Positions 1 to 34,973 of a stretch of 34,973 nucleotides of DNA are shown here, piece by piece. The position numbers were made by a program, and so were the translations under genes. The notes under the pieces are model-generated. The model searched no databases and was not told the DNA's origin. It saw only the letters and a list, made by a program, of their open reading frames with translations. The stretch lies in sequence record SRR31156797_4420, one strand, 5' to 3'. How positions within the stretch are numbered: position 1 is the stretch's first letter; each line of letters begins with the position of its first letter.

Positions 1-5
1 AACGA

Positions 6-278
6 CTAGCTTACTTCGTCAGCAAGGTCATTTCCAGCTTTGAATTTCACAACTTTTTTCGCAGGAATGTTAATTTCTTCACCTGTTCTTGGGTTGCGAC
101 CTGTTCTTGCACTTCTTTCAGCTACTGAAAAAGATCCGAATCCTACTAATTGAATTCTGTCACCGCCTTTAAGAGCGCCAGATACTGATTCTACAAAAGC
201 TTCTAATGCTTTTTTACTGTCGTTTTTTGAAAGTCCTGATTTAGATGCCATTGCATCTATTAATTGTGCTTTGTTCAT
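6..278 (-). CDS. hup: HU family DNA-binding protein (90 aa; ATG at 278 preferred over the ORF-track start at 305)
   Basis: MNKAQLIDAMA...GFGSF...RTGRNPRTG...PAKKVVKFKAG, the HU/IHF signature. Confidence 0.96.
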   Translation of the reverse strand: MNKAQLIDAMASKSGLSKNDSKKALEAFVESVSGALKGGDRIQLVGFGSFSVAERSARTGRNPRTGEEINIPAKKVVKFKAGNDLADEVS

Positions 279-326
279 AAACCTAAAATTTTTACGTTTA
301 ACCAAATTTTATGTACCAGTTCATTG

Positions 327-357
327 CAAATATAGGCTATTTCTTGTCTTTTGCAAA
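327..357 (-). promoter_or_regulatory. Bacteroidota sigma-70 promoter of HU gene
   Basis: Minus strand TTTG (357-354), 19-nt spacer, TATATTTG (334-327); matches the -33/-7 consensus TTTG/TAnnTTTG. Confidence 0.8.
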
Positions 358-480
358 TTTTATAATACTTTTTTTGAGCCTTTTAACATAAAGCTAACCA
401 TGTATATTTGCTTCATAATCAAATGTCAAGACAATGTTACGCGATAAACTTCTGTTTTTCAGTGTTTTATACTTTGCTTG

Positions 481-1791
481 TTATTGTTTGTTAATTCCTG
501 CAATTTTTTCAAGCATTTCAGTTGTTAATGATTTCGGGCGTTCCAAAGGATAACCTAATGCACGGTCCCAAATAATATTGGCCGAAATACCAATTGCTCT
601 TCCAATTCCAAATAAAACGGTATAGAAATCATATTCAGTAATTCCATAATGCCATTGGATAACACCACTTTGAGCATCAACGTTTGGCCATGGGTTCTTT
701 GCTTTACCGTGCTCTTTCAAAATTGGTGGTACTACTTTATACAATAAATCTGTGTATTTGAATAAAGGATCATCCTGAAGATGTTTTAAACTGAATTCTC
801 TTTGTAGGGCATATCTGGGGTCTGTTTTACGCAATACTGCGTGACCATAACCTGGAATAACCTGACCTGAGTTAAGTGTATCCCAAACAAATTGTTTCAT
901 TTCTTCTTCACTAGGTATATTTCCACCCATTTTATCCATAAGCTCTTGTAGCCAACGCAATACTTCCTGATTTGCCAGACCATGCAATGGTCCGGCCAAG
1001 CCGTTTACCATCGATGATATTGCCAGGTATACATCACTAAGTGAACTTGCTACTAAATGACCTGTGTGGGCGCTTACGTTTCCGCTTTCATGATCACTAT
1101 GGATGATAAAATGCATTCTTGCTACATCATCATAAGGGGCAGGAATACCCATCATATGGGCAAAATTACCACCAAAATCAAGTTCAGGCGAGCTTTGGAT
1201 GCGTTTGCCATCACGGTATAGTTTCGCATAGATATATGAGCCAATTTCAGGTAGTTTTGCTAATAGATTCATAGCGTCCTCAAAGGTCGATTCCCAATAG
1301 TCCTGCTTAGGAATACCAGCCCGGTATTTTTTAGCGAAGAATGATTCTCTACCCATGGTAAGAATAGCGGTTGAGAATATAGCCATAGGATGACTACAAC
1401 ACGGAAATGAGTCAATTACTTCATATACATAACGAGGCAGAATTCTTCGTTTCGAGAATTCATCCAGAACTTGCTCTAACTCTTTTTCGTTTGGAATTTC
1501 ACCTGTTACCAATAGATAAAACAGCCCTTCTACATAAGGCATATCTTTTCCTTTTGGTTTTGGAAGTTTATCAAATACATCATGAAGCGTATGACCACGA
1601 TAACGTATACCTTCGTTTGGATCGAGGTAGGAGATATCAGTAACCAGACATTTGAGTCCTCTCATTCCTCCCAATACCTTACTTATTGTAACTTTATCTA
1701 CTTCAACATCACCAAATTCTTTCATAAGGCGCTCGGTTCTCGGGCGCTGGAGTTCTATCTTTTCAGCTAATTTTTCTTTTAACGTTTTCAT
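481..1791 (-). CDS. gltA: Citrate (Si)-synthase, eukaryote-like type
   Basis: GGMRG, EGIRYRG, HSDHESGNVSAH, LAGPLHGLANQEV, PGYGHAVLRKTDPRY, NPWPNVDA, LERPKS motifs. Confidence 0.95.
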   Translation of the reverse strand: MKTLKEKLAEKIELQRPRTERLMKEFGDVEVDKVTISKVLGGMRGLKCLVTDISYLDPNEGIRYRGHTLHDVFDKLPKPKGKDMPYVEGLFYLLVTGEIPNEKELEQVLDEFSKRRILPRYVYEVIDSFPCCSHPMAIFSTAILTMGRESFFAKKYRAGIPKQDYWESTFEDAMNLLAKLPEIGSYIYAKLYRDGKRIQSSPELDFGGNFAHMMGIPAPYDDVARMHFIIHSDHESGNVSAHTGHLVASSLSDVYLAISSMVNGLAGPLHGLANQEVLRWLQELMDKMGGNIPSEEEMKQFVWDTLNSGQVIPGYGHAVLRKTDPRYALQREFSLKHLQDDPLFKYTDLLYKVVPPILKEHGKAKNPWPNVDAQSGVIQWHYGITEYDFYTVLFGIGRAIGISANIIWDRALGYPLERPKSLTTEMLEKIAGINKQ

Positions 1792-1829
1792 ATATTAGAG
1801 TTTTATGTTTCTACCTAAATAAAGCTTTT

Positions 1830-4091
1830 CTAATTATTCTCTTGTCTAATTAGATTTAATGCTGAGCCAGCATGGAACCATTTTATTTGAATTGGACTAT
1901 AAGTATGTTTTGCTTCTATAGTTTCAGAAGTTCCATCATCATGCTTAATTACCATTTCTACATTCTTTCCGGGAGTAAGTTGATCTATGTTTAGTATATC
2001 AAATGTGTCATTCTCCTTTATTTTGTCGTAATCAGCAGGGTTGGCAAAAGTTAGGGCTAAAACACCTTGCTTTTTAAGATTTGTTTCATGTATTCTGGCA
2101 AATGATCTTACTATAACAGCACGAACTCCCATATGGCGTGGTTCCATTGCAGCATGTTCACGTGATGAACCCTCTCCATAGTTTTCGTCACCAATTACAA
2201 TAGATTGAACTCCTCCATTTTTATAAGCTCTTGCAACACTAGGAGTTTTATCATATTCACCGGTAATTTGATTTTTTGTATTCGGTTTTTCGGTGAAATA
2301 ATTTATTGCTCCCAATAATAAATTATCTGAGATATTGTCTAAATGACCACGAAATCTCAGCCATGGTCCAGCCATAGAAATGTGGTCTGTTGTACATTTT
2401 CCTTTGGCTTTAATTAATATCTTGAGGTCTTTGATATCTTTTGAATTGTTTGGTGCAAATGGTTCAAGTAATTGAAGCCTGTTTGAATCCGGTTTAACAA
2501 TAACATTTACATCACTGGCATCATCTGCCGGAGCTGTAAAACCTAATTCTTTGATATCAAATCCATTAGAAGGAAATTCTTCCCCATTAGGTGGGTCCAG
2601 GTAAACTTCTTCTCCATCTTCATTAATTAATGGATCTTTTAAAGGGTTGAAACTGAGTGAGCCTCCAATAGTAAGTGCTGTTACCATTTCAGGTGATGAA
2701 ACAAATCCATGTGTGTTTGGATTTCCATCGTTTCTTTTGGCAAAATTTCGATTGAAAGAGGTTAAGATGGTGTTTTTACGTTCCGGGTCGTCCGTATGCC
2801 TGTTCCACTGTCCAATACATGGTCCGCACGCATTAGCAAGCACAACTCCACCTATATCTTCAAAATATTGCAGTATTCCGTCGCGTTCAGTGGTATATCG
2901 TATCATTTCAGAGCCAGGAGTCACCATGAATTCTGTTTTAACTTTTAATTTCTTCTCTTTTGCTTGTTTAGCAATTGATGCTGCGCGAGTTAGGTCTTCA
3001 TATGAAGAATTCGTACACGAGCCAATTAAACCAACTTCAATATCAAGAGGGTATTCATTCTCTTTGGCGTTATTCCCTAATTGGCTAATTGGATGAGCTA
3101 AATCAGGAGTAAATGGTCCATTAACCAGCGGTTCCATTTCTGAAAGATTAATCTCAATAACTTTATCGAAATATTTTTCAGGACTGGCATATACATCGGC
3201 ATCACCTGTTAACATATCTTCCATTTGATTAGCCAGTTCGGCAACTTCTTCGCGCTCCGTAATTTTTAAGTAATCACTCATGCGGTTGTCATAACCAAAT
3301 AGGGAAGTGGTTGCACCAATCTCAGCACCCATATTGCAAATTGTTCCTTTTCCCGTACAGCTAATTGAATTAGCTCCTTCTCCAAAATATTCTAAAATAT
3401 ATCCTGTTCCACCTTTTGCTGTTAGAATATCAGCTACTTTAAGTATAACATCTTTTGGTGAGCACCAACCTGAGAGAGAACCGGTTAGTTTAACACCGAT
3501 TAGTTTAGGCATTTTGAGTTCCCAGGGCATATCTGCCATTACATCAACAGCATCAGCTCCTCCAACACCAATAGCTACCATTCCAAGTCCACCTGCATTT
3601 ACTGTGTGTGAGTCGGTACCAATCATCATCCCGCCTGGAAATGCGTAGTTTTCAAGGACTACCTGGTGTATAATTCCTGCACCCGGCTCCCAAAAACCAA
3701 TTCCATATTTTTTAGAAACAGACTTTAAAAAATCGAAAACTTCACTGTTTTGATTCCAGGCTGTAGATAAATCCTTTTCGGCACCTACCTGGGCTTGTAT
3801 CAAATGATCGCAATGAACTGTAGATGGTACGGCCACTTTATCTTTACCTGCATTCATAAATTGGAGTAAGGCCATTTGTGCAGTTGCATCTTGCATAGCT
3901 ACTCTATCCGGGGCAAAGTTTACATAGTCTTCTCCTCTTTTGAATTCTTTAAGTTCCTGTGAACTATGCAGATGGGTGTATAGAATTTTTTCTGCAAGAG
4001 TTAATGGTTTTCCAATTTTTTCGCGTGCATTTTGAAGTTTTTGTTCAAAATTCGCATAGACATCTTTTATCAGTTCTAAATCAAATAACAT
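1830..4091 (-). CDS. acnA: Aconitate hydratase, mitochondrial-like type
   Basis: [60 protein letters not shown] motifs. Confidence 0.95.
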
Positions 4092-4119
4092 AGTAGTGTT
4101 TTTTATTTTGAATATCTAA

Positions 4120-4127
4120 CAAAATTA
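4120..4127 (-). promoter_or_regulatory. -7 promoter box of acn-gltA
   Basis: TAATTTTG on minus strand, about 30 nt upstream of the start codon. Confidence 0.6.
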
Positions 4128-4336
4128 AAGCTTAAAATGTTGGCCAATTTCATATAGAAAGCCTTCATTTTAAATGATAATAACTAATTTATTTTCATTC
4201 TAAATATAAATAGATTTAAATATGTTAATATAGTTATTTTTATTTTACGTAGATAGCTTTTAGAATCTTTTTTATTTATCAAAGATTAATTGTTATGGAA
4301 AAGGTTTTTTTGTAATTTTAGTTAATATAACCAACT

Positions 4337-5953
4337 ATGAAACCTTTTCTATTACTGATAATCGTTTCCCTGTTTCTATTTAGTGAAATTTATGGTATAA
4401 ATAATCAACTCATTGAACAAGAAAAGCTGTGGATTGCCCAAAATGAGATTAAAGTTGGTATATATCCTTTTTATCCTCCTTTTGCATATATTGAAGATGA
4501 TGAATCAATAATTGGCTTGTTTCCTGATTTAAGGGAGTTAATTAAAGAATATTCAGGGTTGAGGTTTAAGCAGATTTTTTATCCCAATTGGGAGGCTTAT
4601 CTAGATGCCATTAAGCAGGGTGAGATTGATATGATTATGCCAATAATACCTACTGAGGGGCGAAAACGATTTTTAAATTTCTCCAGACCCATTGTTATGG
4701 ATCCTCATGCTATAGTTATTAGAAATGAAGATGTTGACAATGTAAATACCGATAATATCAAATTTAAGACTGATCTGGCTATTGGCGCCGTAAAAGGTTA
4801 TTTCATAACGGAATATGTGAAAACTGAATTACCTACGCATCAGATTCAATATTTTCTTGATGATAAACAATGTATTAAAGCATTATTGGAAAAGAAAGTT
4901 GATGTTTTCGTTACGCAAACATATACTGCTGCATATTTTCTGAGGGAATACAATGAACTGTCCATTATCTCAGATATTCCCACCAATACCATTTTAGCTA
5001 TTGGCACAACTAAAGAAAAGCCCATTTTGCATCAAATAATTAGTAAAACACTGGATCAGTTACCTGAAAATACTATTTCAGATCTGATTAATAAATGGAC
5101 GTATCAACATTATCAACCTTTTTATAAAAAGTTAAATTTTTGGATTGTTATTGGTCTTGGAGCACTATTCTTTGCTTTTTTCTTATTTGTAATGAATAAA
5201 GTATTACAAGTAAGAGTGAAAAAAAGGACAAATGAATTAATGCTTGCCAAACTTAAAGCAGAAGAAAGTGAGAAACTTAAAACAGCATTTGTTTTGAATA
5301 TATCACATGAGATCCGGACACCGTTAAATGCAATTAACGGCTTTTCTGAATTGTTAGCTTTGCAATTTGATGATGAGGTTATTAAGGATTATAGCAAAGA
5401 TATCATTGCAAATAGTCATAGGTTAACTACCGTAGTAGAGAGTATGATAATTTTTGCCCAGCTCGAAAGTGGAAATATTGAGTTTGACAAAAGACCGGTT
5501 TTACTCTGCGATATTGTGGATGCGGTTGCATTGAAATATAAAGAAATGTACCCTGAAAAGCTCAACGATATTGATTTTGAGTTGGAATGTGCTGCCAGTT
5601 CTCAAAAAATTGATACGGACTCATATTATTTCCGTAAAATGCTGGGATTTATACTGGATAATGCTTTTAAATTTACAAAACAAGGAAGAATTAGATTTGG
5701 ATATCGTGTTTATCACCGGCAATTAAATGTTTTTATTGAAGATACAGGAACAGGTATTAAGCAAGATACAATTCCTCGAATATTTGATCGATTTTATAAA
5801 TTTTCTGTATCTGACGAAAAATTCCATCCCGGAACAGGAGTAGGGTTAACTGTTGCCAAGAAACTTTCAGAAGAATTAGGTTTTGAAATGAAAATTGATT
5901 CTGAATTAGGTCATGGCACTGTAGTGAGTTTTAATGGGCAGATTAATGATTAA
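4337..5953 (+). CDS. Orphan sensor histidine kinase with periplasmic amino-acid-binding (family 3/VFT) domain
   Basis: Signal peptide; SBP-3-like segment (YPPFAY...GEIDMI...TEGRKRFLNFS); TM helix; H-box ISHEIRTPLN, N-box LDNAFKFT, DTGTGI, GTGVGL. Confidence 0.9.
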   Translation: MKPFLLLIIVSLFLFSEIYGINNQLIEQEKLWIAQNEIKVGIYPFYPPFAYIEDDESIIGLFPDLRELIKEYSGLRFKQIFYPNWEAYLDAIKQGEIDMIMPIIPTEGRKRFLNFSRPIVMDPHAIVIRNEDVDNVNTDNIKFKTDLAIGAVKGYFITEYVKTELPTHQIQYFLDDKQCIKALLEKKVDVFVTQTYTAAYFLREYNELSIISDIPTNTILAIGTTKEKPILHQIISKTLDQLPENTISDLINKWTYQHYQPFYKKLNFWIVIGLGALFFAFFLFVMNKVLQVRVKKRTNELMLAKLKAEESEKLKTAFVLNISHEIRTPLNAINGFSELLALQFDDEVIKDYSKDIIANSHRLTTVVESMIIFAQLESGNIEFDKRPVLLCDIVDAVALKYKEMYPEKLNDIDFELECAASSQKIDTDSYYFRKMLGFILDNAFKFTKQGRIRFGYRVYHRQLNVFIEDTGTGIKQDTIPRIFDRFYKFSVSDEKFHPGTGVGLTVAKKLSEELGFEMKIDSELGHGTVVSFNGQIND

Positions 5954-6701
5954 CTCTTTCAGCTGTTTTTGTTTTATCAATAAACCATTTACCAATAGAG
6001 CCTGCGCAAGGTTTTTCAAATTTCATTTTTTCAGGGTGAAATTGTACTCCCAGCGCAATCCAATCATCACCTATGTATTGTATAGATTCAACTACAGTAT
6101 CAATTGTCCTGGCACCTACTTTTAATTTCTCTCCAATATTATCAGCACTTTGGTGGTGATAAGAATTGACTAAACATTGGTTTAATCCTGTAATCTCATA
6201 CAATAATGAGGCTGTATCGATGCTAATTTCATGTATCGGTGGATTGTCTTTATCTCTATGTAAAATATTGTTTTCAATATCGGTTGGTATATCTGTATGT
6301 AAAGAGCCACCCAATGCTACATTCAACATTTGATGCCCACGGCAAATACCTAAAAGAGGTATCTTATTTTGTTTTGCATAAGCTATCATTTTGAGCTCTA
6401 ATGAATCTCGATATCTATCAAACTCACCACATTTTGGTATTTCGTCAGCTTTGCCATATAAAGAAGGATATATGTCGCGCCCTCCCGTTATTATAATGCC
6501 TGCAGCTTTTGATAACCATTTGTCAATAGAATCGTTATGCTGACCATAGGCTGATTTGAGTGTTAAAGTTGAATCAACATTATGTATAAAAGTCATATAG
6601 GTGCCATTTTTATCGGCTTTAGAAAATAAAATAAGATCTTGAGTAAAAGCTTCTGAACCAATAAATATAATGGTGATGAATATCAAAAAAATAATTTTCA
6701 T
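5943..6701 (-). CDS. Class I glutamine amidotransferase-like / gamma-glutamyl-GABA hydrolase (peptidase C26) family protein with signal peptide
   Basis: ITGGRDI, GICRGHQ nucleophile elbow, VNSYHHQ, GVQFHPE; hydrophobic N-terminus. Confidence 0.88.
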   Translation of the reverse strand: MKIIFLIFITIIFIGSEAFTQDLILFSKADKNGTYMTFIHNVDSTLTLKSAYGQHNDSIDKWLSKAAGIIITGGRDIYPSLYGKADEIPKCGEFDRYRDSLELKMIAYAKQNKIPLLGICRGHQMLNVALGGSLHTDIPTDIENNILHRDKDNPPIHEISIDTASLLYEITGLNQCLVNSYHHQSADNIGEKLKVGARTIDTVVESIQYIGDDWIALGVQFHPEKMKFEKPCAGSIGKWFIDKTKTAERVNH

Positions 6702-6750
6702 AGTTGTTGCTTTTTCATAGAAGGGTTGAAGATAAGCATTTTGAGCAAAT

Positions 6751-6775
6751 AAAAAAGGGTTGCCGAAGCAACCCT
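6751..6775 (-). terminator. Intrinsic terminator after the tandem aconitase-family genes
   Basis: Minus strand AGGGTTGC-TTCG-GCAACCCT followed by a T-tract. Confidence 0.88.
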
Positions 6776-6781
6776 GTATCT

Positions 6782-8557
6782 TTATTGTGCTTTAATCCAG
6801 TTGACCAGGCCTTTCTTTTCTATTACCTCCATTAGTTTTTCAGGTAATGGTGGAATATCGTAGGTTTTTCCTCCAATTGTTGCTTTACCTGCAGTTAAGT
6901 CTGCTTCAATTTCATCCCCAGGTTTATATGTTTCAACAATTTCTTTGTTTACAATCAATAATAATCCCTGATTGATGCATGACCGATAAAAAATACGGTT
7001 GGCAGATTTTACAATTACTGCTTTTACACCAGCATGAGCCAACCCTACAGCAGGGTGTTCACGAGAACTTCCACAACCGAAGTTTTCGCCGGCAACTACT
7101 ATATCACCTGCCTGTACATTTTTAGCAAAGTTTTCATCAAAACCGGCAAACAAATGAGGCATTATCGCTTCAGCGTCAGAACTCATTACGTTGTACGTTA
7201 GATTTCCTGCAAACATTTGATCGGTATTTAAATTGTCTGCATCAGCATAATTCCATACACCATTGATTCTACGATTATCTGTTTTTTCAATTTCAATGGT
7301 ATTGCCATCTTCTTTCTGATATGGAAATTTTTCATTCCCGGGCTTGCTTCTTGGATCAGTAATTTTACCATTTAACGCACTTAAAGCAACCGCTGCGGGC
7401 GATGCTAAATAAATTTCTGCCTCTTTGTTACCCATTCGACCTTTAAAATTGCGATTAGCTGTTGAGATTACAGTATAACCATCAGCTGGAATTCCCTGGC
7501 CAGTCCCCAAACATGGGCCACAACTGGCGCCAAGAACATTTGCCCCGGCATCAATTAAATCACTTATGATGCCTTCTTTGATAGCTTGTAAATATATCTT
7601 TTTGGAGGCTGGTGCAACCAATAATTGCACACTTCCGGGTATTTTTTGACCTTTCAATATATCACGTGCAATTCTTAAATCTTCAATACGACCATTAGTA
7701 CAGGTTCCAATTAATGCCTGTTGAATTGGTTTTCCGGCTACTTCAGCGATGGCTTTAACATTATCAACATGATGAGGTGCTGCAGTTAAAGGATAAAGTT
7801 CAGAGAGGTTAATTTCCATTTCTTTTACATAATTTGCCCCTTGATCTGCCCAAATACCTTCAATTTTTTCTCCGAAATAATTATCTAGAATCTCATCGGG
7901 AGGAAATACTGCATTTTTAGCTCCCATTTCTGATGCCAGGTTAGCAATAGTCATGCGCTCTGAAATAGAAAGGGTTTTCACACCTTCTCCATGATATTCA
8001 ATGCTCATATAGTTTGCACCAGCAGAACCTATCATTCCAATGATATACAAGGATAAATCTTTGGCAAAAACACCTTCAGGCAATTTTCCGGTTAAAGTAA
8101 TTTTAATACTTTCCGGTACTCTGAACCACGTTTCGCCACGGCGCCAAATTCCGGCAGCTTCTGTCCGGTCAATTCCGGCAGCTAAAGCATTAAAAGCTCC
8201 AGCTGTACATGTATGGCTATCGCTTCCCACGATGATCATTCCTGGTTTAGCGTGGTCAGCCATAATTTGATGACAAATACCATCCCCAACATCATGGAAT
8301 TTGCCCACATTTTGCTTCCTTGCAAATTCGCGAATTGTTTCATATTGTGTAGCCAATTTCGCATTGGTGGGAGGGGCGTTATGGTCTAAAACCATCAAAA
8401 GTTGATCAGGATTGGCAACTTGTTCACCACCCATTTTTTCGAATGTACCTTTTATACTGGCACTATTATCATGTGTTAGTACTAAATCGGGTTTTTTAAA
8501 TACAATTGATCCGACCTTTGCACCTAATATTTTTTCTACAAATGTATTTGCTGACAT
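6782..8557 (-). CDS. Fused large+small subunit aconitase-family hydro-lyase (LeuC-LeuD / homoaconitase-like), canonical active site
   Basis: THD, LDHNAP, GICHQ, GSDSHT, IGTCTNGR, SCGPC, NRNFKGRMG; C-terminal swivel domain with NTDQ and NFGCGSSREH. Confidence 0.88.
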   Translation of the reverse strand: MSANTFVEKILGAKVGSIVFKKPDLVLTHDNSASIKGTFEKMGGEQVANPDQLLMVLDHNAPPTNAKLATQYETIREFARKQNVGKFHDVGDGICHQIMADHAKPGMIIVGSDSHTCTAGAFNALAAGIDRTEAAGIWRRGETWFRVPESIKITLTGKLPEGVFAKDLSLYIIGMIGSAGANYMSIEYHGEGVKTLSISERMTIANLASEMGAKNAVFPPDEILDNYFGEKIEGIWADQGANYVKEMEINLSELYPLTAAPHHVDNVKAIAEVAGKPIQQALIGTCTNGRIEDLRIARDILKGQKIPGSVQLLVAPASKKIYLQAIKEGIISDLIDAGANVLGASCGPCLGTGQGIPADGYTVISTANRNFKGRMGNKEAEIYLASPAAVALSALNGKITDPRSKPGNEKFPYQKEDGNTIEIEKTDNRRINGVWNYADADNLNTDQMFAGNLTYNVMSSDAEAIMPHLFAGFDENFAKNVQAGDIVVAGENFGCGSSREHPAVGLAHAGVKAVIVKSANRIFYRSCINQGLLLIVNKEIVETYKPGDEIEADLTAGKATIGGKTYDIPPLPEKLMEVIEKKGLVNWIKAQ

Positions 8558-8575
8558 TTTTGATTGATTTTGAGT

Positions 8576-10384
8576 TTAGAATAATCCGCCACGCTTAAAT
8601 ATCTCTGTTTGAACTTCACTGAAAGGCTTAATCTGACCCTTTGTTCCTTTGGTTTTATTTTCCAATTCACCAGTCTCAAAGTTCAGTTTAATTTGGTCTC
8701 CAGTTTCAAGTTGTAACGAAGTAATATCGTTATAAGTTAAAATAGGCATGGCAGCATTAATGGCATTGCGCTCATAAATAGCACCAAAAGACTCAGCCAC
8801 AATAGCTTGTACGCCTAGTGCTTTGAAGCAATCAACTGCTTGTTGACGTGAACTACCGCTTCCAAAATTCTTCCCAGTTACTACAATATCATTGGGCTGA
8901 GCTTTTTTAGCGAAATCTTCATACCCTTCTAAATTATCAAATGTGTACTGACCCATTTCATTAATGTCTGTAATTGAAAGGTAGCGATTGTGGAAAATCA
9001 TATCTGTGTCAATATTATCTTGTTCAATTACCCAAACTCTTCCTTCAACTGTTGTTTTTGTTCCTGCAGCTTCTTTATTCTCTGATGATTTGCGTGGAGG
9101 AGCAGCGGCGAAATTTGTTTCAAATAGTACCGGTTCTTCAGGAATATGATCTGGTGATGTAATATAACCTGCAATTGCTGAGGCAGCTACTACTGCAGGA
9201 GATGCAAGGTATACTTCACCTTTACCTTGTTTACCCGGGAAGTTTCGGTTACCAGTACTTATTGTAATTTCACCAGGTCCATTTTGCCCAACCTGCCCTG
9301 CTGCGCAACCCGCGCAACCAGCATTGGAAATTAATGCTCCGGCATTTTTCAGCGTACGAATAATACCTTCTTCTAAAGCCATTTCCCATACTTCGTTAGT
9401 GGCAGGCACAACTTTTAATACGACGCCCGGAGCAACTTGTCTGCCATTGATAATAGCTGCAGCTGCTCTAAGGTCTTCAATTCTTCCGTTTGTACAACTT
9501 CCAATAAAGGCTGAATCAATTTTAATTTTATCTAATTCATCAATACTAGCAGTATCATGCGGTGCACCTGGAAGTGAAACTTTAGGTGTAAACTTACTAA
9601 TGTCAATATTGATTTCTTGCTCGTATGATGCATCAGCATCAGCAAAAACAGGATCTATTTTTTTACCTGCGCGTTCTTCACTATATTTTAAAATTGTTTC
9701 GTTTGGAGGGAACAATAAAATGATGGCACCCATTTCGGTACCCATTGATGCAATTGTAATGCGTTCATCCAATGTAAGTTTGTCAATGGCTTCGCCATAA
9801 AACTCAACCGAATATCCTAAAAGGGTATTGGCGCCAAATTTTTCAAGTAAATTAAGTACAATATCTTTAGCAGTTACGTTTGCCGGTTTTTCACCTTCAA
9901 AATTTATTTTAATTGAAGGGGGTGTTTTAAACCATATATTTCCATTGGCCCATGCTGCAGCAATATCTTTATCACCCATTCCCTGTCCAAATGCTCCAAC
10001 AGCTCCCAGGATATTGGCATGAGAGTCAGTAGTGATGGCTGTACTGCCCGAATGTACAAGTCCCTCATGGATCATAGTATGTGTGCCAATACCATTGTCA
10101 ATGTCGTATACTTTAATACCATATTCACGAGCAAATTGACGACAAACTTGTTGATTGATGGCATATTTTTGATCAGAACCGGTTGGATTCGTGTCAAAAG
10201 TAAAAAATGTTTTATCCGGATCTTTTATTGTAAGGTTGTTATCTCTAATGTTCTTTACTACGTTAGCACCACCAAAATCTCTGGCTGCTCTTACGTCTAT
10301 TTCAATATCAACGATGTCTCCGGGTTTAACATCGCTTTGTGCCGAATGAGAGGCAAGTATCTTTTCAATAATTGTTTTTCCCAT
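8576..10384 (-). CDS. Second fused large+small subunit aconitase-family protein (LeuC-LeuD-like), divergent active site
   Basis: TIIEKIL, TDSH, IGSCTNGRIEDL, GCAGC, NRNFPGKQG, YLASP; swivel domain DNIDTD and NFGSGSSRQQA. Confidence 0.88.
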   Translation of the reverse strand: MGKTIIEKILASHSAQSDVKPGDIVDIEIDVRAARDFGGANVVKNIRDNNLTIKDPDKTFFTFDTNPTGSDQKYAINQQVCRQFAREYGIKVYDIDNGIGTHTMIHEGLVHSGSTAITTDSHANILGAVGAFGQGMGDKDIAAAWANGNIWFKTPPSIKINFEGEKPANVTAKDIVLNLLEKFGANTLLGYSVEFYGEAIDKLTLDERITIASMGTEMGAIILLFPPNETILKYSEERAGKKIDPVFADADASYEQEINIDISKFTPKVSLPGAPHDTASIDELDKIKIDSAFIGSCTNGRIEDLRAAAAIINGRQVAPGVVLKVVPATNEVWEMALEEGIIRTLKNAGALISNAGCAGCAAGQVGQNGPGEITISTGNRNFPGKQGKGEVYLASPAVVAASAIAGYITSPDHIPEEPVLFETNFAAAPPRKSSENKEAAGTKTTVEGRVWVIEQDNIDTDMIFHNRYLSITDINEMGQYTFDNLEGYEDFAKKAQPNDIVVTGKNFGSGSSRQQAVDCFKALGVQAIVAESFGAIYERNAINAAMPILTYNDITSLQLETGDQIKLNFETGELENKTKGTKGQIKPFSEVQTEIFKRGGLF

Positions 10385-10410
10385 GATAAATGATTTTTAA
10401 TTGCAGTAAA

Positions 10411-10418
10411 CAAATATA
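10411..10418 (-). promoter_or_regulatory. -7 promoter box of the LeuCD-like pair
   Basis: TATATTTG on minus strand, 26 nt upstream of the ATG. Confidence 0.7.
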
Positions 10419-10523
10419 GTATTTAGTGTGAATTATTCATTATAAACATTAATCAGAAATGAGAAATAAAATTTAACTTTTAGGATATTCTGAACTTTAA
10501 CTATTTTATTTTGTTTATTTCGT

Positions 10524-10608
10524 GTATCCGGTAATTATTCATAGGTGTTGAAGAAATTTTTATTTGGATACTGTATAAGAGGAGGCTGCATTGCAGCCTC
10601 CTCTTTTT
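10524..10608 (+). ncRNA. Candidate small RNA (5' hairpin with UUCAUAGG loop, then terminator)
   Basis: GTATCC(10524-29)/GGATAC(10566-71) stem followed by a strong terminator, with no plus-strand gene upstream. Confidence 0.5.
10577..10608 (+). terminator. Strong intrinsic terminator
   Basis: AAGAGGAGGCTGC-ATT-GCAGCCTCCTCTT-TTT. Confidence 0.85.
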
Positions 10609-10663
10609 GTTGATATTAATCGTTAAATATTTTGTATTTTTACGCAATCTAAATTATAGCTTT

Positions 10664-11155
10664 ATGCAATTTATTTTAAAAAGTATATTCATTATCGCAC
10701 TAGGATTTACACTATTTAGTTGTGAAAAGGAAGAAGAAGAAACCGGAATTGATCCTTTTTTAGAGGAAGTATTAGATCTGGTAAATGAAACAAGGAGTGA
10801 AGGTTGTAATTGTGGTGATGAATATTTTCCTCCTGTAAATATATTATCATGGAATACTGCTTTGGCCAGAGCCGCTCAAGAGCATGCTCAAGATATGGGT
10901 GAAAATGATTTTTTTAGTCATACAGGTTCTGATGGCTCTTCGGCAGGAGATCGAATTACTTCTCAGGGTTATAGTTGGTCCACTTACGGTGAAAATATTG
11001 CATATGGATTTTCATCGCCTGAAGCAGTTGTGAATGGATGGCTCAATTCTCCAGGTCATTGTCAAAATATTATGAATGAGAACTTCACGGAAATGGGAGT
11101 GGGGTATTATGCCATAGGAAATTATTGGGTACAGGTATTTGCAAAACCACAATAA
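10664..11155 (+). CDS. CAP/SCP domain lipoprotein (start reassigned to ATG 10664)
   Basis: Lipobox LFSC followed by acidic EKEEEE; HAQDM, FFSHTGSDG, GENIA, WLNSPGHCQNIM, YWVQVF. Confidence 0.9.
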   Translation: MQFILKSIFIIALGFTLFSCEKEEEETGIDPFLEEVLDLVNETRSEGCNCGDEYFPPVNILSWNTALARAAQEHAQDMGENDFFSHTGSDGSSAGDRITSQGYSWSTYGENIAYGFSSPEAVVNGWLNSPGHCQNIMNENFTEMGVGYYAIGNYWVQVFAKPQ

Positions 11156-11158
11156 GAT

Positions 11159-12031
11159 ATGTGGTTCCTTTTTGCAATTAGTTCTGCTTTACTATCAGCT
11201 ACAGCAGCGATTTTCGAGAAAAAAGCTTTATTTAAACTTTCAGCCTTACATTTTTCTTTTTTTCTGGCATTAGTGAATGCCGTACTATCAATTCCGTTTT
11301 TATTTTTAAATAGTTTTAGTTTTCCCAATTTAACTGGATTTTATGTGGTGGGATTTAAAGCATTGATGGGCAGTATTTCATTTTTATTAGTTATGAGTGG
11401 GATTAAAAGGTTGGAGTTGAGCAGTGCATTGCCATTGCTTGTAATTACGCCAGGTTTGGTTGCATTGTTTGCCTGGATATTACTGGACGATTATTTATCT
11501 CACTTGGATGTTGCAGGAATGATATTGTTATTAGCGGGAACCTATTTTCTTCAGGTAGGAAAAATACAAAATACGCTTAAACCATTTCAGATTCTTAATC
11601 AATCAAAAGCCTACTTGTACATTGTAGGAGCGGTTTTAATATTCACAACAACTTCGTTGATAGATAAGTGGTTATTGTCTGATTATAAGATGCAACCCTC
11701 AGTTTTATTGCCTTTGCAACATTTCTTTATGGCTGTGTTTTTCTCATTATTGGTCTTGCTAACTAATAATCAGCGTAAAAATTTAAATATAGCCTGGAAA
11801 AATGGATGGATATTAATAGTTATTGTTGCTGTACTTACAATTTTTTACCGATTTGGTCATATTTTAGCGGTAAAAGAAGGGTCTGTAGCTCTGGCTCTTT
11901 CAGTCAAAAGAACTTCAGTTTTCTTTGCAGCTTTAATTGGTGGTTATTTATTTAAAGAAAAGAATGTGCTATACAAAGTTATTGCCACTTCGATTATGAT
12001 CGCTGGTGCAATATTGATAATAGTGGGTTAA
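11159..12031 (+). CDS. EamA/DMT family transporter
   Basis: About 10 hydrophobic helices in two repeats; LFKEK motif near the C-terminus. Confidence 0.85.
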   Translation: MWFLFAISSALLSATAAIFEKKALFKLSALHFSFFLALVNAVLSIPFLFLNSFSFPNLTGFYVVGFKALMGSISFLLVMSGIKRLELSSALPLLVITPGLVALFAWILLDDYLSHLDVAGMILLLAGTYFLQVGKIQNTLKPFQILNQSKAYLYIVGAVLIFTTTSLIDKWLLSDYKMQPSVLLPLQHFFMAVFFSLLVLLTNNQRKNLNIAWKNGWILIVIVAVLTIFYRFGHILAVKEGSVALALSVKRTSVFFAALIGGYLFKEKNVLYKVIATSIMIAGAILIIVG

Positions 12032-12652
12032 TTATAATATAAGTTCCCCTATTCCCTGTCGAATAATTTCAAAGTCACCATCTGTGCAGTCAACAACTGT
12101 TGAAGGATGAATTTCGCCAATTCCACCATCTACAATCATGTCTACTTTTCGGTCGTATTGTTCAAGAATAAGTTCAGGATCGGTTGTGTATTCTATGATT
12201 TCATCATCATCTTTAACTGAAGTCACAATGAGGGGTCTTCCCAGGGCTTCTACAATTTGCAATGTAATAGGGTTGTCAGGTATGCGTATACCAACTGTTT
12301 TCCTGTTCTTTTTAAAGATTTTGGGAATTCTGCTGTTAGCATCTAAAATAAAGGTAAAGGGTCCGGGTAAGTTTCTTTTAAGCAGCTTAAATGTGTGGTT
12401 ATTAATTGGTTTGCTATACTCTGAAAGTTGACTGATGCTTTCACATATTATTGAAAACTCAGCTTCTTTGAGTTTTAAACCCCTTAGTTGTGCCATTTTT
12501 TCTAAAGCCCGGTCATTTTCAATATCACATGCCAGACTATATACTGAATCTGTTGGGATAATTACAATGGCACCTTCCTCCAGAATTTCAGCCACATTAC
12601 GCACCAACTGTTTGTTGGTTGCGTCTTTGTATAATTTTATATAGTCTGACAT
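12032..12652 (-). CDS. Sua5/YrdC/YciO family protein (YciO-like clade)
   Basis: IIPTDSVYSLAC, LPGPFTFIL, VGIRIPD, DGG...PSTVVD. Confidence 0.88.
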   Translation of the reverse strand: MSDYIKLYKDATNKQLVRNVAEILEEGAIVIIPTDSVYSLACDIENDRALEKMAQLRGLKLKEAEFSIICESISQLSEYSKPINNHTFKLLKRNLPGPFTFILDANSRIPKIFKKNRKTVGIRIPDNPITLQIVEALGRPLIVTSVKDDDEIIEYTTDPELILEQYDRKVDMIVDGGIGEIHPSTVVDCTDGDFEIIRQGIGELIL

Positions 12653-12663
12653 ATTATAATATT

Positions 12664-12791
12664 TAGTCTTTGTAATAAAACTCCGATAACTGCGTTATGC
12701 TCAAATTTATTATTAGTCAATTACGTTTGTAAACTCCTAATAATAAAATCTCGCAAGCCTTGTTCTCGAAGTTTTCTTATCAAAGACTTTA
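12664..12791. mobile_element. ~128-bp MITE-like palindromic element with ERIC-like architecture
   Basis: Imperfect 26/27-bp terminal inverted arms (12665-12690 and 12762-12788), 11-bp inner stem, apical TTAC-N4-GTAA hairpin. Confidence 0.7.
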
Positions 12792-12847
12792 GGATTAATT
12801 AATATTCTTATTATTCATTTTATTAACTAGCATTTAAGTTTAAAGTT

Positions 12848-12921
12848 CACTAAACTTGAAATACTGAAAAATAAAAAATCTGCGATTTTTGCAAATTTTC
12901 GGGACCTGAAACCTGAAACTT
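12848..12921 (-). repeat. Short GTTTCAG/GTTTCAA heptamer repeats downstream of fsa
   Basis: Minus strand AAGTTTCAGGTTTCAGGT ... TTTCAGTATTTCAAGTTTAGT; matches 33465-33487. Confidence 0.55.
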
Positions 12922-12922
12922 G

Positions 12923-13579
12923 CTAACCGTTCACTTTTTTATAGTCAGCAAGGAATTTTTCTAGTCCAATGTCTGTTAGTGGATGATTTAATAATCCTGT
13001 AATAGCGCTTAACGGACAAGTAGCAACATCTGCACCAACTTCCATACATTGAATAATATGCATTGTATGACGAATTGAAGCGGCAAGTACTTGTGTTTCA
13101 AATTCGTAATAATTATACATTTCAACAATTTGGCTAATTAACTCCACGCCGTCAGTTGATACATCGTCCAAACGGCCAATGAATGGCGAAACATAAGTTG
13201 CACCTGCTTTTGCTGCAAGCAATGCTTGACCTGCTGAGAATACCAATGTACAATTGGTTTTGATTCCTTTGCTAGAGAAGTATTTAATTGCTTTAATACC
13301 ATCTTTGATCATAGGAACTTTAACAACAATTTGTTCGTGCAAAGCAGCAAGTTCTTCTCCTTCTTTAATAATTCCTTCGTAGTCAGTAGCAATTACTTCT
13401 GCACTCACATCACCGTCGACAATTTCACAAATAGTTTTGTAATGGTTAATGATATTCTCTTTCCCACTAATTCCTTCTTTGGCCATTAGTGAAGGGTTGG
13501 TTGTAACTCCGTCTAGCACCCCAAGGTCTTGTGCTTCGCGAATTTGATCAAGGTTGGCTGTGTCAATAAAAAACTTCAT
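12923..13579 (-). CDS. fsa: Transaldolase / fructose-6-phosphate aldolase (TalC/Fsa family)
   Basis: [22 protein letters not shown] (Schiff-base Lys), [25 protein letters not shown]. Confidence 0.93.
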
Positions 13580-13612
13580 CGGTTATTGTGTTTTAATGTT
13601 TTCGAAAAAAAG

Positions 13613-13630
13613 TACTTTTGCGCAAAAGTA
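13613..13630. promoter_or_regulatory. 18-bp perfect palindrome made of two TAnnTTTG boxes; the minus copy is the likely fsa -7 box
   Basis: TACTTTTG-CG-CAAAAGTA. Confidence 0.65.
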
Positions 13631-13788
13631 GCATTTTCAGGCATTAAGTAGATAGAGTTAACTAAAATAATATTAACATTTTACTGACATTTACTTCAGA
13701 AATTAGATTTTTCGGCGAAAATTCCGGTACTTTTTATTTGAATTGGTTAAAATATTTAAAAATTTATGGGATTTTGTAAAAATTATCA

Positions 13789-13796
13789 TATTTTTG
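13789..13796 (+). promoter_or_regulatory. -7 promoter box of rpsO
   Basis: TATTTTTG 38 nt upstream of the ATG. Confidence 0.7.
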
Positions 13797-13834
13797 CGGT
13801 CTGTAAAATAAGAAATTAATAGACAAAGAGCGAT

Positions 13835-14104
13835 ATGTATTTGACAGTTGAACAGAAACAGGAGATTTTCAAGAAGTACGGTAAAAATGAGAATGATTCA
13901 GGTGCTACTGAAGCTCAAGTAGCTTTATTCACAGAAAGAATTAATCATTTGAACGAGCATTTGAAGAAAAACCGTAAGGATTTTGGTACACAGCGTGCAT
14001 TGCTTGCTATGGTAGGTAAGCGACGCAGTTTGCTTGATTACCTTAAGAAGAAAGATATTGAGAAATATCGTTCCTTAATTAAAGAACTCAAGATTAGAAA
14101 GTAA
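13835..14104 (+). CDS. rpsO: 30S ribosomal protein S15
   Basis: 89 aa; DSGATEAQVA...HLKKNRKD...RALLAMVGKRRSLLDYL; located upstream of pnp. Confidence 0.98.
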   Translation: MYLTVEQKQEIFKKYGKNENDSGATEAQVALFTERINHLNEHLKKNRKDFGTQRALLAMVGKRRSLLDYLKKKDIEKYRSLIKELKIRK

Positions 14105-14105
14105 T

Positions 14106-14136
14106 AAAAAAGGGCAATTGAAAATTGCCTTTTTTT
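14106..14136 (+). terminator. Intrinsic terminator between rpsO and pnp
   Basis: GGCAATT-GAA-AATTGCC followed by a T-tract. Confidence 0.8.
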
Positions 14137-14167
14137 GTATGTTTAAATATTCACTAATAAATAATTT

Positions 14168-16282
14168 ATGAACATTATTCAAAAATCAATTCCCCTGGCG
14201 GATGGTCGCGAGATCACAATTGAAACAGGGAAGTTGGCTAAACAGGCTGATGGTTCTGTTGTAGTGCGATTGGGTAATACCATGCTACTTGCAACGGTTG
14301 TTTCAGCTAAAGAGGCCAAAGAGGATGTGGATTTTATGCCACTCTCAGTAGAGTATAAAGAGAAATTTGCCGCTGCAGGACGTTTTCCTGGCGGATTCTT
14401 ACGTCGTGAGGGACGCCCTGGCGACAATGAAATTTTGGTTGCTCGCCTTGTAGATAGAGCGTTAAGACCATTATTTCCGGACGATTACCATGCTGATACT
14501 TTTGTTACTGTTGAGCTTATATCAGCTGAAAAAGATGTTATGCCTGATGCATTAGCAGGATTAGCTGCCTCTGCAGCACTAGCAGTTTCTGATATTCCAT
14601 TTAATGGTCCAATCTCAGAAGTTCGTGTTGCCCGCATCGATGGCGAGTTTAAAATAAACCCTTCTGCTTCAGAAAATGAAAATGCAGATATTGATATGAT
14701 TGTAGCCGCTACTATCGATAACATTTTGATGGTAGAAGGTGAAATGGAAGAAGTTTCTGAAGAAGAAATGATTGACGCCATTGCATTTGCTCATGAGGAG
14801 ATTAAAAAGCATTGTAAAGCTCAAATGGAATTAGCTGAAGAGGTTGGTTCTTTAGAAAAAAGAGAATATTGTCATGAAGTAAATGATGAAGATCTTAAGA
14901 AAAAAGTATATGATGAGACTTATGATAAAGCATATGCCGTAGCTAAAAAAGCGATGGCTGATAAACATAAACGCTCAGAAGAGTTTGCTGCTGTTTTAGA
15001 TGAGTTTATGTCTCAATATTCAGAAGAAGATGAAGTAAACGAGTCTTTAATTAAGCGTTATTATCATGACGTTGAAAAAGAGGCTGTACGTAATCTTGTT
15101 CTTGAAACACAAATTCGTTTGGATGGACGTAAAACAGATGAGATTCGTCCAATTTGGAGTGAAGTAGATTATTTACCTACTGCCCATGGTTCAGCTGTAT
15201 TTACACGTGGTGAAACTCAATCACTTACAACTGTTACATTAGGAACTAAACTTGACGATAAAATTATTGATGAGGTAATGCGTCAGGGTAAAGATAAATT
15301 CCTTTTACATTATAATTTCCCACCTTACTCAACAGGCGATGCTCGTCCGGCAAGAGGAACTAGCCGTCGTGAGGTAGGTCACGGAAACCTTGCTCACAGG
15401 GCATTGAAGAGAATGTTGCCAAATGATAATTTCCCATATGCAATACGCGTAGTATCTGATATATTGGAGTCAAATGGATCATCTTCGATGGCAACTGTAT
15501 GTGCAGGTACGTTAGCATTGATGGATGCTGGTGTTCAGATTAAGAAACCTGTTTCAGGTATTGCGATGGGATTAATCACTGATTCAAATGACCGCTTTGC
15601 AGTATTGAGTGACATTCTTGGAGATGAAGATCATTTAGGAGACATGGACTTTAAAGTTGCCGGAACACGTGATGGTATTTTAGCTACGCAAATGGATATA
15701 AAAGTTGATGGGCTATCATTTGAAGTACTTAAAAAAGCACTTGAGCAAGCTAAAGCGGGACGTTTACACATTCTAGATGAGATGAGTAAAACTATTGAAC
15801 AGCCAAGAGAACACCTAAAACCACATGCTCCACATATTGAGCAAATGATTATTCCTGGTGATTCTATTGGTGCTTTAATTGGCCCCGGAGGAAAAGTGGT
15901 ACAGGAAATTCAAAAGCAAACTGAAACTACTATTGTAATTGAAGAGCGTGAAGAGAAAGGTTATGTAGAAGTTGTTGCTTCTGACCTTGAAGCTATTCAA
16001 AACGCCATTCAACGTATCAAGGAAGCTATTGGAATTCTTGAAATTGGAGCTACATTCAAAGGTAAAGTAAAGTCGATTCAGACTTATGGAGCTTTTGTAG
16101 AGATTGCACCAAATAAAGATGGTTTATTACATATCTCTGAGATAGACTGGAACCGCATTCGCAAAGTTGAGGATGTGCTGAAAGTTGGTCAGGAAATTGA
16201 TGTTAAACTGCTTAGTATTGATGATAATGGTAAATTGAAACTTTCTCGTAAAGTTCTATTGCCAAAACCAAACAAGAGCTAA
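14168..16282 (+). CDS. pnp: Polyribonucleotide nucleotidyltransferase (PNPase)
   Basis: [59 protein letters not shown] and S1 domains. Confidence 0.98.
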
Positions 16283-16300
16283 AAAAGCAATAAATATTTC

Positions 16301-16333
16301 AAAGCCGATCACATTTGTGGTCGGCTTTTTTTT
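16301..16333 (+). terminator. Intrinsic terminator after pnp
   Basis: AGCCGATCACA-TT-TGTGGTCGGCT followed by a T-tract. Confidence 0.88.
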
Positions 16334-16352
16334 GTGTCTTTTGGGGATTTAC

Positions 16353-16360
16353 TATTTTTG
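16353..16360 (+). promoter_or_regulatory. -7 promoter box of comEC
   Basis: TATTTTTG with TTTG at 16331-16334 upstream. Confidence 0.6.
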
Positions 16361-16377
16361 GGCAAACAAAGTCGTGA

Positions 16378-18420
16378 ATGCAGGAGATTATAAAAAATAA
16401 CCCCTTTATTCGTCTCGTTATTCCATTTATTTTAGGTGTTGTTGGAGGATTTTATTTCGATACAGTACCTTTAAACTGGTCATTTTATATTCTTATAAGT
16501 TCATTATCGATATTTGTTTTATTACAACTGACATCTCAAAAAGGTAGTCGTTTAAAATTTGCTAATTACTTTCTGATAATTTCTTTTTTCAGCTTAGGAT
16601 TTTATCAAACGACAAATATAAACTTCGAACCTGTTCAATTTAAGAGAAAAACAGTAGTTGTAGCTCAATTACTTGATTATCCTGATAGCACTGAAAAATC
16701 ATTGAAGCTGAAGGTTAAATTCATGCAACAACTTACGGATTCTTCCAAGGTAAATCTTAAAGGTAAGGCCATTGTCTATTGTCCTAAAAGTGATAAAACT
16801 ACAAGGTTAGAGCCGGGTAGCGTTCTTATTTTTAAAGCAAAACCTGAGTTGATAAGTAATATGGGAAATCCATTCGAATTTGATTACCGTGCATGGGCAG
16901 CATCCAATGGTATTTATTATCAGTTTTATGCAAATGATGAAGAATGGATAATAGAAAGAAAGGATCCTAATTTTAGTTTACAATTCGAATTAAAGAAACT
17001 AAGAAGAAGGTTGTTGCAAAGCTATAAATCGGCAGGAATTTCCAATGCAGAGTTATCAGTTTTTACTGCCCTGACATTGGGAGATAAATCAATGCTGGAG
17101 AGTGATTTGAGAGAAGGTTATGCTGCTGCGGGGTTAATGCATATTTTGGCTGTTAGTGGTTTACATGTTGGAATAATTTATTGGGTTGTGAAAATGCTGT
17201 GCCAATTACTTTTAAAGTTAAAGTATGGTAGATTTTTGCGGTTTATGATATCTATTTTAGTGCTATGGGGTTACGCAACTTTAACAGGTTTATCACCTTC
17301 CGTTACTAGAGCTGCAACCATGTTTAGTGTATTTGTGTTAGGAGATTTGGTAGGCCGGAAGTATGCTGTATATAATTCAATTGGATTAGCTGCATTTGTA
17401 TTGCTGTTTTATAATCCTTTTCTCATAAAGAGTGTTGGTTTTCAAATGTCTTTTTTGGCTGTTATTGGTATTGTTGGGTTTTACCCATTGATTTACAAGT
17501 GGGTTTTTGTTCCAAACAAATGGTTGGATAAGATTTGGCAATTGATTGCTGTTTCCATTGCAGCGCAGCTCATTACAACTCCTCTGGGTTTGTATTATTT
17601 TAACCAGTTTCCACTACTATTTTTACTTTCTAATTTGTTAATGATACCGCTAGCAACTGGTTTGATGTATTTGTTCGTTGTTTTATTGGTAACTATTCCA
17701 TTTCCATTTATTGCAACCAAAATTGGATGGTGTATATCTCAAATAACGGACTTAATGAATCAATTTACCGGTTGGGTAAATAGATTAGATTGGGCCATAT
17801 TGAGGATTGGAAACCTTGATGAAATGCAGGTAGTTTTTTTATACGCTATTATTGGAGTCATATCCTATTGGGGCATAAGAACAAATTTCAGGAGTTTTCG
17901 CATGGCAATATTGGTGATTATTATATTTATCGTTTATGGCTCAATATCTCAATGGAATACTATTTCGAAAAGCAGACTAGTTGTTTTTAATACTTATCAC
18001 GAGCCTATATGGCTAATGTCTTCTGGAAAAGAATATATTGTGGGAAATCCACATCGGTATTCGGATATTGATCGATTTATTGACCCTCTAGTTTCAAAGT
18101 TCAATTTAGAAAATGAGGTATCTAGTAAGCTCCATTTTCATGATGAAATAGTATTTTTTGGCAAAGATAAAAAACGAGGAGTCTATTTTAATTCAAATTA
18201 CTTTCCTGATTTTGGGGTAAAAAAGTGCCGGTGGTTAATTGTTTCTGAAAATACACCGGGGAATCTACATAAAATAATATCTGCGTTTGAACCGGATTAT
18301 ATTATAGCAGACGCAAGTGTACCCGGATACAAGTTGAAAAAGTGGCAAGAGATGCTAAAATCAAGCTCCTATAAACTGTGGAGTGTGATTGAAAAGGGTG
18401 CGTTTTTTGAAACATGGTAG
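16378..18420 (+). CDS. comEC: ComEC/Rec2 family competence protein
   Basis: NPFEFDY, ALTLGDK, GLMHILAVSGLHVG, SPSVTRA, GFQMSFLAV; multi-TM. Confidence 0.92.
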   Translation: MQEIIKNNPFIRLVIPFILGVVGGFYFDTVPLNWSFYILISSLSIFVLLQLTSQKGSRLKFANYFLIISFFSLGFYQTTNINFEPVQFKRKTVVVAQLLDYPDSTEKSLKLKVKFMQQLTDSSKVNLKGKAIVYCPKSDKTTRLEPGSVLIFKAKPELISNMGNPFEFDYRAWAASNGIYYQFYANDEEWIIERKDPNFSLQFELKKLRRRLLQSYKSAGISNAELSVFTALTLGDKSMLESDLREGYAAAGLMHILAVSGLHVGIIYWVVKMLCQLLLKLKYGRFLRFMISILVLWGYATLTGLSPSVTRAATMFSVFVLGDLVGRKYAVYNSIGLAAFVLLFYNPFLIKSVGFQMSFLAVIGIVGFYPLIYKWVFVPNKWLDKIWQLIAVSIAAQLITTPLGLYYFNQFPLLFLLSNLLMIPLATGLMYLFVVLLVTIPFPFIATKIGWCISQITDLMNQFTGWVNRLDWAILRIGNLDEMQVVFLYAIIGVISYWGIRTNFRSFRMAILVIIIFIVYGSISQWNTISKSRLVVFNTYHEPIWLMSSGKEYIVGNPHRYSDIDRFIDPLVSKFNLENEVSSKLHFHDEIVFFGKDKKRGVYFNSNYFPDFGVKKCRWLIVSENTPGNLHKIISAFEPDYIIADASVPGYKLKKWQEMLKSSSYKLWSVIEKGAFFETW

Positions 18421-18558
18421 TGTAATTAGCGTAAAACTATCGTTTTATATGTTTATAAAGCATAATAAAATGATTTGGAATAAGTTCATTTTTTAAAATG
18501 AATTGTTTAATATTGCCACGATTTGGCAGCTGGTTTGCTAAATGTTTAAAAAAGAACG

Positions 18559-19899
18559 ATGAAGATAATTATTGCAGGAGCAGGAGAGGTAGGAATGTAT
18601 CTGGCCAAGATGCTTGCCACAGAGCATCACCAGATTGTTGTGATGGATACTCACGAGGATAGATTAGAAGATGTAAGTACTCATTTTGATGTACTTACAG
18701 TGCATGGCTCTGCTACATCATTTGAGAAATTGAAAGAGGCGGGTATTAAAAACGCTGATTTGTTTGTCGCAGTAACTCATGAATTAGAGGTAAATATTAC
18801 AGCTTGTATCTTGAGTAAAAAATTAGGTGCGAAAAGAACTATTGCCAGAATTGATAATCGCGAATACCTATTACCCATTAATAAAGCACAATTTATTTCT
18901 TTAGGCATTGATTCATTGGTTTATCCACAAATGCTTGCGGCAAGAGAGATTATTAATCTCTTAAACCAGACGGGAACATCAGAAGTATTTAATTTTAGTG
19001 GAGGATCATTATCCTTGTATGTATTCAGGCTTGATGAGAATGCACTTGTTTTGAATAAATCACTTCGCGAAGCAGCTAAAATAGATGATGATTTAGTTTA
19101 CAGAGCAGTAGCTATTTCCAGAAATGGAGATACAATTATACCGAGAGGTGATGATGTGTTTTTAGAAGGTGATATTGTTTATGTGATTACCAATCAAAAA
19201 GGTATTGGTAAAATGATAAAATATTCCGGACAAAAGAAATTAGACACACATGACGTGATGATTTTGGGAGGTAGTAGGATAGGCATACGCACTGCAATTT
19301 CACTTCAGGAAACTTCAAATGTAAAACTCATCGAATATGATAAAGATAAGTGCTTTGAGTTGGCTGATATTTTACCCAAAGCAATGATTATTAATGGAGA
19401 TGGACGTAATATTGATTTGCTGAAAGAGGAGGGTGTGGAAAAAACGAATGCTTTTATTGCGGTAACCGGCGATTCTGAAACTAATATTTTAACATGTATC
19501 CAAGCCAAACGTCTAGGTGTTCAAAAAACCATTGCAGCTGTTGAAAATACCGATTATATCAATTTAGCTGAGAACCTTGGAATTGATGCTATGATCAATA
19601 AAAAGCTAATTACAGCGAGCTATATCATGCGTTTTACAGTAAATGCTGATGTACCATCATTTGTTTGTTTGTCGGGTTCTGATGCTGAAGTATTAGAATT
19701 TAATGTGCGTCCCGGTGCAAAAATTACTAAAGCTCCTTTAAAAGAAGTCAACTTCCCAAAAGAAGCTTTAATTGGTGGTGTAATCAGAGATAAAAAAGGA
19801 TTTATTGCACGAGGTAATACACAGGTATTGGCCAACGACAGAGTTGTGGTTTTTGCCTTACCATCAGCTATTCACAGAATTGAGCGCTTTTTCAATTAA
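18559..19899 (+). CDS. trkA: Trk system potassium uptake regulatory subunit
   Basis: Two RCK pairs: IIIAGAGEVG and MILGGSRIG. Confidence 0.95.
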   Translation: MKIIIAGAGEVGMYLAKMLATEHHQIVVMDTHEDRLEDVSTHFDVLTVHGSATSFEKLKEAGIKNADLFVAVTHELEVNITACILSKKLGAKRTIARIDNREYLLPINKAQFISLGIDSLVYPQMLAAREIINLLNQTGTSEVFNFSGGSLSLYVFRLDENALVLNKSLREAAKIDDDLVYRAVAISRNGDTIIPRGDDVFLEGDIVYVITNQKGIGKMIKYSGQKKLDTHDVMILGGSRIGIRTAISLQETSNVKLIEYDKDKCFELADILPKAMIINGDGRNIDLLKEEGVEKTNAFIAVTGDSETNILTCIQAKRLGVQKTIAAVENTDYINLAENLGIDAMINKKLITASYIMRFTVNADVPSFVCLSGSDAEVLEFNVRPGAKITKAPLKEVNFPKEALIGGVIRDKKGFIARGNTQVLANDRVVVFALPSAIHRIERFFN

Positions 19900-19902
19900 G
19901 AT

Positions 19903-21351
19903 ATGATTAATCGAAGAATAATTGTTCTCATACTTGGAGTACTCCTTTTAATAGAAGCATTCTTTCTATTTGTTTCAGCCGGAGTATCAATAATATTTCA
20001 GGGTTCAGATACATTAGCGTTTCTTATCTCAGGGGGAGTAACACTTTTATTTGGAAGTGCAGCATACTTTTTGAATCGAAATGCCAATCGAGATATTGGT
20101 AAAAGAGAAGGTTTTTTGATTGTTAGCCTTGTTTGGGTTGTATTTTCTTTATTTGGATGTTTACCTTTTGTTTTAAGTGGCGAAATTCCATCATATACTG
20201 ATGCTTTTTTTGAAACTATATCAGGGTTTACTACCACGGGAGCTTCTATTCTGAATGATATTGAAGGAATGTCAAAAGGATTATTGTTCTGGCGCAGTTT
20301 AACTCAGTGGCTAGGAGGAATGGGAATAATTGTGTTGAGTTTATCTATTCTACCATTTCTGGGTATTGGTGGAATGCAGCTATTTGCTGCTGAAGTTCCG
20401 GGTTTGACACCTGATAAGTTGCATCCAAAAGTAAAGGAAACAGCTAAAAGACTATGGGCTATTTATACAATTTTTACGCTAGCAGAATTTGGTTTACTTA
20501 TTTTTGGAGGAATGGGTTGGTTCGATGCGATTAATCATAGCTTTACGACCATGGCTACAGGTGGTTATTCCACAAAGCAAGCAAGTATTGCACACTTTGA
20601 TTCACCATTTATTCATTATGTTATAATTGTATTCATGTTTATAGCAGGTATGAACTTTTCTCTCTCATATTTTGCCTTACATGGTAAAGTCCGAAAAATA
20701 TGGAAGAATGAGGAATTTAGATATTACTTAGGTTTCGTACTTGTATTTACTCTGCTCATTGGTGTTGGACTTTGGATAACTGAAACATACGGATTTGAAA
20801 AATCATTACGTGATGCTATGTTTCAGGTTGTCTCTATTTTGACTACGACAGGTTTTGCCACAAATGATTATTTACTATGGTCTCCGGCACTGATGTTTGC
20901 CATTTTTATTTTGATGTTTTTTGGAGGATCTTCTGGAAGTACTGGTGGTGGAATTAAAATAGTAAGAATAGTGGTTGTGATTAAGAACAGTTACTATGAA
21001 GTTAAAAGATTAATGCACCCAAAAGCTGTATTACCTGTAAGATTTAATAGAAAAGTAATGACTGACAAGCTGGTTATGAATGTGTTGGCATTTATAGTTT
21101 TTTACTTTATTGTATTTGTACTTGGTGTTGTAATAATGTCGTTATTGGGTCTTGATTTTGAGACCGCTATGGGTGCAGTTGCAGCAAGTTTGGGTAATAT
21201 AGGTCCTGGTATAGGAGATGTGGGTCCATCGGATAATTTTGCTTTTATACCCGATATTGGGAAATGGGTACTTTCATTTTTAATGTTGCTAGGAAGGCTT
21301 GAATTATTTACTGTTTTAGCAATATTAACGCCTGTATTCTGGCGGAAGTAG
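19903..21351 (+). CDS. trkH: Trk system potassium channel subunit
   Basis: SGFTTTGAS, WLGGMG, ATGGYS, TTTGF, GSTGGGIK, GNIGPG, LGRLE. Confidence 0.95.
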   Translation: MINRRIIVLILGVLLLIEAFFLFVSAGVSIIFQGSDTLAFLISGGVTLLFGSAAYFLNRNANRDIGKREGFLIVSLVWVVFSLFGCLPFVLSGEIPSYTDAFFETISGFTTTGASILNDIEGMSKGLLFWRSLTQWLGGMGIIVLSLSILPFLGIGGMQLFAAEVPGLTPDKLHPKVKETAKRLWAIYTIFTLAEFGLLIFGGMGWFDAINHSFTTMATGGYSTKQASIAHFDSPFIHYVIIVFMFIAGMNFSLSYFALHGKVRKIWKNEEFRYYLGFVLVFTLLIGVGLWITETYGFEKSLRDAMFQVVSILTTTGFATNDYLLWSPALMFAIFILMFFGGSSGSTGGGIKIVRIVVVIKNSYYEVKRLMHPKAVLPVRFNRKVMTDKLVMNVLAFIVFYFIVFVLGVVIMSLLGLDFETAMGAVAASLGNIGPGIGDVGPSDNFAFIPDIGKWVLSFLMLLGRLELFTVLAILTPVFWRK

Positions 21352-21367
21352 TATTACAGGTAATTTG

Positions 21368-22063
21368 TTAAAGTATTGATTTTAATTCTTCCAATGATTC
21401 AATTTGCATTTTGGCGTTTCCTATTGATTCTCTTTTTTCAGGATTGAACCAAATAGAATCCATCCCCATTTTAATTGCTCCGGCAATGTCTGTTTTTTCA
21501 TCATCCCCAATAATTATTGCATTTGATTCTGAAGCCCCTGTTTTATTGAAAGCAAAATTAAAAATCGCTTTATCAGGTTTTTGAGCTCCAGCATCTTCAG
21601 AGGTAATTATTTTATCGAAGAATGATCTCAATTGGCAGTTTTGCAGTTTCTTTTCCTGCACCTCTTTAAAACCATTTGTGATAATATGAAGTTTGTATTT
21701 ACTACTTAAATAATCAATTGTTTGATGAGCTTTTGGAAAAGTATGCGTTTTATTGATACTTAAATTCAGGTACATTTCACCTGCTTCTTTACCTTCTATA
21801 GTGCCATCAAAGCCAAATCTTTTAAATGTTTCAGCAAATCTTGTGTCTGATAATTCTTTTTTAGTAATAGTGCCTTTCCTATAATCTTCCCATAATACTT
21901 CATTTATTTTACGATAAGTATTAAAGAATACTTCAAAATCAGGCTGATATTGCTCAATTCTGAAATGAAGGTATATTTCATGAATGGCTTCTTTTGAGTT
22001 TTTCTCAAAATCCCATATAGTGCGGTCCAGATCAAATAAGATATGCTGATATTTATTATTCAT
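21368..22063 (-). CDS. yjjG: YjjG family HAD pyrimidine nucleotidase
   Basis: FDLDRTIWDF, IITNGF, KPD, IIGDD...D. Confidence 0.88.
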   Translation of the reverse strand: MNNKYQHILFDLDRTIWDFEKNSKEAIHEIYLHFRIEQYQPDFEVFFNTYRKINEVLWEDYRKGTITKKELSDTRFAETFKRFGFDGTIEGKEAGEMYLNLSINKTHTFPKAHQTIDYLSSKYKLHIITNGFKEVQEKKLQNCQLRSFFDKIITSEDAGAQKPDKAIFNFAFNKTGASESNAIIIGDDEKTDIAGAIKMGMDSIWFNPEKRESIGNAKMQIESLEELKSIL

Positions 22064-22164
22064 TTTAGTTTTCTTAGCGCATATTCAGTAGCAAATTTTG
22101 TGCATTTTCGGTCTACTGCAACTTAAATATTTACAAATATGCTTTATAATAGGAAAGTTTAGAC

Positions 22165-22199
22165 AAGAAGAAGGGGCATTTGTAACCAGCAAATGCCCC
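22165..22199 (-). terminator. Intrinsic terminator
   Basis: GGGGCATTTG-CTGGTTA-CAAATGCCCC-TTCTTCTT on the minus strand. Confidence 0.78.
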
Positions 22200-22289
22200 G
22201 GAATTTGAAATAAACCAACTAAAAACCAGACAATTAATATGGTATTTGAATGATTAAGGGAAGTAATCGACCATATTAATTTGATTTGT
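22165..22289 (-). ncRNA. Candidate LytTR-regulated small RNA (~125 nt)
   Basis: Perfect -7 box upstream; perfect 12-bp stem AATTAATATGGT/ACCATATTAATT; U/G-rich linker; GC-rich terminator; only a 6-codon ATG ORF inside. Confidence 0.65.
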
Positions 22290-22294
22290 CTATT

Positions 22295-22302
22295 CAAATG
22301 TA
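22295..22302 (-). promoter_or_regulatory. -7 promoter box of the candidate sRNA
   Basis: TACATTTG on the minus strand. Confidence 0.7.
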
Positions 22303-22332
22303 AATTAAATTATTGAAATGTTAATGGATAAA

Positions 22333-22365
22333 TGTATGAACGGTTGTGTTAGGTGTATAAACGGT
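22333..22365 (-). promoter_or_regulatory. LytTR-type binding site (direct repeat, 21-bp period)
   Basis: ACCGTTTATACA-N9-ACCGTTCATACA; fits LytTR [TA][AC][CA]GTTN[AG][TG] repeats separated by 12 nt. Confidence 0.75.
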
Positions 22366-22499
22366 AATTTTTTTTTTCTTGATTATAATCTAATTATTAG
22401 AAATTTATCTCTAATATGCTTATTTAGAGGGGATTGTGTTTGGTTTGTGTATTATTGGTGTAAACCCATCAAATTAGTCTCAATTTTTCATGAAATTGA

Positions 22500-23246
22500 C
22501 TATTGTTCCAGAAATTCTTGCATAATATTTAAGAAATCTTGTTTTCTTCTTCTTGAAATAATTGCTTTAGATTCGTCAGTCATAAATACTGTATTTTGAT
22601 GTTTAATAACCTTTTGTATGTGTTGTAAGTTGATAAGGTGGGATTTATGGCAGCGATAGAAAGTATCACCCTTTAGTATTTCTTCATATTCCCCTAATGA
22701 CTTTGAGACAATAACTGGTGGATTATTAAATATATGCACAGTGGTGTAATTCCCATCTGCTTCAAATTGAATAATGTTTTTGGTTTGCACAACCTCAATT
22801 GTTTCTAGAGTAGGTAAAGCAAGCCTTTGTGGTGATTGGTCGTTGAGGTTTTGTTTTAAAACAGGAAATTTTCTACTGGTATAGTTATTCTGAAGATCTT
22901 TCACTCTGTTAATGGCATCTTGTAGATAAGAAATATCTATCGGTTTTAGTATATAATCAATTGCTGAATACTTGAAAGCTTTAATAGCATATTGATTAAA
23001 TGCTGTGACGAAAATAACATGAAAATCAATGGAATCCATTCTGTCTAATAAATCAAAACCACTGCCTTGGGGCATCTCTATGTCAAGAAAAACCAGGTCA
23101 GGATTCTGTTTGGTAATTATTTTTTCAGCATCATTTATATTGCTTGCTTTCCCAACAACTTTCAAATTAGGATCAATACTTTCGAGAAATATTTCTAAAG
23201 ATTCAATAGAAGCAATTTCATCATCAACAATAACCGTTTTCAGCAT
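22500..23246 (-). CDS. LytTR family response regulator
   Basis: REC domain (VDDE, FLDIEMP, VTAF, ILKP) plus LytTR domain (EADGNYT, FYRCHKSHLIN, ISRRRK). Confidence 0.95.
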   Translation of the reverse strand: MLKTVIVDDEIASIESLEIFLESIDPNLKVVGKASNINDAEKIITKQNPDLVFLDIEMPQGSGFDLLDRMDSIDFHVIFVTAFNQYAIKAFKYSAIDYILKPIDISYLQDAINRVKDLQNNYTSRKFPVLKQNLNDQSPQRLALPTLETIEVVQTKNIIQFEADGNYTTVHIFNNPPVIVSKSLGEYEEILKGDTFYRCHKSHLINLQHIQKVIKHQNTVFMTDESKAIISRRRKQDFLNIMQEFLEQ

Positions 23247-23249
23247 AAT

Positions 23250-26057
23250 TTATTTATTAATAGGATATTTTATTGTTGTTTTGTTTCCTGTAACCTCATT
23301 ATTATGATTAAATAAAACTTCAGTTTCAACCATAATTTTATTTCGATTTTGTCTATTATAAACTTCTATACGTTGTTCTGCAATTTGTGTTCCACTTTTA
23401 ACTTTTTTGTTTTGAATCTTAATCTTTTCAGATTCCAGCATTTGCATATTTATTCCATTGTCAATTATGCTGCAAGCCAACTTGTTATCGATAATTTTAA
23501 ATTGAATAATTACCGTACCTTTTTCATATTTATTAAGAATATTTTCTTTTATTGAACGATCAACATAAGGTTGTATAAGGAATGGTATGATGCGAATGCT
23601 TTGATCATTTATATCAGGTGTTTTCTTAATGCTATAACTGAATTTATCCTTAAACCTCAGTAATTCTAATTCTAAATATAATGTTAAAGCTTCTATTTCT
23701 TCACTTAGAGGAACTTTTTTTGTTGTTGAGTTATCAAGAATTTTTCTAATAAGGGTTGAGAATTTTGTTAAGTATTTACTTGATTCAATTGGTTTGTTTT
23801 GTAATACGAAATGGTTAATGGAAGTTAATGAGTTAAATATAAAATGAGGATTCATTTGTTGTTGAAGTACAGTCTGCATTTGAGAAATTCTAGAATTTTC
23901 TAATACATTTCTTCTTTTAATTTCTTTTAACTTGGACCGAACGAATAGAAACGATACCACAATAATCAAGATAGCTAGAAGTATCAGCGCATATATATTT
24001 TCGTACCAATAACCTGTTTTTTCTATTTGAATAAGTAAATAATTGTGATTCTTTTGAAATTCAGGATTGTCGCTTATTTTTATTTTTGATATCCCTGAGC
24101 TGATCTGTGATATGTTTAATTCATTATTGCTGATATTGTATACATTTTTGTTTCCATCGATTTTAAAATATAATGTTTCCGGATTATTACTTTCAAAATT
24201 AAATGTGGAAAAATGTAAACTTAAATGTTTCAGATCCTTATCTACTTGTAGTGTGACAACTTCATCTTTAGTTTTACTTATTTTAGGAGTTTGGACTTTG
24301 ATTTTGAATTGTTTATTTTTCTTATGTTTTCTTACAGGGAATGAATATAATCGTTCATAATTATAAACAAACAATCTATTATTCAGTAAAAATGTCTTTT
24401 TAATCTTGTTGTTTGGTAAAATGGAATTTAGGTAAGAAAATGAATCAGTAAAGTTGAAATCATCATCACTTACTTCTAATCCATTATTTGTACTAATAAA
24501 AAATAATGAATCGTTTTTAGAAATATGATTGACAGAAATTTTTCTGGAAAGATTAATCAATTTATTGGCTGATGGGGTTTTGAATTCAAGTTTTGTGTTG
24601 CCATAATATATAAAAAGACTTGCATTATGTTTATTTATTGAAAGCACAGGTAGGTTAGAAATCTTTTCACTAAAGCCACTACGAGATATTTCCCACAAGC
24701 CTTTGTCGCTACTGGCATATAGATTATTATTCCATTGACAAATATTTGTAAATGAATGATCTTTTATAAGTGTGTCAGTAATTTTGCTTTTTCCCAAATT
24801 GTACTTAATAATACCATTGATACCAGCAAAATATATTTCATTTCCGAGTATTGCAGCGTCAAAAACAGGTGCATTTAGCGAAATTATAGCATCAATATTA
24901 AAACTATTGTTCGATGTGTTAATAATTACTGATTCGTAACTATTAAAGGCAATTATTTGTTGGGAATTTGTATGAATGAGCTTTCTTGCTTTTTGGGGAA
25001 GCTTAAGAACTTTTTCAAATTTTTGTTCCCCGTAATTAAATCGCTTTATATTCTGGTGTTCTTCAAGGGTATAAAGCTGACTATTTAAAACAATTACATC
25101 ATTTATTATGCTATTATTGTCGTTGCTAGCTGGTGCATAAATACAATAATCTAAAGAAGGGATATAAAATAAGCCATCATTTAATGTTCCAATCCATAGT
25201 CCATCGTTTGCATCTGAAAATATGGTGGTTACGGTAATATTTTTAAGTAAAGTATCTATTACCCTGTTATTTTTTCTCACTTCTAATCCTACATCTTGAA
25301 TACCGATAAGTTCAAAAGGTCCAGCAATATGAGAGGAGTAAATTACTTTGCTGTAGTAAGCATATCTTATTTTATCCTTTTTATTAAACAATTGCAGATT
25401 TCCAATATTGCATCTTAATAGCGTATCGTTTGAATAGCCTGAAATATAACCTAAAATGAAAGCCTTGTTTTTAAATAGCTTCTCTTTGTTTAACAGCAAG
25501 TATAGGCCAAGTTTTGTTTTCCATTTATTTTCAAATTGATTGATAATTTCAAAAGAAGATTGATCAACTGTAATTCTTTCAAAAGAGAAAAGAGAATCGT
25601 TTACAAACATATACTTCTCTCTACCATAGGTAATAAATGATAATGTATCTTGTGATTTTTTAAAGGTGCCTTTTATTGGGGGCATTGTAGCGCCAGGCCA
25701 TGATTCTTTGCTTTTTTGAAGGACCATTTTATCTTCTGATATTCGCCATGTTCGTCCTGTCCTTTCTGCTGCCCATAAAGAGTTGTTGTCAGCCCTGTAT
25801 AGATTATTAAATTTTGGTTTTGAAATATTGTTTAGATTACTAATATTTATAAATCTTAAACCATCAAATTTATACAATCCGTTTTCACTTGCAATCCATA
25901 TAAAGCCATCCTTATCCTGCGTAATATCATCAATATGAAAGGCTTTAAAGTTGGGGTAATTATTAAAAGTTCGCATTACTGGTTTTTGAGCAGCGACCTG
26001 TAATGAGAGGAAAATTAAAGTAAGATAAATATAAAATCTATTTTTTTGCACCTTCAA
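23250..26057 (-). CDS. LytS/YehU-type sensor histidine kinase with beta-propeller periplasmic region and degenerate HATPase (start codon uncertain)
   Basis: Signal peptide; QDKDGFIWIA and GLWIGT propeller repeats; TM; QMNPHFIFNSL H-box; EEI...YLELELLRF. Confidence 0.88.
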   Translation of the reverse strand: MKVQKNRFYIYLTLIFLSLQVAAQKPVMRTFNNYPNFKAFHIDDITQDKDGFIWIASENGLYKFDGLRFINISNLNNISKPKFNNLYRADNNSLWAAERTGRTWRISEDKMVLQKSKESWPGATMPPIKGTFKKSQDTLSFITYGREKYMFVNDSLFSFERITVDQSSFEIINQFENKWKTKLGLYLLLNKEKLFKNKAFILGYISGYSNDTLLRCNIGNLQLFNKKDKIRYAYYSKVIYSSHIAGPFELIGIQDVGLEVRKNNRVIDTLLKNITVTTIFSDANDGLWIGTLNDGLFYIPSLDYCIYAPASNDNNSIINDVIVLNSQLYTLEEHQNIKRFNYGEQKFEKVLKLPQKARKLIHTNSQQIIAFNSYESVIINTSNNSFNIDAIISLNAPVFDAAILGNEIYFAGINGIIKYNLGKSKITDTLIKDHSFTNICQWNNNLYASSDKGLWEISRSGFSEKISNLPVLSINKHNASLFIYYGNTKLEFKTPSANKLINLSRKISVNHISKNDSLFFISTNNGLEVSDDDFNFTDSFSYLNSILPNNKIKKTFLLNNRLFVYNYERLYSFPVRKHKKNKQFKIKVQTPKISKTKDEVVTLQVDKDLKHLSLHFSTFNFESNNPETLYFKIDGNKNVYNISNNELNISQISSGISKIKISDNPEFQKNHNYLLIQIEKTGYWYENIYALILLAILIIVVSFLFVRSKLKEIKRRNVLENSRISQMQTVLQQQMNPHFIFNSLTSINHFVLQNKPIESSKYLTKFSTLIRKILDNSTTKKVPLSEEIEALTLYLELELLRFKDKFSYSIKKTPDINDQSIRIIPFLIQPYVDRSIKENILNKYEKGTVIIQFKIIDNKLACSIIDNGINMQMLESEKIKIQNKKVKSGTQIAEQRIEVYNRQNRNKIMVETEVLFNHNNEVTGNKTTIKYPINK

Positions 26058-26706
26058 TAATTATAACAAATTCACCTTTAGGCTCTTTCGATTTAAAGTG
26101 TTCTATCAATTCAGATAAGGATCCTCTATTAGTTTCTTCGTAAATTTTTGAAATTTCCCGGCTCGTTGTAGCTTGTCTTTCTGCCCCCATAAATTTAGCA
26201 CATTGTTCAAGTGTTTTTAAAACTCTGTATGGTGATTCGTAAAGCACAATAGTATTGTCAAGTTCTGCTAAATAAGATAGTCTTTTTTGACGACCCTTTT
26301 TGTGAGGTAGAAATCCTTCAAAATAGAATCTGTCACATGGTAATCCAGAGTTTACCAAAGCAGGAACAAAAGCAGTGGCCCCCGGAAGTGTTATAATTTC
26401 TATCTCTTTTTTCACACATTCTCGAATGAGTAAAAAACCTGGATCGCTAATTCCGGGTGTGCCGGCATCTGTAACTAAGGCTACATTTTCCAATTCTGCC
26501 AACTGTACGAAGCTCTCCAGCGCTTTATGCTCGTTAAATTTATGGTAAGGTCTTAGTTTACTTGCTTCAATATTGTAGTGATTGAGTAAGTTTTTTGTTT
26601 TTCTAGTATCCTCAGCTAGAATTATATCAGCAGTTTCAAGCGTTTTTATCGCTCTAAAAGTAATATCATCAAGGTTTCCAATGGGAGTTGGTACAATATA
26701 TAGCAT
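26038..26706 (-). CDS. rsmI: 16S rRNA (cytidine1402-2'-O)-methyltransferase
   Basis: LYIVPTPIGNL, AEDTR, DAGTPGISDPG, YESPYR, REISKIYEE, KGEFV. Confidence 0.96.
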   Translation of the reverse strand: MLYIVPTPIGNLDDITFRAIKTLETADIILAEDTRKTKNLLNHYNIEASKLRPYHKFNEHKALESFVQLAELENVALVTDAGTPGISDPGFLLIRECVKKEIEIITLPGATAFVPALVNSGLPCDRFYFEGFLPHKKGRQKRLSYLAELDNTIVLYESPYRVLKTLEQCAKFMGAERQATTSREISKIYEETNRGSLSELIEHFKSKEPKGEFVIIIEGAKK

Positions 26707-26710
26707 AGTA

Positions 26711-27529
26711 TTATTTTAAAAAACGGCGGTAAATCATTTCAATGAAGCTTTTAAAACTTTTTTTCTCCTGATCAAACTGGAAATTGCTTTCTAAAAATTC
26801 TAGAGCTTCATCCAATTCATTCATTTTATTGATAGTGCGTATTGTTTCTCTATAAAGATCCAGATTTCCATCAAATAGCTCATTGGAATACCAAATTTTG
26901 TCATTGAGTTTGATGGCTTTGGTTAAGTCATCAATCGGATTTTGTTGCAGTTTAGATGCCAGGTCTTTTTGTTCAATCAAATTAGCAATTTGCTCATTAA
27001 GCGAATTTGATGAGCCCTGATATTTGTCTGCAATAGTTTTTTGTGGTTCAACTAGAGGTTCTTCTCTGGTTTCATCTTCAAAAACTTCTTCCACTTGGGG
27101 GTTTTCTATTTCTTCCTCAATTTGTTCTTCCGGCTCTTCAGAAATTTCAGCTACTTTGTCAGGTTCTTCAATTATCTCATTTTCGGTTTCTTTTGTCTGG
27201 GGTTCTTCAATAGTTATTTCTTCCGCCTTGGACTCCTGAACATTAATTGTATTGTCTTCAGGTACTGGTTCTTTTTGTGTATCTTTCTTCTCTATCTTTG
27301 ATTCCTCTTTTTGAAGAGTATCATTAACTTTTGATGTTTTTTCAATTGTTGAAATTTGACTTATTTCATTTTCTAATAATTGAAAATCTTCATTCACTGA
27401 TTTAATGCGGTTTATTATCATTTTAATTTCCAATGAGCTTAGTTTTGAACCTGGTTCTAGCTCATTAAAAATTTCAGTCAATTCTGATAGATCGTTTTTG
27501 AGATATTTAATTAGTCGGTCGGTATTCAT
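26711..27529 (-). CDS. Hypothetical protein with Glu-rich disordered linker and helical C-terminal domain
   Basis: 272-aa ORF packed 4 nt upstream of rsmI; own promoter box at 27600-27607. Confidence 0.8.
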   Translation of the reverse strand: MNTDRLIKYLKNDLSELTEIFNELEPGSKLSSLEIKMIINRIKSVNEDFQLLENEISQISTIEKTSKVNDTLQKEESKIEKKDTQKEPVPEDNTINVQESKAEEITIEEPQTKETENEIIEEPDKVAEISEEPEEQIEEEIENPQVEEVFEDETREEPLVEPQKTIADKYQGSSNSLNEQIANLIEQKDLASKLQQNPIDDLTKAIKLNDKIWYSNELFDGNLDLYRETIRTINKMNELDEALEFLESNFQFDQEKKSFKSFIEMIYRRFLK

Positions 27530-27599
27530 TTGTAGTTTTTTAATGCTTAATTGTGAAATGGGTTCAACGTTAGTTTGTTACAAGGTTTTTGATATCATG

Positions 27600-27607
27600 C
27601 AAAGTTA
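27600..27607 (-). promoter_or_regulatory. -7 promoter box for the hypothetical-rsmI-HK-RR unit
   Basis: TAACTTTG on the minus strand. Confidence 0.6.
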
Positions 27608-27689
27608 CAGTTATTATTTCAATTATAAAGGTTGTCAATGTTTTTTCAGGCTTTTTTCAAACTTTCCGAGTGTTCTCGTAATAAAATTT

Positions 27690-27697
27690 TAATTTTG
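27690..27697 (+). promoter_or_regulatory. -7 promoter box of tdk
   Basis: TAATTTTG 31 nt upstream of the ATG. Confidence 0.6.
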
Positions 27698-27728
27698 TTT
27701 GAATATCATAACGGATAATTAGCAGAGC

Positions 27729-28307
27729 ATGTTGCGACATTCAGAAATAATGGAAAAGCGTCAATCAGGTTGGATCGAAGTGATTGTAGGGTCAATGTTC
27801 AGTGGTAAAACAGAAGAACTTATCAGACGATTAAAACGGGCTCAGATAGCCAAATTAAATGTTGAAATATTTAAACCTAAAATTGATGTTAGGTATTCTG
27901 AGAATGAAGTAGTATCGCATGACGCTACTGCTATTCGATCTACTCCGGTAGAAGCAGCGGGTAATATTCTAATGTTGGCATTAGGCAATGATGTGGTAGG
28001 TATAGATGAGGCTCAGTTTTTTGATAATAATCTTATTGATGTATGTAAACAATTAGCTGATCAAGGTGTGCGAGTGATTATTGCCGGATTAGATATGGAT
28101 TTTCAAGGTAAACCTTTTGGTCCTATGCCTAATTTGCTTGCCATTGCAGAATATGTAACCAAAGTACATGCTATATGTGTGCGCTGTGGTAGTTTAGCTC
28201 AGTTTTCTCATCGAGTGGTAAAAGCCGATGATTTGGTTTTATTGGGTGAGAAAGATGAATATGAACCACTTTGTCGTAGTTGTTATAATGAAGCAAACAA
28301 GAAATAA
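27729..28307 (+). CDS. tdk: Thymidine kinase
   Basis: [29 protein letters not shown]...YEPLCRSC. Confidence 0.97.
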
Positions 28308-28312
28308 TTGAC

Positions 28313-30742
28313 ATGCTCAAATTCAATGAAATAGCACAGCTTCTGGAAGGTGAACTGGTCGGAACTTATGATGGTTCAGTAAAATATTTACTTACCGATA
28401 GTAGAAAAGTAAAATCAGTTGATGATACGGTGTTTTTTGCTATTTCAGGGGCGTTTCATGACGGTCATCAATACATTGAATCGCTTATTGAAAAAGGTGT
28501 TCGTTTTTTTGTAGTATCGAAACTGACGGATAAATTGAGGCAAAAAGCTTCTTTTATTTTGGTGAAAGATGTAATTGAAGCTTTACAAAAAGTAACTGCC
28601 TTTTGGCGACAACAATTTGATATTCCAATTATTGGAGTAACAGGGAGCAATGGAAAAACCATAATTAAGGAATGGTTAGCTCAAATGCTTGAAGGAGACA
28701 AACGTGTGACGAGAAATCCGGGTAGTTATAATTCACAAATTGGTGTGCCGCTATCAATATGGTTATTAAATAAGGATACCCAGATTGGTATATTTGAAGC
28801 TGGAATCTCTCAACCAAAAGAGATGCGCAGGTTAGAGGAGGTTATGCAACCCAATATTGGAATTTTTACAAACATTGGTGATGCACATCAAGAGAATTTT
28901 AAAACATTTGAAGAAAAACTAGAAGAAAAACTAACTCTTTTCAAGCGAAGCGAGGTGTTGATTTATAATGATCAGGGCGACTGGATTTCAGACAAAATTA
29001 AAAATACTTGTAAAGGCCAGAAGCTGTTTTCATGGTCTTTTAACCGGGAGGCAGATGTAATTGCAACGCAAAATCAGCATGCAATAGAAGTTCAATTTTT
29101 GGAAGAACGGTTTGAAATATTGTTGCCATTTCATGATAAAGCTTCTGTAGAAAATTTAATGCATAGTATCACTACTTTAATTTATTTAGGATATAATTCA
29201 TCTTATATTAAATCTGCTGTAGAGAAGATTAGACCAGTTGCTATGCGCCTGGAGCAAAAGGCTGGTAAAGAAAACAATACAATAATAAATGACTCATATA
29301 ACTCTGATTTAGGATCTTTATCAAATGCATTGGATTATTTATCGCAGCAAAATCAGCATAAGCGCAAAGTTGTTATACTATCTGATATTTTTCAAAGTGG
29401 TTTTGTAAAAGAAAACCTATACAAAGAGGTGGCAGTATTAATTCATGCTCACAAACCAGATTTATTGATAGGTGTGGGAACTGATTTATTAAAATATCAG
29501 GATTTATTTCACACGGAATCGCAGTTTTATGAGTCAACAAGGGACTTAATTTCAAATTTGAATGAAATAGATTTAAGCGATGCAACTATTTTACTAAAAG
29601 GAAGTAGGAGTTTCCAGTTTGAGCAAGTAGATAAACTATTGGAAAATAAAACGCATAGAACCGTTTTAGAAGTAAATTTAAATGCATTGACAGATAATTT
29701 AAACTACTTTAAATCACTACTAAAAAATGATGCGGGAATTATTGCTATGGTAAAGGCTTTTTCATATGGCAGTGGTTCTCATGAAATTGCTCAAGTTCTT
29801 GAATACAATCGGGTGTCATATTTGGCCGTTGCATTTGCTGATGAGGGGGTTGATTTAAGAACGCGTGGTATTCAGTTGCCCATTATGGTTATGAATCCAG
29901 CCGAAACAGATTTTCCCAGTCTTATTACATTTGATTTGGAACCTGTTATTTTTGATTTTGAGATGCTTGGCAAATTAAGTGCTTTTATGCAAAAGGCAGG
30001 TGAGCGTAAGTTTCCAGTTCATCTGAAAATCAATACTGGTATGAACAGATCTGGTTTTAATGGAGAAGACATAGCAGTTTTGATTTCAAAATTGAAAAAT
30101 ACTGATACGCTTATCATAAAAACTGCATTTACACATTTGGCTGCAGCTGATGAACCGCAGCATGATTCATTTACACACCAGCAAGTAGCAAATTACATTA
30201 GACTGGTAAGTCAATTAGAATCAGGATTAAATCATAAAGTTAAAAAGCATGTTTTGAATAGTGCAGGGACTGAGCGATTCCCGGATTATCAATTTGATTA
30301 TGTGCGCTTAGGTATTGGTTTATATGGAGTGAGCGCGACTGATAAGAAATTAGCACATGTTAGTCGATTGACTACAAGTATTGCTCAACTTAGACATGTG
30401 CAGGTTGGTGAAACTATAGGTTATGGACGTAGAGGTGAAATAAACACACCAAAAACTATTGCAACCATACCAATAGGTTATGCTGACGGATATAGGCGGG
30501 CACTGAGTAACGGTGTTGGAAAAGTATGGATTAAAGGTAATTTAGTACCTGTAATTGGAAATGTTTGTATGGACATGACCATGATTGATGTAACAGGATT
30601 AGATGTGCAAGAGGGAGATGAAGTTGTTATTTTTGGAACCGAATTACCAATTCAGCAAGTTGCAGATTGGCTAGATACCATACCTTACGAGATATTAACA
30701 AATGTAGCTGCTCGTGTAAAACGAGTTTATACTAAAGAATAA
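28313..30742 (+). CDS. alr: Bifunctional MurF-like ligase / alanine racemase
   Basis: VTGSNGKT, NSQIGVP, INDSYN, LKGSR, then AMVKAFSYG (PLP Lys), HLKINTGMNR, PIGYADG, GNVCMD, TIPYE. Confidence 0.95.
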   Translation: MLKFNEIAQLLEGELVGTYDGSVKYLLTDSRKVKSVDDTVFFAISGAFHDGHQYIESLIEKGVRFFVVSKLTDKLRQKASFILVKDVIEALQKVTAFWRQQFDIPIIGVTGSNGKTIIKEWLAQMLEGDKRVTRNPGSYNSQIGVPLSIWLLNKDTQIGIFEAGISQPKEMRRLEEVMQPNIGIFTNIGDAHQENFKTFEEKLEEKLTLFKRSEVLIYNDQGDWISDKIKNTCKGQKLFSWSFNREADVIATQNQHAIEVQFLEERFEILLPFHDKASVENLMHSITTLIYLGYNSSYIKSAVEKIRPVAMRLEQKAGKENNTIINDSYNSDLGSLSNALDYLSQQNQHKRKVVILSDIFQSGFVKENLYKEVAVLIHAHKPDLLIGVGTDLLKYQDLFHTESQFYESTRDLISNLNEIDLSDATILLKGSRSFQFEQVDKLLENKTHRTVLEVNLNALTDNLNYFKSLLKNDAGIIAMVKAFSYGSGSHEIAQVLEYNRVSYLAVAFADEGVDLRTRGIQLPIMVMNPAETDFPSLITFDLEPVIFDFEMLGKLSAFMQKAGERKFPVHLKINTGMNRSGFNGEDIAVLISKLKNTDTLIIKTAFTHLAAADEPQHDSFTHQQVANYIRLVSQLESGLNHKVKKHVLNSAGTERFPDYQFDYVRLGIGLYGVSATDKKLAHVSRLTTSIAQLRHVQVGETIGYGRRGEINTPKTIATIPIGYADGYRRALSNGVGKVWIKGNLVPVIGNVCMDMTMIDVTGLDVQEGDEVVIFGTELPIQQVADWLDTIPYEILTNVAARVKRVYTKE

Positions 30743-30746
30743 ATCG

Positions 30747-31049
30747 ATGGAAATAATTTATATTATCGGCATAACAGCAGTTGCTTTTATTTTAGGTCGA
30801 AGCATAAGAGATTTATTTAAAAAGCGGCCTGTTCGACAAAAGAAAGCTAGAAGGAGAGCAGTTACAAAATTATTTGCTGCGATTGCTTTGCTTTTGGTAA
30901 CCCTTTTAATAGTCACGGTATCGCTTATTTTAGGAGTGGCAGTATTTCATAATCAAGCAGATTGGATACAACTGGTTTTATATTTTATTATTGACGGGTT
31001 TGCTGTGTACATATTCATATTGCTTATTGACTTTTTGAAAAAGTATTGA
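30747..31049 (+). CDS. Small hypothetical membrane protein (about 3 TM)
   Basis: Hydrophobic segments separated by a basic loop; tight operon spacing. Confidence 0.7.
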   Translation: MEIIYIIGITAVAFILGRSIRDLFKKRPVRQKKARRRAVTKLFAAIALLLVTLLIVTVSLILGVAVFHNQADWIQLVLYFIIDGFAVYIFILLIDFLKKY

Positions 31050-31093
31050 ATTTTCGTACCTTTTTGCCTGTCAAACAGAGTAATCATAGGTTT

Positions 31094-31621
31094 ATGAGTC
31101 AGGATGGAAGACATATTTATGTGCAGACAGCAGCTAATGCTATTGAAAAATATGTATTTGAAGCAAAGCGACTCAAAAAAACAATCCCACTATCGGAACT
31201 TTTTCAAAAACCAAAAGGATGCTTCGTTTCTTTGCATAATGAAGATGATAGTCTTCGGGGTTGTATTGGAACCATAGAACCTCATTTTGACAATTTATTT
31301 GATGAGATAGTGCAAAATGCTATTTCTGCTGCTTCCCGGGATCCCCGGTTTTCCCCATTGAAGAAAGATGAATTTTCACAATTACATATTACGGTGGATG
31401 TACTTTCAATACCTGAAGAAACTACTGTTGATCAGTTAGATCCTAAAATATATGGATTGATTATTTCGGATGGTTTCCGTAAAGGTGTTTTATTACCTGC
31501 TCTTGAGAAAGTTGATACTATACAGAAGCAAATAGATATTGTAAAAAGAAAAGCAGGGTTATCTATGGTTAACAATGATAAGTTAAGGTTTTTCAGGTTT
31601 TCAAGTAAACGATATGAATAA
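31094..31621 (+). CDS. amrA: AmmeMemoRadiSam protein A (AMMECR1 domain); start reassigned to ATG 31094
   Basis: GCFVSL, LRGCIGT, DPRF, VDVLS, GVLLP. Confidence 0.92.
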   Translation: MSQDGRHIYVQTAANAIEKYVFEAKRLKKTIPLSELFQKPKGCFVSLHNEDDSLRGCIGTIEPHFDNLFDEIVQNAISAASRDPRFSPLKKDEFSQLHITVDVLSIPEETTVDQLDPKIYGLIISDGFRKGVLLPALEKVDTIQKQIDIVKRKAGLSMVNNDKLRFFRFSSKRYE

Positions 31622-32619
31622 TGCACGAAAGCTATTATTATTCAAAACACGATAATGACATAGTTATTTGTCAGCTTTGTCCACACCATTGCGTGCTAAA
31701 ACCAGAGCAGATTGGTGTGTGTAAAATCAGAGAAAATCGTGATGGTAAATTGTATGATTTATCCTATGGCAAAGTAAGCTCTATTGCAATGGATCCGGTT
31801 GAAAAGAAACCTTTGTATCATTATTATCCAGGTAAAGAAATATTGTCTATTGGAGGTTTAGGATGTAATTTTAGTTGCAAATTTTGTCAAAATCATCAAA
31901 TATCACAGGTTGAAAAGTCAGATTTTGAAGATGCTTCAACTTATTCGCCGGAAAAGATAGTCGAAATAGCCAAGCATAAAAGGCCTGGAGCAGGTATTGC
32001 TTTTACCTACAATGAACCGCTCATGAATTTCGATTTTGTATTGGATACTTCTAAATTGGCAAAGCAAAATAATATCCCTGTAGCTATAGTTTCTAACGGA
32101 TATATAAATCCTAAACCACTGGAAGATTTGTTACCCTATGTGGCTGCTTTTAATATTGATCTCAAAGGTTTTGCGGATTCGTTTTACAGCCATTTTACTA
32201 ATGGAAGATTGGAGCCGGTTTTGACAGCTCTTAAGATTATAGTGCAGGCTGGAAAACACCTTGAGGTAACGCACTTGTTAGTAAATGGAGCCAACGATGA
32301 TAGAGAGGAGTTTCTTGAATTACTCGATTGGTTTGTTAGAAAACTAGGAAAAGAAGTTCCTTTACATATTAGTCGATATTTTCCAAGATATAAATTCAAT
32401 AATCCTCCAACTGATGAGAGTTTGCTTAATGAATGGGTAGATTTAGCCCGCGAAAAATTAAATTTTGTTTACCCTGGAAATACATTGGCTGATTCCTCAA
32501 CATATTGTCCAATGTGTGGAAAGATTGTAATAAAAAGATCGGGTTACAATGCGCAAACGATTGCACTTTCTGACAATAAATGTTTAAATTGCGATAAAGA
32601 ATTACCTATAATCACATAA
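31621..32619 (+). CDS. amrS: AmmeMemoRadiSam radical SAM enzyme
   Basis: CQLCPHHC, DPVEKKPLYH, GCNFSCKFCQN (CxxxCxxC), FTYNEP, NIDLKG, C-terminal CPMC/CLNC. Confidence 0.93.
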   Translation: MHESYYYSKHDNDIVICQLCPHHCVLKPEQIGVCKIRENRDGKLYDLSYGKVSSIAMDPVEKKPLYHYYPGKEILSIGGLGCNFSCKFCQNHQISQVEKSDFEDASTYSPEKIVEIAKHKRPGAGIAFTYNEPLMNFDFVLDTSKLAKQNNIPVAIVSNGYINPKPLEDLLPYVAAFNIDLKGFADSFYSHFTNGRLEPVLTALKIIVQAGKHLEVTHLLVNGANDDREEFLELLDWFVRKLGKEVPLHISRYFPRYKFNNPPTDESLLNEWVDLAREKLNFVYPGNTLADSSTYCPMCGKIVIKRSGYNAQTIALSDNKCLNCDKELPIIT

Positions 32620-32620
32620 T

Positions 32621-33463
32621 ATGTCAACTAGAAAACCTATTGTAGCCGGCAGATATTATCCTTCAAACGCTGAGGAGACTAAAAAATTAATTGATTATGT
32701 GGAGAAGAAGGAAGTAAACAATCTCACTCATATAGTGGGTGCTGAATTAGATGTACTTGGTGGTGTTGTTCCTCATGCAGGAATTATGTTTTGCGGTTAT
32801 CAAGCGGTACATTTTTTTCATTATATTATTGATCGTGAGTTTGATACAGTTATTATATTGAGTCCAAGTCATACCGGTAGAGGACCTGAAGTTGCCCTTG
32901 ATGGCAATACTGAATGGGAAATCCCCGGTGCTACTTTTCAAACAGATAAAGAATTATTGGAAAGTGGTTTGTTTGAGACTTCTACTGATTCGCAGGTTGG
33001 GGAACATGCGGCAGAAGTAATGCTTCCATATTTGGATTATTTCAGGCCGGATTTAAAGCAAATAGGTGTCATTACTATTAGGAAAGTAAATCATGAAAAT
33101 ACCGAAAAGGTAGCTGAGAAAATTATTGAGTTTGAAAAAAAATCAGGCAAAAAAATATTAGTTATAGCTTCATCAGATTTTAACCACTTTCAGACAGTTG
33201 AGGAGGGTAGAGCTAAGGATGATCTCATATTGGAACCCATTAAAAATAAACAAGAAAAAGAAGTGCTTGAACGAGTTAGAAAATATGACGCTTCTGTGTG
33301 TGGTTATGGTCCTATAGTATCTTTAATGGCTTATGCACGCATGAAAAATCCTGATGCCCGTTTTGGTGTGCTGCGCAGAGGGCACTCTGGAGAAGTAATG
33401 CCATCAGATAGCGTGGTGAATTATATTTCTATGCTCTGTTCGGTGCCGCATAAGAAAGGTTAG
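32621..33463 (+). CDS. amrB: AmmeMemoRadiSam protein B (MEMO1-like)
   Basis: RKPIVAGRYYP, PHAG, PSH, EH, SSDFNH, CGYGP. Confidence 0.92.
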   Translation: MSTRKPIVAGRYYPSNAEETKKLIDYVEKKEVNNLTHIVGAELDVLGGVVPHAGIMFCGYQAVHFFHYIIDREFDTVIILSPSHTGRGPEVALDGNTEWEIPGATFQTDKELLESGLFETSTDSQVGEHAAEVMLPYLDYFRPDLKQIGVITIRKVNHENTEKVAEKIIEFEKKSGKKILVIASSDFNHFQTVEEGRAKDDLILEPIKNKQEKEVLERVRKYDASVCGYGPIVSLMAYARMKNPDARFGVLRRGHSGEVMPSDSVVNYISMLCSVPHKKG

Positions 33464-33464
33464 A

Positions 33465-33487
33465 AAGTTTCAGGTTTCAAGTTTAGT
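33465..33487 (+). repeat. Heptamer repeat tract after the amrB stop
   Basis: AAGTTTCAGGTTTCAAGTTTAGT, shared with the region downstream of fsa. Confidence 0.55.
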
Positions 33488-33541
33488 CGTTTTATGTTAG
33501 TCCTAATTGACGATTAATTAATATAATCTTATTATAAAATA

Positions 33542-33566
33542 GCACCCGGCTAAAAGCCGGGTGTTT
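33542..33566. terminator. Hairpin between convergent amrB and lipoprotein genes (probable terminator)
   Basis: CACCCGGCT-AAA-AGCCGGGTG. Confidence 0.7.
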
Positions 33567-33639
33567 GAGTTTTATCAAAAAAATCGCTGCGATGCTACAA
33601 ACTTGAATGATGAAGTGTTTCTATCAGCGATTATTACAT

Positions 33640-34149
33640 TTAATTCTTGCAATATTTCGCCTTGAAGTTACCATTTATAAAGTTATCATCATTCACATAC
33701 ACATCAATACGACCTTTTATGTAATTTTTCTCTGTAGTATCAATTTCTGTAAATTCGAATGCTCCTTCTACAGCAATTTGGTTCATAGGTCCTTTTGCCG
33801 AATCTTGATCGTATACCATGGTCAAAGTTTGAGCTTTCGTTAGATCGAAACCAACTTTAAGTTGACGCAACCCGGGATCAATATTTTTTGTTGAGAACAT
33901 TACCTTTCCGATCTCATATTTAGGGAAAGAGCATGGATATTGATCATCACGTAAATCAGAAAAGTTGAATGACCATGTAGTGATGGTATCCATTTTTGTA
34001 AAAGTTACTTTACCTATTTTTGATTCCCAGGCTTTGCCACCAATTTTACCTTGCAGGTTTTGATCTTTGAAATTGGGTTCATAATTTCCACCTATGCCAC
34101 CGCAGGATACCAATGACAATGCAGTTAAAAATAATAAAATGTTTTTCAT
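33640..34149 (-). CDS. Hypothetical lipoprotein
   Basis: MKNILLFLTALSLVSC lipobox; beta-rich composition; upstream TACCTTTG box. Confidence 0.82.
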   Translation of the reverse strand: MKNILLFLTALSLVSCGGIGGNYEPNFKDQNLQGKIGGKAWESKIGKVTFTKMDTITTWSFNFSDLRDDQYPCSFPKYEIGKVMFSTKNIDPGLRQLKVGFDLTKAQTLTMVYDQDSAKGPMNQIAVEGAFEFTEIDTTEKNYIKGRIDVYVNDDNFINGNFKAKYCKN

Positions 34150-34188
34150 AGTTAGAAAGTTTAAGTTAGTATCAGCACACTATTATTT

Positions 34189-34196
34189 CAAAGGTA
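34189..34196 (-). promoter_or_regulatory. -7 promoter box of the lipoprotein gene
   Basis: TACCTTTG on the minus strand. Confidence 0.65.
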
Positions 34197-34250
34197 TGAA
34201 ATTTCATTCTGTTTTTTAAAAGAATTTTTCATTTTTAGGTTTTGTACCTG

Positions 34251-34406
34251 GCCATTTCGATTCGCTTCAGGCTAAACCCACTGGTCACTGAGCGTAGTCG
34301 AAGTGCTCAATGGCTTCCGTACATGCTTAAAATGATAGCGCATTGCAAACGCTCCAAAGTTCGTTGAGTAGCTCTTTGGGTAGGATTTGCGCGAATCGAA
34401 ACGAAC
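34251..34406. repeat. REP-like inverted hairpin doublet, copy 1 (A1 34251-34314, B1 34359-34406)
   Basis: Stem-GAG...GAATCGA-stem motif in opposite orientations; homologous to 34760-34898. Confidence 0.85.
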
Positions 34407-34467
34407 GGTCTAATTAGTTTTGCAGAAAAAATTTAATATCTATACTTCGGAAAACAATCGAAAAGTC

Positions 34468-34752
34468 ATGAAATGCTATATGTACATCCTCAAATGTGCT
34501 AATGGACAATATTATACTGGTAGTACAAAAAACCTAGAAAGAAAAATCAACCAACACCAAAATGGAGAGGGAGCAAACTTTACAAGAAAGCATTTGCCTG
34601 TTGAGTTAGTTTATTTTGAAGAATTTGATAGAATCGATCATGCATATTACCGTGAGAAACAGGTTCAGGGATGGAGTCATCAAAAGAAAGAAGCTTTGAT
34701 CAATGGAAAGTTTTCGGAGGTTTGCAAGTTAGCAAAGAAGCGGTTTAAATAA
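34468..34752 (+). CDS. Small stand-alone GIY-YIG nuclease family protein (start reassigned to ATG 34468)
   Basis: YMYIL...YYTGST..L....H..G.GA.FT...P..LVY.E.F...A..RE.Q..GWS..KKEALI. Confidence 0.9.
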   Translation: MKCYMYILKCANGQYYTGSTKNLERKINQHQNGEGANFTRKHLPVELVYFEEFDRIDHAYYREKQVQGWSHQKKEALINGKFSEVCKLAKKRFK

Positions 34753-34759
34753 TTATCCG

Positions 34760-34973
34760 GCCATTTCGATTCCCACTTGCCATACACACATGCCACTCAA
34801 TGGCCTTCGTAGTTACTATTTTTTGAAATTCTAATTTGAAAACGCTCCAAAGTTCTCTGAGTAGCTCTTTGGGATGGTATGTGCGAATCGAAGAGAACGG
34901 CCATTTCGATTCTCTTCTGCCCAAGCGCACTTGCCAATTAATAGCCTGCGTAGTTCCGTTATTTAAACTTTAA
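34760..34973. repeat. REP-like doublet copy 2 (A2 34760-34804, B2 34852-34898) plus degenerate A3 (34900-34945); 140-bp period, may continue past the window
   Basis: GCCATTTCGATTC starts at 34251, 34760 and 34900; AAACGCTCCAAAGTTC and GAGTAGCTCTTTGGG are shared between copies. Confidence 0.85.

Follow-up and report, generated by a model that had tools for sequence, protein, structure and literature searches.

Introduction

The nearest described systems to the locus analyzed here are RgaS-RgaR/SpoZ of Clostridioides difficile, VirS-VirR/VR-RNA/VirT/VirU of Clostridium perfringens and AgrC-AgrA/RNAIII of Staphylococcus aureus. RgaR and VirR carry LytTR domains, and the SpoZ, VR-RNA and RNAIII circuits all belong to Firmicutes, where they are tied to quorum sensing by peptides or to the control of toxins and sporulation. 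The present locus lies in a 34,973-bp stretch of DNA (sequence record SRR31156797_4420, hereafter the window) and shares with these circuits a kinase accompanied by an AgrA/VirR-type regulator and direct repeats 21 bp apart upstream of a promoter, activation being predicted in our case. It differs from them in its Bacteroidota origin, in a promoter with a TAnnTTTG -7 box, in an RNA unrelated in sequence and in its sensor, a kinase of the periplasmic propeller type whose surroundings contain no peptide-signal genes.

In Proteobacteria, the RNAs OmrA/OmrB (EnvZ-OmpR) and Qrr1-5 (LuxO) are seed-sharing copies that a phosphorelay drives and that in turn regulate signalling genes by feedback. They are Hfq-dependent, have short seeds and answer to OmpR- or NtrC-type regulators, whereas the RNA described here has a long seed, a LytTR-type candidate regulator and regulator boxes on one copy only.

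To our knowledge, little is known about the control of sRNAs in Bacteroidota, and the many propeller-kinase and LytTR pairs of these bacteria have almost no known outputs. The RNAs of the GibS and FopS family of Bacteroides thetaiotaomicron are described as transcribed from sigma-A -7 promoters and as carrying a long single-stranded seed together with an intrinsic terminator; they occur as several paralogues per genome, one of them 3'-UTR-derived, and repress by pairing around start codons (PMC7366714, PMC11697453). Our RNA resembles them in its Bacteroidota origin, -7 promoter, single-stranded seed, terminator and several copies, repression being a prediction here, but matches them neither in sequence nor in Rfam. 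The seed is located at the 5' end in GibS/FopS and between a 5' hairpin and the terminator in the present case; the targets are SusC and glycan genes in the former and, by prediction, signalling genes in the latter. The regulator of GibS/FopS is given as unknown in PMC11697453, while a dedicated two-component pair is the candidate here. Finally, AlgR (AlgZ-AlgR, Pseudomonas aeruginosa), a LytTR regulator, binds a 9-bp site reported as CCGTTCGTC (PMC4064291). The boxes here similarly contain CCGTT[C/T] and show the sequences CCGTTCGTA (G706), CCGTTCATA and CCGTTTATA; however, the AlgR sites are scattered, with no 21-bp tandem at a fixed promoter distance, and the likeness concerns short motifs only.

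We consider it reasonably likely that positions 22291-22163 of the window (minus strand) are the gene for a trans-acting sRNA of about 126 nt, consisting of a predicted stem-loop, a 28-29-nt seed and a terminator, which would work in the circuit proposed below. A search with Rfam 15, including the deposited FopS model, returned no match in the window at the gathering score and nothing overlapping 22163-22291 at E values up to 10, and no LytTR-to-sRNA circuit in Bacteroidota was found in the published literature. This agrees with an earlier reading of the DNA made from its letters alone (the sequence-only reading), which knew of no described equivalent.

Results and Discussion

Organization of the locus

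The features of the locus, all read on the minus strand, are collected in Table 1.

Table 1. Coordinates of the kinase, regulator, promoter and RNA features and of the downstream gene in the window.
Feature	Position	Strand	Remarks
Sensor histidine kinase, 935 aa by ORF finder	23250..26057	-	His_kinase PF06580 and Reg_prop
Response regulator, REC and LytTR, 248 aa	22500..23246	-	Pfam Response_reg 1.3e-21, LytTR 3.6e-19
Distal LytTR-type box ACCGTTTATACA	22365-22354	-	orthologue form ACCG[T/A]T[T/A]ATACA in all five
Proximal LytTR-type box ACCGTTCATACA	22344-22333	-	orthologue form ACCG[T/A]TNNTACA
Sigma-A -7 box, Bacteroidota type, TACATTTG	22302-22295	-	fits TAnnTTTG
Predicted RNA start	22291/22290	-	-7 box at -12 to -5
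5' stem-loop	22228..22291	-	outer AGACAA/UUGUCU, inner around AUAUGG/CCAUAU, loop 15-28 nt
Perfect 12-bp hairpin stem	AATTAATATGGT 22281-22270 with ACCATATTAATT 22243-22232	-	
U/G-rich tract GGUUUUUAGUUGGUUUAUUU	22227-22208	-	
Single-stranded seed tract GGUUUUUAGUUGGUUUAUUUCAAAUUCC	22200..22227	-	invariant block 22230-22202
Intrinsic terminator	22163..22199	-	10-bp stem, loop CUGGUUA, U-rich tail
yjjG-type pyrimidine nucleotidase (HAD)	21368..22063	-	NCBIfam TIGR02254 1e-64, above cut-off

The sensor part of a LytS-type kinase is a multi-pass 5TM Lyt domain at the N-terminus. The sequence-only reading had assigned the kinase of this locus to the LytS type, and Pfam bore this out for the His_kinase core (PF06580, 2.8e-21, residues 730-806) but not for the sensor part, which is a Reg_prop propeller (1e-05) with no 5TM Lyt domain and no further Pfam match at E values up to 1. 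The true start of the protein is uncertain, since the ORF, called with a TTG start by the ORF finder, overlaps rsmI by 20 nt. The Pfam matches of the neighbouring product proved its earlier assignment as a LytTR regulator to be correct; the nearest NCBIfam models, BtsR and LytR, both scored below their cut-offs.

LytTR-type boxes and predicted promoter

The direct repeat with a 21-bp period proposed at 22365-22333 and the perfect -7 box downstream of it were both recovered on re-reading. The two 12-nt boxes with their 21-bp period are equivalent to a 9-nt core plus a 12-nt spacer, an arrangement that agrees with the LytTR site architecture given in PMC4847170 (repeats of 9-11 nt, spacers of 11-13 nt) and with the earlier statement that LytTR proteins bind 9-bp repeats 12 nt apart upstream of promoters. 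With the start position deduced from the -7 box, the Gs of the ACCG motifs fall at about -71/-72 in the distal and -50/-51 in the proximal box. By this predicted start, they would coincide with the critical Gs at -51 and -72 of the RgaR-activated spoZ promoter (PMC10602386).

Searched with a tolerance of up to 3 mismatches, the tandem pattern ACCGWTNNTACA-N9-ACCGWTNNTACA gave a single match in the 34,973-bp window, against 0.01 matches expected from shuffles (1 of 100 shuffles contained any match). In the genome scan, the perfect tandem occurred once per genome in five genomes, each time at the promoter of this RNA, a count that is partly circular because these very sites had supplied the pattern. 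In the closest relative, G703, other genes are preceded by five more tandem sites, which deviate from the pattern by 1-2 mismatches, so that either the RNA is not the sole candidate output there or the motif is common to paralogous LytTR regulators. The regulator of the two-component pair probably switches on the RNA gene.

A fitting -7 box (TACATTTG, TATATTTG or TATCTTTG) was present in all five orthologues, while no TTTG was found at -33 spacing upstream of the -7 box. According to PMC9723704 the -7 consensus covers -12 to -5, and with this spacing the outer stem begins, at its first A, exactly at the predicted start in four of the five orthologues; in the window the start lies 1 nt inside the stem. 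A 70-aa ORF with a TTG start (22297-22085), which the sequence-only reading had not listed, begins within the -7 box and is not retained in the orthologues.

A different origin of the transcript has to be weighed here, namely that the kinase-regulator operon ends in this element as its 3' untranslated region, closed by the terminator, and that any sRNA is cut from the long transcript and does not start at a regulated promoter of its own. Such an origin is possible because the terminator scan detected no terminator-like site in the stretch from the regulator stop (22500) to the boxes. It is also favoured by a seed-sharing sibling of the RNA (L181, see below), which lies 27 nt after an ORF stop as a 3'-UTR-derived RNA would, and by one contig. 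The comparison with possible transcripts covered four runs, all of them as contigs. The contig of run X18, which is RNA only by conjecture, reaches some 113 nt beyond the predicted start on its upstream side, and that of the RNA-labelled run X17 does not stop at the terminator but continues into sequence that has diverged; either extent could be due to DNA or to transcription reading through from the operon of the regulator. Conversely, TAnnTTTG is kept in the five orthologues at a constant distance from the first stem amid a spacer that cannot be aligned, the LytTR-type boxes are conserved at an activator distance from the predicted start, and the stretch from the regulator stop to the boxes shows no conservation. 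We regard an exclusively 3'-UTR origin as unlikely, and note that the two origins can coexist.

Structure of the predicted RNA

The region 22160-22292 gave a minimum free energy of -33.6 kcal/mol (z = -4.72), a value equalled by none of 200 shuffles. The 5' stem-loop was derived from folds of the individual orthologues and from RNAalifold on an anchor-built alignment, and in each of its outer and inner stems one pair is changed on both sides. In the terminator stem all 50 of 50 cells are paired across the five orthologues and two pairs are changed on both sides. Overall, 138 of 145 cells are paired and four pairs are compensated, which amounts to few independent events since the five sequences fall in about three clades. 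Both stems are thus kept, with compensating changes.

The elements listed in the sequence-only reading were found again in the RNA: the perfect 12-bp hairpin, the single-stranded U/G-rich tract and the terminator at 22199-22173, in which 10 pairs, 6 of them G-C, close a loop of 7 nt and TTCTTCTTGT comes next. The invariant seed measures 29 nt (columns T62-T90 of alignment A1), and a search of the window for the 24-nt core of the tract, at up to 3 mismatches, gave a single hit, against none in 100 shuffles. A second invariant block of 11 nt is located at the terminator loop, whereas the stem below the loop varies. UGGUU is exposed in three copies, two in the tract and one in the terminator loop.

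The 6-codon ATG ORF reported inside the region was likewise confirmed (ATGGTCGATTACTTCCCTTAA). The transcript might encode a small protein, given that the AUG lies in the first stem and that frames of 35 (G706) and 70 codons (G704) run through the tract. However, the same AUG begins a frame of only 6 codons in the window and one of 13 codons in G559, and no frame with a conserved start and stop exists across the five orthologues, which makes a coding function highly improbable.

Conservation of the module and sibling copies

The order kinase, LytTR regulator, two 12-nt boxes, TAnnTTTG box, hairpin, U/G tract, terminator and yjjG recurs in five of 13 genomes of one family (G703, G559, G705, G706 and G704) and on a metagenome contig (L081). 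A further genome, G707, has an orthologue of the regulator (60% identity) on a contig that stops 120 nt past the stop codon, before the boxes would begin. Four genomes of the family lacking the RNA were searched for the regulator: G661 and G698 gave at most 38% identity, and G443 and G701 gave no match at E values up to 1e-40. The RNA is more conserved than its neighbours, its seed being invariant while the regulator orthologues in the five genomes are 57-71% identical, yjjG 53-71% and the kinase 33% over its full length in the comparison with L081; the C-terminal 185 or so residues of the kinase reach 44-64% against the remaining orthologues.

Copies with the same 24-nt seed in other flanks, here called siblings, were detected once in G559 and three times in G704. 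Their terminator loops differ from CUGGUUA, the -7 boxes of two of them (L178 and L183) do not fit TAnnTTTG, and the tandem boxes accompany only one copy of the seed-sharing RNAs.

As yjjG lies on the same strand and is the downstream neighbour in all orthologues, the element might also be a cis-acting leader or attenuator of this gene, in which case expression of yjjG would be driven by the regulator, with the terminator serving as a regulated stop. Against this, the distance from terminator to yjjG ranges from roughly 60 to 375 nt with intervening sequence unrelated between orthologues, a separate -7 box, TAAATTTG, lies between terminator and yjjG in G559 and L081, no alternative anti-terminator pairing stood out in the folds, and the siblings are not followed by yjjG. 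A leader function appears very improbable, and yjjG is probably not part of the circuit.

Proposed circuit and predicted target

In the circuit that we propose, the propeller-type sensor kinase would phosphorylate the LytTR regulator, and a dimer of the latter would bind the two boxes, centred near -48 and -69, and bring in sigma-A polymerase at the promoter, where a good -7 box is present but a -33 element is absent. The seed of the resulting RNA may then pair with A-rich initiation regions of target mRNAs and block initiation. The sequence features, their conservation, the covariation, a perfect tandem box found only at this promoter in the five genomes, the siblings and the conserved complementarity were read directly; transcription from the promoter, binding by the regulator and target repression are what we infer from them. 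The earlier suggestion that the output of the system is a regulatory RNA pairing through its U/G tract is supported, at the level of comparative genomics, by synteny, the invariant tract, covariation, the boxes and the complementarity.

The RNA probably acts by base pairing on the gene of another sensor kinase, which it would silence, as suggested by the complementarity of the seed, over 20-30 nt, to the start-codon region of an orthologous soluble HisKA kinase gene in three genomes. RNAduplex returned energies of -36.6 (G707), -36.4 (G705) and -34.0 kcal/mol (G559) for this region, compared with best background duplexes of -27.9 in 578 windows from the stretch under study and -26.5 in 690 windows from family loci. 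When the G559 and G705 genomes were searched with the RNA at E values up to 1e-3, the kinase site was all that matched apart from RNA loci. The G703 region was weaker (-28.7 kcal/mol), and the gene there carries an in-frame TGA; no orthologue of the HisKA kinase was found in G704 and G706, although both carry the RNA. The example target offered in the sequence-only reading, at 4329-4337, failed to stand out, being outside the 12 best duplexes of the window and not above background.

A further possibility is that the RNA mainly binds a protein, as a sponge or partner, through its three UGGUU motifs and does not chiefly act by pairing with mRNAs. The exposure of all three motifs and the invariance of the loop CUGGUUA on a changing stem would suit such a role, and the multicopy Bacteroides sRNAs FopS and GibS bind the protein RbpB, according to PMC11697453. 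Nevertheless, the siblings retain the 24-nt tract with other terminator loops, and protein binding does not explain a start-region complementarity of 20-30 nt that lies far beyond background in three genomes. We judge it rather improbable as the main function, and retain pairing with mRNAs as the predicted mode of action.

Since the best conserved target is a soluble HisKA kinase gene, one signalling pathway would damp another. Sequence alone thus specifies a complete, testable circuit here: a sensor, a regulator, a perfect site occurring once per genome, an RNA with a 29-nt seed and a conserved predicted target. If confirmed, it would be, as far as we found, the first LytTR-to-sRNA circuit outside Firmicutes and an example of one two-component system damping another via RNA. 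More tentatively, the RNA may be the hub of an undescribed relay between signalling systems in Bacteroidota, in which the periplasmic propeller kinase and the LytTR regulator would act directly on the RNA as a dedicated output and perhaps on nothing else. The RNA would silence the second, soluble kinase and in G704 perhaps an OmpR-type regulator, and through the seed-sharing siblings this signalling node would also be open to mobile or strain-specific DNA. The sibling copies are located behind accessory-island genes, beside HipA/HipB-like and ATPase genes.

Organization of the locus

According to the sequence-only reading, the output of the two-component system in this locus is a small regulatory RNA that could pair with initiation regions, and the comparative evidence reported here supports this core proposal. 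All elements of the predicted RNA module, which that reading had listed feature by feature, were each found at their positions in the gap between the regulator gene and the yjjG-type gene, and are collected in the table.

Features of the kinase-regulator-RNA locus in the window
Feature	Coordinates	Strand	Description
Kinase gene	23250-26057	minus	935 aa; His_kinase PF06580 core and Reg_prop propeller repeats
Regulator gene	22500-23246	minus	REC and LytTR
Gap between regulator and yjjG-type genes			436 bp; holds all RNA-module features
Distal box	22365-22354	minus	ACCGTTTATACA
Proximal box	22344-22333	minus	ACCGTTCATACA
-7 box	22302-22295	minus	TACATTTG
Hairpin		minus	perfect 12-bp stem; inside the 436-bp gap
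U/G-rich tract		minus	inside the 436-bp gap
Terminator	22199-22173	minus	10-bp stem
yjjG-type gene	21368-22063	minus	nucleotidase

The kinase ORF as called has a TTG start and shares 26038-26057 with the end of the rsmI gene; since the two overlap by 20 nt, the true start of the kinase probably lies further in. The window holds the tandem box only once, 0.01 occurrences being expected from shuffled sequences, and the 133-nt stretch holding the RNA folds with a z-score of -4.72. No Rfam family matched the window at gathering score, and none matched over the element at E values up to 10.

Conservation of the module

The full element was found in five genomes (G703, G559, G705, G706 and G704) besides the metagenome contig L081, and the gene order kinase-regulator-element-yjjG, assessed by tblastn, was identical in all carriers. 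Identity to the window was 71% for the regulator of G703 and 57-58% for the others, 53-71% for yjjG, and, for the kinase, 33% over the full length (L081) and 44-64% over the C-terminal ~185 aa. The sequences from the regulator stop codon to the boxes, from the boxes to the -7 box and beyond the terminator could not be aligned among carriers. The parts kept were the two boxes, which follow the consensus ACCG[T/A]TNNTACA, a large part of their 9-nt spacer, the TAnnTTTG box, 29 nt from UCUGG through AAAUU (with one additional A in G706) and 11 nt surrounding the terminator loop.

Part of the stretch was present in 18 of the 19 listed sequencing runs, four of which, all represented by contigs, were compared in detail. 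The contig from X6, a hypersaline-lake run, matched 22166-22377 with 6 changes and diverged on both sides, which again sets boxes, promoter and RNA apart as a single unit. The X2 contig was identical across 22223-22394. That of X18, a mat run whose RNA status is a guess, was identical across 22178-22234 and then carried a different hairpin; it has a depth of 11.8, begins within the terminator and extends upstream of the predicted start. The contig of X17, an RNA-labelled sediment run, derives from a relative, covers 22091-22238 and reads through the terminator, every listed change lying downstream of the latter. None of these four contigs shows a transcript start, a transcript end or expression, and those of X17 and X18 could represent DNA or read-through.

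Promoter and LytTR-type boxes

Bacteroides fragilis is the species in which the sigma-A consensus TAnnTTTG, accompanied by a TTTG at -33, was originally described (PMC7366714); in Flavobacterium the consensus occupies -12 to -5 (PMC9723704). With the latter placement, transcription is predicted to start at the A that opens AGACAA or AGAUCA in four of the five orthologues, and one nucleotide inside this position in the window. The predicted RNA, from 22291/22290 into the U-tail near 22165, would be about 126 nt long. A -33 TTTG falls about 19-21 nt upstream of the -7 box, and direct reading of the five orthologues revealed none at that distance. A good -7 box lacking this TTTG has the look of an activator-dependent promoter, as which we tentatively regard it.

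The boxes fit the general layout described for LytTR sites (PMC4847170) and resemble the AlgR site CCGTTCGTC (PMC4064291). Their G residues, at about -51 and -72 from the predicted start, occupy the positions reported for the two Gs that are critical in the RgaR-dependent spoZ promoter (PMC10602386). Perfect tandem boxes occurred exactly once each in G559, G703, G704, G705 and G706, always at the predicted RNA promoter; the reversed pattern used as control gave 0-1 matches.

A third box-like sequence, ACCAATAATACA, with one mismatch, is located at 22448-22459 on the minus strand, in the same gap and 94 nt upstream of the distal box; single boxes with at most one mismatch numbered 11 in the window vs 2.6 expected. 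Genome G703 carries five more tandem boxes (L190, L192-L195) with 1-2 mismatches and a differing spacer, ATAACAA.., common to them, upstream of lipoprotein and secreted-protein genes. At L192 the box is followed by a unit of ~215 nt with a terminator hairpin at its end and a 27-codon ORF inside. These five sites may belong to paralogous LytTR systems.

RNA structure

When folded individually, every orthologue showed an open tract flanked by a 5' hairpin and a terminator. The 5' arm of the first hairpin came out misaligned with MAFFT, and an anchor-based alignment of the five sequences was therefore used instead. In this alignment RNAalifold gave 6 pairs for the outer and 9 for the inner stem, 10 for the terminator and a weak, invariant 4-pair hairpin within the tract, with 138 of 145 cells paired; the structure was kept in view when the alignment was made, which leans towards it. 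Double-sided changes affected four pairs (C-G to U-A, U-A to A-U, A-U to U-A and U-A to C-G) and single-sided changes two. The loop of the first hairpin varied from 15 to 28 nt. As the five sequences fall into about three clades, the compensated pairs represent few independent events, and the covariation is supportive of the structure, short of proof. No reading frame was conserved when those of the orthologues were compared.

Distribution and sibling copies

Regulator-based scans of genome and metagenome contigs recovered, among the matches listed, mostly paralogues of 34-46% identity. The element occurred in one of 160 loci taken from the matches listed, namely L081, whose regulator is 57% identical, and the five genomes reached through such loci gave no true RNA match. 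By PNPase identity the nearest of 151 Bacteroidota genomes were G132, G036, G001 and G108 (65-68%); the RNA was not found in the 151 genomes searched for the family of G132, where two weak matches, one within a coding region and one a 22-nt identity next to pyrG, were both judged to be due to chance. The 22-nt match, at positions 1501-1522 of L169 in genome G189, which belongs to another family than the carriers, is exact to the first-hairpin/seed junction and lies in the gap upstream of the CTP synthase gene; no terminator follows.

These genome sets are samples, absence meaning not found in those searched; the order sample (401 genomes) held a single carrier, G559. In the G559 family, 6 of the 13 genomes gave RNA matches. 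The sixth, G707, has seed-like sites only and no full element; its regulator orthologue is 60% identical and the contig ends 120 nt past the stop codon, short of where the boxes would start. Among four non-carriers in which the regulator was tested, G661 and G698 showed at most 38% identity, and G443 and G701 no match at E values up to 1e-40. The carrier lineage consists of little-studied marine and hypersaline Bacteroidota.

The 24-nt core of the seed, CUGGUUUUUAGUUGGUUUAUUUCA, was found again elsewhere in G559 (one copy, L172) and in G704 (three copies, L183, L181 and L178, within 8 kb of contig C196). L172 carries a separate TAATTTTG box, and neither its 5' hairpin nor its terminator is that of the main copy; none of the four copies is accompanied by LytTR-type boxes. 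They lie downstream of accessory genes encoding a SHOCT-domain protein, two related proteins of no known family and HipA- and HipB-like proteins, and one copy sits 27 nt past a stop codon. Derivation of the RNA from a 3' UTR, one of the two main alternatives, is compatible with a regulatory RNA as output of the system and seems unlikely to us. The sharing of a seed by copies whose flanks are unrelated would be expected from selection acting on a pairing surface. The other main alternative, action through protein binding, is likewise compatible with a pairing RNA and appears quite improbable. HipA/HipB-like and AAA_14 ATPase genes stand beside L183, L181, L178 and L172. On either side of the L178 copy stands a 16-nt motif, AACCGAGCCATGACAA, which also adjoins a seed-like sequence in G707 (L219).

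Predicted targets

For the RNA read as a pairing regulator, a candidate target emerged from the genomes themselves. In G559 and G705 the sole non-RNA match of the RNA at E values up to 1e-3 was on the opposite strand, in the start region of orthologous kinase genes; this match was also present in G707, plus a second match elsewhere. The product is a soluble sensor kinase with a conserved N-terminal ~185 aa of no known family followed by HisKA and HATPase_c, preceded by PAS domains in G707 and G703. In G559 and G703 its gene follows that of a T9SS-sorted PKD/GEVED protein.

The 36-nt seed stretch was compared by RNAduplex with positions -150 to +90 of the candidate kinase genes, giving -36.6 kcal/mol in G707, -36.4 in G705, -34.0 in G559 and -28.7 in G703, against background bests of -27.9 kcal/mol in 578 windows of the stretch (the RNA's own antisense left out) and -26.5 kcal/mol in 690 windows of other family loci. 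The complementary sites end at or overlap the AUG. No clear orthologue of this kinase was found in G704 and G706; the best site of G704 (18/20, -29.9 kcal/mol) falls in the leader of a gene for an OmpR-type regulator. A 20-mer seed-complement scan allowing 3 mismatches, whose matches included coding-region ones such as L236 and L233, gave no excess over the reversed-pattern control. The site at 4329-4337, offered by the sequence-only reading as an example of a target, fell outside the best 12 duplexes of the window.

Seed complementarity is weakest in the G703 orthologue, which (L197:1474-1900) has one in-frame TGA after ~80 codons, the frame continuing beyond; this could mean that the gene is a pseudogene or recoded, or that the assembly is in error. 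The second match in G707 (L214/L180, contig C19) is 18/20 seed-complementary, with -35.3 kcal/mol; the ORF that starts 86 nt downstream of it we take, by eye, to be hsdM-like, a type I restriction methylase subunit.

To our knowledge, Bacteroidota mRNAs lack a Shine-Dalgarno sequence and depend on open A-rich leaders, so that the predicted pairing of seed and target across -31 to +1 would be expected to prevent initiation. Duplexes over start regions are described as blocking initiation for GibS and FopS (PMC7366714, PMC11697453). The present RNA would work like these two, and the circuit like AgrA-RNAIII, VirR-VR-RNA and RgaR-SpoZ; the RNA is a member of none of the RNAIII, VR-RNA, SpoZ, GibS or FopS families. 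The full mechanism, in which kinase and regulator would drive the predicted small RNA and the latter would silence its target, is in our opinion fairly probable. A full-text literature search for LytTR, small RNA and Bacteroidetes, also with broader terms, found no relevant paper among those listed. We regard the element as a new sRNA family, for which the dedicated regulator is plausible and the predicted target conserved.

Other genes in the window

A single 809-aa ORF at 28313-30742 joins MurF-like Mur ligase domains to a complete alanine racemase. At 481-10384 three paralogues of the aconitase family (753, 591 and 602 aa) come after a citrate synthase gene and are interspersed with a Peptidase_C26 gene and a SBP_bac_3-HisKA kinase gene, an unusual aconitase-like gene cluster.

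Follow-up and report, generated by a model that had tools for sequence, protein, structure and literature searches.

A small GIY-YIG nuclease gene accompanied by small, sharply defined hairpins recurs in many distantly related bacteria, and this gene-plus-hairpin pairing points to an undescribed counterpart of the REP/RAYT system. One instance lies at the end of the window, the whole 34,973-nucleotide stretch of DNA analyzed here (record SRR31156797_4420). We give roughly even odds (about 0.5) that the pairing at this locus is REP/RAYT-like, with a minimal GIY-YIG nuclease that would recognize a hairpin carrying G.A mismatches, probably as single-stranded DNA.

Five hairpin units surround a GIY-YIG gene

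The array and its gene span positions 34250-34946, with five hairpin units arranged around a gene for a 94-aa GIY-YIG protein; the contig end, which is also the end of the window, falls inside the array. Each unit consists of a 7-bp stem, GAG, a loop of ~23 nt, GAATCGA, and the second stem arm, and the stems co-vary. The gene, units, and repeats described in an earlier sequence-only reading are all present where it had placed them, and its stem-GAG-loop-GAATCGA-stem unit, with A units on the minus strand and B units on the plus strand, is seen in A1, B1, A2, and B2.

Unit A1 (34250-34315, minus strand; AGCCATT-GAG-loop-GAATCGA-AATGGCC; 6/7 stem pairs) is present but is not the plain unit it was taken for. 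Its loop is enlarged by a nested short-type hairpin on the opposite, plus strand (34283-34308; GGTCACT-GAGCGTAGTCGA-AGTGCTC), which was found by regular expression and coincides with an R2 model match at 34277-34314 (26.6 bits, E 8e-5). In the nearest relative, L001, A1 is without the 18-nt insert, and window bases 34288-34305 are missing there in the alignment. The nested form of A1 also occurs in one copy in genome G001 (L092), and close copies of the nested hairpin lie on other contigs of run X1.

The spacer between A1 and B1 (34316-34358, plus strand; direct repeat D3) ends in AAACGCTCCAAAG, a conserved lead-in to the B units, and the pattern AACGCTCCAAAGTTC matches at 34348 and 34841 only. 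Unit B1 follows at 34359-34406 (plus strand; GTTCGTT-GAG-loop-GAATCGA-AACGAAC; 7/7 stem pairs; R1, 80.5 bits); its stem is also found on short hairpins next to homologous genes at six loci (L002, L004, L009, L014, L018, and L055). Past the gene, unit A2 (34759-34805, minus strand; GGCCATT-GAG-loop-GAATCGA-AATGGCC; 7/7 pairs; R1, 76.5 bits) begins 6-7 nt after the stop codon, in agreement with the 7 nt noted before. It is separated from unit B2 (34852-34898, plus strand; GTTCTCT-GAG-loop-GAATCGA-AGAGAAC; R1, 77.4 bits) by a spacer (34806-34851, plus strand) that contains TAATTTG and AAACGCTCCAAAG. The two A-to-B spacers measure 43 and 46 nt, close to the 44-47 nt first given. The degenerate unit A3 (34899-34946, minus strand; GGCTATT-AAT-loop-GAATCGA-AATGGCC; 6/7 pairs; R1, 60.2 bits) has AAT for GAG and lies 140 nt from A2, which bears out the proposed 140-bp period.

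The evidence for structure is comparative. Between B1 and B2, the stem changes from GTTCGTT/AACGAAC to GTTCTCT/AGAGAAC by two compensatory changes, as had been proposed. Across nine units from the window and L001, 95.8% of stem cells are paired, a value reached in none of 500 shuffles; four of the eight stem pairs have changed on both sides, and sliding the partner column lowers pairing to 30.6-62.5%. The minimum free energy folds of single window units are no better than those of shuffled sequences (z from -2.36 to +1.31); we base the argument for structure on co-variation and not on folding energy. The window contains 6 copies of the motif GAATCGAA (1.13 expected), a count reached in 0 of 100 shuffles, and 5 of the 6 occurrences lie inside 34256-34912. 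One detail required correction: the A2 and B2 loops had been matched at 17 of 27 nt, and we instead count 23 of 33 between the stems and 29 of 47 overall, ungapped.

The gene encodes a single-domain UPF0213-type protein

The gene (34468-34752, plus strand) encodes 94 aa, of which residues 2-74 match the Pfam GIY-YIG domain PF01541 (64.1 bits, cut-off 22.6; E 1.5e-17). As for a second Pfam domain, we found just a weak, sub-threshold match to T5orf172 that overlaps the GIY-YIG domain, and no NCBIfam or PADLOC model matched the protein. PDB structures 1ZG2 (E 2.3e-13, residues 1-81) and 1YWL (E 3.2e-9) are similar to it. Like other UPF0213/COG2827 proteins, it is a single domain in the range of ~90-110 aa with similarity to BH0048 and EF2693. 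The catalytic motifs are intact: YIL, YYTGST, R26, and R62-E63-K64-Q65, at the GIY, YIG, Arg, and Glu motif positions, are conserved at ≥90% across 81 aligned proteins, and we take the catalytic residues among them to be those assigned by work on I-TevI and UvrC. Among the genome contigs searched, 111 stretches encode relatives of the protein. Plasmid and phage collections held only distant homologues (≤43% identity), and the gene of the window is chromosomal. Of the sequencing runs, X3 and X5 cover the upstream gene only, and X2 covers part of the GIY-YIG gene at a depth of 2.3.

The window units are a long-loop form of a widespread hairpin

The units of the window are the long-loop form of a much commoner hairpin of 25-26 nt, G-N5-Y GAGC N4-5 YCGA R-N5-C. 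In the short hairpin, the 7-bp stem co-varies, a conserved tandem G.A/A.G mismatch lies in Y-GA-R context, and the apex has a mini-stem of 2 bp and a 2-3-nt loop. When we collected GAG-N5/6-CGA cores (n = 680), 231 had at least 6 of 7 flanking pairs, compared with 10 in a displaced-arm control. The apical pair, which played no part in sequence selection, is C-G in 70 cases, G-C in 8, and other in 1; the pair beside it is G-U in 55 and G-C in 24. No tetranucleotide is conserved at the foot, where the most frequent 4-mer of either flank is shared by no more than 11 of 230 hairpins. The tandem G.A mismatch described as conserved in the window is real and is maintained across phyla. Overall, the earlier interpretation of a REP/REPIN-like system with a GIY-YIG gene is partly supported: the layout and the gene link hold far beyond the window, but the window units themselves are a lineage-specific long-loop derivative of the widespread hairpin.

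Structure of this kind raises the question of whether the hairpins act as RNA, that is, as a GA-type motif in untranslated regions or small RNAs, with the GIY-YIG protein acting on RNA or merely co-regulated. We consider this improbable. Many RNA motifs have co-varying stems and tandem G.A pairs, and B units are preceded by TAnnTTTG-like boxes. At gathering score, Rfam gave no match in the window or in 20 loci. The consensus of the small RNA family RF02901 (AaHKsRNA41, Aggregatibacter sRNA 41) does contain the motif, as GCUGAGCUUGCCGAAGC and its reverse complement, which together form an inverted doublet of hairpins with the 11-nt core; its matches here reach 25.8 and 21.4 bits, far short of the gathering score of 97, and so do not amount to membership. 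Against a role as RNA, hairpins occur in both orientations throughout, and the first hairpin past the stop codon usually lies antisense to the mRNA of the GIY-YIG gene. Of the 59 loci with a downstream hairpin, 38 have the closest one on the minus strand, a tendency rather than a rule, and hairpins within 50 nt past the stop are on the minus strand in 30 matches. A T-run (≥4 T within 12 nt of the 3' arm) follows just 14 of the 230 hairpins. The co-varying apical pair of the 11-nt core closes a 2-nt loop, which is unfavorable for RNA and known for DNA, and both the mini-hairpin GCGNAGC and the context Y-GA-R are well known as stable motifs of DNA. To our knowledge, GIY-YIG enzymes are DNases.

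Hairpins crowd beside the gene at homologous loci

We found hairpins within 400 bp of the gene at 68 of 80 homologous loci, and strict regular-expression hairpins anywhere in the locus at 74 of 80. Enrichment beside GIY-YIG homologues had been set beforehand as a check on the sequence-only reading, and it is pronounced: the 62.6 kb lying no more than 400 bp from a gene contain 190 hairpins and the other 367 kb contain 39, a 28.6-fold difference in density. Likewise, searching the 80 loci and the window with the R2 model yielded 337 matches at E ≤ 0.1, and those listed crowd beside the gene. The commonest arrangement is (-)(+) gene (-)(+), in which the gene is bordered by a B(+) unit upstream and an A(-) unit downstream. 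The same pairing is observed at loci labeled Ignavibacteriota, Chloroflexota, Thermodesulfobacteriota, and Alphaproteobacteria; these labels come from record titles, and most of the loci come from metagenome bins. Association also holds at the level of genomes. Among 121 sampled Bacteroidota genomes, R2 hairpins were present in 10 of 14 with a close homologue versus 12 of 107 without one (Fisher P = 3.4e-6).

The association is confined to part of the family. GIY-YIG subclades at 33-44% identity are without the hairpin, and no GAG/CGA hairpins were found at the second GIY-YIG gene of G001 (C80) or in seven distant subclades. Within the protein tree, hairpin core type changes 14 times; shuffling gave 22.1 changes on average and never fewer than 17, although relatedness alone could be sufficient for such tracking.

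These distributions bear on the possibility that gene and hairpins have no functional link, the hairpins being generic recombination-prone intergenic repeats and the gene happening to lie in variable regions. Synteny among related loci does often break in the hairpin zone, some replicons are dense in hairpins, and several other GIY-YIG subclades have none. Chance proximity nevertheless seems very improbable to us given the 28.6-fold density, the 68-74 of 80 loci, the several phyla by label, and the preferred order and orientation; genomes with just tens of copies still flank the gene with hairpins on both sides.

Hairpins are dispersed through genomes, and the gene is often stable

The sequence-only reading had also called for genome-wide copy counts, and we find the hairpins dispersed, as singles, inverted doublets, and tandem arrays, with tens of copies at sites away from the gene. 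In five genomes, R2 matches at E ≤ 0.01 numbered at least 40, 25, 4, 21, and 1, counts that are lower bounds with 55-150 candidates scored per genome. Long-type copies occur on four other contigs of G001, and the run that holds the window has hairpin copies on at least six other contigs. A 395-kb Sphingomonas replicon carries 55 matches, and its single GIY-YIG gene is flanked by hairpins. A point against the REP/RAYT-like pairing is that the majority of hairpin sites are not close to a GIY-YIG gene and that hairpin counts do not follow gene counts. The rival that a RAYT/TnpA gene is flanked by the same repeats found no support: of 32 Y1_Tnp matches in five genomes, none lies within 2 kb of a hairpin among those listed, although weak copies may have such neighbors.

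Other observations also count against the REP/RAYT-like reading. In genome G108, at least 17 hairpins represent seven different stems, and the GIY-YIG proteins found there are UvrC and a 446-aa protein only, with no small gene; G034 and G111 resemble it, with 1-2 hairpins each. Conversely, the genes of G112 (64% identity) and G096 (45%) have no hairpin within about 450 bp.

At the window locus we see no gene mobility, since the cassette occupies the same site in L001, an arrangement that fits vertical descent. The L001 protein is 91% identical to that of the window, and the cassette as a whole is 85.9% identical compared with 76.3% for neighboring genes; we count this excess, together with the conserved motifs, as evidence of selection. 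Between related genomes, we see insertions of hairpin size that sit at existing hairpins or next to them, nested ones included.

Other observations could reflect movement of the gene, and could be accommodated if the hairpins were an independent family kept or spread in some other way and the GIY-YIG gene were a free-standing selfish gene of the homing type, whose product cuts hairpin doublets and which is copied into the resulting break. A gene copied into a cut doublet would end up between B(+) and A(-) units. In the window, B2 adjoins A3 with a spacer of 0, and spacerless B(+)A(-) abutments also occur at C36 of G001 and on another X1 contig, so the gene occupies a B|A junction that elsewhere is closed. 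L073 and L080 share a cassette of ~750 bp between dissimilar flanks, some genomes have 4-10 small GIY-YIG genes, rows labeled as other phyla nest among Bacteroidota in the protein tree, and the hairpins of G108 exist without the gene. On the other hand, the protein is a catalytic domain only, many genomes have one gene copy at a stable site, and core type tracks the protein tree, subject to the caveat about relatedness given above. We regard homing as rather unlikely.

Discussion

Under the REP/RAYT-like reading, hairpin binding, cleavage, a DNA (not RNA) substrate, and a role in repeat spread are what we infer. The 94-aa protein, which has no separate DNA-binding domain, would recognize the folded hairpin, likeliest as single-stranded or extruded DNA. 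The protein would read the G.A platform together with the apical mini-hairpin and place its nick there. Repair or replication by the host, with other copies as template, would go on to maintain and homogenize the hairpins and sometimes add copies, which may often land inside or adjacent to existing hairpins. A point against this is that GIY-YIG enzymes hydrolyze DNA with no covalent intermediate; strand transfer of the kind performed by HUH transposases would be impossible for them unaided. If new copies arise by templated repair, hairpins nested within hairpins are explained. We tentatively entertain the fuller proposal, with some doubt, that such loci form a second, independently evolved REP-like class whose minimal GIY-YIG nuclease reads the hairpin via the G.A platform and nicks the apex, with copies made by templated repair.

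REP/RAYT has until now been the standard example of a domesticated nuclease partnered by hairpin repeats across the genome. A counterpart with a GIY-YIG enzyme, if true, would mean that this arrangement arose more than once, via unrelated chemistry. It would also provide the first defined substrate for the function-unknown UPF0213 proteins (YhbQ/YazA-type) of several bacterial phyla, give a large family, kin to the nuclease domain of Slx1, a substrate that can be tested, and account for repeats that break Bacteroidota assemblies, the window itself terminating within an array. Searches of the open-access literature and bioRxiv found neither GIY-YIG genes linked to hairpin repeats nor a repeat partner or substrate for bacterial UPF0213 members.

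Comparison with known systems

Several known classes were considered and rejected. A CRISPR array does not fit because the "spacers" repeat along with the units (whole units repeat at 99% with a 69-nt period and 88% with an 80-nt period), and a type III toxin-antitoxin repeat array does not fit hairpins that are genome-wide and in both orientations. Intrinsic terminators were set aside on the scarcity of T-runs (14/230). Judged by eye against their consensus patterns, the motif is without the 3-nt bulge of a kink-turn, the CUGAUGA core of a hammerhead, and the RYYYAAC/GTTRRRY order of an integron attC site. Also by eye, a pseudoknot between the CTCCAAAG lead-in and CTTTGGG of the B loops is not conserved in B1 or B2 of L001 or in A units, and G-runs that could form a G-quadruplex in the long loops are inconsistent among 14 long-type copies.

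Among mobile elements, IS200/IS605 (TnpA, subterminal hairpins) is similar in that a small nuclease gene adjoins hairpin ends and the substrate is probably single-stranded DNA. It differs in enzyme class and in that both of its ends fold on one strand, whereas the flanking hairpins here are inverted and the Y1 genes of the five genomes are not beside the hairpins listed. The free-standing and intron-encoded GIY-YIG homing endonucleases (I-TevI, Seg proteins) share the catalytic fold and, possibly, the character of a selfish gene at a defined junction; they have a C-terminal DNA-binding domain and long duplex recognition sites, unlike the chromosomal protein here, which is the catalytic domain alone. 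The UPF0213 family offers single-domain GIY-YIG proteins of about 95 aa, and a passage of PMC7017083 names this family together with Slx1, a structure-selective nuclease. What sets the present case apart is that one clade is tied to a specific hairpin that other subclades do not have.

The closest likeness is to REP/REPIN repeats and RAYT genes. In both systems, short imperfect palindromes are intergenic and occur as singles, inverted doublets, and clusters, and in both, repeats in inverted orientation flank a small single-copy nuclease gene. The enzymes differ, since RAYT is an HUH nuclease with a Y1 tyrosine and the protein here is a GIY-YIG hydrolase, and no Y1 gene adjoins the hairpins listed (0 of 32 Y1_Tnp matches within 2 kb). 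Whereas REP hairpins have a GTAG-type tetranucleotide at the foot, the hairpins described here lack a conserved one, and what is conserved in them is the inner tandem G.A mismatch and the apical mini-stem.

A small GIY-YIG gene within an array of hairpins

The GIY-YIG open reading frame (34468-34752, plus strand) encodes 94 amino acids, of which residues 2-74 match the Pfam GIY-YIG family (E 1.5e-17). The protein also matches two structural-genomics proteins labelled UPF0213, BH0048 (1ZG2, E 2.3e-13) and EF2693 (1YWL), but none of the NCBIfam and PADLOC models, and across 81 proteins the GIY-YIG motif residues are conserved at a level of 90% or more. This small-protein family is akin to Slx1, a structure-selective nuclease (PMC7017083), a kinship that fits recognition of a structure.

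Five units of the form stem7-GAG-loop-GAATCGA-stem7 surround the gene: A1 (34250-34315, minus strand), B1 (34359-34406, plus), A2 (34759-34805, minus), B2 (34852-34898, plus) and the degenerate A3 (34899-34946, minus). The window contains six copies of GAATCGAA where 1.13 are expected, and five of the six are in this array. We aligned nine units from the window and from its nearest relative, locus L001, omitting the window's A1, which is misaligned by an insert of 18 nt compared with L001; this insert makes a short hairpin just inside GAG. In this alignment 95.8% of stem cells are paired and four of the eight stem pairs have changed on both sides; pairing was as high in none of 500 shuffles, and sliding the partner column gave 30.6-62.5%. 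The window's ~23-nt G/T-rich loop has no convincing inner pairing, and a search of the window against Rfam gave no match at the gathering score and nothing meaningful at E≤10. A lone GAATCGAAATGCCA at 20073-20086, inside coding-looking sequence and without a matching 5' arm, is most likely a chance match.

The contig terminates at 34973, inside the array, where the repeats evidently break assembly. Copies of the unit occur on at least six other contigs of a DNA sequencing run (X1) that contains the window and may be its source. One of these contigs carries a closed B|A junction, and a 3.6-kb contig shows that A3 is followed by a further B unit, four bases past the end of the window. On a 235-nt contig of a different metagenome (depth only 2.3), the 140-nt A2-B2 unit is skipped.

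A family of short hairpins with a conserved core

At other homologous loci, R1, our model of the long-loop window-type unit, matched weakly next to the gene, and these matches proved to be a shorter hairpin with the consensus G-N5-Y GAGC N4-5 YCGA R-N5-C (e.g., GTTCGTT-GAGCCTGTCGA-AACGAAC and GGTCGTT-GAGCGGAGTCGA-AACGACC). A strict regular expression (GAG, 3-9 nt, CGA, at least 6/7 stem pairs) found 249 such hairpins, a few probably by chance, in 74 of 80 homologous GIY-YIG loci. At least one hairpin with an 11- to 12-nt core lies within 400 bp of the gene in 68 of the 80 loci, and several of the remaining 12 have long-loop forms or model matches. In a pairing-blind test on L002-L080, 231 of 680 GAG-N5/6-CGA cores had at least 6/7 flanking pairs, compared with 10 when the 5' arm was displaced. 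We built a second model, R2, from 79 distinct hairpins (81 distinct 7/7-paired sequences minus two likely chance ones); searched against the window plus the 80 loci, it gave 337 matches at E≤0.1, among them 34277-34314 and B1 in the window.

Because these 79 sequences were selected on stem pairing, their stems are no proof of pairing, whereas their apical positions were unselected. Apical columns 17 and 21 are C-G in 70 sequences, G-C in 8 and otherwise in 1, and columns 16 and 22 are G-U in 55 and G-C in 24. Accordingly, the core folds into a tandem G.A/A.G mismatch followed by a bulged C and a 2-bp mini-stem, capped by a loop of 2 nt in 11-nt cores and 3 nt in 12-nt cores. Long-loop relatives, found in L017 and L048, beside the gene of genome G025 and in a Methylobacterium record, keep P1, GAG and YCGA, with a variable co-varying helix in between.

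Y-GA-R is the context that stabilizes tandem sheared G.A pairs in DNA, GCGNAGC is the classic, very stable DNA mini-hairpin, and loops of two residues can form in DNA but are not known to be tolerated in RNA. Together, these features of structural chemistry give a moderate hint that the hairpin substrate is DNA; a role of the hairpins at the RNA level seems to us quite unlikely. TAnnTTTG-like boxes occur at 34415-34422 and 34828-34834 of the window and at 2872-2878 and 3365-3371 of L001, one separating B1 from the start of the gene and the others directly upstream of B units. They resemble the Bacteroidetes -7 promoter consensus, so some B units may be transcribed. Intrinsic termination was rejected, a T-run following only 14 of 230 hairpins, as were CRISPR arrays, since the hairpin arrays are tandem repeats of whole units; no conserved tetranucleotide flanks the 230 hairpins.

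Hairpins are concentrated beside the gene and dispersed through genomes

Enrichment of REP-like hairpins beside GIY-YIG homologues, proposed in the sequence-only reading, was borne out: 190 hairpins lie in the 62.6 kb within 400 bp of the gene versus 39 in the 367 kb further out, so that they are 28.6-fold denser near the gene. Thirty hairpins on the minus strand are found no more than 50 nt from the stop codon. The order is (-)(+) downstream, outward from the gene, in 21 loci and (-)(+) upstream, read 5' to 3', in 13; (-)(+) gene (-)(+) is the window's own A1 B1 gene A2 B2. This is a tendency and no rule: of the 59 loci with a downstream hairpin, 38 have a minus-strand one nearest the gene.

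Gene and hairpin also co-occur among 121 Bacteroidota genomes, for each of which 55 candidates were scored for hairpins. R2 matched at E≤1e-4 in at least 22 genomes and the window protein at E≤1e-5 in 68. The protein was present in 19/22 hairpin-positive genomes versus 49/99 others (p 0.0017), and 10/14 genomes with a best protein match of E≤1e-19 were hairpin-positive versus 12/107 others (p 3.4e-6). Direct scanning of the four apparent exceptions among these 14 revealed hairpins beside the gene in two (G084, G029) and none beside it in the other two (G112, G096). Genome G108 (L100-L104) has at least 17 intergenic hairpins of GAGGCTCTCGA type with at least seven different stems, and in it we found UvrC and a 446-aa GIY-YIG protein but no small GIY-YIG gene; this makes the link weaker but does not break it, since repeat-flanked cassettes (gene plus flanking hairpins) are easily lost from bins. 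A merely passive association of gene and hairpins appears highly improbable.

Dispersal, for which the sequence-only reading proposed genome-wide copy counts, was observed: in the five genomes to which the loci led, R2 matches at E≤0.01 number at least 40, 25, 4, 21 and 1 (up to 150 candidates scored per genome). Hairpins adjoin seven genes of the clade in these genomes, and most hairpin sites have no GIY-YIG match nearby. A RAYT/TnpA flanked by the same repeats would have spoken against the sequence-only reading; in these five genomes (G001-G005) there are 32 Y1_Tnp matches, none of them less than 2 kb from any listed hairpin.

In L001 (bin labelled Salinivirgaceae), the protein is 91% identical to the window's and the layout is the same (A1', B1', gene, A2', B2') with an extra B3'. 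Upstream in both are a radical-SAM gene and a Memo-like gene (window 32621-33463, plus strand, PF01875, E 1.1e-41; with the radical-SAM gene, L001 1-1840), which look like an AmmeMemoRadiSam-type pair, the radical-SAM gene coming first in L001; the cassette thus occupies the same site. The Memo-like gene is syntenic but the next gene differs, being a lipoprotein-like ORF in the window (33640-34149, minus strand) and in L001 a gene for a predicted membrane protein of 289 aa. Identity is 85.9% from B1 through B2 and 76.3% in neighboring genes. Elsewhere in the L001 genome (G001), strong R1 copies occur on contigs C36, C68, C39 and C198, none with a GIY-YIG match; the C36 copy is a B(+) abutting an A(-), exactly as window B2/A3.

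Turnover of hairpins and distribution across phyla

Over 2.4 kb, loci L035 and L080 are 89% identical. Three differences set them apart: a 24-nt hairpin inserted into the apex of an older one as a nested copy, a 48-nt hairpin-bearing insert adjoining another hairpin, and a 22-nt array unit. L050 carries the nested form of the window's A1 twice, G001 also has it (L092), and the L007 hairpin is likewise nested. The hairpin zone is a frequent end of synteny between related loci; the cassette of ~750 bp is all that L073 and L080 have in common.

In other subclades of small GIY-YIG genes, perfect tandem arrays occur: 10 copies with a 349-nt period in G006 (L122, G006:C1:1960300-1961400), 8 of ~410 nt in G005, ~13 of ~300 nt in G078 and 5 of 382 nt in G046 (L113, G046:C19). 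The G006 array begins directly after a tRNA-Pro gene, its unit repeating the tRNA 3' end followed by a terminator-like hairpin and T-run, and the G046 array is downstream of a tRNA-Asn gene. The pattern resembles the insertion or amplification of cassettes at tRNA 3' ends.

Hairpins also occur in loci from records with the labels Ignavibacteriota, Chloroflexota and Thermodesulfobacteriota, and the proteins of these loci nest among Bacteroidota in a poorly resolved tree (90 columns, 7 starred branches). Core type changes 14 times on this tree versus a shuffled mean of 22.1 (minimum 17, 500 shuffles), a fit that does not prove co-evolution because relatives share labels. Three alphaproteobacterial records were examined. 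In a Sphingomonas parapaucimobilis replicon, the gene (41% identity) sits between TGAGCGAAGTCGAAG hairpins, (+) upstream and (-) downstream, with 55 R2 matches in 395 kb; the Methylobacterium record has the long-loop forms mentioned above, and in a second Sphingomonas record, hairpins were not found. Rfam RF02901 (Aggregatibacter sRNA 41), which gives sub-threshold matches at L018 482-662 and L006 3234-3377, has as its consensus an inverted doublet of the same 11-nt-core hairpin. Judging from this shared core, the family may extend to Pasteurellaceae and be transcribed there.

A candidate nuclease-hairpin pair compared with REP/RAYT systems

We propose, with a probability of about 0.5 and from sequence comparison, that the GIY-YIG protein and the hairpin are a cognate pair of nuclease and hairpin. 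The main alternative, which we consider doubtful, is a homing-type GIY-YIG gene for which the hairpins are landing pads; it likewise needs the protein to recognize the hairpins. In full-text searches of the open-access literature and bioRxiv, we found no report that connects hairpin or REP-like repeats with GIY-YIG genes. The analogy to REP/RAYT systems drawn in the sequence-only reading holds in part for the proposed pair: anatomy, enrichment beside the gene and dispersal match, whereas enzyme class, recognition features and chemistry differ.
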